32,000 nt of DNA from Candidatus Peribacter riflensis (lineage in GTDB: Bacteria > Patescibacteriota > Gracilibacteria > Peribacterales > Peribacteraceae). This document shows, in pieces, positions 1 to 32,000 of this stretch. The stretch covers positions 870,001-902,000 of the forward strand of contig CP013062.1 of NCBI GenBank assembly GCA_001430755.1. Reading direction: 5' to 3'. The position numbers and the translations under genes were made by a program. The notes under the pieces were generated by a model that was not told the DNA's origin, did no database searches, and saw only the letters and a list, made by a program, of their open reading frames with translations. How positions within the stretch are numbered: position 1 is the stretch's first letter; every line of letters starts with the position of its first letter.

Positions 1-2
1 AA

Positions 3-479
3 GTAACGGTTGAGGAGCTGTCAGACGGATCGGTCCTCTTCTCGTTCCGCACGCAGAATACGGAAGCGCGTGAAACAATGACACAGGAACTGCTGACACC
101 TTTCTCGCTCCGGGTCATGCTCGCCAGCACGGATGACACAGGCGATCTCTTTGTAGAGGAGCAGGGATGGTTCAATGATACGGGGCTCACCCAAGCCCAT
201 ATCCTCTGGACGGAATCGGCCGCGGATCAGGATGGCAAGGGTGTGGTGCGGCTCGTATTCTCGGAGGAGGGACGTGCTCTGCTCAGGGACGTATTCCAGA
301 AGAACCCCGCAGGGATCCTGGGCCTCTTCGTCCGTGACAAGCTCATGTCCAAAATGCAGATTGAAAGTTCAGAACCGAAGGAAGAAATCACGATTACGGG
401 TATCCCGGTCCCGGATCTTGCTGCTATCTTCGCCGACGACGTGAACGTCGGCACACACATCACGTTCTCTCTTCCTTAA
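3..479 (+). CDS. hypothetical protein, 5'-partial (frame open to the left window edge); tail resembles the SecD periplasmic P1-head segment
   Basis: Frame 3 has no stop from nt 3 to the TAA at 477-479, so the ATG at 78 may be internal. The tail GILGLFVRDKLMSKMQIESSEPKEEITITG parallels KRIAIFVGGELISAPTVQQEIAGGTAIITG of the downstream SecD. I recognise no other family. Confidence 0.5.
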   Translation, partial: VTVEELSDGSVLFSFRTQNTEARETMTQELLTPFSLRVMLASTDDTGDLFVEEQGWFNDTGLTQAHILWTESAADQDGKGVVRLVFSEEGRALLRDVFQKNPAGILGLFVRDKLMSKMQIESSEPKEEITITGIPVPDLAAIFADDVNVGTHITFSLP

Positions 480-507
480 ATCTCCTTCCTATCCTCACCT
501 TCGCATC

Positions 508-2946
508 ATGGAATCCAATCGTCGCTTCATCTGGCCGGTTACCGTAGGCCTCATCGGTGTCTGTCTCCTTTTCATCACGCTCCCCGACAGCTGGAAGACC
601 TGGGCCCCCGGCTTGCTCCGCGCGCCTTCTTTTCACTTCGGGCTCGATTTGGTGGGAGGAACACAGCTCGATTTCCGCATCTCTGAGCAGGAAATGAATG
701 ACCAGATTGAACGACTGACGACAGAAATCCAGCAGCTCAAAGATGCTGGAGCGGGCTCCGAAAAAATCTACATCTTGGAGCAGCAGTTGCAGAGTACGAA
801 ACAGCAGCAGACCTCCGTCGTGGAATCCATCCGCACGGTGCTCGAGCGTCGCATCAACGCGCTGGGCGTGAGCGAGGCGGTGATCACCCCCTCGTACATG
901 GGCGACGAGCGCCATCTGCTCGTCGAGTGTCCGGGTGTAGTCGACACGCAGGCCTGTATCGAAACGGTCGGCAAGACCATTCAATTGGAATTCAAGGAGG
1001 AATTCACCGAGGCAACGGCGGAATTCGAGAAAGGCGTCCGCGAACGCGCAGATGCCTCCCTGCGCCGCATCACCGTGAGCGGTTCGACTCTGGCTGTGGT
1101 GGGGCAGGATCTCGGCTCCACCCTTGGCATCGCCTACAGCGACCAGCAGTGGTTCTTCGAAAAAGATCTTCCGCAGGGACTGGCAGATATCTGGTCGGTA
1201 CCCCGGGGGAAAGTGGTGAAACGGGAAGGCTCGATCATCGTGCCGCAGCAGGATGAGCAGGGACAGGTTACCGAAAAGACCGTTCCGGGAATCTTCCTCG
1301 CAGAAGTTCTGCAGCCACGCACCCAGACGGGACGCGTGATTCAGGAGGCACCGACGGCTTTCGCCCTGCTGGCCAAGGAACGCGGCCTCACCTACACCCC
1401 GCACCTCGAAACTCCCCTCGATGCGAAGGTGGAGCCTTCCCTCGCCGGCGCTTTGCAGGCGATGCAGCCTGGCGATTTGCGCACCGTGAGCGTGGATGAG
1501 ACTTCCGCTGCCCTCCTCTTCCTGCGTGCGCTGATCCCCGGGCAGGAGCAGATGGAAGCGAGCCACATCCTCATCTCCTACAAGGGCGCAGCGGCCGTGG
1601 GAGAGACCGTGACACGCACCAAGGAGGAGGCACTGCAGCTCGCCCAAGACATCAAGAAGCAACTGGATGACGGCGCCGACTTCGCGACGCTGGCCACGCA
1701 GTACTCCGATGACAATGGCGGCAAGGATGGCGGCAGTCTGGGTACCTTCGTCCGCGGAGCAATGGTGGCCCCCTTCGAACAAGCCGCCTTCGCACTCCCG
1801 CAAGCCGGCATCAGCGACCCGACCGAAACGCAATTCGGTTACCACGTCATCCGTGCAGACCGCGCCGCCGCGCTTTCATTCTCAGTCGCCTCCTTCGATG
1901 AACTGCGCTTCAGCGGACTCGATGCCAAAACAAAGGCGGACGTCGCACAGGCAGAACTGCAGGCAGGCAAGGTGACGCAGATGGAAGACGCCATCGCCCT
2001 GCGCACGATCTTCTTCTCGCTCCTCCCCACCGGCTGGAAAGATACGACCCTCACCGGCAAGCACTTCCGTTCGGCCGTCGTGACCTTGGATCCCACGACG
2101 AACCTGCCCATCGTGCAGATCGCCTTCGATGACGAGGGGGCAACGCTCTTCCAGGAACTCACCAAGAACAATGTGGGCAAGCGCATCGCGATCTTCGTGG
2201 GCGGTGAGCTGATCTCGGCCCCCACCGTGCAGCAGGAAATCGCAGGCGGCACGGCCATCATTACCGGCAGCGGCAACTTCGAAGAGGCCAGCCAGCTGGC
2301 ACAGGACCTCAATACGGGCGCCATTCCGGCCCCCATCTATCTGGCAGGGCAGCACACCATCGAGGCAACCCTCGGCGGCGAGGCGCTGGCGGCCTCCCTG
2401 AAAGCCGCACTCATCGGCATCGTCCTGCTCATGCTGTACATGATCCTCATCTATCGCTTCCTTGGCGTACTGGCAGACGTGGCTCTGTTGGGCTATGCCC
2501 TCCTCTTCGTGGCCATCCTCAAACTCCCGCTCTTCTTCTTCTCGAGCCAGTACATCGTGCTCACTCTCGCGGGAATGGCGGGCATCATTCTCTCTATCGG
2601 CATGGCTGTGGATGCGAACGTGCTCATCTTCGAACGCATCAAGGAAGAGCTGAAGAAAGGCAAGCTCGTGACGACGGCCGTGGAAATCGGCTTCAAGCGG
2701 GCCTGGCCGAGCATCCGCGACGGCAATGCATCAACGCTCCTCACCTGCGCCATTCTCTTCATGATCGGCACCTCAGTCGTGCGCGGCTTCTCCATCACCC
2801 TGGGCATGGGCGTGCTCATGTCGATGTTCACGGCCATCACCGTCACGCGCTGGCTCATTCGCAAGACATCCCATCTGGCGTTCGCGAAGAACTCCCGCCT
2901 GCTCGCCGGCATCCGCACCTCGCAGCAGGCAACGCCTTCACTGTGA
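508..2946 (+). CDS. secD: protein translocase subunit SecD with an inserted parvulin (PpiC-type) PPIase domain
   Basis: 812-aa ORF with ATG at 508. It has an N-terminal TM (WPVTVGLIGVCLLFITL) and the SecD pattern LDLVGGTQL. The periplasmic region reads IAIFVGGELISAPTVQQEIAGGTAIITG...NTGAIPAPI. C-terminal TM helices carry GMAVDANVLIFERIKEE and AWPSIRDGNASTLL. No SecF half is present in the ORF. Confidence 0.9.
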   Translation: MESNRRFIWPVTVGLIGVCLLFITLPDSWKTWAPGLLRAPSFHFGLDLVGGTQLDFRISEQEMNDQIERLTTEIQQLKDAGAGSEKIYILEQQLQSTKQQQTSVVESIRTVLERRINALGVSEAVITPSYMGDERHLLVECPGVVDTQACIETVGKTIQLEFKEEFTEATAEFEKGVRERADASLRRITVSGSTLAVVGQDLGSTLGIAYSDQQWFFEKDLPQGLADIWSVPRGKVVKREGSIIVPQQDEQGQVTEKTVPGIFLAEVLQPRTQTGRVIQEAPTAFALLAKERGLTYTPHLETPLDAKVEPSLAGALQAMQPGDLRTVSVDETSAALLFLRALIPGQEQMEASHILISYKGAAAVGETVTRTKEEALQLAQDIKKQLDDGADFATLATQYSDDNGGKDGGSLGTFVRGAMVAPFEQAAFALPQAGISDPTETQFGYHVIRADRAAALSFSVASFDELRFSGLDAKTKADVAQAELQAGKVTQMEDAIALRTIFFSLLPTGWKDTTLTGKHFRSAVVTLDPTTNLPIVQIAFDDEGATLFQELTKNNVGKRIAIFVGGELISAPTVQQEIAGGTAIITGSGNFEEASQLAQDLNTGAIPAPIYLAGQHTIEATLGGEALAASLKAALIGIVLLMLYMILIYRFLGVLADVALLGYALLFVAILKLPLFFFSSQYIVLTLAGMAGIILSIGMAVDANVLIFERIKEELKKGKLVTTAVEIGFKRAWPSIRDGNASTLLTCAILFMIGTSVVRGFSITLGMGVLMSMFTAITVTRWLIRKTSHLAFAKNSRLLAGIRTSQQATPSL

Positions 2947-2950
2947 AGCT

Positions 2951-2977
2951 CCACCAGCTCACGCTGGTGGTTTCTCT
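2951..2977 (+). terminator. stem-loop plus T-rich tail right after the secD stop (candidate intrinsic terminator)
   Basis: CCACCAGC (2951-2958), loop TCAC, GCTGGTGG (2963-2970), followed by TTTCTCT. The secD TGA is at 2944-2946. The convergent otsB stop codon (2959-2961) sits in the loop. Confidence 0.55.
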
Positions 2978-3834
2978 GAGAGCCGCCTTCGGCGGTCGCT
3001 CGCGGAACCCGCCGAAGCAGCTGCGGAAAAATCAACGCATTCCTCCGTCGACTTACATCGACGGCTTCCTGCGAAGGCGGGTGAAGAACGACGGACCCGA
3101 ATGAGCACCGCGAGCAGGCGACCGATCTCCCGCTGGCTCCCAAGCAGGAACGTAGCGCGCGTCCGGCCCCCGCGGCCCACACGGACCGTGATCATGCGCC
3201 TGCGCGCAGCAGCGAAAGCCTCCTCATCTGTTTCGTCGTCGCCGACGAAGAGGCCGCTCTGAGCCCGCGCCCGCTTGAGGAGGAGCATAAGCGCATCCCC
3301 CTTATGAGGCATCTGGAGTGGAAGCAGATTGATCGAGGCTTTACCCGGAAGAAAGCGTATGGGCGGAAGGGAGCGCAGGACCTCCCGCGTGAAATACCGT
3401 TCGAAGATATGCAGGGCAGAGGGCGAACGGCTGTGGACTGTGAACGAGAAGACCTTGTCTTCGAGCCAGGCGCCATCTGCATTGTGCAGGAGACGACGCA
3501 GGTGAGGACGCCAAACGCTGCACGCGCGCCGTGCGGAACGGAGGGCTGCGCGGTGAGCCAGCAACCCCTCCGCCCCGTGATTGCCCACGAGCGAACCGGG
3601 GAACCGCGGAAAGCATCGCCGCAGATCGCTGAGACTGCGCCCCGAAACAATGGCAACGGGACCCAGACTTGCCAGCGTGCGAAGCGCGCGGTCCACGGAA
3701 GAGGGCACGCGCACCAGATCGGGATGCGGCTTGAGCGGCGCAAGCGTCCCGTCGAAATCGAAGGCAAGGAGCACACCGTGCCCCCCGAGAGACTGAAGAG
3801 CATGGCATCCCTGATGGCTCAAAATATCCCGCAC
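2959..3834 (-). CDS. otsB: trehalose-6-phosphate phosphatase (HAD family, OtsB-like)
   Basis: HAD motifs FDFDGTLAP, IVSGRS and GDDETDEEAF. The track ORF runs to 4038, but that part overlaps otsA with an Arg/Pro/His-rich N-terminus and has no internal ATG. I prefer the GTG at 3834, 6 nt after the otsA stop. The start is uncertain. Confidence 0.7.
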   Translation of the reverse strand: MRDILSHQGCHALQSLGGHGVLLAFDFDGTLAPLKPHPDLVRVPSSVDRALRTLASLGPVAIVSGRSLSDLRRCFPRFPGSLVGNHGAEGLLAHRAALRSARRACSVWRPHLRRLLHNADGAWLEDKVFSFTVHSRSPSALHIFERYFTREVLRSLPPIRFLPGKASINLLPLQMPHKGDALMLLLKRARAQSGLFVGDDETDEEAFAAARRRMITVRVGRGGRTRATFLLGSQREIGRLLAVLIRVRRSSPAFAGSRRCKSTEECVDFSAAASAGSASDRRRRLSEKPPA

Positions 3835-3839
3835 GACCG

Positions 3840-6086
3840 TTACGAGGAAGAGAGGAGATCGTACATCGCGACGCGGGCCAGGAACCGATTGCGCGCACGC
3901 GTGCGCGCGGCATCGATGAGAATGCGCCCCGCCCAACGGTAGATATTGAAATCGTGGAGGATGGCACGCATGTTGCGCATGCGGTCTTTCTGCTCCGCCG
4001 GCGGCATGGTGAGGCCGTCGTGGAGCGCTTCCGCACATTCGTCGGTGTGATAGGGATTGACGAGCAGTGCCTCAGGCAGATCGCGTGACGCTCCAGTGAA
4101 CTTGCTCAGAATGAGCACACCCTGCTCATCGTCCCGCGCGGCAACGAACTCCTTGGCCACCAGATTCATGCCATCATGCAGGCTCCCGACAAAGCAGAGG
4201 TCCGCCGCCCGATAGAGCCCCAGAACGTCCGCAGGTTCGTAGTGGCTCGTCTGCAGGATGATCGGTTCGTAGTTGCCTTGGCGGAAGCGTTGGTTGATGC
4301 GATCGCGGATCTCACGCACCTCAAGCTGGAAGCGCTGGTACTGATCGATGCGGGTGCGCGACGGAGCGGCGACCTGAAGGAATGTGAAGCGCCCGATCCA
4401 CTCCGGATGCAGCTCCAGCAGACGTTCCACCGCAAGCAGCTTTTCGGAGATGCCCTTGGTGTAGTCGAAACGATCGACGCCGATTCCGAGCATACGATCC
4501 GCGGGAAGGTCGTAGCGCACGCGTATCGCCTTGCGCGCATCCTCGATGGATTTCGACTGACGCAGTAACCGACCGGGGAACTCGATGGAGATGGGATAGC
4601 GGTTGACGGTTGTCCGCTCTCCCGAAAACGAAATGGTTGAATGCTCGCGATCGATGCGACACTCGAGAAATTGCTCCACCGTGTCGAGGAAGTTATTGAC
4701 GTGGAAACGGGTGTGGAAGCCGAGGATGCTGCTGCCAAGCAGGCCGTTCAAGATCTCCTTGGTCCAGGGACAGATGCCAAAGGCCTCCGGATTCGGCCAC
4801 GGGATGTGCCAGAACATGATAATCGTGGCTTTTGGCAGGCGGGTATGCAACAGGCGCGGCAGCAGGGCGAAGTGATAATCCTGAATGAGGATCACCGGGT
4901 CCTCCGTCTTCGCCTCTTCAACGACTGCTCGGGCGAATTTCTCGTTCACTTCCTGGTAGGTCTCCCAATCTTTGCTGCGGAAGATGGGACGCACATGCGC
5001 GATGTGGCAGAGCGGCCAGATGCCTTCGTTGGCGAAACCGTAGTAGTAGCCGTTCTCCTCCTTTTCGGAGAGCCAGATGCGTCGGAGTGTGTACTTCGGA
5101 TGATCGGGGGGAACCTGGATGTGATCCAGCGCATCGACGACTTCCCGATCGGCTGCACCACTCCCGTGGGCGATCCATACTCCCGAGCAGGCGCGCATGA
5201 TCGGCTCGAGCGCCGTCACGACGCCGCTCGCCGGCGTCTGGACCTCGATCTTTTGGCCGTCGCGGATGTGGATGTACGGCTCGCGGTTGGCAACGACGAT
5301 CACTTCGTCCCCCGCAAGTTCCTTGTGAAGCAGTTCCTTGAGCGTGCGCGGCGTCCAGTCCATCTGGCTGTCATCGCGAAATCTCCGCTCGGATTCAAGA
5401 TTGCGCACGAGGTTCCGCAGATCCCGCGCGATGGGACGCAATTCCGGCGCGGCACCGGACGAAAGCGGCCGGAGTAAGCCCTCTCCGTGAAGGAGGGCGC
5501 GTGTGCCGGAAAGCCAACCGCGCCAGCTCAACTGGGCGACCACCACCGTAATCACCGAAACGATCGCCCCCATGAAAAGCATGAAGTACAGAATGTACTG
5601 CTTCGTGCTCGCGCTCCGGGTACTGACGAAGCTCATGTCATGAACGAGAATCATTTCGCCCACCATCACGCCGCCCGATCCCCGCAACGGGTAGTAAGAA
5701 ACGTGCAGGGGACCCTTGGAAAGCTGCAGAACCTCGCTCTTGAATGTGCTCTGCTCCTGCGTGACATCCTGGCACGTGACTTCGCCGGGGAGCTTTTCCG
5801 TTCTGTAGGTGAGCGCCTGCCGGTCGTTGCAGAATCCGAGGGCATACAAGCGCTCATCCTCCATGAGTCGATCGAGAATGAGCTGCATCCGTGCCTTGGG
5901 CACGGAGTAGTTGTTTGCTCCGTCAAACAGAGAGGTCTCTGAGGCAGAGGCGATAGCCTTCGACCGGAGATCCAGATCTTTCACCGACCACTGCGTCATG
6001 AGGACGTCGACGAGCGGCACAACCGCATAGGCGACTAGCCCCAGCACAATGAAGAGAGGGATGAGAAAACGGAGTGAAAGTCGCAC
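3840..6086 (-). CDS. otsA: alpha,alpha-trehalose-phosphate synthase (GT20, OtsA) with an N-terminal two-TM extracytoplasmic extension
   Basis: GT20 motifs [65 protein letters not shown] and [16 protein letters not shown] start at 6086. N-terminal hydrophobic segments are [20 protein letters not shown] and [23 protein letters not shown]. Confidence 0.9.
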
Positions 6087-6275
6087 GTCTCTATCGTATC
6101 GCAGCTTCCCGCTCTTGATGAGTGTTTTGCCAAGTATTTATGACGTGCTGCACTGGCCTTGTGCTGGCTTAAAAGCGAAAGAATACGGAAAATTCGTGTT
6201 GCGGGTGTCTGCCGATAAGTGTCTGCTCGCCACTGCGCGGTTGAAGCATCCCATTGATTGGGTACCGTACGCACC

Positions 6276-8072
6276 ATGGAGTTCCAGCCCATCCGCAACT
6301 ACGGCTTCATCGGAAATCTCGGATCGTGCGCGCTCGTGAGCAAGGAAGGCTCCATCGACTGGTGTTGTCTTCCGCGTCTGGATGCGCCCAGTATCTTCGC
6401 CTCTCTCCTCGATCCTGAGAATGGCGGTCATTTCTCCATCCGACCCACGTCGGGCATCACAACAATCACCCAAGAGTACCTGCCGCAGACCAACATCCTC
6501 AAGACGACATTTGAAACGACGACGGGAACGTTGGAAGTGCAGGACTGGATGCACATGGGCGGATTCGAATTTGAGGAAGAGGAGCACCATCGTCTCCCCG
6601 CGCTGTACCGTATCGCGCAATGCACACAGGGATCGGTCGCCGTACACGTGATCTACCGTCCGCGACTGGATTACGCCCGCGCCCGGACAGTGTTTTCCGC
6701 GGATGGGGAGGGAGGGGTGATCGCGGAGAGTAAGGAAGATACCGTGCGGCTGCACGCCACCTGTCCGTTCGTCATTGATGCGGAAGGCGCCGAAGCCACT
6801 GTGACACTACACGAAAACGCATCCCTCTCTTTCGTCTGCTCTTACGGACGCGCAGAGCGCGCGGAACTCCCTCCCCCGCTGCGCAGCCTCGAACGTACCG
6901 CTCTCTACTGGCGCCGCTGGCTCACGGAGTGCGAAGGCGGTACGTGCCACGTGCAGAAGCGCTGGCGGGAACATGTTGACCGGTCAGCCCTCGTGCTCAA
7001 GGTACTCGCGGGAGGGCGCGGCATCGCGGCGGCGGCGACGACCTCATTGCCCGAAATTCCCGGCGGCGCGCACAACTGGGATTACCGGTTTAGTTGGGTG
7101 CGTGACACGGCACTTACCGTGCGCGCGCTGGCCTCATTACGACACCTCTCTGACGCGCGGGAATTCGTCGAATGGATCAGTGAGCTTATCACGTCGGGAG
7201 GCCGGCGGCCGTCAGACATCCAGGTCCTCTATCCGCTCCACGCCGAGCAGGTTCCTCCGGAAGAGGAACTCACGCACCTCGCGGGGTACCGCAATTCCAA
7301 GCCTGTGCGGATCGGGAATGCCGCCGTCCATCAGCGACAACTCGACATCTACGGCGAGATCCTGAATACGGTGTTCCTCTCGGAACTGCTGCAGACAGGC
7401 GCGGGAGATATTCTGAGCAACGTGCTGCGCGATATTGTCGAATACGTCTGCGACATTTGGCGTGAACCCGATCACGGCATCTGGGAACTCAGAGTGGAAC
7501 CCCAGCAGTACACCTACTCGAAGGTGATGTGCTGGGTCGCCATCGATCGCGGCATCCGTCTGGCACAGGCGCACGCATGGAACATTGATACGGCACGATG
7601 GGAGCGGGAGCGCGATGCCATTTATGCGGCAGTGATGGAACAGGGATGGAGCGAGAAACGACGTGCATTCGTGCAGACGTTCGGCTCCGAGGTGCTGGAC
7701 GCGACCGCACTGCTCTTTCCGCTCCTCGGGTTCCTGCCCGGGGATCATCCACGTGCGCTCTCAACGCTCGAAACGATCATGCGCGATCTCGCGGACGGCG
7801 CACTCGTGTACCGCAGCGATCACCACCATCGTAAAGAGGGCGCGTTCGCCTTCTGCAGTTTCTGGCTCGTGGATGCGCTGGCCACCGCTGGCCGCGTCGA
7901 AGAGGCGCGAGAACGCTTTGAAGAGCTGCTTCACATGGGGAACCACCTGGGCCTCTACGCCGAAGAGATCGATCCGGCGACCGGCGATTTTCTCGGCAAT
8001 TTCCCGCAGGCCTTCACACATGTCGGGCTCATCAACAGCGCCGTGAAGCTGAATGCGCTGCTGCCGGAGTAG
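6276..8072 (+). CDS. glycoside hydrolase family 15 protein (glucoamylase/trehalase-like)
   Basis: N-terminal pattern IRNYGFIGNLGSCALVSKEGSIDWCCLPRLDAPSIFASLLD. Catalytic-domain motifs TSLPEIPGGAHNWDYRFSWVRDTA and LYAEEIDPATGDFLGNFPQAFTHVGLINSA. I prefer the ATG at 6276 over the TTG at 6258. Confidence 0.85.
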   Translation: MEFQPIRNYGFIGNLGSCALVSKEGSIDWCCLPRLDAPSIFASLLDPENGGHFSIRPTSGITTITQEYLPQTNILKTTFETTTGTLEVQDWMHMGGFEFEEEEHHRLPALYRIAQCTQGSVAVHVIYRPRLDYARARTVFSADGEGGVIAESKEDTVRLHATCPFVIDAEGAEATVTLHENASLSFVCSYGRAERAELPPPLRSLERTALYWRRWLTECEGGTCHVQKRWREHVDRSALVLKVLAGGRGIAAAATTSLPEIPGGAHNWDYRFSWVRDTALTVRALASLRHLSDAREFVEWISELITSGGRRPSDIQVLYPLHAEQVPPEEELTHLAGYRNSKPVRIGNAAVHQRQLDIYGEILNTVFLSELLQTGAGDILSNVLRDIVEYVCDIWREPDHGIWELRVEPQQYTYSKVMCWVAIDRGIRLAQAHAWNIDTARWERERDAIYAAVMEQGWSEKRRAFVQTFGSEVLDATALLFPLLGFLPGDHPRALSTLETIMRDLADGALVYRSDHHHRKEGAFAFCSFWLVDALATAGRVEEARERFEELLHMGNHLGLYAEEIDPATGDFLGNFPQAFTHVGLINSAVKLNALLPE

Positions 8073-8075
8073 TGG

Positions 8076-8600
8076 TTACTCTTCTTCCTGCTGCTGCTTC
8101 TTCCAGCAGCATTTCTTGAACTTCTTGTGGCTCCCGCACGGACAGGGGTCGTTGCGGCCAACTTTTGGCTGTTCCCGACGCACCGGTTCGGCATGGAGAA
8201 GAGTTTTGAGCTGCGCGAGCACACCCTCAGCAACGGCATTACTGGCCTCTTTATCTGCGCCCTCCGCATTCCCAAGATGCACGCTTTCCAGCTGCTCCAG
8301 AGCACTAGTCATCGCAGTGAAATCGATCGACCGTGCTCCTCTCCCTGTGAATACACTCGTGAGTGCATGGTGGATCACTGATACAAGAGAAGGTTGCTCC
8401 CCCTCTGCCGCTCGAGCCGCCTGCAGTCCTTCATTGGTCGCTTCCAGAATTTTTTTGAATAGACCACTCCTGCGCAGTAACGAGGCCGGCTTCCTGCTCA
8501 AGATCTGTTCAAGATGCTCAAACAACTCGTCATCACTGACACTGCATGGAGCCGTTGGCTCCCGTTCATCATGCCGTTCATGTGCGCAAGCTTCGGACAT
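8076..8600 (-). CDS. SEC-C motif domain protein
   Basis: The C-terminus [18 protein letters not shown] is the SecA-C-terminal-type metal-binding (SEC-C) motif. The rest is acidic and helical with no other recognisable domain. ATG at 8600 is preceded by TACGTT plus 8 nt. Confidence 0.75.
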
Positions 8601-8699
8601 AGCAGATCAACGTATCACCGCTGTAATCCCCCATACAAGACTGAAACCGGAGAAAGATCGGTGCATCAATTCCTGGTCAGAAATCGGGCTTTCCATAGC

Positions 8700-9347
8700 T
8701 CAGGCCGCCATGGCGACAGGTGTCCCTTCGTTCTTTTTGGCCTCAAGCTCACGGAATCTGCCTGCGCGCACCAATGCTCTGTCCCCCTCATCCATCGTGA
8801 CCTGGGCAAACCGGCGGTACTCGTCAGAAAGAAAGTCGATGCGCTTCTGGCAGGAAATGGCCGCCATTTCACGGACGGCACGTGTGTCGTACGCCTCTCT
8901 GCCAATGGTCACTGTTTCTGCATCAGCCTGAGCGGATTGCTGCGTATGCTCCTGCTCGTGGACAAGAATATCTTTCGCCTTCTCCACATCGATGATGCCG
9001 TCAGCCCCCGTGAGCTTGCCCGGATCGATGCGGATCGTGTTTGTTCCGAGCTGCGCCTCTCCCGCCACATCATCATCCAGCTTCTTCAGTGTGAGAGAGG
9101 AACCGCGGAACGCCTCATCCAGATCATCCGCAGCATGTTGAAGCTCGGCAGCTGTCTCCGTTCGTTCCTCAGGAGAGGCCTGCTCCAGGGCAACGGCGAC
9201 TTCGGAGCGGGTGGTATCAGTCAATCCCTGACGGACCTCCAACGCGCGTTCCATGAGACGAGCCTTCAGGGCATCCACCGTGCCCTCCGGCCGCTCGGCA
9301 ACCTCATCGTAGAGTGCCTGTGCATGCTCAAGGGATGTCATATGCAC
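8700..9347 (-). CDS. hypothetical protein with an HExxH motif (DUF4157-like putative Zn-metallopeptidase fold)
   Basis: 215-aa ORF with GTG at 9347 or ATG at 9341. The segment GTNTIRIDPGKL...DILVHEQEHTQQ matches the H-E-x-x-H-x-x-Q pattern I associate with DUF4157. The composition looks like a real protein. I recognise no other family. Confidence 0.55.
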   Translation of the reverse strand: MHMTSLEHAQALYDEVAERPEGTVDALKARLMERALEVRQGLTDTTRSEVAVALEQASPEERTETAAELQHAADDLDEAFRGSSLTLKKLDDDVAGEAQLGTNTIRIDPGKLTGADGIIDVEKAKDILVHEQEHTQQSAQADAETVTIGREAYDTRAVREMAAISCQKRIDFLSDEYRRFAQVTMDEGDRALVRAGRFRELEAKKNEGTPVAMAA

Positions 9348-9450
9348 TCATCGTGACGGAGAAAAAGCAATTCACCAACCGTTTGGACGGCAAAGTGGAG
9401 GAGGATACAGAAAACGGCTTCTTTCAGCCAAACATCAAGACTCTCTCAAC

Positions 9451-9975
9451 TCACTTCACACGCTCGTACACCAAGAAAGTAAACGCATGAGCATGCCGAT
9501 CATCCGCCGGATGCTCCTCGCATCTCACCGGCCGCCACTTCTCTGGCGGAAGATCTGGGAAAAATGTATCTCCTTCAAGAGAGACGTCGACCCTCGTCAG
9601 GTAAATCTTATCGGCGGTTGTATTCAGGAGTACTTCTAACTCACTCGGCAATTCGAAATACTGCTTATAGATTTGCCCACCTCCAATGATGAACACTTCC
9701 TCGTCTGATCCAATGAATTGCATGAGGGCCTCTGACAGCGAGTGAACAACAATACATCCGTCTGCCAAATAATTCGGCTGTCCTGTGATGACAAAGTTGA
9801 TTCTATCCGGGAGCGGCTTCCCGATCGATTCGTAGGTTTTTCGTCCCATGATAACCGGGTGTCCCTTCGTTATTTCCTTGAAACGCTTAAAATCATCGGG
9901 GAGATGCCACGGAAGTTGCCCCGCACTGCCAATCACGTTGTTCTTCGAAACGGCAACGATGAGAGAAATAGTCAC
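9451..9975 (-). CDS. folA: dihydrofolate reductase
   Basis: ISLIVAVSKNNVIGSAGQLPWHLPDDFKRFKEITKGHPVIMGRKTYESIG and FIIGGGQIY are classic DHFR motifs. GTG start at 9975 is preceded by TAAGCT plus 6 nt. Confidence 0.9.
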   Translation of the reverse strand: MTISLIVAVSKNNVIGSAGQLPWHLPDDFKRFKEITKGHPVIMGRKTYESIGKPLPDRINFVITGQPNYLADGCIVVHSLSEALMQFIGSDEEVFIIGGGQIYKQYFELPSELEVLLNTTADKIYLTRVDVSLEGDTFFPDLPPEKWRPVRCEEHPADDRHAHAFTFLVYERVK

Positions 9976-10035
9976 AATGACAGCTTACAGCTCAGAACCT
10001 ACCAACCCAATCCCCAATATACCAATCCCTCATCC

Positions 10036-10854
10036 CTACACCGCAATGGGTGCCTTGATGGCCGGATGCGGATCGTAATGCAAAATCTGGAAGTCGCCGA
10101 AGGTGAAACCGAAGATCGAACGGACTTCCGGATTGAGTTGAAGCTGCGGCAGCGGCCTTGGTTCGCGCGTAAGCTGCTCACGCGCCTGCTCAAGATGATT
10201 GGAATAGAGATGCAGATCGCCGAACGTGTGGACGAAATCCCCCACCTCAAGACCCGTCACCTGCGCGACCATGTGCGTGAGAAACGCGTAGGAAGCGATA
10301 TTGAAGGGCACACCGAGAAAGAGATCCGCACTGCGCTGGTAGAGCTGGCAACTCAACTTCCCGTTCACCACGTAGAATTGAAAAAGGCAGTGGCACGGGG
10401 CCAGCGCCATCTTACCGCACTTCACATTCTCCTGCGGTTTGACGAGCCCATCGGGGATGAGCGGCGGATTCCAGGCAGAAACGATCAGCCGGCGCGAATC
10501 GGGATTGCGACGAATCTCATCCACGACCCACTGGATCTGATCTGTCCCGTTGAAATCGCGCCACTGCTTGCCGTAGAGCGGACCCAAATCCCCTTCGGGG
10601 GTGGCCCACTCGTCCCAGATGGAAACACCATTATCCTTCAGATACTGGATGTTCGTCTCACCGCGCAAAAACCACAGAAGTTCATGGAGAATGGACCGCG
10701 TGTGGAGCTTCTTCGTGGTGAGCAGCGGGAACCCTGCCTTGAGATCAAACCGCATCTGCGCGCCGAACACCGAGATGGTCCCCGTGCCGGTACGATCAGA
10801 CTTCTTCGTGCCATTCTCGAGGACATGCTGGAGGAGATCCAAGTACTGCTGCAT
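10036..10854 (-). CDS. thyA: thymidylate synthase (ThyA type)
   Basis: [64 protein letters not shown] and [15 protein letters not shown]. Confidence 0.95.
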
Positions 10855-10886
10855 GGGAAGCTATCCTACAAGTGAACAGCTACAAG

Positions 10887-11636
10887 CTACAAGCTGCGTC
10901 CGGCATACCTCCACGCCATCTCAAAAACCTGTTTCTGCGTCTCGGCCACTTCGACACTCTCGATGATCACCCCGAAGACGTGATCGGCTGAGCCAAAAGA
11001 GCAGATTGCCACCTTGGAATCGTAGATATTGATCTCATTGGTGAAGTCGAAATCTTTGGAGGGAACGAGCCGGATCTCACGCAGGCGCTTGCGATCCTCG
11101 CCATGCACCTTGCGACCGATCTCATCATCGGGAGCGATGCCCCTGAGGCGGATCCTGCGCCGCACGCGTTCGGCCACGTACTCCCCGTCATAATCGGGCC
11201 AGAAGCGGCGCACGACCGCGGAGTTGGCGAAGTTGAGGAGCTCGCTCTTGGCCGTGAGAGTATCTTCGTACACGCGCCGGACCCCCTCCCACCCCTCGAA
11301 GAACCGGATGACGGGGCGTCGCCGGTCCTGGCCCTGGAGCGACCGCAGTTCGGGCAGAACACGGTGGAGCGCATCGGCATTCTTGCGCGCCTCGATGGCC
11401 AGATGCTCCGGCGGCACTGTCAGGTACCACTTCACCCGCCCCTTACGCACGATGGTGAAAAAACCCCTGCGTGCCAACCCCTCGAGTGTGTTGTATGCCG
11501 TGATGCGATTGAGTTTCGTGGCTTTGGCATACGATGAAGCAGGAGCCGAACCGAGCGACAATCCCGCGAGGTAGAGCGCAGATTCCTTCTCGTCTAAGCC
11601 CGTGGACCGGAGGATGTGCAGCAGGTCTGCGGCCAT
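10887..11636 (-). CDS. TrmB-family transcriptional regulator
   Basis: N-terminal winged-HTH pattern LGLDEKESALYLAGLSLGSAPASSYAKATKLNRITAYNTLEGLARRGF is typical of the TrmB family. The C-terminal domain is of TrmB-like length. Confidence 0.8.
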   Translation of the reverse strand: MAADLLHILRSTGLDEKESALYLAGLSLGSAPASSYAKATKLNRITAYNTLEGLARRGFFTIVRKGRVKWYLTVPPEHLAIEARKNADALHRVLPELRSLQGQDRRRPVIRFFEGWEGVRRVYEDTLTAKSELLNFANSAVVRRFWPDYDGEYVAERVRRRIRLRGIAPDDEIGRKVHGEDRKRLREIRLVPSKDFDFTNEINIYDSKVAICSFGSADHVFGVIIESVEVAETQKQVFEMAWRYAGRSL

Positions 11637-11658
11637 GCGCAGAGGATATTGATGTTGT

Positions 11659-11922
11659 ACAAAAAAACAACAAACAACTCACCAAAACAAAAACACAAAC
11701 AGAAAATAACAAACAGTCTACGTTGGAGGTTCCGCGCGCCACCGGGGGTGAAGGGGAAGGCCCTGTCACGCATAGAGCGGGACACGCCGACGAATCGGCT
11801 CCGAAGCCTTGGAGGAGCCGAAAGGAGGCACAGGGCCGGGCGGAGTGGGGATTGGCGCGGGGTGCGCTCTCTTTGCTTCTTTCTCTGGCGGGCAGACAGA
11901 GAAAGAAGGGAGCTCACTTCGC
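11659..11922 (+). repeat. copy A of a two-copy intergenic element (candidate structured ncRNA or miniature repeat)
   Basis: A/C-rich tract at 11659-11716. Blocks identical to copy B: 11744-11765, 11786-11793, 11801-11815 and 11823-11859. Perfect 12-bp hairpin at 11876-11887/11897-11908. Shared 10-mer CTCACTTCGC at 11913-11922, overlapping the nth stop codon. The strand given is the orientation of similarity, not proven transcription. Confidence 0.85.
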
Positions 11923-12627
11923 CCAATCCCTCTTCCCTGAAACAAGCGACGACGGGCACTCCCGCTTGAACACACACTGCTCACACTTTCTCCTCTGCCC
12001 CGTACAGACCGCCCGCCCGTGGCTGATGAAGAGCGCGTTGATCCTCCCCCACTCCTTGCGCGGGAACAATTTCATCAGGTCCCGCTCCACGCGCTCCGGC
12101 GTTCTGCCCTTTGAGAGCCCCAGCCGCCGCGCTACGCGAAACACGTGCGTATCCACCGCAATGCCCTCGTTCTTGCCAAAGGCTGCGTAGAGCACAATGC
12201 AGGCGGTCTTACGGCCGACGCCCGAAAGCGATGTCAGTGCTTCCATGGTGTGCGGAACTTTTCCACCATGCTCCATTTTAAGTTTTTTACAGAGCAGATG
12301 AATGTACTTCGCCTTGCTCCGGAAGGTCCCGCAGGAATGAATGAGCCGCTCAAGTTCATTGCGCGGGAGATGCAGATAATCATCGGCAGTCCGGCACCGC
12401 GCAAAAAGTGCGGGCGTGATGCGATTCACCTGCACATCGGTGCAGCGCGCGGAGAGGATTGTTGCAATGAGGAGATCAAGAGGGGTGCGCCACTGAAGAA
12501 AGGATTTCGGCGGACGGTAGAGCCGTTTGAGGGCGCGGAGAATATCGTTTGCGGAGGAGGAGGGAGACACGGCTCCAGTATGAAACACTTGTCTTTCGGG
12601 AGGAAGGAAAGCGTCAAGTGAACTCAT
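11914..12627 (-). CDS. nth: endonuclease III (HhH-GPD DNA glycosylase/AP lyase with 4Fe-4S cluster)
   Basis: LLIATILSARCTD, LTSLSGVGRKTACIVL, AVDTHVFRVARRLGL and the Fe-S loop CTGQRRKCEQCVFKRECP. Confidence 0.9.
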   Translation of the reverse strand: MSSLDAFLPPERQVFHTGAVSPSSSANDILRALKRLYRPPKSFLQWRTPLDLLIATILSARCTDVQVNRITPALFARCRTADDYLHLPRNELERLIHSCGTFRSKAKYIHLLCKKLKMEHGGKVPHTMEALTSLSGVGRKTACIVLYAAFGKNEGIAVDTHVFRVARRLGLSKGRTPERVERDLMKLFPRKEWGRINALFISHGRAVCTGQRRKCEQCVFKRECPSSLVSGKRDWAK

Positions 12628-12651
12628 CTGGCAGAGTCAGAAGACAGCGTC

Positions 12652-12666
12652 TATAGTCACGTCCCC
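12652..12666 (+). promoter_or_regulatory. -10-like TATAGT placed 9 nt upstream of the dnaQ-like ATG (putative leaderless promoter)
   Basis: TATAGT at 12652-12657, then CACGTCCCC, then ATG at 12667. There is no GGAGG. The same TATAGT architecture occurs at 31145 and 23774-23779 (minus strand). Confidence 0.45.
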
Positions 12667-13242
12667 ATGCTTCCTGCATTCACGGTTTTTGACGTGGAAA
12701 CCACCGGCTTGGACCCGCGTCAGGGCCATCGTATTCTCGAAATTGCCGGCGTGCGCGTGGAAGAGGGAAAGATCAGAGAAGAGCTGGCGTTTTCGCAACT
12801 GGTGAACCCCGAACGTCCCATCCCCTGGGAGGCGAAGAAGATCCACCGGATCAGTGATGAGGAAGTGGCGGCTGCCCCCACCATCGATGCGATACTTCCG
12901 CAGTTTTTACGCTTCGCGGAGGGATCACTGCTCGTGGCGCACAATGCGGAATTCGACATGGGATTTTTGAGACAGGAGAAGGAATGCTGCTGGGGATATG
13001 TGGATCTGCCGGAATGCCTCTGCACCATGCGCTTAAGCCAATCGCTCTTTCCGCACGAATTCAGACACAATCTGGATGTCGTCTCGCTGCGTCTCGGCAT
13101 CCCATCCCCCGCACAGCGCCACCGCGCGCTCCCGGACGTGCTGGTCACGGCGCAGGCACTCTTGAAAATGATCGAAACAGGAAAAATCCAGAGCATTGAG
13201 GAATTGCGTAAAAGAGCCGGCATCCGCCAATTGGTGACATAA
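12667..13242 (+). CDS. DnaQ-like 3'-5' exonuclease (DNA polymerase III epsilon family)
   Basis: Exo motifs FTVFDVETTGLDP, LVAHNAEFDMGFL and HRALPDVLVTAQALL. Confidence 0.85.
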   Translation: MLPAFTVFDVETTGLDPRQGHRILEIAGVRVEEGKIREELAFSQLVNPERPIPWEAKKIHRISDEEVAAAPTIDAILPQFLRFAEGSLLVAHNAEFDMGFLRQEKECCWGYVDLPECLCTMRLSQSLFPHEFRHNLDVVSLRLGIPSPAQRHRALPDVLVTAQALLKMIETGKIQSIEELRKRAGIRQLVT

Positions 13243-13272
13243 TTCACAACCTTGCAAAGGAAATACGCTATA

Positions 13273-13302
13273 CTGCTCCTGCGGGACAAGCAGCAGTTTT
13301 TT
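13273..13302 (+). terminator. weak hairpin followed by T6 after the dnaQ-like gene (possible intrinsic terminator)
   Basis: CTGCT (13273-13277) pairs with AGCAG (13292-13296), with two more inner pairs, followed by TTTTTT (13297-13302). The stem is short and imperfect. Confidence 0.35.
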
Positions 13303-13789
13303 GAGTCCCCTACGCCCTACTCCTAACCCTCACCCTATCGTGTCCGTTCTCCCCATCGAAAAAGGCGCCGATAACCCGATCCTCCGCAAGAAGGGAGCGA
13401 AGGTGCAGAAGGTGACCAAGACCCTCCAGAAGCTCATCAAGGACATGCACGATACGGTGAAGGCGGCGGATGGAGCAGGCCTGGCGGCCCCCCAGATCGG
13501 ACGGTCGCTGCAGCTGTGCCTCGCACTCATCGACGGACGGATGACAGTGCTCGTCAATCCGAAAATCACCAGCAAGAGCGATGAAATGGAAACGGAAGAA
13601 GAGGGATGCCTGAGCCTGCCGGGCCTGACGGTTGCGGTGACGCGCCCGGTGAGTATCACCGTTCAATACATGGATGTTGCGGGCAAGACGCAGGAACGGC
13701 GACTGGAGAGGTTCGATGCGCGTGCCGTGCAGCACGAGGTGGATCACCTGAATGGCGTACTGCTGGTCGATTATCCTCAAAAGAAGTGA
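13301..13789 (+). CDS. def: peptide deformylase
   Basis: Motifs GLAAPQIG, EGCLSLPG and QHEVDHLNG. The start is uncertain. The TTG at 13301 lies in the T-run of the putative upstream terminator. The GTG at 13340 (VSVLPIEKG...) gives a more typical N-terminus. Confidence 0.9.
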   Translation: MSPLRPTPNPHPIVSVLPIEKGADNPILRKKGAKVQKVTKTLQKLIKDMHDTVKAADGAGLAAPQIGRSLQLCLALIDGRMTVLVNPKITSKSDEMETEEEGCLSLPGLTVAVTRPVSITVQYMDVAGKTQERRLERFDARAVQHEVDHLNGVLLVDYPQKK

Positions 13790-13859
13790 TTGTGCCCCAA
13801 GTGCGTCAAACCGTCTGAAGCGATTGCGGAAAGAATCACGCACCCGCTACTCTGCTCAC

Positions 13860-15305
13860 ATGCCGGAATTGGAAGCAGTGATTGGCTTGGAGGTCCACGC
13901 GCAGATGAGCACGAAGACGAAGATGTTCTGCGGATGCGACAACGATGCCTTCGGCAAGGCGCCGAACACGACCGTCTGCCCCATCTGCATGGGCTTTCCG
14001 GGCACCCTGCCCGTGCCGAATAAGGAGGCGATCGCGAAGGCGGTGCGCATGGCGCTGGCCCTCCGGTGCACCGTGGCTGCAGATTGCCACTTCGACCGCA
14101 AGCACTACTTCTACCCCGATCTTCCGGCGGGGTTCCAGATCTCGCAGTACGACTTTCCGCTCGCCAAGGGCGGCAGCGTGGAATATGACCTCACCGATGA
14201 CGGCGGCAATGCCATCGGCGAACGATCGTGCCGCATCACGCGCCTGCACATGGAGAATGACGCGGGCAAATTGAGTCATTACGGCTCGAATACTCTCTGT
14301 GACTATAACCGGGCAGGCACACCCCTCATGGAGATCGTCACGGAACCGGATCTCACGTCTGCGGAAGAAGCCGTAGCCTTTGCCCAGGAGCTGCGCCGCA
14401 TATTGATTTCCGTGGGAGCGAGTGATGCCGATATGTTCAAGGGCATGATGCGGTTCGACGCGTCCATCTCGCTCAAAGAAAAGGGAACCGCAAAACTCAA
14501 TCCCCGCAGCGAAATCAAGAACCTCAATTCCTTCAAGGCACTCGAAAAAGCCCTGCAGTATGAGGAGAAACGCCTGCGCGACCTGTGGGAGAAAGACCAA
14601 GGTCCCCTCCCGCACGACATCACCGTGGGCTGGATGGATGAAGGGGAGAAGACCCAGGTCCTCCGTGACAAGGAAACTGCCGGCGACTACCGCTACTTCC
14701 CCGAACCCGATCTGCCGCCGCTTTCGTTCGAGGCTGCGGAATCAGAGAAAATACAGTCCGCCCTCCCCCCGCTACCACGCACAGAGAAGAAGAAGCTCTC
14801 GGATCTCGGGCTCACCAATGCCGAAGCCGAGCATCTGAATGCCGATCCCGATTTGAAGAAACTGTACGAAGTTGTGCTGGAGCGGTTGAAAGATCCCAAG
14901 CGAACGTCAGGAATCGTGATCACACAGCTCACGGGGTTTTTGAAAGCCGCGGGCAAGACGGTGCGGCAGGGTCCAGGCGCGCAGGCCATGCTCGACCTTG
15001 TGGACGCCATTGAGAGCGGGAAAATATCCGGCAGCAAGGGGAAAGAAGTGCTCCAGAAGATGGTGGAAACCGGCAAGCCCGCGTCCGAGATCATCGCGGA
15101 TGAGGGGATTTCGCAGATCACGGATGAGGGTGCCCTAGCTTCACTCGTGGAGAAGGCGATCGCCGCAAACCCCAAGGCCGTCGAATCGTTCAAAAATGGA
15201 AAAACCCAGGCCCTCGGCGCGATCGTGGGATGGGTCATGAAGGAGACACGCGGACAAGCCAGCCCGGAGAAGGTGAATGAGATCCTGCTGAAGAAGATCG
15301 CATGA
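13860..15305 (+). CDS. gatB: Asp-tRNA(Asn)/Glu-tRNA(Gln) amidotransferase subunit B
   Basis: MPELEAVIGLEVHAQMSTKTKMFCGCDN...CPICMGFPGTLP, HFDRKHYFYPDLPAGFQISQ, NRAGTPLMEIVTEPD and the C-terminal GatB/YqeY-like tail. ATG at 13860 is preceded by TACTCT plus 6 nt. The track ORF start at 13752 overlaps def and is unlikely. Confidence 0.95.
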   Translation: MPELEAVIGLEVHAQMSTKTKMFCGCDNDAFGKAPNTTVCPICMGFPGTLPVPNKEAIAKAVRMALALRCTVAADCHFDRKHYFYPDLPAGFQISQYDFPLAKGGSVEYDLTDDGGNAIGERSCRITRLHMENDAGKLSHYGSNTLCDYNRAGTPLMEIVTEPDLTSAEEAVAFAQELRRILISVGASDADMFKGMMRFDASISLKEKGTAKLNPRSEIKNLNSFKALEKALQYEEKRLRDLWEKDQGPLPHDITVGWMDEGEKTQVLRDKETAGDYRYFPEPDLPPLSFEAAESEKIQSALPPLPRTEKKKLSDLGLTNAEAEHLNADPDLKKLYEVVLERLKDPKRTSGIVITQLTGFLKAAGKTVRQGPGAQAMLDLVDAIESGKISGSKGKEVLQKMVETGKPASEIIADEGISQITDEGALASLVEKAIAANPKAVESFKNGKTQALGAIVGWVMKETRGQASPEKVNEILLKKIA

Positions 15306-15351
15306 GCTAAAAGAAACCAAAATCTTGCAATAAACACAATTTCTGGTACGG

Positions 15352-16518
15352 TTGCAAACCGTGGAGAACGACCCCTCTTCATTGACAGGCAAAATCGTGA
15401 GCGTTTTCGGCGCGGCGCGGAGGGATGCGACAACCCCTACCTGGGGGAGCAAATTTGCGGACCGGATCGAGCCGCGCGCACAGCGGGTGCTGCGGGTGGA
15501 TCCGAAACTGGGGACCCAGGGATACGATCCGAAACAAGCAATCAGAGAATCGGATACCGTCCTCTTTGCCGTCACTCCCGACGAGCAAATCAATGCGATC
15601 GCCGCCGAACACGGATGTGAATTTCACGAGGGTCAGGTCATCCTCGAATGTTCCACGACCAAGCTCCAGATTGCCGAGACGTTGCACAATCTCGACCGCA
15701 GAGGATTGAGCGTCTGTTCCATCCATCCCGGGGCGCGCGCGGACCTTCCTTCCCGCGGCCAGAACATGTTGATCATGGAAGTCGGAAGTCATGGAGCACA
15801 AGCCAAAGTGCAGGCGGAGGAAATGGCGGGAATCCTGCAAATGAATCCCATTGAGTTCGTCAGTTTCGAACGACATCCATTGGCGATGGCCATCACACAG
15901 GGAGTGGACCATGCAATCCAGCGTGCAAAAATCGGAGCACAAGTCAGGCTTCTTCAACTATTCGGCTTTACCCTGGAACAAGCGGAGGCAATGGCATTCG
16001 CGAACACACGTCTCGGAAATCTGGCAACGGCCAGGGTAGCCGTGCAGGATCCCGCTGTCTCTGCAAAAATTATTGCGGAGGCTCGGGCACTTCCTGAAAC
16101 GAGGCAAATGCTGGATACACTGATCGCAAAGCTGACGGAAATGAGAGATGCCGATCCAAAGGCACTCGCCCAAATGTTTGCGGATGACATCAACGCACTG
16201 GATCCCGACGGACTATGGCGAAAGAAGATGTTTCCACGCACAGGAAGAGTCCTCGAACAAATGGCAAACCTCGAGATCAAAGGCATGCAGATCCACTCCG
16301 TGCAGAATGAAATCGGCACACTGGAGGCGATCACGGCAGTCCTTCGCCGCAATGGCATCAATATCACCGCCATCACATCGCACAATCTGGAACCCGAAGA
16401 GGGCCGACCGGGAGTCATCTTTCAACTCGGCATTGATGAGAAGAGCATCTTCGATCTGCAATGCCTTTCGGACGATCTCGCTACAATCGGCGCAAAGATC
16501 GAACAGGTATCGAAGTGA
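15352..16518 (+). CDS. prephenate/arogenate dehydrogenase-like protein (TyrA family) with a C-terminal ACT domain
   Basis: ILECSTTKLQIAETL...SIHPGAR resembles the TyrA D-x-x-S-x-K...HPMAG core. The C-terminal MQIHSVQNEIGTLEAITAVLRRNGINITAITSH looks like an ACT domain. The N-terminal Gly-rich loop is atypical. An alternative start is the GTG at 15361 (TACGGT plus 8 nt upstream). Confidence 0.65.
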   Translation: MQTVENDPSSLTGKIVSVFGAARRDATTPTWGSKFADRIEPRAQRVLRVDPKLGTQGYDPKQAIRESDTVLFAVTPDEQINAIAAEHGCEFHEGQVILECSTTKLQIAETLHNLDRRGLSVCSIHPGARADLPSRGQNMLIMEVGSHGAQAKVQAEEMAGILQMNPIEFVSFERHPLAMAITQGVDHAIQRAKIGAQVRLLQLFGFTLEQAEAMAFANTRLGNLATARVAVQDPAVSAKIIAEARALPETRQMLDTLIAKLTEMRDADPKALAQMFADDINALDPDGLWRKKMFPRTGRVLEQMANLEIKGMQIHSVQNEIGTLEAITAVLRRNGINITAITSHNLEPEEGRPGVIFQLGIDEKSIFDLQCLSDDLATIGAKIEQVSK

Positions 16519-16530
16519 AATAACTCGCGA

Positions 16531-16563
16531 AGCGCTGGGTGGCTTAAGACGGGACCCAGCGCT
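16531..16563. other. 10-bp perfect stem-loop between the convergent TyrA-like gene and efp
   Basis: AGCGCTGGGT (16531-16540) pairs with ACCCAGCGCT (16554-16563) across a 13-nt loop. There is no T-tract on either side, so its role is unclear. Confidence 0.5.
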
Positions 16564-16593
16564 GGAGCGCAACCTTTAAGGGAAAAGAGAGTC

Positions 16594-16626
16594 CATGAGA
16601 GAAAAACCGTAGGTTTGTCTCTCATG
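16594..16626 (-). terminator. long stem-loop immediately after the efp stop (candidate intrinsic terminator)
   Basis: CATGAGAGA (16594-16602) pairs with TCTCTCATG (16618-16626), with an inner AAACC/GGTTT helix. Read on the minus strand it is followed by GACTCTCTTTTCCC. The efp stop is at 16629-16631. Confidence 0.6.
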
Positions 16627-16628
16627 AT

Positions 16629-17186
16629 TTACGCCTTCTTCATGTACTCCCCCGTTTCTGTATTCACCTTCACCTTGTCGCCCTCCTGCAGGAAGAGCGG
16701 CACATTGATGGTGAGCCCGCTCTCAAGCTTGGCGGGCTTGGTACCGCCGGTGGCGGTGTCGCCGCGCACGCCGGGCATCGTCTCCACAATTTTCAGATCC
16801 ACCGTTGAAGGCAGCTGAATGCCGATGGGATGCTCCTCGAACATCAGTGCGTCCACCTCGCCGCCCTCCACCAGGTACTGCACGTTATCGCCCAATACCT
16901 CCTTCGTCAGAAAGAACTGATCATAGTTCTGCGAATCCATGAACGTGTACTGTTCGCCGTCTGTGTAGAGGTACTGCACGCGCCGGTAACCCACATCCGC
17001 CGGTTCCACCTGCTCACTGCCCTGAAAGTTCTTCTGGATCACCGCACCGGTCTTGAGGTTCTTGAGCTTGCACTGCATGTTTGCCTTGCTCTGGCTCTTG
17101 CGGCCGAACTGCGAAGAAACAATGAGATACGGAATCCCATCGAGCTGAATGGCACGGCCGGGTTTGAGCTCTGTAATCACGTACAT
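16629..17186 (-). CDS. efp: elongation factor P
   Basis: Full-length EF-P pattern: LKPGRAIQLDGIPYLIV, YLYTDGEQYTFMDSQNYDQ, VETMPGVRGDTATGGTKPAKLESGLTINVPLF and VNTETGEYMKKA. The loop normally reading KPGKG reads GRKSQSK here. Confidence 0.95.
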   Translation of the reverse strand: MYVITELKPGRAIQLDGIPYLIVSSQFGRKSQSKANMQCKLKNLKTGAVIQKNFQGSEQVEPADVGYRRVQYLYTDGEQYTFMDSQNYDQFFLTKEVLGDNVQYLVEGGEVDALMFEEHPIGIQLPSTVDLKIVETMPGVRGDTATGGTKPAKLESGLTINVPLFLQEGDKVKVNTETGEYMKKA

Positions 17187-17228
17187 CGTGGAGGAACGTT
17201 AGCGGATGGCGATGCTGAAGGGCAAGAA

Positions 17229-17318
17229 CGGGAAGACGAAAATCGGGAACTGGGGAAATAGGGAATTCGGGAAATCGGGTGGCTACGAACAAGCCTAGTT
17301 CCCTATCCCCTCGTTCCC
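17229..17318. repeat. intergenic array of CGGGAAnT-type octamers forming a long imperfect inverted repeat (possible terminator of the upstream minus-strand operon)
   Basis: Plus strand reads CGGGAAGA..CGGGAACT GGGGAAAT AGGGAATT CGGGAAAT CGGGTGG (17229-17282). The left arm 17245-17265 pairs with 17299-17318 (GTTCCCTATCCCCTCGTTCCC), about 19 bp with a 2-nt bulge. It lies between the FecR-like gene stop (17360) and the efp start (17186). Confidence 0.7.
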
Positions 17319-17359
17319 TACCAAACACTCTCACACCCGCTCCTCACCCAACACACTCA

Positions 17360-19282
17360 CTACTGCTGAGAGGCCTTCTGCCAGCCCAGTCGGATGATCT
17401 CCTGGCGCACGCGCTCCGGGAAGTTCTCGGGGCCGCCCGGCAGAGCGAAGTAGAGTCGGCGCAGAATACGCCCCTGGTCGGCATGACCATTGAGATCCTT
17501 GAGCTCCTGCATGAACTGGTTCAGGCGCGACTGGGTGAGATGGTAGACGAAGATGCGCTGCTTGATGCCAGCGACCATCGCCAGCACGTCGGATTCCGAG
17601 AGAACAGGCTCCGCCTCAGCCGGGAGATAGCTCGAGATCTCTGCGAAGATAAGAGGATCGATCTTCTGTGTCTGGCCCATTTCTTCCTGCTTCTTGAGTG
17701 AGAGCGCCAGCATCTCGAGCGATGCCAGTGCCTGTCGGCGTGTCTCGGGCACAAGCGCGGCAGTACCGCGGCTCTTGAGCACCTTCAGTTGCGGCTGCAG
17801 ATTGACCCACAGATCCTGCAACCCGCGCATGTTCCCCGTCTCTGCAGTCTGCGTGAGCACGCTGAGCGCATCGATCAGGAGCCCTCCCTGCACATCCTTT
17901 TCGGCAACAGGCCCATCTGCAAGCTCGGAACTTGTCTCCAACACGACCTGTTTTAAGATGTATCCTTCGTCTCCGGGAAGCACCGCCGCAACATCACTCG
18001 CATTTTGGGTCACCACCTGTTGCAGGAAGAACTGTGCCAGTGTTGCATCACCGGAACCCGTCGAAAGCGCAACGAGCGCGGAACGGTACTCTTCGAGCGG
18101 AAGCGCAACAGCCCCGGTCTGACCGCTGGCAAGAAGGGCGGCTGCCTCTGTCAGACGCGTATCGGCATGCTGGAGTTTCTTTTGGATTTTCGCCTCTTCT
18201 CCCAGGGTCAGGAAGAGATCCACCGCCTCAACCGCCCGCTTCACCGGATAGAGCGTGGACGTGGGCAGAATACGTGCACGCTCTGCCATACGGGTCTTCT
18301 GGAGTGCGGCAATTTCCTTGCGATGCACGGCATCGAGCGAAAGGTTGCCACGCACCCATGCAGACGCGTACACATTCTCAGAAAGCTTTCGCACCGACGG
18401 GACGCCGCTGTCGCGGAGCAGGGTCTGCTCCCCTGCCACCAGAGACACCTCGTTCCCTTCTCGTGTGACCCGGGCGCTGCGATCATAGACCTCCACGCGC
18501 AGGACCTTGTCACCGCCGATCGAGACGCTGCCTCCGTTCACCGTGACCAGGCCTGTGGGAGTGAAGACCGTCAACCCGCGCAAATTCGCAGGAACCAGCC
18601 CCTGCATCCACAGCCGGCCGGCGAAGAGCGAGAGCGTGGGCACCAGCTCCGTTGCAGGTTCCATCCGGTCCGAGAGATCGACGAGATCAATCATGGTTCC
18701 GTGATCCAGTCGCACCACGCCGTCATCTCCCAGCACGATGCTGGCCTGTCCGTCTTCCCCTGTCTGGATGCGCATACCCGCGCGGAGTGTGGTTTCTTCC
18801 GTCACCGGCTGCCACACCTCATCGATCAGGATGGACACATTGCCATACGGGAGAAGCATCGTCTCGGAACCCGCCGCAGAGTGTGGCGCCCAGAACATGC
18901 GCGGGCTCAACTGCACGACGAAGATCAGAAGTGTCATGGCGGCCGCCCACTTCATACCCCAGAACATCCCGCGGCTCTGCTGCACAGGCACGAGCTGAGG
19001 CGAAAGGCGCAGCCAGAGGGTGCGACGGAGTTCATCGGGAATCGCCAGCCAGCCGCGTAATTCCACCAGCAATCCCTGCGCGCGCGTGGCGAGCAGCGAG
19101 GCGGAAATCCGCTCCCAGATCATGTGCTTTGTTTCGGAGGAAGGCGTGAGGAGTACATGTGCGGACTGCAGGGCCTGCGGTGCGCTCATGCGCGCCTGCA
19201 GGCGCGCATGGATACGCGCCTGTGCACCCGGACGGGGTGTCAGATCACGCTGGAGCCTGCGGAGGAGGTCCTCTGCTGCCAT
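17360..19282 (-). CDS. FecR-domain membrane protein, putative anti-sigma factor / signal transducer (C-terminal DUF5667-like helical domain)
   Basis: Short cytoplasmic N-terminus and one TM (WAAAMTLLIFVVQL). FecR-like segment LRAGMRIQTGEDGQASIVLGDDGVVRLDHGTMIDLVDL. The long helical C-terminal region (YPVKRAVEAVDLFLTLGEEAKIQKKLQHADTRLTEAAALL) resembles DUF5667 from memory. It sits directly downstream of an ECF sigma gene. Confidence 0.6.
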   Translation of the reverse strand: MAAEDLLRRLQRDLTPRPGAQARIHARLQARMSAPQALQSAHVLLTPSSETKHMIWERISASLLATRAQGLLVELRGWLAIPDELRRTLWLRLSPQLVPVQQSRGMFWGMKWAAAMTLLIFVVQLSPRMFWAPHSAAGSETMLLPYGNVSILIDEVWQPVTEETTLRAGMRIQTGEDGQASIVLGDDGVVRLDHGTMIDLVDLSDRMEPATELVPTLSLFAGRLWMQGLVPANLRGLTVFTPTGLVTVNGGSVSIGGDKVLRVEVYDRSARVTREGNEVSLVAGEQTLLRDSGVPSVRKLSENVYASAWVRGNLSLDAVHRKEIAALQKTRMAERARILPTSTLYPVKRAVEAVDLFLTLGEEAKIQKKLQHADTRLTEAAALLASGQTGAVALPLEEYRSALVALSTGSGDATLAQFFLQQVVTQNASDVAAVLPGDEGYILKQVVLETSSELADGPVAEKDVQGGLLIDALSVLTQTAETGNMRGLQDLWVNLQPQLKVLKSRGTAALVPETRRQALASLEMLALSLKKQEEMGQTQKIDPLIFAEISSYLPAEAEPVLSESDVLAMVAGIKQRIFVYHLTQSRLNQFMQELKDLNGHADQGRILRRLYFALPGGPENFPERVRQEIIRLGWQKASQQ

Positions 19283-19350
19283 ATCACATCAAGTAAAACG
19301 GGAAAAAGGCGCTTTTGTTACAGCAAACGAGAGAGAATGCCTTCCTGATC

Positions 19351-19377
19351 TCCTCTCCACCCAAAGGTGGGAGAGGG
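19351..19377 (-). other. intercistronic stem-loop between the ECF sigma gene and the FecR-like gene
   Basis: TCCTCTCCACC / GGTGG(G)AGAGGG pairs around a CAAA loop, about 10 bp with one bulged G. No T-tract follows. Confidence 0.35.
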
Positions 19378-19410
19378 TAGAGTGAGGGGGGCCGAAGGGA
19401 ATGTCTAATT

Positions 19411-19980
19411 TCAAAGCATTCCATGGGCTTCCGGGGGAAGAAGCGATTCCAATTTCTCTAGGGCACGGAACTTGAGGACCCGTACGGCGCCCTCGCGCAT
19501 CTTGAGCGTTCTGGCGATTTCACTGTGCGGGAGGTCAGCCATGTACGAGAGCAGGAGCACATCGCGGTACCGCCGCGGCAACGCATCCATGGCCGTGCGC
19601 ACCGTCCGTAACACATCTTCGCGCTTCACGCGATGATCGGCGTGGTTCATCTCGTCCGGATCATGCAGCTCTTCGGGCACCTCTTCGATATCACGATGGG
19701 AGCGGTACGCATCAATGACTTCGTGGCGTGCGATGCGAAAGAGCCACGCCGCAAACGGAACACCCTTACGCTCCTGGTACGTGTGCAGCTTCTCCCAAAC
19801 CTTCACGAAAATATCGGCGACCAGATCTTCCGCCATCTCCCGGTCGAAGCGGAACGCCGTATAGCGGTACACCTGCGGAAAGAAATGATCGTAGAGCGTG
19901 CTGAAGGCCTGCGTATCCCCCTCCTGTGCCTGACGCACAAGGGTGAGAATTGCCCCTTCGGTGATCATGGGAGTATCCAC
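19411..19980 (-). CDS. RNA polymerase sigma-70 family, ECF-type sigma factor
   Basis: Region 2 pattern FSTLYDHFFPQVYRYTAFRFDREMAEDLVADIFVKVWEKL...WLFRIARHEVIDAYR. Region 4 pattern LPRRYRDVLLLSYMADLPHSEIARTLKMREGAVRVLKFRALEKL. Confidence 0.9.
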   Translation of the reverse strand: MDTPMITEGAILTLVRQAQEGDTQAFSTLYDHFFPQVYRYTAFRFDREMAEDLVADIFVKVWEKLHTYQERKGVPFAAWLFRIARHEVIDAYRSHRDIEEVPEELHDPDEMNHADHRVKREDVLRTVRTAMDALPRRYRDVLLLSYMADLPHSEIARTLKMREGAVRVLKFRALEKLESLLPPEAHGML

Positions 19981-20106
19981 GGCGAGCTCTTAGCGTAGAA
20001 CTTCCTTCCGCATTCTTCCACCGTAGTCCTGAGGAAATTGGGACATATCCGCCTTCCCATTCCACGCAAAACACGTATCAATGATCAAGAAACACGCCGT
20101 GAAACT

Positions 20107-23100
20107 CTACTGCCTGCCGCGCAAAACCCGTACGAAGAGGAGAACGAACGTGAGGAGAATAGAACCCACTATGGCACCAATCGCCCAGATCCACGACACG
20201 CCCCAATCCGGGATCTGTTGCTCCACTGGAGCGGAGGGATATGCCGGTATGACAGGCAGGATCCCGGCAGAGGAAGCAGAGGAAAGAGAAGAAGATTCCT
20301 GCGAGGAGGAAGAAGAGGAGGATACGGGCTCCTCGATACTACAGAGGGCAGAGCAGCCGTCCTCGTCCGTCACATTCCCGTCATCACACTGCTCAGGATC
20401 GTCGATGATCCCGTCCCCGCAGACAGGAGAAGGCGGGGCGTCCGCCGGATGCTCGAGAGTACAGAAGACGGAGCAGCCGTCGCCATACATGATGTTGCCG
20501 TCATCGCACTGCTCGCCTGCCTCGAGAAAACCATTACCACAGAGAACATTGGCTGCAGAACTGGCAGATGACAAAGCAGAATCGGCGGCAGTGGGCATGG
20601 GAGTGCAGAGGCAGTCAGCGGCGCAGAAGGAACCCGACTCACATGGCAGGCCACGCTCGCACTGCTCTCCGGGATCGAGAACGCCATCACCACAGGCAGC
20701 GAGTGGCATCGAAGACGCAGAGAAAGACGACAGCGAGGAGGTGACGGAGGAGGCGGAAAGAGCAGCCAGCAGCGCGGACTCTGACGAGAGAGAAGAAGAT
20801 TGTGCAGTCACCCCGGGCAGCAGGATGCACTGACACAGGTACGTGCAGTACCTGCCGGCAGGGCAGGGGGCACCGACTTCGCACTGCTCACCTGCATCCA
20901 GAATGCTGTTGCCGCAAAGGGACGCCTGGGACGAGACAGAGGAGAACGACGAGGAAGAAACGGAAGAGAGCAGGACACACTGGCACTGCGATGGATGGCA
21001 TGCGTACCCCGAGGGACAACCCGTGACGCCAACTTCGCACTGCTCGCCGGCATCCAGAATGCCATTGCTGCAGAGCGCGATTCCTGCAACAGACGTAGTG
21101 GCCGAGGATTGCGAGGAACCCCGTGAGGAGGAGCGGGGAGTGCAGGAGCAGGATGCCGTGCAGAAACCGCCACCAGGGCAGGGATGGTTGGTATCGCACT
21201 GCTCGCTGCCTTCGAGAAGTCCATTGCCGCAGCGTGGGAGAACCGACACGGAAGAGGATCGGGAAGAAGAGGAAGGGAACATCCCAATGACGAACGACGA
21301 AGCGGCACTGGACACGCCCTGTTCGGTCCGGCAGGCGGAGGAACAACCATCTCCGGAAACGAGATCGCCGTCATCGCATTGCTCCGATCCGGCACGGATA
21401 CCATCGCCGCAGAGGGTGCCACAGACACTGGGCACACCTTCACAGACCCACCCGGGCTCACGCTGACAGGTCTGTCCGCAGCCGTCTCCGGTCAGGCGGT
21501 TGCCATCGTCACACTGCTCACCGGTCTCAATCAGACGATTGGCACAGAAACTCCCCGCCTGGGAACCAAAAGAGCTCTGGGCACCCGAAGAAGAGGAAGC
21601 CAAAGACCGGCAAGTGCCCGCAGCACAAAAACCGGGACAGGTGATTGTTTCTGTCAAAGGCAGCCCAGTGGAAGCGGGACAGAATGACTCTACGAGTCTG
21701 GTCGTACTCTCGCAGTAATCCGTATATCCCTGCACCGTTTCTAAGCCGCTCGAAGCACGGCTCCCCCCCCTGGTGATACCGGACACCGTGTAATTCTTCC
21801 CTCCGTCACTATCGGTGCACGCATTATCGAAAGGAGCGGCAGAGGAATGACTGGATGCGCCTGAAGATACAGAAGACGGCTCTGTCAGACACATACCACC
21901 GAGGCACTTGTACGGACAGATGTGAGTCATGGTGGAAGGAAGCCCACGCGGTTGGGAGCAGAAGACCTCCAGCAGCGTCTTGTCACTCAGACAACGATCA
22001 ATGATGGTTTCATGCCGGTCGAGACCGCTGATCCTCGCCGCACCATCTCCCCTTCCGGCGGTGGCAAAGTCCTTTCCCCCGTCACTGTCGGTACACGCAT
22101 CCCAAGGCTCGCAGGTGGAAGGCATGGGTGTGTTGTTGCAGATCCAATCCGTCTCAACGACGCACAGAGGGGAACACCCATCCCCAGCCGTCTTGTTGCC
22201 ATCGTCACAGATCTCGTCGGTGCCCGCATCGAGCGCGCCATTGCCGCAGCTGGTGAACGCACACGTGCTGGGCGAGCCGGCACAGGTCCACCCGGGCTTC
22301 GCAGTACAGGAAGCAGTGCAGCCGTTCACATTACGCGCCTCACAATGGGTAAATGCACAGTCGACGTCCGTGTAACACCGGCGATCATTCGTGCATTGCA
22401 GACGTGTGCCGCCACCCTCATAAGGCAAATTCCGGCACGCTTCACCCATTTTGCAGGAACGGGTATCACAAAAGATGATGTCGTCGCACCGTTTGCCGAT
22501 GTCACACTGTTCGCCGTTATTGACGACGCCATCGCCGCAGATCTCGCGCTTACAGAGAGAGGTACATCCGTCCCCATCTATCTGATTCCCGTCGTCGCAC
22601 TCCTCCCCATTGGTCGTGCACACCTCTCTGCTGGTTCCCACGGCAAAACCCCAATTGAGCGTGGGAACCGGCCGACAATCCGTGAACAACGGGCCCTGAA
22701 CTCCATCTCCGCAGCGCCAGCACATCCACTCCGCCTCATCCGCAGCAGAGAGGTAGGGCTTTTTGAAGCATTCACTGCCCGGTTCGATCTGGCATGTGTT
22801 CGAGCAGCCGTCCCCATTCGCCCTGTTCCCGTCGTCACACACCTCGTACGTCGAGGGATTTGCGTATCCGTCACCGCAGTATATGCACTGCAGGGGTGTT
22901 TCGACGTAGTTGGAGGCCGGTGTGTAACCGAGCCCGTCATTGATGAGCTCAAAATCCGATCGGAAGCCGCTGCCACCCGGTCCATACTCATGATGCGCAC
23001 ATGGATCCGGCGACGTGGTTTTGAAGTAGATATCGATCAGGCGGGCCTGCCCGCTGGGCAGGAGGGGTATAGAACACGTGATCTGCGTACCCTGCACGGC

Positions 23101-23763
23101 ACACCCGGTAATCGGTTCGACCGCAAAACACTCTTGGAGGCCCGCAATGCAGCCGGTGCCGGATGCGATATGATCGAAGACAAAGGCATTGGCCGCATAC
23201 CCTTCGGGAAAGTGCGGCGTCAGTCTGAAGGAATAGCGATCCGCCGCGGTCATGTCAGCCAGGCCGCGATTCCAGACGATGACAGGAAACTTCATCATCG
23301 CCCCCCAGTAGGGCAAATTGACATTGTCCCGCGCGGGCGGATCGAGGATGTACTGCACATCCCCGAAGTAACCGTTGTACCCGCGCAACATCGACTCAAT
23401 TGTTGCAATGAACGCTCCGACCTGAACAGTGTGTGGAGCGGCCACCGTCACCACGGAAGCTACTGATGAAGAACGTGAACTCGATCTCGAAGAAACACCA
23501 CTCACGCTTGGGCAGGTACAGTGCATGGTGCATGCCTGCTGGCCGGGGCAGGGAGCCACGAAGTAGTCAATAGTCGGATCGCACGTTTCGCCCGGATCCT
23601 CCCTGCGGTTGCCGCATGTACCCGGGAGAATCTGTCCCAACATATCCGAGCTACCTGGCAGCACCAGAATGCCCTGCTGCCATGCCAAAAACGCCGAGGC
23701 CAAAAAAATAAAGAGGAGGAGCCAGAGCTTCGCGGCTGCCGGTGGGAGACGAAGAAGGCGCAT
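20107..23763 (-). CDS. giant secreted/anchored cysteine-rich repeat surface protein (Myxococcus-type CGDG...EQCDDGN...GDGC repeats, Ser-rich linkers, C-terminal TM anchor)
   Basis: Signal-like N-terminus MRLLRLPPAAAKLWLLLFIFLASAFLA. At least 7 canonical repeats, e.g. CGNGFLEAGEQCDDGNIMYGDGCSVFCTLE. Five shorter variant modules, poly-Ser linkers, and the C-terminal WIWAIGAIVGSILLTFVLLFVRVLRGRQ. I prefer the ATG at 23763 (TGtTATAGT plus 10 nt upstream) over the GTG at 23775. Confidence 0.85.
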   Translation of the reverse strand: MRLLRLPPAAAKLWLLLFIFLASAFLAWQQGILVLPGSSDMLGQILPGTCGNRREDPGETCDPTIDYFVAPCPGQQACTMHCTCPSVSGVSSRSSSRSSSVASVVTVAAPHTVQVGAFIATIESMLRGYNGYFGDVQYILDPPARDNVNLPYWGAMMKFPVIVWNRGLADMTAADRYSFRLTPHFPEGYAANAFVFDHIASGTGCIAGLQECFAVEPITGCAVQGTQITCSIPLLPSGQARLIDIYFKTTSPDPCAHHEYGPGGSGFRSDFELINDGLGYTPASNYVETPLQCIYCGDGYANPSTYEVCDDGNRANGDGCSNTCQIEPGSECFKKPYLSAADEAEWMCWRCGDGVQGPLFTDCRPVPTLNWGFAVGTSREVCTTNGEECDDGNQIDGDGCTSLCKREICGDGVVNNGEQCDIGKRCDDIIFCDTRSCKMGEACRNLPYEGGGTRLQCTNDRRCYTDVDCAFTHCEARNVNGCTASCTAKPGWTCAGSPSTCAFTSCGNGALDAGTDEICDDGNKTAGDGCSPLCVVETDWICNNTPMPSTCEPWDACTDSDGGKDFATAGRGDGAARISGLDRHETIIDRCLSDKTLLEVFCSQPRGLPSTMTHICPYKCLGGMCLTEPSSVSSGASSHSSAAPFDNACTDSDGGKNYTVSGITRGGSRASSGLETVQGYTDYCESTTRLVESFCPASTGLPLTETITCPGFCAAGTCRSLASSSSGAQSSFGSQAGSFCANRLIETGEQCDDGNRLTGDGCGQTCQREPGWVCEGVPSVCGTLCGDGIRAGSEQCDDGDLVSGDGCSSACRTEQGVSSAASSFVIGMFPSSSSRSSSVSVLPRCGNGLLEGSEQCDTNHPCPGGGFCTASCSCTPRSSSRGSSQSSATTSVAGIALCSNGILDAGEQCEVGVTGCPSGYACHPSQCQCVLLSSVSSSSFSSVSSQASLCGNSILDAGEQCEVGAPCPAGRYCTYLCQCILLPGVTAQSSSLSSESALLAALSASSVTSSLSSFSASSMPLAACGDGVLDPGEQCERGLPCESGSFCAADCLCTPMPTAADSALSSASSAANVLCGNGFLEAGEQCDDGNIMYGDGCSVFCTLEHPADAPPSPVCGDGIIDDPEQCDDGNVTDEDGCSALCSIEEPVSSSSSSSQESSSLSSASSAGILPVIPAYPSAPVEQQIPDWGVSWIWAIGAIVGSILLTFVLLFVRVLRGRQ

Positions 23764-23773
23764 CCCTCTCGCC

Positions 23774-23782
23774 ACTATAACA
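23774..23782 (-). promoter_or_regulatory. extended -10-like TGtTATAGT upstream of the giant surface-protein gene
   Basis: The reverse complement of 23774-23782 reads TGTTATAGT. It lies 10 nt upstream of the ATG at 23763. Confidence 0.45.
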
Positions 23783-23872
23783 TCGCCGAGAAAAGAGCTA
23801 CACCAGCTGTTCTTGTCAAAAAATTCAGTGATGATCTGTTATCTATCCGAATGGAATTTCGAAACTCCCGCG

Positions 23873-25678
23873 CTACTCCCACTCAATAGTGGCGGGCGGT
23901 TTGCTCGTGAGATCGAAGAAGACAAAATCGATGCCCGGGAGCTCCATGATCCTCTTGGTCATGTGTTCCAGTACTTCGGCAGGGAGCGACGCCGCGCGCG
24001 CCGTCATGGCCTCCTGCGATTCCACAGGACGCAGCACGATGGATTGTCCACCGAGCTTCTCGCCGAAGGGCAGCAGCACCACCGGGAACTGCCAGATGGC
24101 CTCGTAGAGACCGGTACGGCGCATCTCTTCGGTGACGATAGCATCGGCCTCGCGCAGCAGATCGGCCCGCTCGCGCGTAATGGCACCGGGCGTGAACACG
24201 AAAGGGCGCGGCCCGGAAGATGACGTACACAGGAGCACGCGGTTGAATTCGCGACGACGGTTGGGAATCTCCGTCGCCAGACGCCACATCTGTTCGGTGA
24301 GCACACACGGCTGCTCCGAAAAGAGAGCGAGTGCATGGCGATAGGTCCGTCCGTCTCCCTGTACACCCACACTCTTGACGGGAAGCACGGTCCACGCGCC
24401 CGCCCAACGCTTGATGCCCACATCATCGACCGAGAAAGCATCCGGCTTCTCGGCGCAGAGAATACGCACCCCCAGCCCCGGACCGGGGAAGGGATGTCGC
24501 CAGACGAACTCATGAGGAAGACCCAGCTCCTCACCCAGTGCACGCACCTCGTCTTTATAGAGCTCCTTGAGCGGCTCGATGACGAGTCCTTTTTTGAGCA
24601 TCTCCTGAATCGCCGGCACGCGATTGTGGTGCGTCTTGATGTGGTCAGCGTGTTTGGTTCCCTTGGTCTCGATGGTATCGGGATAAATCGTCCCCTGCCC
24701 CAGCATCCAGCCCCTTGCAGAGGTGAGACCCAGATCTTCGCTCACGCGCTTCTGCACAGACAGGAACGTGTCGCCGATCACCCGTCGCTTCTCCTCGGGA
24801 TCCATGACACCCTGGAGCTTTTGAAAGAACTCCGCCGAAGCATCGTCGACACGCAGATTCGTCACACCGAGCCGCTCGAATGCGCTGCGAATCTCGGCGA
24901 TTTCGTTCTTACGCATCAGGCCCGTATCCACCAAAAGACCCTGCACGCGGTGGGCGCCCAGCACTTGATTGAGGAGCACGAACGCCACCGTGGAATCCAC
25001 CCCGCCCGACACGAGCATGAACACACGCCGGTCTTTCACCTGCTCCAGAATCTCGTCGCCGATGCGCTGCGCATAGCCTTCGACGGACCACGGCGTGGCG
25101 TGGCAGAGCTCGACGAAGCGCCGGAGGATCTCGGTTCCATGCTCCGTGTGGGCGACTTCGGGATGGAACTGCACTGCGAAGAATTTGCGTCGCGGATCTT
25201 CGAACGCCGCATGGGCGCAGGCGTCGGATGTCGCCGTGACGGCAAACCCCTCCGGCAAGCCGGAGGCCTCGTCTCCGTGCGACATCCAGACCGTGCACCG
25301 CTCCCCGATATCTTTGAGCAGCAGCCCGCCGCCACTCACGGGACGGATCTCGGTATGGCCGTACTCCTTCACCTTGCCGGGCGTGACGGTACCGCCGAGC
25401 GTCTTCGTCATCCACTGCAGCCCATAGCAGATGCCCAGCACCGGAATGCCGAGCGAAAAAATCTTCGGATCCGCCGCAGGACTCGCTTTGTCATACACGC
25501 TCTGCGGCCCGCCCGACAGGATGATGCCGGCCGCCGCCTTCAATTCCTTGGCCGGAGTGGCGGGGTCGCGGATCTCGGAAAAGGCCCCCAGACTCCGGAC
25601 CCTGCGTGCGATGAGATGCGCATACTGACCGCCGAAGTCCAAGATGACGATGGGGCGGCAGGTGTGCGTTCCTTCCAT
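23873..25678 (-). CDS. guaA: GMP synthase (glutamine-hydrolysing)
   Basis: GATase domain IVILDFGGQYAHLIARRVR...GICYGLQWM...SHGD...FHPEV. ATP-PPase P-loop MLVSGGVDSTV. C-terminal dimerisation domain ending PPATIEWE. I prefer the ATG at 25678 over the TTG at 25702. Confidence 0.95.
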   Translation of the reverse strand: MEGTHTCRPIVILDFGGQYAHLIARRVRSLGAFSEIRDPATPAKELKAAAGIILSGGPQSVYDKASPAADPKIFSLGIPVLGICYGLQWMTKTLGGTVTPGKVKEYGHTEIRPVSGGGLLLKDIGERCTVWMSHGDEASGLPEGFAVTATSDACAHAAFEDPRRKFFAVQFHPEVAHTEHGTEILRRFVELCHATPWSVEGYAQRIGDEILEQVKDRRVFMLVSGGVDSTVAFVLLNQVLGAHRVQGLLVDTGLMRKNEIAEIRSAFERLGVTNLRVDDASAEFFQKLQGVMDPEEKRRVIGDTFLSVQKRVSEDLGLTSARGWMLGQGTIYPDTIETKGTKHADHIKTHHNRVPAIQEMLKKGLVIEPLKELYKDEVRALGEELGLPHEFVWRHPFPGPGLGVRILCAEKPDAFSVDDVGIKRWAGAWTVLPVKSVGVQGDGRTYRHALALFSEQPCVLTEQMWRLATEIPNRRREFNRVLLCTSSSGPRPFVFTPGAITRERADLLREADAIVTEEMRRTGLYEAIWQFPVVLLPFGEKLGGQSIVLRPVESQEAMTARAASLPAEVLEHMTKRIMELPGIDFVFFDLTSKPPATIEWE

Positions 25679-25684
25679 GGAGAC

Positions 25685-25712
25685 AGGATAGCCGCTCAGC
25701 AAATATTGACAA
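25685..25712 (-). promoter_or_regulatory. sigma-70-like promoter (TTGTCA, 16 nt, TATCCT) ending 6 nt before the guaA ATG; implies a leaderless transcript
   Basis: On the minus strand, TTGTCA is at 25712-25707, followed by a 16-nt spacer. TATCCT is at 25690-25685, then GTCTCC, then ATG at 25678. Confidence 0.5.
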
Positions 25713-25743
25713 CCGCCGACGGGGAGAAGACTATGCGCCTCCT

Positions 25744-26250
25744 ATGCCACCACCAGAAACACCACAGGCAGGACAGGGGCGTCACAAGGAATGGGCAAGC
25801 AAAGTAATTGCCAGTCGGAGGAGCGATTTCGACAAACTCTGTCAGAGATTTTCAAAATCCCCCGATGCAGTCGAACAGAGCATGGGAGGATTTGTGGGCC
25901 AGCTGCAGGGCATGCTGAAGGAAATGGGCTGTCCGGTTTCTTCTGCCGAAGACACAGCGAAAGCCGCGGAGCTGGTGGGCGAACTGCGCACGCAGTTCGA
26001 AGCTGAAACCGGCAACGAGCCGAATGCCGAAGCCGATGCGGCACTCATCAGGCCATTCGCCCTTGTGCATGCGCTCATTGTCCGGGTGCTCAATGGGCCC
26101 CAGGTACAGAAAAAAGACGCAGCGACGAAGAAGCCTTCCACGGCTCAACCACTGAATGAAACTCCCGCCGCACCCATTGATGCCCCGGCTGGAGCGCCGG
26201 AAGGAGACGGAGAAATCGACTGGGAGGAAATAACAGGGCAGAAAAAATGA
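25744..26250 (+). CDS. hypothetical protein
   Basis: 168-aa ORF divergent from guaA. Its balanced K/E/D-rich composition is unlike the Arg/Pro-rich shadow ORFs. I recognise no motif, and the start is uncertain. Confidence 0.45.
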   Translation: MPPPETPQAGQGRHKEWASKVIASRRSDFDKLCQRFSKSPDAVEQSMGGFVGQLQGMLKEMGCPVSSAEDTAKAAELVGELRTQFEAETGNEPNAEADAALIRPFALVHALIVRVLNGPQVQKKDAATKKPSTAQPLNETPAAPIDAPAGAPEGDGEIDWEEITGQKK

Positions 26251-27645
26251 TCAACGGTGCAGGGACGGAGAGGGGTGCAGCTGCATTGCGAGCAGGAGCC
26301 AGACGCTGTACGCCACTGCACTATCCTCCCATGCATGGAGGAAGAGTGCGGCAATACTGATGCCGAGGAATGTGAGGAAGGCGACCTGCTGAAGTTCCCG
26401 AATCCCCGAGTTCCCGAGTTCCCGAGCAAGCATGCGCAGGATCAACACCACCAACGCCAGGAACAGCACAAACCCCAGCACCCCGAGTTCAACGCCGACT
26501 TGGAGGTACCAGTTCTCAGGCAGGAACGGGCAGCGGCACGCGTGATCCGCCGGTTGAACCTGGGTTGTGCCGAGGAAGACGCAGAGCCGGGGCGTCGTCT
26601 TCGCCCACGACGGATCATCCTGCGGCCGCAAAAAGACGCACGTCTCGCTCACACGGTTACTGGCAGGCCCTGCCGCCCCCAAGCCCTCGCCGAGCGGTTG
26701 AGCCCACATGTGTCCGATGGCCTGCAGCGGACGGACCAGGTGCCCGCGCGAGGAGGAGAGGCGGAAGAAGACTGACGGAAAGAGAAGAGACGCAACGATG
26801 GCAATGGCCACCATGATCAGCACCGCCCCCGCGGCCACACCCTTGAGGAGCCGGCGCGGGACACTCCTGCAGAGCGTCACCATCGCCATGACGAACGCGG
26901 CAATCCACGCTGCTCGGGAAAACGTGAGAAAGAGCGCGACAAGAAGCACGATCGCCGAGACAATCGCAATAGTCCGTGGCCGCGGACGGACCAGCAGTAC
27001 GCTCAAGGGAATGAGAAGCCATAACCCAAACTGATTCGGCCCACTCATCGTTGATTGAATCCGCCGAAGCGCCGTCTCGCTCACTTGTTGGAATGCGGCC
27101 AGCGGACCGTCGGCAAAGTAGAGCGAGTGTGCCGGGGAATAGCCGAGCCACAGAAAAAATTTCATCGGCAAGAACGCTGTGAAAATGCCATACGCGGAAA
27201 CAATGACACCGATTCCAAGAAGAACCTTAAGCGCCATCCGTTGAAACGCTTCCGACCACTGCACTCGACGCGCGACGAGGAAAGAAACAAGCGGAATGAA
27301 GTCGTACCGGAACCCCAGCAGTGCGAGCTTCAGATCTCCATGCGTGAATGCCGTGACGACGAGCCCGAGCACCAGCAACGCAACGATCAATCCATCAATA
27401 ACATCCCATCTGCTACCCGAAGTCCGAAGTCCGAAGTCCGAAGTCCACCGGAAAGATGCGGCTACCTCCGCCACGATCAACAGCAGAATCACTCCCAACA
27501 ATGCCTCTTTCCAGAGCGCAAGGTACGGGAGCGGCGCGTGGCCTTTGCCCATCACGAGCCTCGTGCCCACGGTCACCAGAAGCGCGTGCAGCGGCAGAAG
27601 AGCCAGGAGCAGGAGCGTGAGCCGTTCACGGAGACATTGGAGCAT
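26251..27645 (-). CDS. O-antigen ligase / O-antigen polymerase family (Wzy_C-like) polytopic membrane protein
   Basis: More than 10 hydrophobic helices. Typical core LTFSRAAWIAAFVMAMVTL followed by a large loop ...WAQPLGEGLGAAGP... and ENWYLQVGVELGVLG. This resembles the SRGAW...G.G.G...HNxYLq..aElG pattern. Confidence 0.7.
   Translation of the reverse strand: MLQCLRERLTLLLLALLPLHALLVTVGTRLVMGKGHAPLPYLALWKEALLGVILLLIVAEVAASFRWTSDFGLRTSGSRWDVIDGLIVALLVLGLVVTAFTHGDLKLALLGFRYDFIPLVSFLVARRVQWSEAFQRMALKVLLGIGVIVSAYGIFTAFLPMKFFLWLGYSPAHSLYFADGPLAAFQQVSETALRRIQSTMSGPNQFGLWLLIPLSVLLVRPRPRTIAIVSAIVLLVALFLTFSRAAWIAAFVMAMVTLCRSVPRRLLKGVAAGAVLIMVAIAIVASLLFPSVFFRLSSSRGHLVRPLQAIGHMWAQPLGEGLGAAGPASNRVSETCVFLRPQDDPSWAKTTPRLCVFLGTTQVQPADHACRCPFLPENWYLQVGVELGVLGFVLFLALVVLILRMLARELGNSGIRELQQVAFLTFLGISIAALFLHAWEDSAVAYSVWLLLAMQLHPSPSLHR
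26393..26424 (-). repeat. four tandem octamers (CGGGAACT/CGGGGATT on the coding strand) inside the ligase-like CDS
   Basis: Plus strand reads AGTTCCCG AATCCCCG AGTTCCCG AGTTCCCG. It encodes RELGNSGIREL in an inter-helix loop. Confidence 0.85.
27417..27446 (-). repeat. 4.3 tandem heptamers (CCGAAGT on plus, CGGACTT-type on the coding strand) inside the ligase-like CDS
   Basis: CCGAAGT occurs four times (27417-27444) plus CC. It encodes TSDFGLRTSG in an inter-helix loop. Confidence 0.9.
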
Positions 27646-27652
27646 GTGGCTA

Positions 27653-27721
27653 GAATTAAGAATAATGAATAAAGAATCAAGGAAGAAGATGCTCCGTTGC
27701 TTAATTCGTAATTCTTAATTC
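27653..27721. repeat. AT-rich 11-bp inverted repeat bracketing the ligase/epimerase intergenic region
   Basis: GAATTAAGAAT (27653-27663) pairs with ATTCTTAATTC (27711-27721). The right arm overlaps the epimerase stop codon (27715-27717). The intervening 47 nt are AT-rich in an otherwise GC-rich window. Confidence 0.7.
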
Positions 27722-29058
27722 CCCTCTCGTTTACCCAGTCGTTCCTCATCTGACCGGAACACCTCGCCCTTCTTCAGCACCGTTTCCACCGCATCGATGC
27801 ACTGGGCACTCACGTTTTTGCCGTAGAGCTTCGGCACTTTCTGCATGTCCTTATTGTCCCACGCAAATTCAACCATCTTCTTGATCGCTGCGGCATCCGC
27901 CGGCGGCGCGATGAGGTTGCCGCCCGCCATGGCCGACTCGCTGCGGTCGGACCCGAACCGGAGCGTGACACATGGAATCCCCATGGCATTCATCTCCTCC
28001 TGCATCGATCCGGAATCGGTTGCGCAGACCGAAGCCTTGGTCATGGCCGCCATCACGTCGACGTACTCGGGCCAGACGGGTGAATAGAGGAAGTTCTTGT
28101 GTTTCTTGGCGAGTGCTTCCACCTCTTTCTTGAGCCCCATCCGCTCGAAAGCACGCTCCGTCTGCGTCATTGTGATGAGCAGCACATTGCGACCGTCTTT
28201 CACGAGAGAAACCATCGCATCGTAAATCGCCCTGAACCTGAGATCCGATCCGCAATTCTCTCTGCGATGGATGCAGAAGCGCACAAAGTCGCCTTGGGCG
28301 AGCGTGGGGTACTGATCAAAGACTTTCGCCTGATCGACGCGCGTCATCGCCTCGCCAATGGCATCCACCACAGAGTTGCCCACGACGAAGATGCGGTCTT
28401 CGGGGAACCCCTCGCCGCGCAAAAATTCCCGATCCAGATCGACAGGGGCAAGATGCACACCTGTTGCCGCCTCGCTGCAGCGGGTATTGAACTGCTCCGG
28501 ATACGGCTCCAGGCTCCCCCGTTCCCAGTTCTTCTGGTCCATGAGGAACTTTCTCCAAGCGGCAACATCCATCTCTCCCGAAGTCCGATTCCCGATTCCC
28601 GATTCCCGATACTTCGGCGTCAACGTCCGAATCCCCGCCTCGACATGCACCGACGCAAATCCGTGGCTGAATCCCGCATTGCTCGCCGCCATGGCCGTGG
28701 TGGTGTCGCCGTGCACATAGGGAATGACCACCTTGCCGCGCTCTTTGAGCTCACCGATGACAAACCCGAGCCGCCCGATGATCTGGCTCACGATCTCGTG
28801 CATCACGCCGCGCACGTTTAAGTTGAAATCCGGATCGACCCCGTACTCCTTCAGCATGCCGCCGCTGAGGTTTTCGCTGTAGTGCTGACCCGTGTGCCCG
28901 AGCAGGACCAGGTGCCCGCGCTTCTTCAATTCAAAGTACAGCGGCAGCTGCTTGATGATATCGGGCTTGGTCGCGATGAGAATCAGGTGCACATGGCGCT
29001 GAGGCGCCTTGGCCACCTCGTCAAAGAATTTCTTGGAGCGGTAGGTGATTTCCTGCAT
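27715..29058 (-). CDS. UDP-N-acetylglucosamine 2-epimerase (non-hydrolysing, WecB/MnaA family) with a ~35-aa insertion
   Basis: LILIATKPDIIKQLPL, LLGHTGQHY, VHGDTTTAMAASNAGF, VHVEAGIRT, PYPEQFNTR and VVGNSVVDA. I prefer the ATG at 29058 (TATGCT plus 8 nt upstream). A GTG at 29064 is also possible. Confidence 0.85.
   Translation of the reverse strand: MQEITYRSKKFFDEVAKAPQRHVHLILIATKPDIIKQLPLYFELKKRGHLVLLGHTGQHYSENLSGGMLKEYGVDPDFNLNVRGVMHEIVSQIIGRLGFVIGELKERGKVVIPYVHGDTTTAMAASNAGFSHGFASVHVEAGIRTLTPKYRESGIGNRTSGEMDVAAWRKFLMDQKNWERGSLEPYPEQFNTRCSEAATGVHLAPVDLDREFLRGEGFPEDRIFVVGNSVVDAIGEAMTRVDQAKVFDQYPTLAQGDFVRFCIHRRENCGSDLRFRAIYDAMVSLVKDGRNVLLITMTQTERAFERMGLKKEVEALAKKHKNFLYSPVWPEYVDVMAAMTKASVCATDSGSMQEEMNAMGIPCVTLRFGSDRSESAMAGGNLIAPPADAAAIKKMVEFAWDNKDMQKVPKLYGKNVSAQCIDAVETVLKKGEVFRSDEERLGKREGN
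28578..28617 (-). repeat. heptamer array (CGGGAAT x3 plus CGGACTT on the coding strand) flanked by a 7-nt inverted repeat, inside the epimerase CDS
   Basis: Plus strand reads CCGAAGT CCGATT CCCGATT CCCGATT CCCGAT ACTTCGG. It encodes YRESGIGNRTSGE. CCGAAGT (28578-28584) is the reverse complement of ACTTCGG (28611-28617). Confidence 0.85.
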
Positions 29059-29092
29059 ATGCACTCAGCATAGCTTTCTCGCACCATTCGCA

Positions 29093-29761
29093 CTACACCC
29101 GGCCCTCTTTCACGCTTTTTTCGGTAATGGATGCTCCTTGCGTCACAATGCCCGGAACGGACACGATCTCTTTCTTGAGCAGCTTCTCCCCTTCAAACGT
29201 GTAGACGTACGGGGTGCAGAGGCCGATTTCAAGGGTTGCAGCGGCTTCGGGCTCCAGTGTGTCCAAGTACTTAATGATGGGCCGCAGACTGTTGCCATGA
29301 GCTGCCACAAGTACGGTCTCACCCCGCACGACATGCGGAAAAATCTTGGTGAGGTAATACGGCAGCGTGCGCTTTTCGCAGTCCTCCATGCTCTCGCCAT
29401 TGGGCGGGCGCGTCGCGTAGCTGCGGCGCCAGAGTTGTACCTGTTCCTTGCCGAACTTCTCTGCGGTTTCCGCTTTGTTCAGACCCTGCAGATCACCGTA
29501 GTGCCGTTCATTGAGTGCTGCATCCGCTTCGATCGGGATGCCGGTCTGTTTCAGGGCCTGAAGGATGATCGAAAGTGTTTCGGATGCCCGGTTGAGCTTG
29601 GATGTGAACGCACGATTGAACCGGTGTGATGCAAGAGCTGCAGCCGCCTTGCCGGCGTCCTCACGCCCGCGGTCAGTGAGGGGAATATCGGTCCAGCCCG
29701 CAAAGCGGTTTTCGAGGTTCCACTGCGACTGGCCGTGACGAATGAGGATCAGAACGCCCAT
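29093..29761 (-). CDS. gpmA: 2,3-bisphosphoglycerate-dependent phosphoglycerate mutase
   Basis: LILIRHGQSQWNLENRFAGWTDIPLTDRG, ERHYGDLQGLNK and LVAAHGNSLR. Confidence 0.95.
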   Translation of the reverse strand: MGVLILIRHGQSQWNLENRFAGWTDIPLTDRGREDAGKAAAALASHRFNRAFTSKLNRASETLSIILQALKQTGIPIEADAALNERHYGDLQGLNKAETAEKFGKEQVQLWRRSYATRPPNGESMEDCEKRTLPYYLTKIFPHVVRGETVLVAAHGNSLRPIIKYLDTLEPEAAATLEIGLCTPYVYTFEGEKLLKKEIVSVPGIVTQGASITEKSVKEGRV

Positions 29762-29767
29762 GCGCTC

Positions 29768-29814
29768 AGCCTAGCAGAGACCCTTGCGCCGTGCAGCGCG
29801 AGTCGGTGTACAAT
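29768..29814. promoter_or_regulatory. back-to-back -10-like hexamers in the 62-bp gpmA / small-ORF divergent region
   Basis: On the minus strand, TAGGCT (29773-29768) lies 6 nt before the gpmA ATG at 29761. On the plus strand, TACAAT (29809-29814) lies 9 nt before the ATG at 29824. Confidence 0.45.
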
Positions 29815-29823
29815 CCCCCACAC

Positions 29824-30141
29824 ATGGACTTTCACCGCGTTTCCAATTTTCGTTTCTTCCACACCATCGGATGGGCCGTGCTTCTGTGCGCGCTCATCGT
29901 GGCCGTGGCCGCCACCCTCGGCCGCGCGACATTGAACTTGAAAGCCGCCCTGACCGACAAGCCCGACATCGCCATCTACCTGCTCCTTCCGGAGGAGGAA
30001 ATCGGCCGCACGCTCCTGCTCAGGGACAAAGGTGACGAGCGCGACTATCTGGCCGAAACGAAAGACGGGCCGAAACTCGTGCGCTTAAAGAAGGGTGAGA
30101 AGCAGTGGTACGTGGAGGAAGTGCAGACACTGAGGGAATGA
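29824..30141 (+). CDS. small hypothetical membrane protein
   Basis: One hydrophobic helix (FFHTIGWAVLLCALIVAVAATL). Its stop overlaps the next gene's start in an ATGA junction (30138-30141), which suggests translational coupling. The ATG at 29824 is preceded by TACAAT. Confidence 0.5.
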   Translation: MDFHRVSNFRFFHTIGWAVLLCALIVAVAATLGRATLNLKAALTDKPDIAIYLLLPEEEIGRTLLLRDKGDERDYLAETKDGPKLVRLKKGEKQWYVEEVQTLRE

Positions 30142-30881
30142 GACCTCGTGTCTCCCTCCTCGGCGTACCTTTGGATCCCGTCACCCGGACGGAGGCTGTG
30201 ATGATCATCCGGGGATTTCTGCGCGAGGGAATTCAGCGGCATGTGATGACGCCGAATAACGAAATGCTGGTGGAAGCGGTACACAATGTGCCATTTCAGG
30301 AGCTCCTCAACCGCTCAGATCTGAACATCCCCGATTCCACCGGCCTCCTCAAGATGGCCCGGCTGACGGGACAGAGCTTGCCCGAGCGTGTGACGGGCGT
30401 GGATACCGTCACCTCGCTCTGCAGGGAGCTCACCGAAGAAACTCCTGTTTTCCTCTTGGGGGCGAAACCGGGTGTCGCAGAGGCCGCAGCTGCAACGCTC
30501 ATGAGGCAGAATGCTCGCTTGAAAATCGTCGGCTGCTTTGCGGGAAGCCCAAAGGAAGAAGATGCCCCCGGCATCGTGAACATGATCTGTGCCGCCGCAC
30601 CGCACCTGCTCTTCGTCGCGTTCGGCGCCCCCGCGCAGGATCTGTGGATCGCGAAACACCTCAAAGACCTTCCCTCCGTGCACGTGGCAATGGGCGTCGG
30701 CGGGACCTTCGACTTCCTCGCAGGCGTGCGCAAGCGCGCCCCGATTGGAATGCAGCGCCTCGGGCTGGAATGGCTCTGGCGCCTCCTCAAAGAGCCGAAG
30801 AGAATCGGCAGAATCTGGGAAGCGGTCGTGGTGTTTCCGCTACTGGTACTGCGTTACGGCAAAGATGTTCCGCAGAAATGA
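30138..30881 (+). CDS. WecG/TagA/CpsF-family glycosyltransferase (UDP-ManNAc transferase type)
   Basis: LLGVPLDPVT, VMTPNNEMLV, NIPDSTGLL, VFLLGAKPGVAE, LLFVAFGAPAQDLWI and MGVGGTFDFLAGVRKRAP...GLEWLWRLLKEPKR. I prefer the ATG at 30138 over the track start at 30105. Confidence 0.85.
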   Translation: MRPRVSLLGVPLDPVTRTEAVMIIRGFLREGIQRHVMTPNNEMLVEAVHNVPFQELLNRSDLNIPDSTGLLKMARLTGQSLPERVTGVDTVTSLCRELTEETPVFLLGAKPGVAEAAAATLMRQNARLKIVGCFAGSPKEEDAPGIVNMICAAAPHLLFVAFGAPAQDLWIAKHLKDLPSVHVAMGVGGTFDFLAGVRKRAPIGMQRLGLEWLWRLLKEPKRIGRIWEAVVVFPLLVLRYGKDVPQK

Positions 30882-30883
30882 AA

Positions 30884-31144
30884 TCCAACAAAACAACCTA
30901 CACAAACGGAACAGAAACAAACAGTACACAGCATACAGGTGGGGGCGCGACACGGGGGGTGAAGGGGAAGGCCCTGCCACGCGAAGCGTGGAATGCCGAC
31001 GAGACGAGCCGAAGCCTTGGAGGCAAGGCGAGGAGGAACAGGGCCGGGCGGAGCGGGGATTGGCGCGCACGCGTTTTGGCTCCACCTTTGTCGCTCGGAC
31101 AAAGGTGGAAAGAAATCCAATTCGCCTCACCAGCCTCACTTCGC
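30884..31144 (+). repeat. copy B of the two-copy intergenic element (candidate structured ncRNA or miniature repeat)
   Basis: A/C-rich tract at 30884-30935. Blocks identical to copy A: 30955-30976, 30995-31002, 31009-31023 and 31031-31067. Perfect 12-bp hairpin at 31081-31092/31098-31109. Shared CTCACTTCGC at 31135-31144. Confidence 0.85.
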
Positions 31145-31158
31145 TATAGTGACCCCCC
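31145..31158 (+). promoter_or_regulatory. -10-like TATAGT 8 nt upstream of the dsbA-like ATG (putative leaderless promoter)
   Basis: TATAGT at 31145-31150, then GACCCCCC, then ATG at 31159. There is no Shine-Dalgarno motif. Confidence 0.45.
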
Positions 31159-31890
31159 ATGCGCAAAGCCACCCTCTTCACCTTGAGCTGCAGCCTGCTC
31201 CTCGCAGCCTGCACGCTCCCCACCCCCTCTCGGCAGCAACAGAACTCTCCCGCATCTTCGTCGAGCGCAAGCTCCGAAGAAGTACAACTCCAGGGGGAGG
31301 AAATCGGCGAGGGCATGCCCCTGACTGAGGAACTGACCGAGACCGGCGCTCTGGCCGAACGATTCCTCTCGACTGGCGTACTCGAGATCGGCAACCCACA
31401 GGCGCCTCTGACCCTCCTCATGTTCACCGAACACCACTGCAGCTACTGCCGGCAGGTTTTGCTCGAGCTCTTTCCGCGACTCAAGACAGACGCACTCGAC
31501 TTGGGCAGTGTGAAAGTACAGATCGCCATGCTCCCCCTGCAGAAATACCAGAAGAGCACCGAGGCCGCCCTGGGTTTCATCTGCAGCGCCGCACAGGGCA
31601 AAGGGCTCGCCATGCATGACACCCTCTTCCGCAACCCCAATAAATCCAAGGAGGCGATTCTCTCGTACGCGGTGGATCTGAAGCTCGACACCGCCTTGCT
31701 GCGCGACTGCATGAAGAGCGCACGGACGACCGCCATGCTCGAGGACCAGCAGGTCTGGGCGCAGAGCCTGGGAATAGATGTGGTGCCCACGTTCTTCCTC
31801 AACGGCGAAAAGTTCATCGGGCTCCCGTATTATCCAGATCTCAGGGGCAGAATCGAAGAGGCACTGCAAGCGCTCAAGGAGCAGCAGTGA
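31159..31890 (+). CDS. DsbA/thioredoxin-fold lipoprotein (thiol:disulfide oxidoreductase-like)
   Basis: Lipoprotein signal MRKATLFTLSCSLLLAAC (lipobox LAAC). Active-site-like HHCSYCRQ (CxxC). DsbA-like tail GIDVVPTFFLNGEKFIG. Confidence 0.8.
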   Translation: MRKATLFTLSCSLLLAACTLPTPSRQQQNSPASSSSASSEEVQLQGEEIGEGMPLTEELTETGALAERFLSTGVLEIGNPQAPLTLLMFTEHHCSYCRQVLLELFPRLKTDALDLGSVKVQIAMLPLQKYQKSTEAALGFICSAAQGKGLAMHDTLFRNPNKSKEAILSYAVDLKLDTALLRDCMKSARTTAMLEDQQVWAQSLGIDVVPTFFLNGEKFIGLPYYPDLRGRIEEALQALKEQQ

Positions 31891-31999
31891 TCCGTGCACG
31901 GATGCGCACCGCCTTCGTCCTGGATGTCTGACCTTTGAGTATTTCTACGTGCGATTTCGCCACGCCAAATTCCTTCGCGAGAAACTGGATGAGGGCGGC
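31874..31999 (-). CDS. YggU/DUF167-family protein, 3' end only (gene continues beyond the right window edge)
   Basis: The reverse-strand frame reads AALIQFLAKEFGVAKSHVEILKGQTSRTKAVRIRARITAAP*. This matches the C-terminal consensus of DUF167 as I recall it (..V.I..G.TSR.K.V.I). The stop is at 31874-31876, overlapping the dsbA-like 3' end by 17 nt. It is not in the ORF track because it is truncated. Confidence 0.5.
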   Translation of the reverse strand, partial: AALIQFLAKEFGVAKSHVEILKGQTSRTKAVRIRARITAAP

Positions 32000-32000
32000 A

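Follow-up and report, generated by a model that had tools for sequence, protein, structure and literature searches.

The two similar intergenic stretches in the 32,000-nt stretch of DNA analysed here (the window) are copies of a high-copy, non-autonomous interspersed repeat that is specific to Peribacteria, a highly structured element of ~185 bases that has not been described before; the published account of the five complete Ca. Peribacter riflensis genomes makes no mention of it. With a covariance model made from 67 members of the family, exactly two full-length copies were found in the window, both on the + strand: copy A at 11721..11910 (150.2 bits, E 5.4e-34, model positions 1-179) and copy B at 30932..31113 (model R1, 149.2 bits, E 9.2e-34). 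A repeat search of the window aligned 11801-11859 with 31009-31067 at 86% identity and 11734-11780 with 30945-30991 at 85% identity, each in the same orientation. This similarity is far beyond chance, and all identical blocks listed in the original prediction were located in both copies. That prediction had spoken of a two-copy element and suggested a genome-wide count. The exact 19-mer GGTGAAGGGGAAGGCCCTG matched at least 120 loci, and ~100 of the matches listed are true, dispersed copies according to the covariance model. The confirmed copies are spread over at least 22 Peribacteria genomes, with at least 21 of the repeat loci from UBA11694. Around the window the density is ~1 copy per 10 kb, from which a number of ~100 copies per 1.25-Mb genome was extrapolated. 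On CP013064.1 (Ca. P. riflensis) five copies, all on one strand, lie within 52 kb, and these local copies account for all three of the long intergenic gaps in L130. The repeat is intergenic in every copy, distances between copies along the contigs are irregular, and truncated, interrupted and inverted copies occur. A phage or plasmid origin was rejected, the two viral-contig matches to the 19-mer having failed the model and BLAST of phage and plasmid collections having returned nothing.

The limits of the element differ from those first proposed. The family element begins at a GGRGG motif that lies ~23 nt 5′ of GGTGAAGG, and its other end is the terminal hairpin, giving a core of ~185 nt that extends to ~250 nt with the A/C-rich leader of the Ca. 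P. riflensis clade. The A/C tracts noted earlier are indeed found upstream of both copies, at 11656..11720 for copy A (+ strand, 86% A+C) and at 30882..30936 for copy B (+ strand, 84% A+C), but they do not belong to the family as a whole. The leader is a 5′ extension that only the Ca. P. riflensis lineage has: it is present in four of the five local copies, lacking in other clades and not part of the family consensus. The leader of copy A is 94% identical to that of the orthologous copy L051. Within it, 11656-11716 is the sole tract of the window that reaches an A/C content of 90% or more over 40 nt; on the + strand the window holds no G/T counterpart. A long-range helix between GGGTGAA and a downstream TTCGCC, present in both window copies, was discarded as not family-wide, the family similarity stopping at the hairpin. 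Likewise, the weak minus-strand model matches beside each copy (e.g. 31077-31179) are not real copies and arise because the terminal hairpin is palindromic.

All copies share one fold: after a closing helix (P1) comes a G-rich single strand that is almost invariant, then a three-way junction bearing a hypervariable hairpin, next a rod whose 11-nt loop is conserved and which contains two tandem G·A motifs, and lastly a terminal hairpin of 11-16 bp. In the model 95.6% of cells are paired, versus 84.5% after shuffling and 37-48% in slid controls; the covariation check on the 67-copy alignment revealed compensatory changes in 26 of the 40 modelled pairs, so the claim of a structured element was borne out. 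In copy A (all features on the + strand), a GGAGG leader at 11725-11729 lies 5′ of P1, the 5′ strand of which, CCGCGCGCCA (11732..11741), pairs with 11853-11862; family-wide, P1 (columns 14-22/173-182) has compensatory changes in 7/9 pairs. The unpaired, near-invariant G-rich block CGGGGGTGAAGGGGAA (11743..11758) leads into the P2 5′ strand GGCCCTG (11759..11765; partner CAGGGCC at 11831-11837). P2 is 99.6% paired and invariant, its invariance being due in part to the 5′ strand having sat within the search pattern and thereby helped to select the sequences. The hypervariable P3 arm (11766..11785) exists in 79 distinct variants among ~100 copies and is often a perfect palindrome, and 17 P3 arms carry C(GNA)G triloops, GCGAAGC among them, as opposed to one GNRA and no UNCG loop. 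The P4 rod (11786..11829) consists of GCC/GGC, the tandem G·A motifs GACGAA / AAGGA, a covarying 7-bp stem (11796-11802 with 11814-11820) and the 11-nt loop GAAGCCTTGGA (11803-11813), the G·A positions being invariant in 61-67 of 67 copies. A second unpaired block, GGGCGGAGTGGGGAT, and after it the P1 3′ strand occupy 11838..11862, and a pyrimidine-rich linker and the terminal 12-bp hairpin (arms 11876-11887 and 11897-11908) complete the element at 11863..11908; in the family, 9/12 pairs of this hairpin show compensatory changes.

Copy B, also on the + strand, has the same parts: the G-rich block with the P2 5′ strand, GGGGGGTGAAGGGGAAGGCCCTG, at 30954..30976 (P2 3′ strand at 31039-31045), the P3 hairpin CCACGCGAAGCGTGG with the DNA mini-hairpin GCGAAGC at 30977..30991, the P4 rod at 30995..31037, which runs from GCC GACGAG through the GAAGCCTTGGA loop (31011-31021) to CGAGGAGGA, and the terminal 12-bp hairpin TCCACCTTTGTC/GACAAAGGTGGA at 31081..31109 (arms 31081-31092 and 31098-31109). 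Both terminal hairpins are perfect, as originally described. The earlier view that conservation acts at the nucleotide level and not on a protein also stands, a coding sequence being ruled out by P3 indels that are not multiples of three and by the hypervariability of this arm. A G-quadruplex was rejected as well, since several copies have UAAG in place of the fourth G-tract. Small palindromes are nested in the element only within its loops.

The orientation of the element tracks replication strand asymmetry and is independent of gene orientation. Relative to the element, the flanking gene pairs were same/same in 27 cases, opp/opp in 22, same/opp in 22 and opp/same in 20, and the co-oriented share of flanking coding bases was 51%, that is, orientation is random with respect to genes. 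On the element's G-rich strand, the flanks have a negative GC skew in 92 of 113 copies (p 9e-12); splitting the skew gave a replication-type term of -0.036 and a coding term of -0.006, with 53/66 loci negative (p 7e-7). Along contigs of hundreds of kb the orientation is uniform (9/10, 6/6, 3/3, 3/3 and 2/2 copies). The strand-specific G·A and GNA motifs are those of the G-rich strand which, with C>G and A>T, would be the leading-strand template by the usual skew rule; the origin was placed by the skew together with the direction of the ribosomal-protein cluster.

Spread of the repeat within genomes is indicated by near-identical copies at separate loci and by presence or absence between related genomes. 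Paralogous pairs at separate loci of one genome are 95-97.6% identical, including the P3 arm. A site occupied in L027 is unoccupied both in the window and in L051, and one occupied in L033 is empty in L076. The latter comparison was considered as a clean empty site that would fix the ends, but ~280 nt in L033 stand in place of 18 unrelated nt in L076, which is not a clean insertion. The element ends are sharp. Neither terminal inverted repeats nor target-site duplications were found in recently duplicated pairs or in the 5′ and 3′ flank profiles, and the insertion flank has a T at -1 in 39/74 copies (53%), with a longer motif absent. In L051 the orthologous copy is mosaic, combining both window copy types, and the flanks of the copy B orthologue in L007 are 74-78% identical. 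Orthologous copies persist across ~75%-identical flanks with their unpaired blocks unchanged, a pattern that fits host-level selection as well as concerted evolution.

We consider it an even call that the repeat is a REP/REPIN-like interspersed element working as folded ssDNA, with copies that spread within the genome, are recognised by a protein and are polarised by replication. We infer that ssDNA and not RNA is the active form, that mobility is protein-driven, and which strand is exposed. The relevant form would be a folded single strand with closing helix, three-way junction and subterminal hairpin, a fold that would present the invariant purine-rich single-stranded segments. The putative trans-acting recogniser might, by analogy, be an HUH/Y1-type or another structure-specific nuclease or recombinase. 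Copies would multiply in the genome and be homogenised through recombination, as do REP/REPIN or IS200/IS605-derived elements, and replication-coupled insertion, excision or purging would lead to one orientation relative to the fork. Several observations count against this reading: no mobilising gene was found in the flanking loci, by skew the motif strand would be the leading-strand template, opposite to the IS200/IS605 rule (lagging-strand template), the filled/empty comparison of L033 and L076 is not clean, orthologues are kept although their flanks are only ~75% identical, and the three-way junction, with its invariant single strands, surpasses any REP, REPIN or IS200-family end in complexity.

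With regard to such a gene, the window contains no transposase, reverse transcriptase, Cas or integrase gene, in agreement with the original prediction, and no transposase was found to adjoin any copy in the flanks examined. A tblastn search of 0.9 Mb of flanking loci yielded no match to an IS200 TnpA/Y1-like ORF (approximate query, weak evidence), and the annotation table of Ca. P. riflensis is without K07491 or an IS200 entry and lists a single 292-aa K07488 'transposase', gene RIFOXYC2_FULL_PER-ii_58_32_293. The gene between the head-to-head copies L066 and L065, considered as a transposase, resembles a YchF/Obg-type GTPase by eye in its N-terminal sequence. A recurrent neighbour gene family was likewise dismissed, the all-against-all BLAST of 664 flanking proteins giving orthologous housekeeping clusters only.

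The original prediction had favoured a structured RNA. In this case the G-rich strand of a structured ncRNA family would be transcribed, and its GGAGG/GA-rich motifs and 11-nt loop would bind protein or RNA (e.g. as sponge or scaffold), which we now regard as unlikely. The strong covariation behind the fold, purine-rich unpaired blocks that are invariant in at least 22 genomes, the confinement of the tandem G·A, GNA loops and G...A-closed loop to one strand, a terminator-like U-rich tract after the closing helix and the retention of orthologous copies over long divergence would all suit an RNA. The family would then be new, because Rfam holds no match: Rfam 15 gave none for the window at gathering thresholds, and searches with copies A and B and a consensus-like copy on both strands at E up to 10 returned microRNA-type noise (E 0.05-10), which excludes a known RNA family and agrees with what had been said of its class. 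Covariation alone is not proof of RNA, however, because REPIN hairpins likewise carry compensatory changes (PMC3116915). Promoter conservation is absent (information <0.15 bit at -70 to -24 in the family profile), no sigma-70-like site was found, and about half of the copies are antisense to both flanking genes, so that read-through would yield the wrong strand. The orientation is linked to replication and not to genes, and sense transcripts would run head-on to replication in ~81% of copies; ~100 copies per 1.25-Mb genome, as extrapolated, would also be unlike known sRNA families. On both strands a U-run precedes the terminal hairpin and an A-run follows it. Neither side of this hairpin has a proper terminator tail, and an intrinsic terminator was rejected given the A-run instead of a U-run after the hairpin and no enrichment downstream of co-oriented genes.

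The base pairs and loops also argue against the RNA. Helix pairs are ~97% Watson-Crick, and G·U makes up ~1% of pairs and is not commoner than A·C. An apparent G·U excess from RNAalifold (~44 versus 8 A·C), considered as a sign of the RNA strand, was an artefact of the choice of alignment and structure, the equal-scoring recount giving G·T 33 versus A·C 21, which is not significant. With DNA energy parameters both strands give mirrored structures. The P3 loops are neither GNRA nor UNCG but of a DNA type, GCGAAGC-type sequences forming extraordinarily stable DNA mini-hairpins (PMC13037366, PMC3201870).

A DNA element need not be selfish. It is also conceivable, if about as unlikely as the RNA, that the repeat is a replication-polarised, cis-acting DNA signal serving the host and kept by selection instead of selfish spread, with possible roles in replication restart or priming, as a polar barrier, or in guiding recombination or segregation. 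GCGAAGC-type mini-hairpins also occur at phage single-strand origins. Polar signals already known, KOPS, Chi and Ter among them, are short and lack structure, which counts against such a role. The gene-independent polarity, uniform at the replichore scale, the extreme conservation of the primary sequence of the unpaired blocks, the retention of orthologous copies, the unusual stability of GCGAAGC-type mini-hairpins as DNA (PMC13037366) and maintenance in a streamlined 1.25-Mb genome otherwise almost devoid of annotated mobile genes would be in keeping with such a signal. Presence and absence in close relatives together with near-identical paralogues suggest turnover and not fixed functional sites, though, and the tolerance of truncated, interrupted and inverted copies and the irregular spacing on contigs also speak against it.

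Of the REP/MITE-type repeat that the original prediction had named as its counter-case, the many copies are present, whereas terminal inverted repeats and target-site duplications are absent and covariation is found. A classical DDE-transposase MITE, i.e. a cut-down insertion sequence moving as dsDNA, would be high-copy, intergenic, non-autonomous and ~180-250 bp long as is the repeat, and the P1 strands are inverted repeats near its ends; we nevertheless disfavour it as highly improbable. Besides lacking target-site duplications and conserved terminal inverted repeats, the element has a P1 that covaries instead of being conserved and that is flanked by the GGRGG leader on one side and by the terminal hairpin on the other, dsDNA transposition would not be expected to show the strong replication polarity, and no parent insertion sequence was seen among the flanking loci. 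A tentative and rather unlikely possibility is that CPR bacteria have in this repeat a new class of folded nucleic-acid element with strand specificity, either as the substrate of an unrecognised ssDNA mobilisation or recombination system (without Y1/RAYT, with the three-way junction as recognition module) or as a domesticated replication-polarised chromosomal signal or RNA with a host function in a minimal genome.

The REP-like reading draws on a likeness to REP/BIME/REPIN sequences, which RAYT (TnpA_REP) tyrosine HUH transposases mobilise: these sequences are also high-copy, extragenic and non-autonomous, have hairpin-forming inverted repeats with compensatory changes, form within-genome subfamilies with long vertical persistence at ~1% of the genome and are thought to act as ssDNA (PMC3116915, PMC6006769). 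However, a REP is a 20-40-nt palindrome with a 5′ GT[AG]G and a REPIN a simple hairpin of two inverted REPs, whereas the Peribacter repeat is a 185-nt three-way junction with P1-P2-P3-P4, invariant unpaired purine blocks, a separate terminal hairpin and a GGRGG leader in the absence of a GTAG motif. Furthermore, no RAYT, the cognate gene that in such systems is single-copy and as a rule has the repeats on either side, was found in the 0.9 Mb of flanking loci or the annotation table, and the strong replication polarity is undocumented for REPINs in PMC3116915 and PMC6006769. Y1/HUH elements exploit ssDNA at replication forks, and IS200/IS605 ends and their ORF-less derivatives (PATEs) resemble the repeat in that they lack terminal inverted repeats and target-site duplications, carry a subterminal hairpin and have an orientation correlated with the direction of replication, following an ssDNA logic (PMC6006769). 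In the repeat a hairpin lies at one end and P1 closes the other. It differs from IS200/IS605 in that a parent IS, tnpA and tnpB were not found in the flanking loci, a conserved tetra- or pentanucleotide target was not seen in the flank profiles (only T at -1, 53%), the motif strand would by skew lie on the leading- and not the lagging-strand template, and the fold inside it is much more intricate.

Integron attC sites (e.g. Vibrio VCRs) similarly conserve structure over sequence, with a variable central arm and one folded DNA strand, and in chromosomal integrons the recombinogenic strand is on the leading-strand template. Unlike attC, the repeat has no R''/L''-L'/R' boxes (RYYYAAC / GTTRRRY) and forms no array beside intI, its copies being scattered among housekeeping genes in both gene contexts. 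ERIC/IRU, Correia/NEMIS and repeat-like Rfam motifs such as HEARO, structured interspersed repeats that are read as RNA, are intergenic, 100-300 nt long, extensively paired and sometimes co-transcribed, but ERIC and Correia have terminal inverted repeats and target-site duplications, and HEARO/omega RNAs accompany IscB. None of these gave a covariance-model match.

Candidate Phyla Radiation genomes are tiny, streamlined and usually called poor in mobile DNA. Given the local ~1 copy (185-250 nt) per 10 kb, the repeat would rank among the largest non-coding components of these genomes. It is set apart by the combination of a complex covarying fold, invariant single-stranded motifs and a replication-uniform orientation without a recognisable transposase, and it offers a tractable case for how structured repeats persist and spread in reduced genomes, whether selfish, domesticated or both. 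The repeat is also an assembly hazard, and RNA-motif discovery pipelines could misread its covariation as an RNA gene. The 19-mer, in turn, is a near-diagnostic marker of Peribacteria.

A repeat search of the window aligned nt 11801–11859 with 31009–31067 (86% identity) and 11734–11780 with 30945–30991 (85% identity), each pair in the same orientation; the two regions are same-strand homologues, and the identical blocks of the original prediction, which had proposed a two-copy structured RNA, were present in the pairwise alignment. A covariance model built from 67 copies recognised exactly two copies in the window, copy A at 11721–11910 (150 bits) and copy B at 30932–31113 (149 bits). The perfect 12-bp hairpin said to follow each copy was found in both, with arms at 11876–11887/11897–11908 and 31081–31092/31098–31109. 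An A/C-rich tract, likewise predicted, precedes copy A (11656–11720, 86% A+C) and copy B (30882–30936, 84% A+C); the stretch at 11656–11716 is the only one in the window to keep at least 90% A/C over 40 nt, and none was found on the opposite window strand.

The element is much more widespread than these two copies. The exact 19-mer GGTGAAGGGGAAGGCCCTG from the first block matched at least 120 stretches in a set of contigs with one genome per species, nearly all from MAGs of Candidatus Peribacteria or Peregrinibacteria, with a handful of chance matches in coding DNA of unrelated taxa. Among the fetched loci, the covariance model confirmed about 100 full-length copies, several of them 1–2 bases off the 19-mer, in at least 22 genomes; one genome, UBA11694, accounted for 21 loci among the matches listed. 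In the complete Ca. Peribacter riflensis genome CP013064.1 (1,248,112 bp; window coordinate + 870,086), the window plus 10 kb on each side contains three further copies, giving 5 copies in 52 kb, all on the + strand, and the local copies account for three long intergenic gaps of the genomic stretch L130. As predicted, no known RNA family was matched: Rfam gave no hit at curated thresholds, and only noise at E up to 10 for both window copies and a consensus-like copy. The Ca. P. riflensis genome paper does not mention the element and no description was found in the literature searched; as far as that literature and Rfam 15 show, it is undescribed.

The conserved region begins at a GGRGG motif, ~23 nt to the 5′ side of the 19-mer, and ends with the terminal hairpin, and the flanks outside it are unrelated between copies. 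Read 5′ to 3′ on the G-rich strand, the GGRGG leader is followed by the 5′ strand of the closing helix P1 (either GGCGCGCC or CCGCCGCC, depending on the subtype, a switch matched by the partner strand and amounting to four compensatory pairs), by an almost invariant unpaired block, ACGGGGGGUGAAGGGGAA, and by a three-way junction of P2 (GGCCCUG pairing with CAGGGCC), a hypervariable arm, P3, and a rod, P4. The rod consists of GCC/GGC, two tandem G·A motifs (GACGAG/CGAGGA, invariant in 61–67 of the 67 copies), a covarying 7-bp stem and the 11-nt loop GAAKCCYUGKA; an unpaired GGGYGGAG block, the P1 3′ strand, a U/C-rich linker and a terminal hairpin of 11–16 bp, whose 5′ arm is pyrimidine and whose 3′ arm is purine, complete the element, and A/G comes next. 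Paired cells made up 95.6% in the 67-copy alignment, against 84.5% in shuffles and 37–48% in slid controls, and 26 of 40 pairs showed changes on both sides. Because the 19-mer served as the search key, its invariance is partly a selection artefact; of the second copies that the model found in the same loci, about half had the exact 19-mer and the others were 1–2 bases off.

P3 occurred in 79 distinct versions, 29 of them without a hairpin of at least 4 bp. Many arms are perfect palindromes with self-complementary centres, and 17 end in C(GNA)G triloops, for example GCGAAGC or GCGAAAGC. Long perfect palindromes that recur in several genomes, such as CCCAGCACCCTTGC..GCAAGGGTGCTGGG and GTGTAGGGTCACGGCATGCCGTGACCCTACAC, fill the arm of some copies (L008:7249, L034:6558, L058:7169, L070:7788, L093:5058; also L101, L103 and L021). 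Small palindromes are nested in loops and junctions of the element as well. A separate mini-hairpin family of ~24 nt, CCCTGAGC-N3-12-(GT)CGAAGGG, with 38 matches in the fetched loci (for example L041:3523, L066:1700 and 5074, L040:5597, L047:745 and L022:354), lies free in intergenic DNA and also inside the large element, either between P1 and the G-run or within the terminal hairpin. The 3′ module, comprising a GC stem, a T-run and a CCACCTTTGTC..GACAAAGGTGG hairpin, also stands alone without the core (L036:753–856, L066:1746–1852).

The A/C-rich leader is outside the family consensus. Within the Ca. P. riflensis clade it is common, being present in 4 of the 5 local copies and in related copies with the motif ACAAAACAGNAAAC, always with the polarity of the element; the leaders of the orthologous copies in the window and in L051 are 94% identical. 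In other clades upstream A+C is ~0.5. On the other side, a 10-mer, CTCACTTCGC, lies just 3′ of both window copies (11913–11922, overlapping the endonuclease III stop codon, and 31134–31143) and is not conserved across the wider family.

With elements masked, the 8-kb flanks of 92 of 113 copies had a negative GC skew on the element's G-rich strand (p 9e-12), and those of 78 of 113 had a positive AT skew. When the flanks were split by gene orientation, the coding-strand term was −0.006 and the orientation-independent term −0.036 (53 of 66 loci negative, p 7e-7). Orientation was uniform along long contigs (DMXL01 9/10 +, DMXL06 6/6 +, DMXL04 3/3 −, JAQUKV04 3/3 −, MFYJ12 2/2 −), with a sign opposite to the contig skew in each of them, and the window, where the cumulative skew of the + strand falls and all five local copies are +, follows the same rule. 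The element is polarised relative to replication strand asymmetry. Leading strands usually have G>C and T>A, by which rule the G-rich strand would be lagging-strand sequence, on the leading-strand template. The polarity itself is shown, but the strand assignment is inferred, because the Ca. P. riflensis genome authors placed the origin by skew, dnaA lies at 616,331–617,752, half a genome from the record start (supplement of PMC4736985), and other marker genes are mixed. A large ribosomal-protein cluster at 5–8 kb on the + strand fits an origin near coordinate 0; with dnaA so far away, it is GC skew alone that places the origin.

Within one genome, copies at different loci reach 95–97.6% identity, the same P3 arm included, and 40 of 92 copies had their nearest neighbour in their own genome. 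STB_179 (L076) lacks a copy at an intergenic site that is occupied in UBA11694 (L033); the flanks are 88% identical, and ~280 nt are replaced by 18 nt, which is not a clean insertion. Likewise, L027 has a copy where the corresponding window site (10855–10886) and L051 are empty. The L051 ortholog of copy A combines copy A ends with a copy B-type P4, and this mosaic points to recombination between copies. At another orthologous site a full copy (L021:6295–6515) corresponds to a truncated one in opposite orientation (L122:2455–2635), which consists of leader, P1 5′ strand, G-block and P2 5′ strand and abuts a nested palindrome. Orthologous copies were also kept between genomes with coding flanks only 74–84% identical, at 80–86% overall identity and with unchanged unpaired blocks. 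Neither terminal inverted repeats nor target-site duplications were found in duplicated pairs and flank profiles, the sole flank signal being a T at position −1 in 53% of copies.

The observation underlying the original prediction was confirmed and much enlarged, whereas its interpretation is only partly supported: the strongly covarying fold stands, the count of two does not, and several features speak against an RNA gene. A family flank profile revealed no conserved promoter-like signal upstream of the copies, and a consensus scan had no match. By a codon-usage-based gene call, element orientation is unrelated to neighbouring genes (same/same 27, opp/opp 22, same/opp 22, opp/same 20; 51% of coding bases co-oriented), and copy A is antisense to both genes flanking it. 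Natural RNAs contain many more G·U pairs than this element, in which about 97% of helix positions are Watson-Crick; a first impression of G·U excess was undone by an unbiased count (G·T 33 vs A·C 21, not significant). P3 loops include one GNRA and no UNCG, and their C(GNA)G triloops are of the DNA mini-hairpin type, GCGNAGC and GCGNNAGC being extraordinarily stable as DNA (PMC13037366, PMC3201870). With DNA energy parameters both strands fold to mirror-image structures; tandem G·A pairs and GNA triloops occur on the G-rich strand only, and no TNC loop, the counterpart of a GNA loop on the opposite strand, was seen there. Therefore, it is probably the fold of the G-rich strand that matters, as DNA or RNA. 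An RNA family, which the covariation would suit, is unlikely on these grounds, and a replication-polarised DNA signal serving the host, which the uniform polarity would suit, appears similarly improbable. A DDE-type MITE is highly improbable for an interspersed repeat without terminal inverted repeats or target-site duplications.

The best-supported reading, held with roughly even confidence, is that of a non-autonomous interspersed repeat resembling REP/REPIN, which would act as a single strand of DNA, folded and recognised by a protein in trans. Replication would then be coupled to the spread, loss or purging of copies. The strand with the strand-specific motifs is apparently on the leading-strand template, opposite to IS200/IS605; a leading-strand-template arrangement resembling it is reported for attC sites of chromosomal integrons. 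The same placement would result if copies with the folding strand exposed on the lagging-strand template were preferentially lost. IS200/IS605 and REP systems, which have neither terminal inverted repeats nor target-site duplications, act on single-stranded DNA at forks by way of subterminal hairpins (PMC6006769), and the hairpins of REPINs carry compensatory changes and persist over long times (PMC3116915). Because this behaviour is shared, the element works like REP/REPIN and IS200-derived repeats; it is not filed as a member of either. REP, REPIN and IS200 ends have no counterpart of its three-way junction with invariant single strands. It also lacks the GTAG plus short palindrome doublet of canonical REP/REPIN and the R/L boxes in array of attC, and neither the promoter and terminator of an sRNA gene nor a match to any Rfam family was found. 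There is a modest chance that it represents a new system for mobilising single-stranded DNA, or else a polar element or RNA that has been domesticated. Neither the fetched loci (approximate IS200 TnpA query) nor the Ca. P. riflensis annotation table showed a Y1/RAYT gene; the sole convincing transposase-like entry of the table is gene _293 (K07488 'transposase', 309,635–310,510, 292 aa; supplement of PMC4736985). In a minimal CPR genome, this repeat is abundant, intricately folded and polarised relative to replication, and its strand placement poses a paradox.

The gene content of the window is housekeeping throughout (SecDF-PPIase, trehalose enzymes, ThyA, DHFR, a TrmB-like regulator, endonuclease III, an RNase T-like exonuclease, Def, GatB, EF-P, an ECF sigma factor with its anti-sigma factor, GuaA, WecG and a DsbA-like protein). 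The gap between two minus-strand genes holds, at 27653–27721, an AT-rich inverted repeat of 22 nt, GAATTAAGAATAATGAATAAAG / CTTAATTCGTAATTCTTAATTC, which has no relation to the element. The direct-repeat families D1–D4 of the window derive from an ORF at 20107–23775 (−) for a 1222-aa cysteine-rich protein with six DUF4215 repeats, which corresponds to the C-rich exported proteins that the Ca. P. riflensis paper discusses.

Follow-up and report, generated by a model that had tools for sequence, protein, structure and literature searches.

The window analyzed here, a stretch of 32,000 nucleotides from the genome of Candidatus Peribacter riflensis, contains two look-alike intergenic segments, copy A (approximately positions 11725–11908) and copy B (approximately 30938–31109), both read on the plus strand, which raises the question of what kind of element they represent and whether it acts as RNA or as DNA. 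The similarity between them is far above chance, with the conserved 22-mer and 29-mer blocks occurring twice each in the window and in none of 100 shuffles. Pfam agreed with the preliminary description on the identity of all four flanking genes: copy A lies between a TrmB gene (10887–11636) and an HhH-GPD/nth gene (11914–12627), both on the minus strand and both antisense to the element, while copy B lies between a WecG/TagA gene (30105–30881) and a DsbA/Thioredoxin_4 gene (31159–31890), both on the plus strand. A re-reading of the two copies also bore out every coordinate of that description, including those of all the hairpins it listed. Searching the whole window against Rfam 15 at the gathering score gave no matches, and relaxing the search to E ≤ 10 produced only spurious microRNA/lncRNA models far under their thresholds; a tRNA/tmRNA search of the window found none.

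A covariance model recovered at least 160 copies (at least 139 of them unique), and the matches listed all come from Candidatus Peribacteria/Peribacteraceae genomes and metagenomes. A genome scan returned 44 true matches, all in Peribacteria-type MAGs, along with 10 evident chance matches elsewhere, and no family member was found in the viral contigs, phages and plasmids searched. The copy number is roughly 10–40 per genome of approximately 1.2 Mb. Many Peribacteria lineages carry the element, with deep covariation. Element lengths range from 184 to 223 nt, show no 3-nt periodicity and are not multiples of three; the lack of periodicity, together with substitutions that take the form of base-pair covariation, excludes protein-coding sequence. 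Literature searches found no description of such an element. Copies A and B are members of a previously undescribed, Peribacteria-specific family of folded non-coding elements of approximately 180 nt (about 175–200).

All parts of the two copies are given on the plus strand. Copy A is preceded by an A/C-rich leader of low complexity (11650–11722), which contains a 27-nt direct repeat (11659–11685/11687–11713), and copy B by an A/C-rich leader (30889–30937) located between the direct repeat AATGAAATCCAA (30877–30888) and the core. In the profile over 44 copies, A-rich, G-poor sequence precedes most copies with no conserved position, and the membership of the leader in the element is uncertain because empty sites have an A-rich stretch too. 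The 5′ purine motif follows, GGAGG in copy A (11725–11729) and GGTGGG in copy B (opening the segment 30938–30952), where the profile is G-rich at −8 to −2; its family consensus is GGRGGGG, 2–4 nt before the first helix, P1. Pairing of this motif with the pyrimidine tract described below, as an extension of P1, showed no specific covariation (5.67 observed vs 5.94 shuffled).

The 5′ strand of P1 in copy A, CGCGCGCCA (11733–11741), pairs with the 3′ strand TGGCGCGGG (11853–11861) with one G.G mismatch, and in copy B seven of the nine positions of GGCGCGACA (30944–30952) pair with 31061–31069; family-wide, both-sided changes are found at all P1 pairs. The junction J1/2 is purine-rich and almost invariant in the family consensus, reading CCGGGGGTGAAGGGGAA in copy A (11742–11758), and conservation of its part GGGGGUGAAGGGGAAGG reaches at least 95%, which is in part a consequence of the search pattern, as this required it. 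In copy B, J1/2 (CGGGGGGTGAAGGGGAA) forms one segment (30953–30976) with the 5′ strand of P2, GGCCCTG (30970–30976); the same strand in copy A (11759–11765) is partnered by CAGGGCC (11831–11837). Directly after it stands a variable hairpin, P2a, TCACGC-ATAGA-GCGGGA in copy A (11766–11782) and CCACGC-GAA-GCGTGG in copy B (30977–30991), in which the T:A to C:G and A.G to A:T changes noted earlier are indeed present; across the family P2a varies in length and sequence (4–13 bp) and carries compensatory changes between orthologues. The P3 arm of copy A (11786–11829) has a GCC...GGC closure around two tandem G.A/A.G pairs with one C-G pair between them, and its inner stem (11795–11802/11814–11821), which holds a conserved 11-nt loop, GAAGCCTTGGA, exhibits the strongest covariation in the family. 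The arm of copy B, with its tandem G.A motifs and the same loop (31011–31021), spans 30995–31038. On the return side, J2/1 of copy A is GGGCGGAGTGGGGAT (11838–11852), of which GGGCGGAG is almost invariant in the family consensus, and the corresponding segment of copy B (31039–31069) consists of the P2 3′ strand CAGGGCC (31039–31045), J2/1 GGGCGGAGCGGGGAT and the P1 3′ strand (31061–31069).

The remaining part of each copy begins with a linker, S, and a pyrimidine tract, T. In copy A these are GTGCGC and CTCTCTTTG (11862–11875), the tract mirroring the 5′ arm of the terminal hairpin and the UGC of the linker being complementary to GCA in the hairpin loop (11892–11894); in copy B they are CGCG and TTTTGGC (31070–31080), with GCG complementary to CGC at 31092–31094. 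The terminal hairpin is in both cases a perfect 12-bp stem, formed in copy A (11876–11908) by the pyrimidine 5′ arm CTTCTTTCTCTG (11876–11887) and the purine 3′ arm CAGAGAAAGAAG (11897–11908) around a 9-nt loop, and in copy B (31081–31109) by TCCACCTTTGTC (31081–31092) and GACAAAGGTGGA (31098–31109) around a 5-nt loop. As had been reported, neither hairpin is followed by a T-tract on either strand; A-rich sequence stands there instead, including an A-rich tail after copy B, which excludes an intrinsic terminator at this position and leaves a weak alternative in copy A, where a simple scan flags GGCGCG-GGG-TGCGCT plus tract T as terminator-like. The shared 10-mer CTCACTTCGC, said to supply the stop codon of nth, does contain it (TCA, 11914–11916) but is not a feature of the family, being present only in the orthologues of A and B.

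The proposal that the helices are kept in structure and not in sequence was supported by the family. In the core, 97.1% of cells pair, against 25–42% in slid controls, and both-sided changes affect 27 of the 28 core pairs among 99 sequences, a result matched by none of 500 shuffles; in the terminal hairpin, 14 of 15 pairs are double-changed. Pairing is almost wholly Watson–Crick, with G-U amounting to 1.2% of cells, and on the sense strand G-U exceed A-C mismatches by 2:1 (32 vs 16). The tandem G.A pairs of the P3 arm are conserved as well. When the core was scanned by mutual information for extra pairs or pseudoknots, only the annotated pairs and subtype linkage emerged. The covariation supports a predicted two-domain fold of a single strand, made up of the core and a 3′ domain. 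In the first domain, P1 and P2 would enclose an internal loop containing the two purine-rich, nearly invariant strands, and P2 would carry the variable hairpin together with the conserved arm built on tandem sheared G.A pairs.

The 3′ domain has its own regularities. Every intact copy ends in a perfect pyrimidine/purine hairpin of 9–16 bp, and the hairpins of A and B, previously taken to be unrelated in sequence, turned out to belong to two subtypes that recur within one family and have in common UUUGUC/GACAAA next to the loop and the design of a pyrimidine 5′ arm and a purine 3′ arm. In the MAFFT alignment the linkers of the two subtypes fall in different columns. Complementarity between linker and loop occurs in at least six compensatory classes, including GGCG:CGCC, CGCC:GGCG, UGCGC:GCGCA, AGCGC:GCGCU, CCGCC:GGCGG and GGUG:CACC, with a mean helix of 3.34 vs 2.84 in shuffled sequences (0/3000) and a length of 4 bp reached in only 28 of 64 sequences. 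These classes indicate that the linker after P1 and the loop of the hairpin probably form stem 1 of a pseudoknot in which the hairpin is stem 2, as is characteristic of triple-helix pseudoknots. The pyrimidine tract, in turn, is a parallel copy of the purine arm with U for A and C for G: UUUUGG or UUUGGG in the tract covaries with AAAGG or AAAGGG in the arm, the parallel relation scores above the antiparallel one in 18 sequences, ties in 9 and falls below it in 2, and within-class permutation reached it in 0 of 5000 trials, against 94 of 5000 for the antiparallel control. The register is constant, with a 1-nt linker and 4 bp to the stem base, and in the short-tract subtype G stands opposite G. 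The parallel tract suggests a triple helix of U.A-U and C+.G-C triples, in which the tract would run along the purine arm in the manner of loop 1 of triple-helix pseudoknots.

In the telomerase RNA pseudoknot, the SAM-II and preQ1-II riboswitches and elements of the ENE/MALAT1 type, a pyrimidine strand runs alongside the purine strand of a helix in parallel orientation, U facing A and C facing G; in triple-helix pseudoknots it is loop 1 that provides this strand and passes across the deep groove of stem 2. The Peribacteria element resembles them in that the predicted linker-to-loop pairing would supply stem 1. It differs in its unusually long (9–16 bp) and perfect stem 2, in the G opposite G of the short-tract subtype and in loops 2 and 3 of approximately 0–2 nt, which are sterically tight, and no sequence or Rfam relationship connects these pseudoknots with it.

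Orientation proved to be a further regularity. It had been described as independent of the flanking genes, which holds insofar as the neighbouring genes do not set it, but orientation is not free, since it follows a strand asymmetry of the replication type. With two crude gene callers, all four upstream/downstream gene configurations were common, and only 55% of the length of long ORFs runs in the same direction as the element, which argues that the element is not a UTR of its neighbours, in agreement with the preliminary description. Co-oriented upstream genes amounted to 70% vs 54%, the two crude callers disagreeing, the downstream gene lies on the opposite strand in about 40–45% of copies, and gene orientation around the copies follows no fixed rule. 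All-vs-all BLASTP of the 2,941 ORFs that lie at most 3 kb from a copy detected no recurrent protein family; two large clusters among these ORFs are translations of the element itself. The sense strand, by contrast with this lack of a rule for genes, is the strand with C>G in 82 of 100 unique copies and with A>T in 81 of 100 (p ~1e-10). Where a contig carries several copies, nearly all of these lie on one strand, and 12 of 14 multi-copy loci have single, same-strand copies; A and B read the same way because orientation follows this asymmetry. Lobry's rule, the basis of the assignment, would make the C>G, A>T strand the lagging strand, so that sense transcription would run head-on to replication, whereas well-expressed RNA genes are expected to show the reverse. 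As independent polarity markers, tRNA genes were oriented 11 vs 8, and matches comprised no 16S, one EF-Tu and one S12, an uninformative outcome.

At orthologous sites, individual copies have been retained, with purifying selection acting on their fold. Orthologous copies (window A with that of locus L024; window B with those of L006 and L120) share 86–87% identity, compared with 72–79% in the coding flanks, and carry compensatory changes, whereas paralogues are only 70% identical. The family also behaves as a dispersed repeat that has been gained, lost, truncated and once inserted in frame. Presence/absence differences occur at orthologous sites, some copies are truncated remnants, and similarity is higher among the copies of one genome than between those of different genomes. 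Exact insertion boundaries could not be read from filled and empty orthologous sites because these have diverged too far. The in-frame copy (L025, 6747–6941) lies inside a Wzy_C gene, to which it adds 60 codons, and is the only intragenic one among approximately 139 unique copies, almost all others being intergenic; eight other ORFs spanning a copy either have no Pfam support or have their domain wholly on one side of the element. Copy B is flanked by an 11/12 direct repeat (30877–30888/31109–31120), and direct repeats of at least 10 nt flank 13 of 84 copies vs 7 of 84 in a shifted control, a weak signal. Terminal inverted repeats are absent from the element ends, which excludes a classical MITE, and the long inverted repeats present are the internal helices P1, P2, the arm and the hairpin.

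To explain these properties we tentatively favour, at somewhat less than an even chance, a structured RNA module that would stand alone, behave as a mobile repeat and have a two-domain fold and a putative function. Transcription on the G-rich strand would yield from each copy a small RNA of high stability, or an RNA module, the invariant junction would be the binding site for a conserved partner, which is probably a protein, and the 3′ triple-helix pseudoknot would stand in for a canonical terminator and shield the 3′ end. A scan of copies A and B for sigma-70-like promoters found none, and the upstream profile of 44 copies contains no fixed −10 or −35. Near-pure Watson–Crick pairing and perfect terminal stems are more typical of constraint at the DNA level or on both strands than of RNA, the excess of G-U over A-C is no more than twofold, and under the RNA reading the presence/absence differences, the intragenic copy, truncation and within-genome similarity need a separate explanation.

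The main rival is an element acting as DNA, which would fold as single-stranded DNA at the replication fork and have its fold recognised by an enzyme, either as a non-autonomous relative of the IS200/IS605 or REP type moved in trans by an HUH (Y1) transposase, or as a signal specific to one strand, for example a site of single-strand initiation or of priming. This seems rather unlikely overall; in its favour, action on one template strand would produce the orientation bias, the polarity by GC skew (82/100) and AT skew (81/100) is unexplained by gene orientation, copies on one contig nearly always share a strand, pairing is almost purely Watson–Crick with perfect terminal palindromes, copies come and go at orthologous sites, leave truncated remnants and in one case interrupt a gene in frame, those of one genome are more similar than those of different genomes, and terminal inverted repeats and a consistent target duplication are lacking, as in IS200/IS605. 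However, no transposase or other protein recurs next to the copies, the viral contigs, phages and plasmids searched are devoid of the family, and the orthologues are intact, conserved above their coding flanks and compensated without homogenisation of paralogues, which points to host-level selection on each copy. Purine strands that are invariant and unpaired, tandem G.A pairs and a pseudoknot of the triple-helix type mark functional RNAs and not known transposon ends, and G-U exceeds A-C on the G-rich strand, yet the C-rich strand would be the one on the lagging-strand template. A related possibility, which we regard as improbable, is a chromosomal signal specific to Peribacteria and coupled to the replication fork, in which the folded strand, as DNA or as its RNA, would mark replichore polarity. 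Such a signal might be a dispersed priming or restart site, like plasmid single-strand origins, or alternatively a dedicated stop for transcription running head-on into the fork, and the triple-helix pseudoknot and invariant purine junction would form its recognition surface.

Functions within the transcripts of neighbouring genes have also to be considered. A polar transcription stop or insulator, or a 3′-end stabiliser, working only when transcribed in the sense direction, head-on transcription included, would fit the nearly exclusive intergenic location, often 10–130 nt past the stop codon of a co-oriented gene, and the counts of the longest-ORF caller (convergent vs divergent 10:4; tandem co-oriented vs anti-oriented 20:7), but the second gene caller found no orientation preference (53:45 upstream, 61:50 downstream) and copy A is antisense to both neighbours. 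The P1 3′ strand and linker can make a short G+C hairpin followed by a U-rich tract, as flagged in copy A, a stable hairpin or triple helix at the 3′ end would keep 3′ exonucleases out, and the polarity would suit the stopping of head-on transcription; the main hairpin, though, has no U-tract after it, and a 180-nt fold with invariant junctions far exceeds what termination needs, leaving us to give this explanation little credence. Far less probable still is a riboswitch or protein-binding 5′ leader whose terminal hairpin hides a Shine–Dalgarno-like purine arm (AAAGGUGG/GAAAGAAGG). The core with its invariant junction is aptamer-like, one strand is common to P1 and the alternative hairpin, and the purine arm resembles a ribosome-binding site, with a start codon approximately 10–20 nt after it in a few loci (e.g., L031 and L035), but this reading is already largely refuted by the genomic contexts, with the downstream gene on the opposite strand in about 40–45% of copies, copy A among them, no family or theme common to the downstream genes, an orientation that follows the replication strand, as in no riboswitch, and no match to an Rfam family.

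The stand-alone RNA module with mobile-repeat behaviour can also be set against repeats and scaffolds of known type. ERIC, BOX and Correia elements and the Rickettsia palindromic elements (RPEs) are short, structured, non-autonomous repeats scattered through small genomes, which can sit in frame in genes, as the Peribacteria copy within the Wzy_C gene does; the Peribacteria family differs in its presence in many lineages, deep covariation, strict polarity, absence of terminal inverted repeats and single intragenic copy among approximately 139, and an RPE-like repeat is excluded because one in-frame insertion was verified and such insertions are not frequent. The omega/reRNAs of IscB/TnpB (including HEARO) and the IS110 bridge RNAs, which are tied to single-strand-type transposons, are conserved multi-helix scaffolds of approximately 150–300 nt, sometimes multi-copy. 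Next to the Peribacteria element no nuclease or recombinase gene was found; it has no abutting variable guide, its 5′ motif is conserved and purine-rich, and it has no Rfam match even at E ≤ 10; a transposon guide-RNA scaffold is excluded because no neighbouring protein recurs and the flanking segments are conserved motifs, not guides. Origins of the ssoA type, G4-type ssi sites and the M13 minus origin are strand-specific, orientation-dependent folded single-stranded DNAs of approximately 100–300 nt with conserved structure, but they are single sites on replicons with a single-stranded stage, whereas the Peribacteria family is chromosomal and multi-copy.

REP/BIME and the IS200/IS605-derived PATEs are, like the Peribacteria element, dispersed, intergenic and non-coding, with single-strand hairpins instead of terminal inverted repeats and no regular target duplication. 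Both are moved by Y1 HUH transposases and are oriented relative to replication (PMC5027513), as the Peribacteria element, judged by its strand asymmetry, would be. The Peribacteria element is five times longer than REP and has a multi-helix core, invariant unpaired strands and a predicted pseudoknot; compared with REP and PATEs, its hairpins are perfect instead of imperfect, no transposase gene lies near its copies, these are kept at orthologous sites with compensatory evolution, and G-U pairs favour the strand that does not lie on the lagging-strand template. A REP/BIME identity (a 20–40 nt imperfect palindrome with a 5′ tetranucleotide, in inverted pairs) is excluded by the multi-helix core of approximately 180 nt and the single same-strand copies, and among the ORFs within 3 kb, no cognate Y1 (HUH) transposase, as a PATE would have, adjoins any copy.

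To our knowledge, bacteria of the candidate phyla radiation, with their tiny genomes (approximately 1.2 Mb), have almost no described non-coding RNA biology, and we know of no bacterial RNA family or repeat that combines covariation of textbook quality, a likely triple-helix pseudoknot and an orientation tied to replication. By a rough estimate from copy numbers, the family may fill approximately 0.2–0.5% of such a genome, and it provides a ready-made alignment for structural work. Acting as RNA, it would be a new and complex class of RNA whose defined partner awaits discovery; acting as single-stranded DNA, it would represent a novel type of mobile or replication-linked element. Either reading would open the genome organisation of an uncultivated lineage to concrete tests.

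The element present in two copies in the window is a new, lineage-specific, dispersed and structured non-coding element with a two-domain fold. Copies A (~11725-11908) and B (~30938-31109), both reading on the plus strand, were found together with every helix listed in the preliminary description. Pfam annotation placed copy A between a TrmB gene and an HhH-GPD/nth gene, both on the minus strand, and copy B between a WecG/TagA gene and a DsbA-like thioredoxin gene, both on the plus strand. Also on the minus strand of the window is the gene for a DUF4215 repeat protein of 1222 aa (20107-23775). Each long conserved block occurred exactly twice in the window, and none occurred in shuffles. When single sequences were folded on both strands, the copies were more stable than shuffles, though only modestly (z -2.7 to -3.7), and comparative data were therefore needed.

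An exact two-block pattern matched 54 loci in a species-representative genome collection. True homologues accounted for 44 of these, all in Candidatus Peribacteria, Peribacteraceae or Peregrinibacteria MAGs and several per genome; the remaining 10 were clearly chance matches, lying within genes from unrelated phyla. A covariance model trained on 42 copies recovered at least 160 copies, at least 139 of them unique, among the genome and metagenome loci listed. The region around copy A in the window is 97-100% identical to one of these loci, L082, and this places the window in a groundwater-type Peribacteria population. Viral contigs searched with a degenerate pattern gave no match, plasmid and phage collections held no family member, Rfam 15 had no match to the element, and nothing resembling it appeared in full-text literature searches, which covered the paper describing complete Peribacter genomes (PMC4736985). 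Bacteria are already known to have dispersed structured repeats and families of non-coding RNA; this combination of features is absent from Rfam and the searchable literature.

The core opens with a 5' purine motif, followed by P1 (9 bp), J1/2 (GGGGGUGAAGGGGAA) between P1 and P2, P2 (7 bp), the variable hairpin P2a, an arm, and J2/1 (GGGCGGAGnGGG), after which comes the P1 3' strand. At the arm base, GCC/GGC closes two tandem G.A/A.G pairs with one C-G pair between them, and the distal part is a covarying stem leading to a conserved 11-nt loop, GAAnCCUUGGA, itself G.A/A.G-closed. The proposal that the helices are kept in structure and not in sequence was borne out across 99 distinct sequences: standard pairs filled 97.1% of cells over 28 modelled pairs, 27 of which had changed on both sides, and double-change cells numbered 410 vs 101 in shuffles. 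In a control with the partners slid, core pairing was only 25-42%. A 46-sequence set gave the same picture, and RNAalifold independently recovered P2 and the arm. The sense strand carried 32 G-U pairs vs 16 A-C mismatches, with G-U making up only 1.2% of all cells. In J2/1 of copy A, GGGATTGG (11848-11855) is a perfect complement of CCAATCCC (11923-11930), which lies 15 nt past the terminal hairpin within the end of the nth gene; the downstream counterpart in copy B is only CCAAT, and this complementarity is not general in the family.

The 3' domain of every intact copy ends in a hairpin of 9-16 bp without mismatches, its 5' arm made of pyrimidines and its 3' arm of purines, and double changes were found at 14 of its 15 pairs. 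This recurring, covarying design shows that the terminal hairpins of the window, previously described as unrelated, are two recurrent subtypes of one family hairpin. Its loop is complementary to the 4-6 nt directly 3' of P1, through at least six compensatory classes (GGCG:CGCC, CGCC:GGCG, UGCGC:GCGCA, AGCGC:GCGCU, CCGCC:GGCGG and GGUG:CACC), and this complementarity exceeded that of all 3000 permutations. Between linker and hairpin lies a pyrimidine tract that mirrors the hairpin 5' arm, so that it copies the purine arm in parallel with U for A and C for G. Parallel matching was better than antiparallel in 18 of 29 long-tract sequences, equal in 9 and worse in 2; in 5000 within-class permutations the parallel match was reached 0 times and the antiparallel control 94 times. 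The register does not vary: the linker is 1 nt long and matching stops 4 bp from the stem base. An H-type pseudoknot with loop 1 in the deep groove of stem 2 constitutes the triple-helix pseudoknot topology, which the 3' domain, judged from its sequence, would match; the constant 4-bp offset would be compatible with a strand that spans the deep groove of an A-form helix. A test for pairing between the 5' purine motif and the pyrimidine tract gave no support.

The nth/TrmB site is filled in the window and at two other Peribacteria loci (L024 and L116), and the tagA/dsbA site in the window, L006 and L120. At these orthologous sites the element is 86-87% identical, more than the coding flanks (72-79%), and P2, P2a and the arm carry compensatory changes, whereas paralogous copies are only 70% identical; each copy is thus inherited vertically under selection on the fold, without homogenisation between A and B. 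The 10-mer CTCACTTCGC noted earlier as shared does lie downstream of both copies (11913-11922 and 31135-31144) and is preserved in the orthologues of A (L024 9/10, L116 8/10) and of B (L120 10/10, L006 9/10), but no other family member has it, and it is either chance or a relic of duplication carrying flanking sequence.

Related genomes showed both filled and empty orthologous sites. Copies are intergenic with one exception, L025 6747-6941 (= L083 6197-6391), which lies antisense and in frame within a Wzy_C O-antigen-ligase gene and adds exactly 60 codons; the window orthologue (26251-27645) is without the insertion. The added codons fall in a loop region of the protein, and L025 has a second copy immediately upstream of the same gene, where the window site is empty (~27645-27735). 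A 119-nt remnant (L133 411-529), orthologous to full-length copies at L113 4097-4290 and L125 4872-5065, shows that internal deletion can degrade copies. An 11/12 direct repeat, AATGAAATCCAA (30877-30888, overlapping the tagA stop codon) and AAAGAAATCCAA (31109-31120, its first base being the last of the terminal hairpin), brackets copy B with its A/C-rich leader and may be a target-site duplication; family-wide, the direct-repeat signal is weak (13/84 copies vs 7/84 in the control). The A/C-rich leader of copy A (11659-11713) has an internal 27-nt direct repeat of 70% identity, and AACAG(T)A, semi-conserved a few bases 5' of the purine motif in many copies, could act as a non-canonical promoter or reflect a preference for certain insertion sites. 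Across a group of loci (L021 and L044 at ~2500-2620, L012, L030, L046 and L045), a different small repeat of ~95 nt, with inverted ends TCCTTCGGCTTCGCTCAGGAC ... GACCCTGAGCGAAGTCGAAGGG, is inserted in the terminal hairpin loop, and other short hairpins are inserted between P1 and J1/2 or ahead of the terminal hairpin; small structured insertions of several families seem to occur in Peribacteria genomes.

No recurrent protein family was found among the genes beside the copies. One copy lies 4.5 kb from a tmRNA gene on the same strand (L119 11086-11497, tag peptide ANYKQKFASLKARFTARPAFAHAFALAAA). Neighbouring genes are common in all four combinations of orientation, with two crude gene callers disagreeing on any bias, and to this extent the suggested independence from neighbouring genes holds; orientation does, however, track strand skew. 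In flanking DNA at least 500-1000 nt away from any copy, the sense strand had negative GC skew for 82 and positive AT skew for 81 of the 100 unique copies listed (p ~6e-11 and ~3e-10). Gene orientation cannot explain this polarity, since long ORFs have almost no skew on their coding strands and share the orientation of the element over only 55% of their length. The window plus strand has the same asymmetry in regions of either gene orientation: AT skew is positive in almost all 4-kb intervals and cumulative GC skew declines steadily, placing the whole window on one replichore arm. In 12 of 14 loci with several copies, the copies lie on one strand, and the polarity accounts for both window copies reading the same way. 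Among the matches listed, only two loci have oppositely oriented copies: L079, with 505-703 (-) and 719-912 (+) head-to-head, 15 nt apart and one degenerate (39.9 bits), and L155, with 1-168 (+) and 3301-3463 (-). Lobry's rule is the basis for assigning leading and lagging strands from skew, and by it the sense strand would be lagging-strand sequence, the independent markers at available loci being too few to confirm this. A Peribacter skew plot of the expected form points the same way (PMC4736985).

For the acting molecule and its function, we tentatively favour a stand-alone structured RNA, given that the element has invariant unpaired purines, G.A motifs, a pseudoknot/triplex design and more G-U pairs than A-C mismatches, and is better conserved than its coding flanks. 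A single-stranded-DNA element is still a serious rival, if on balance an unlikely one, since wobble pairs are nearly absent, the palindromes are perfect, the polarity would set sense transcription head-on to replication and copies behave like a mobile repeat. Orientation coupled to replication is best known from IS200/IS605 elements (PMC5027513). A polar stop or stabiliser acting in cis is possible but rather improbable, and the genomic context of the copies essentially excludes a riboswitch. Whether or not the stand-alone RNA is the acting form, in the Peribacteria the element shows purifying selection in place, gain and loss, and a replication-type polarity.
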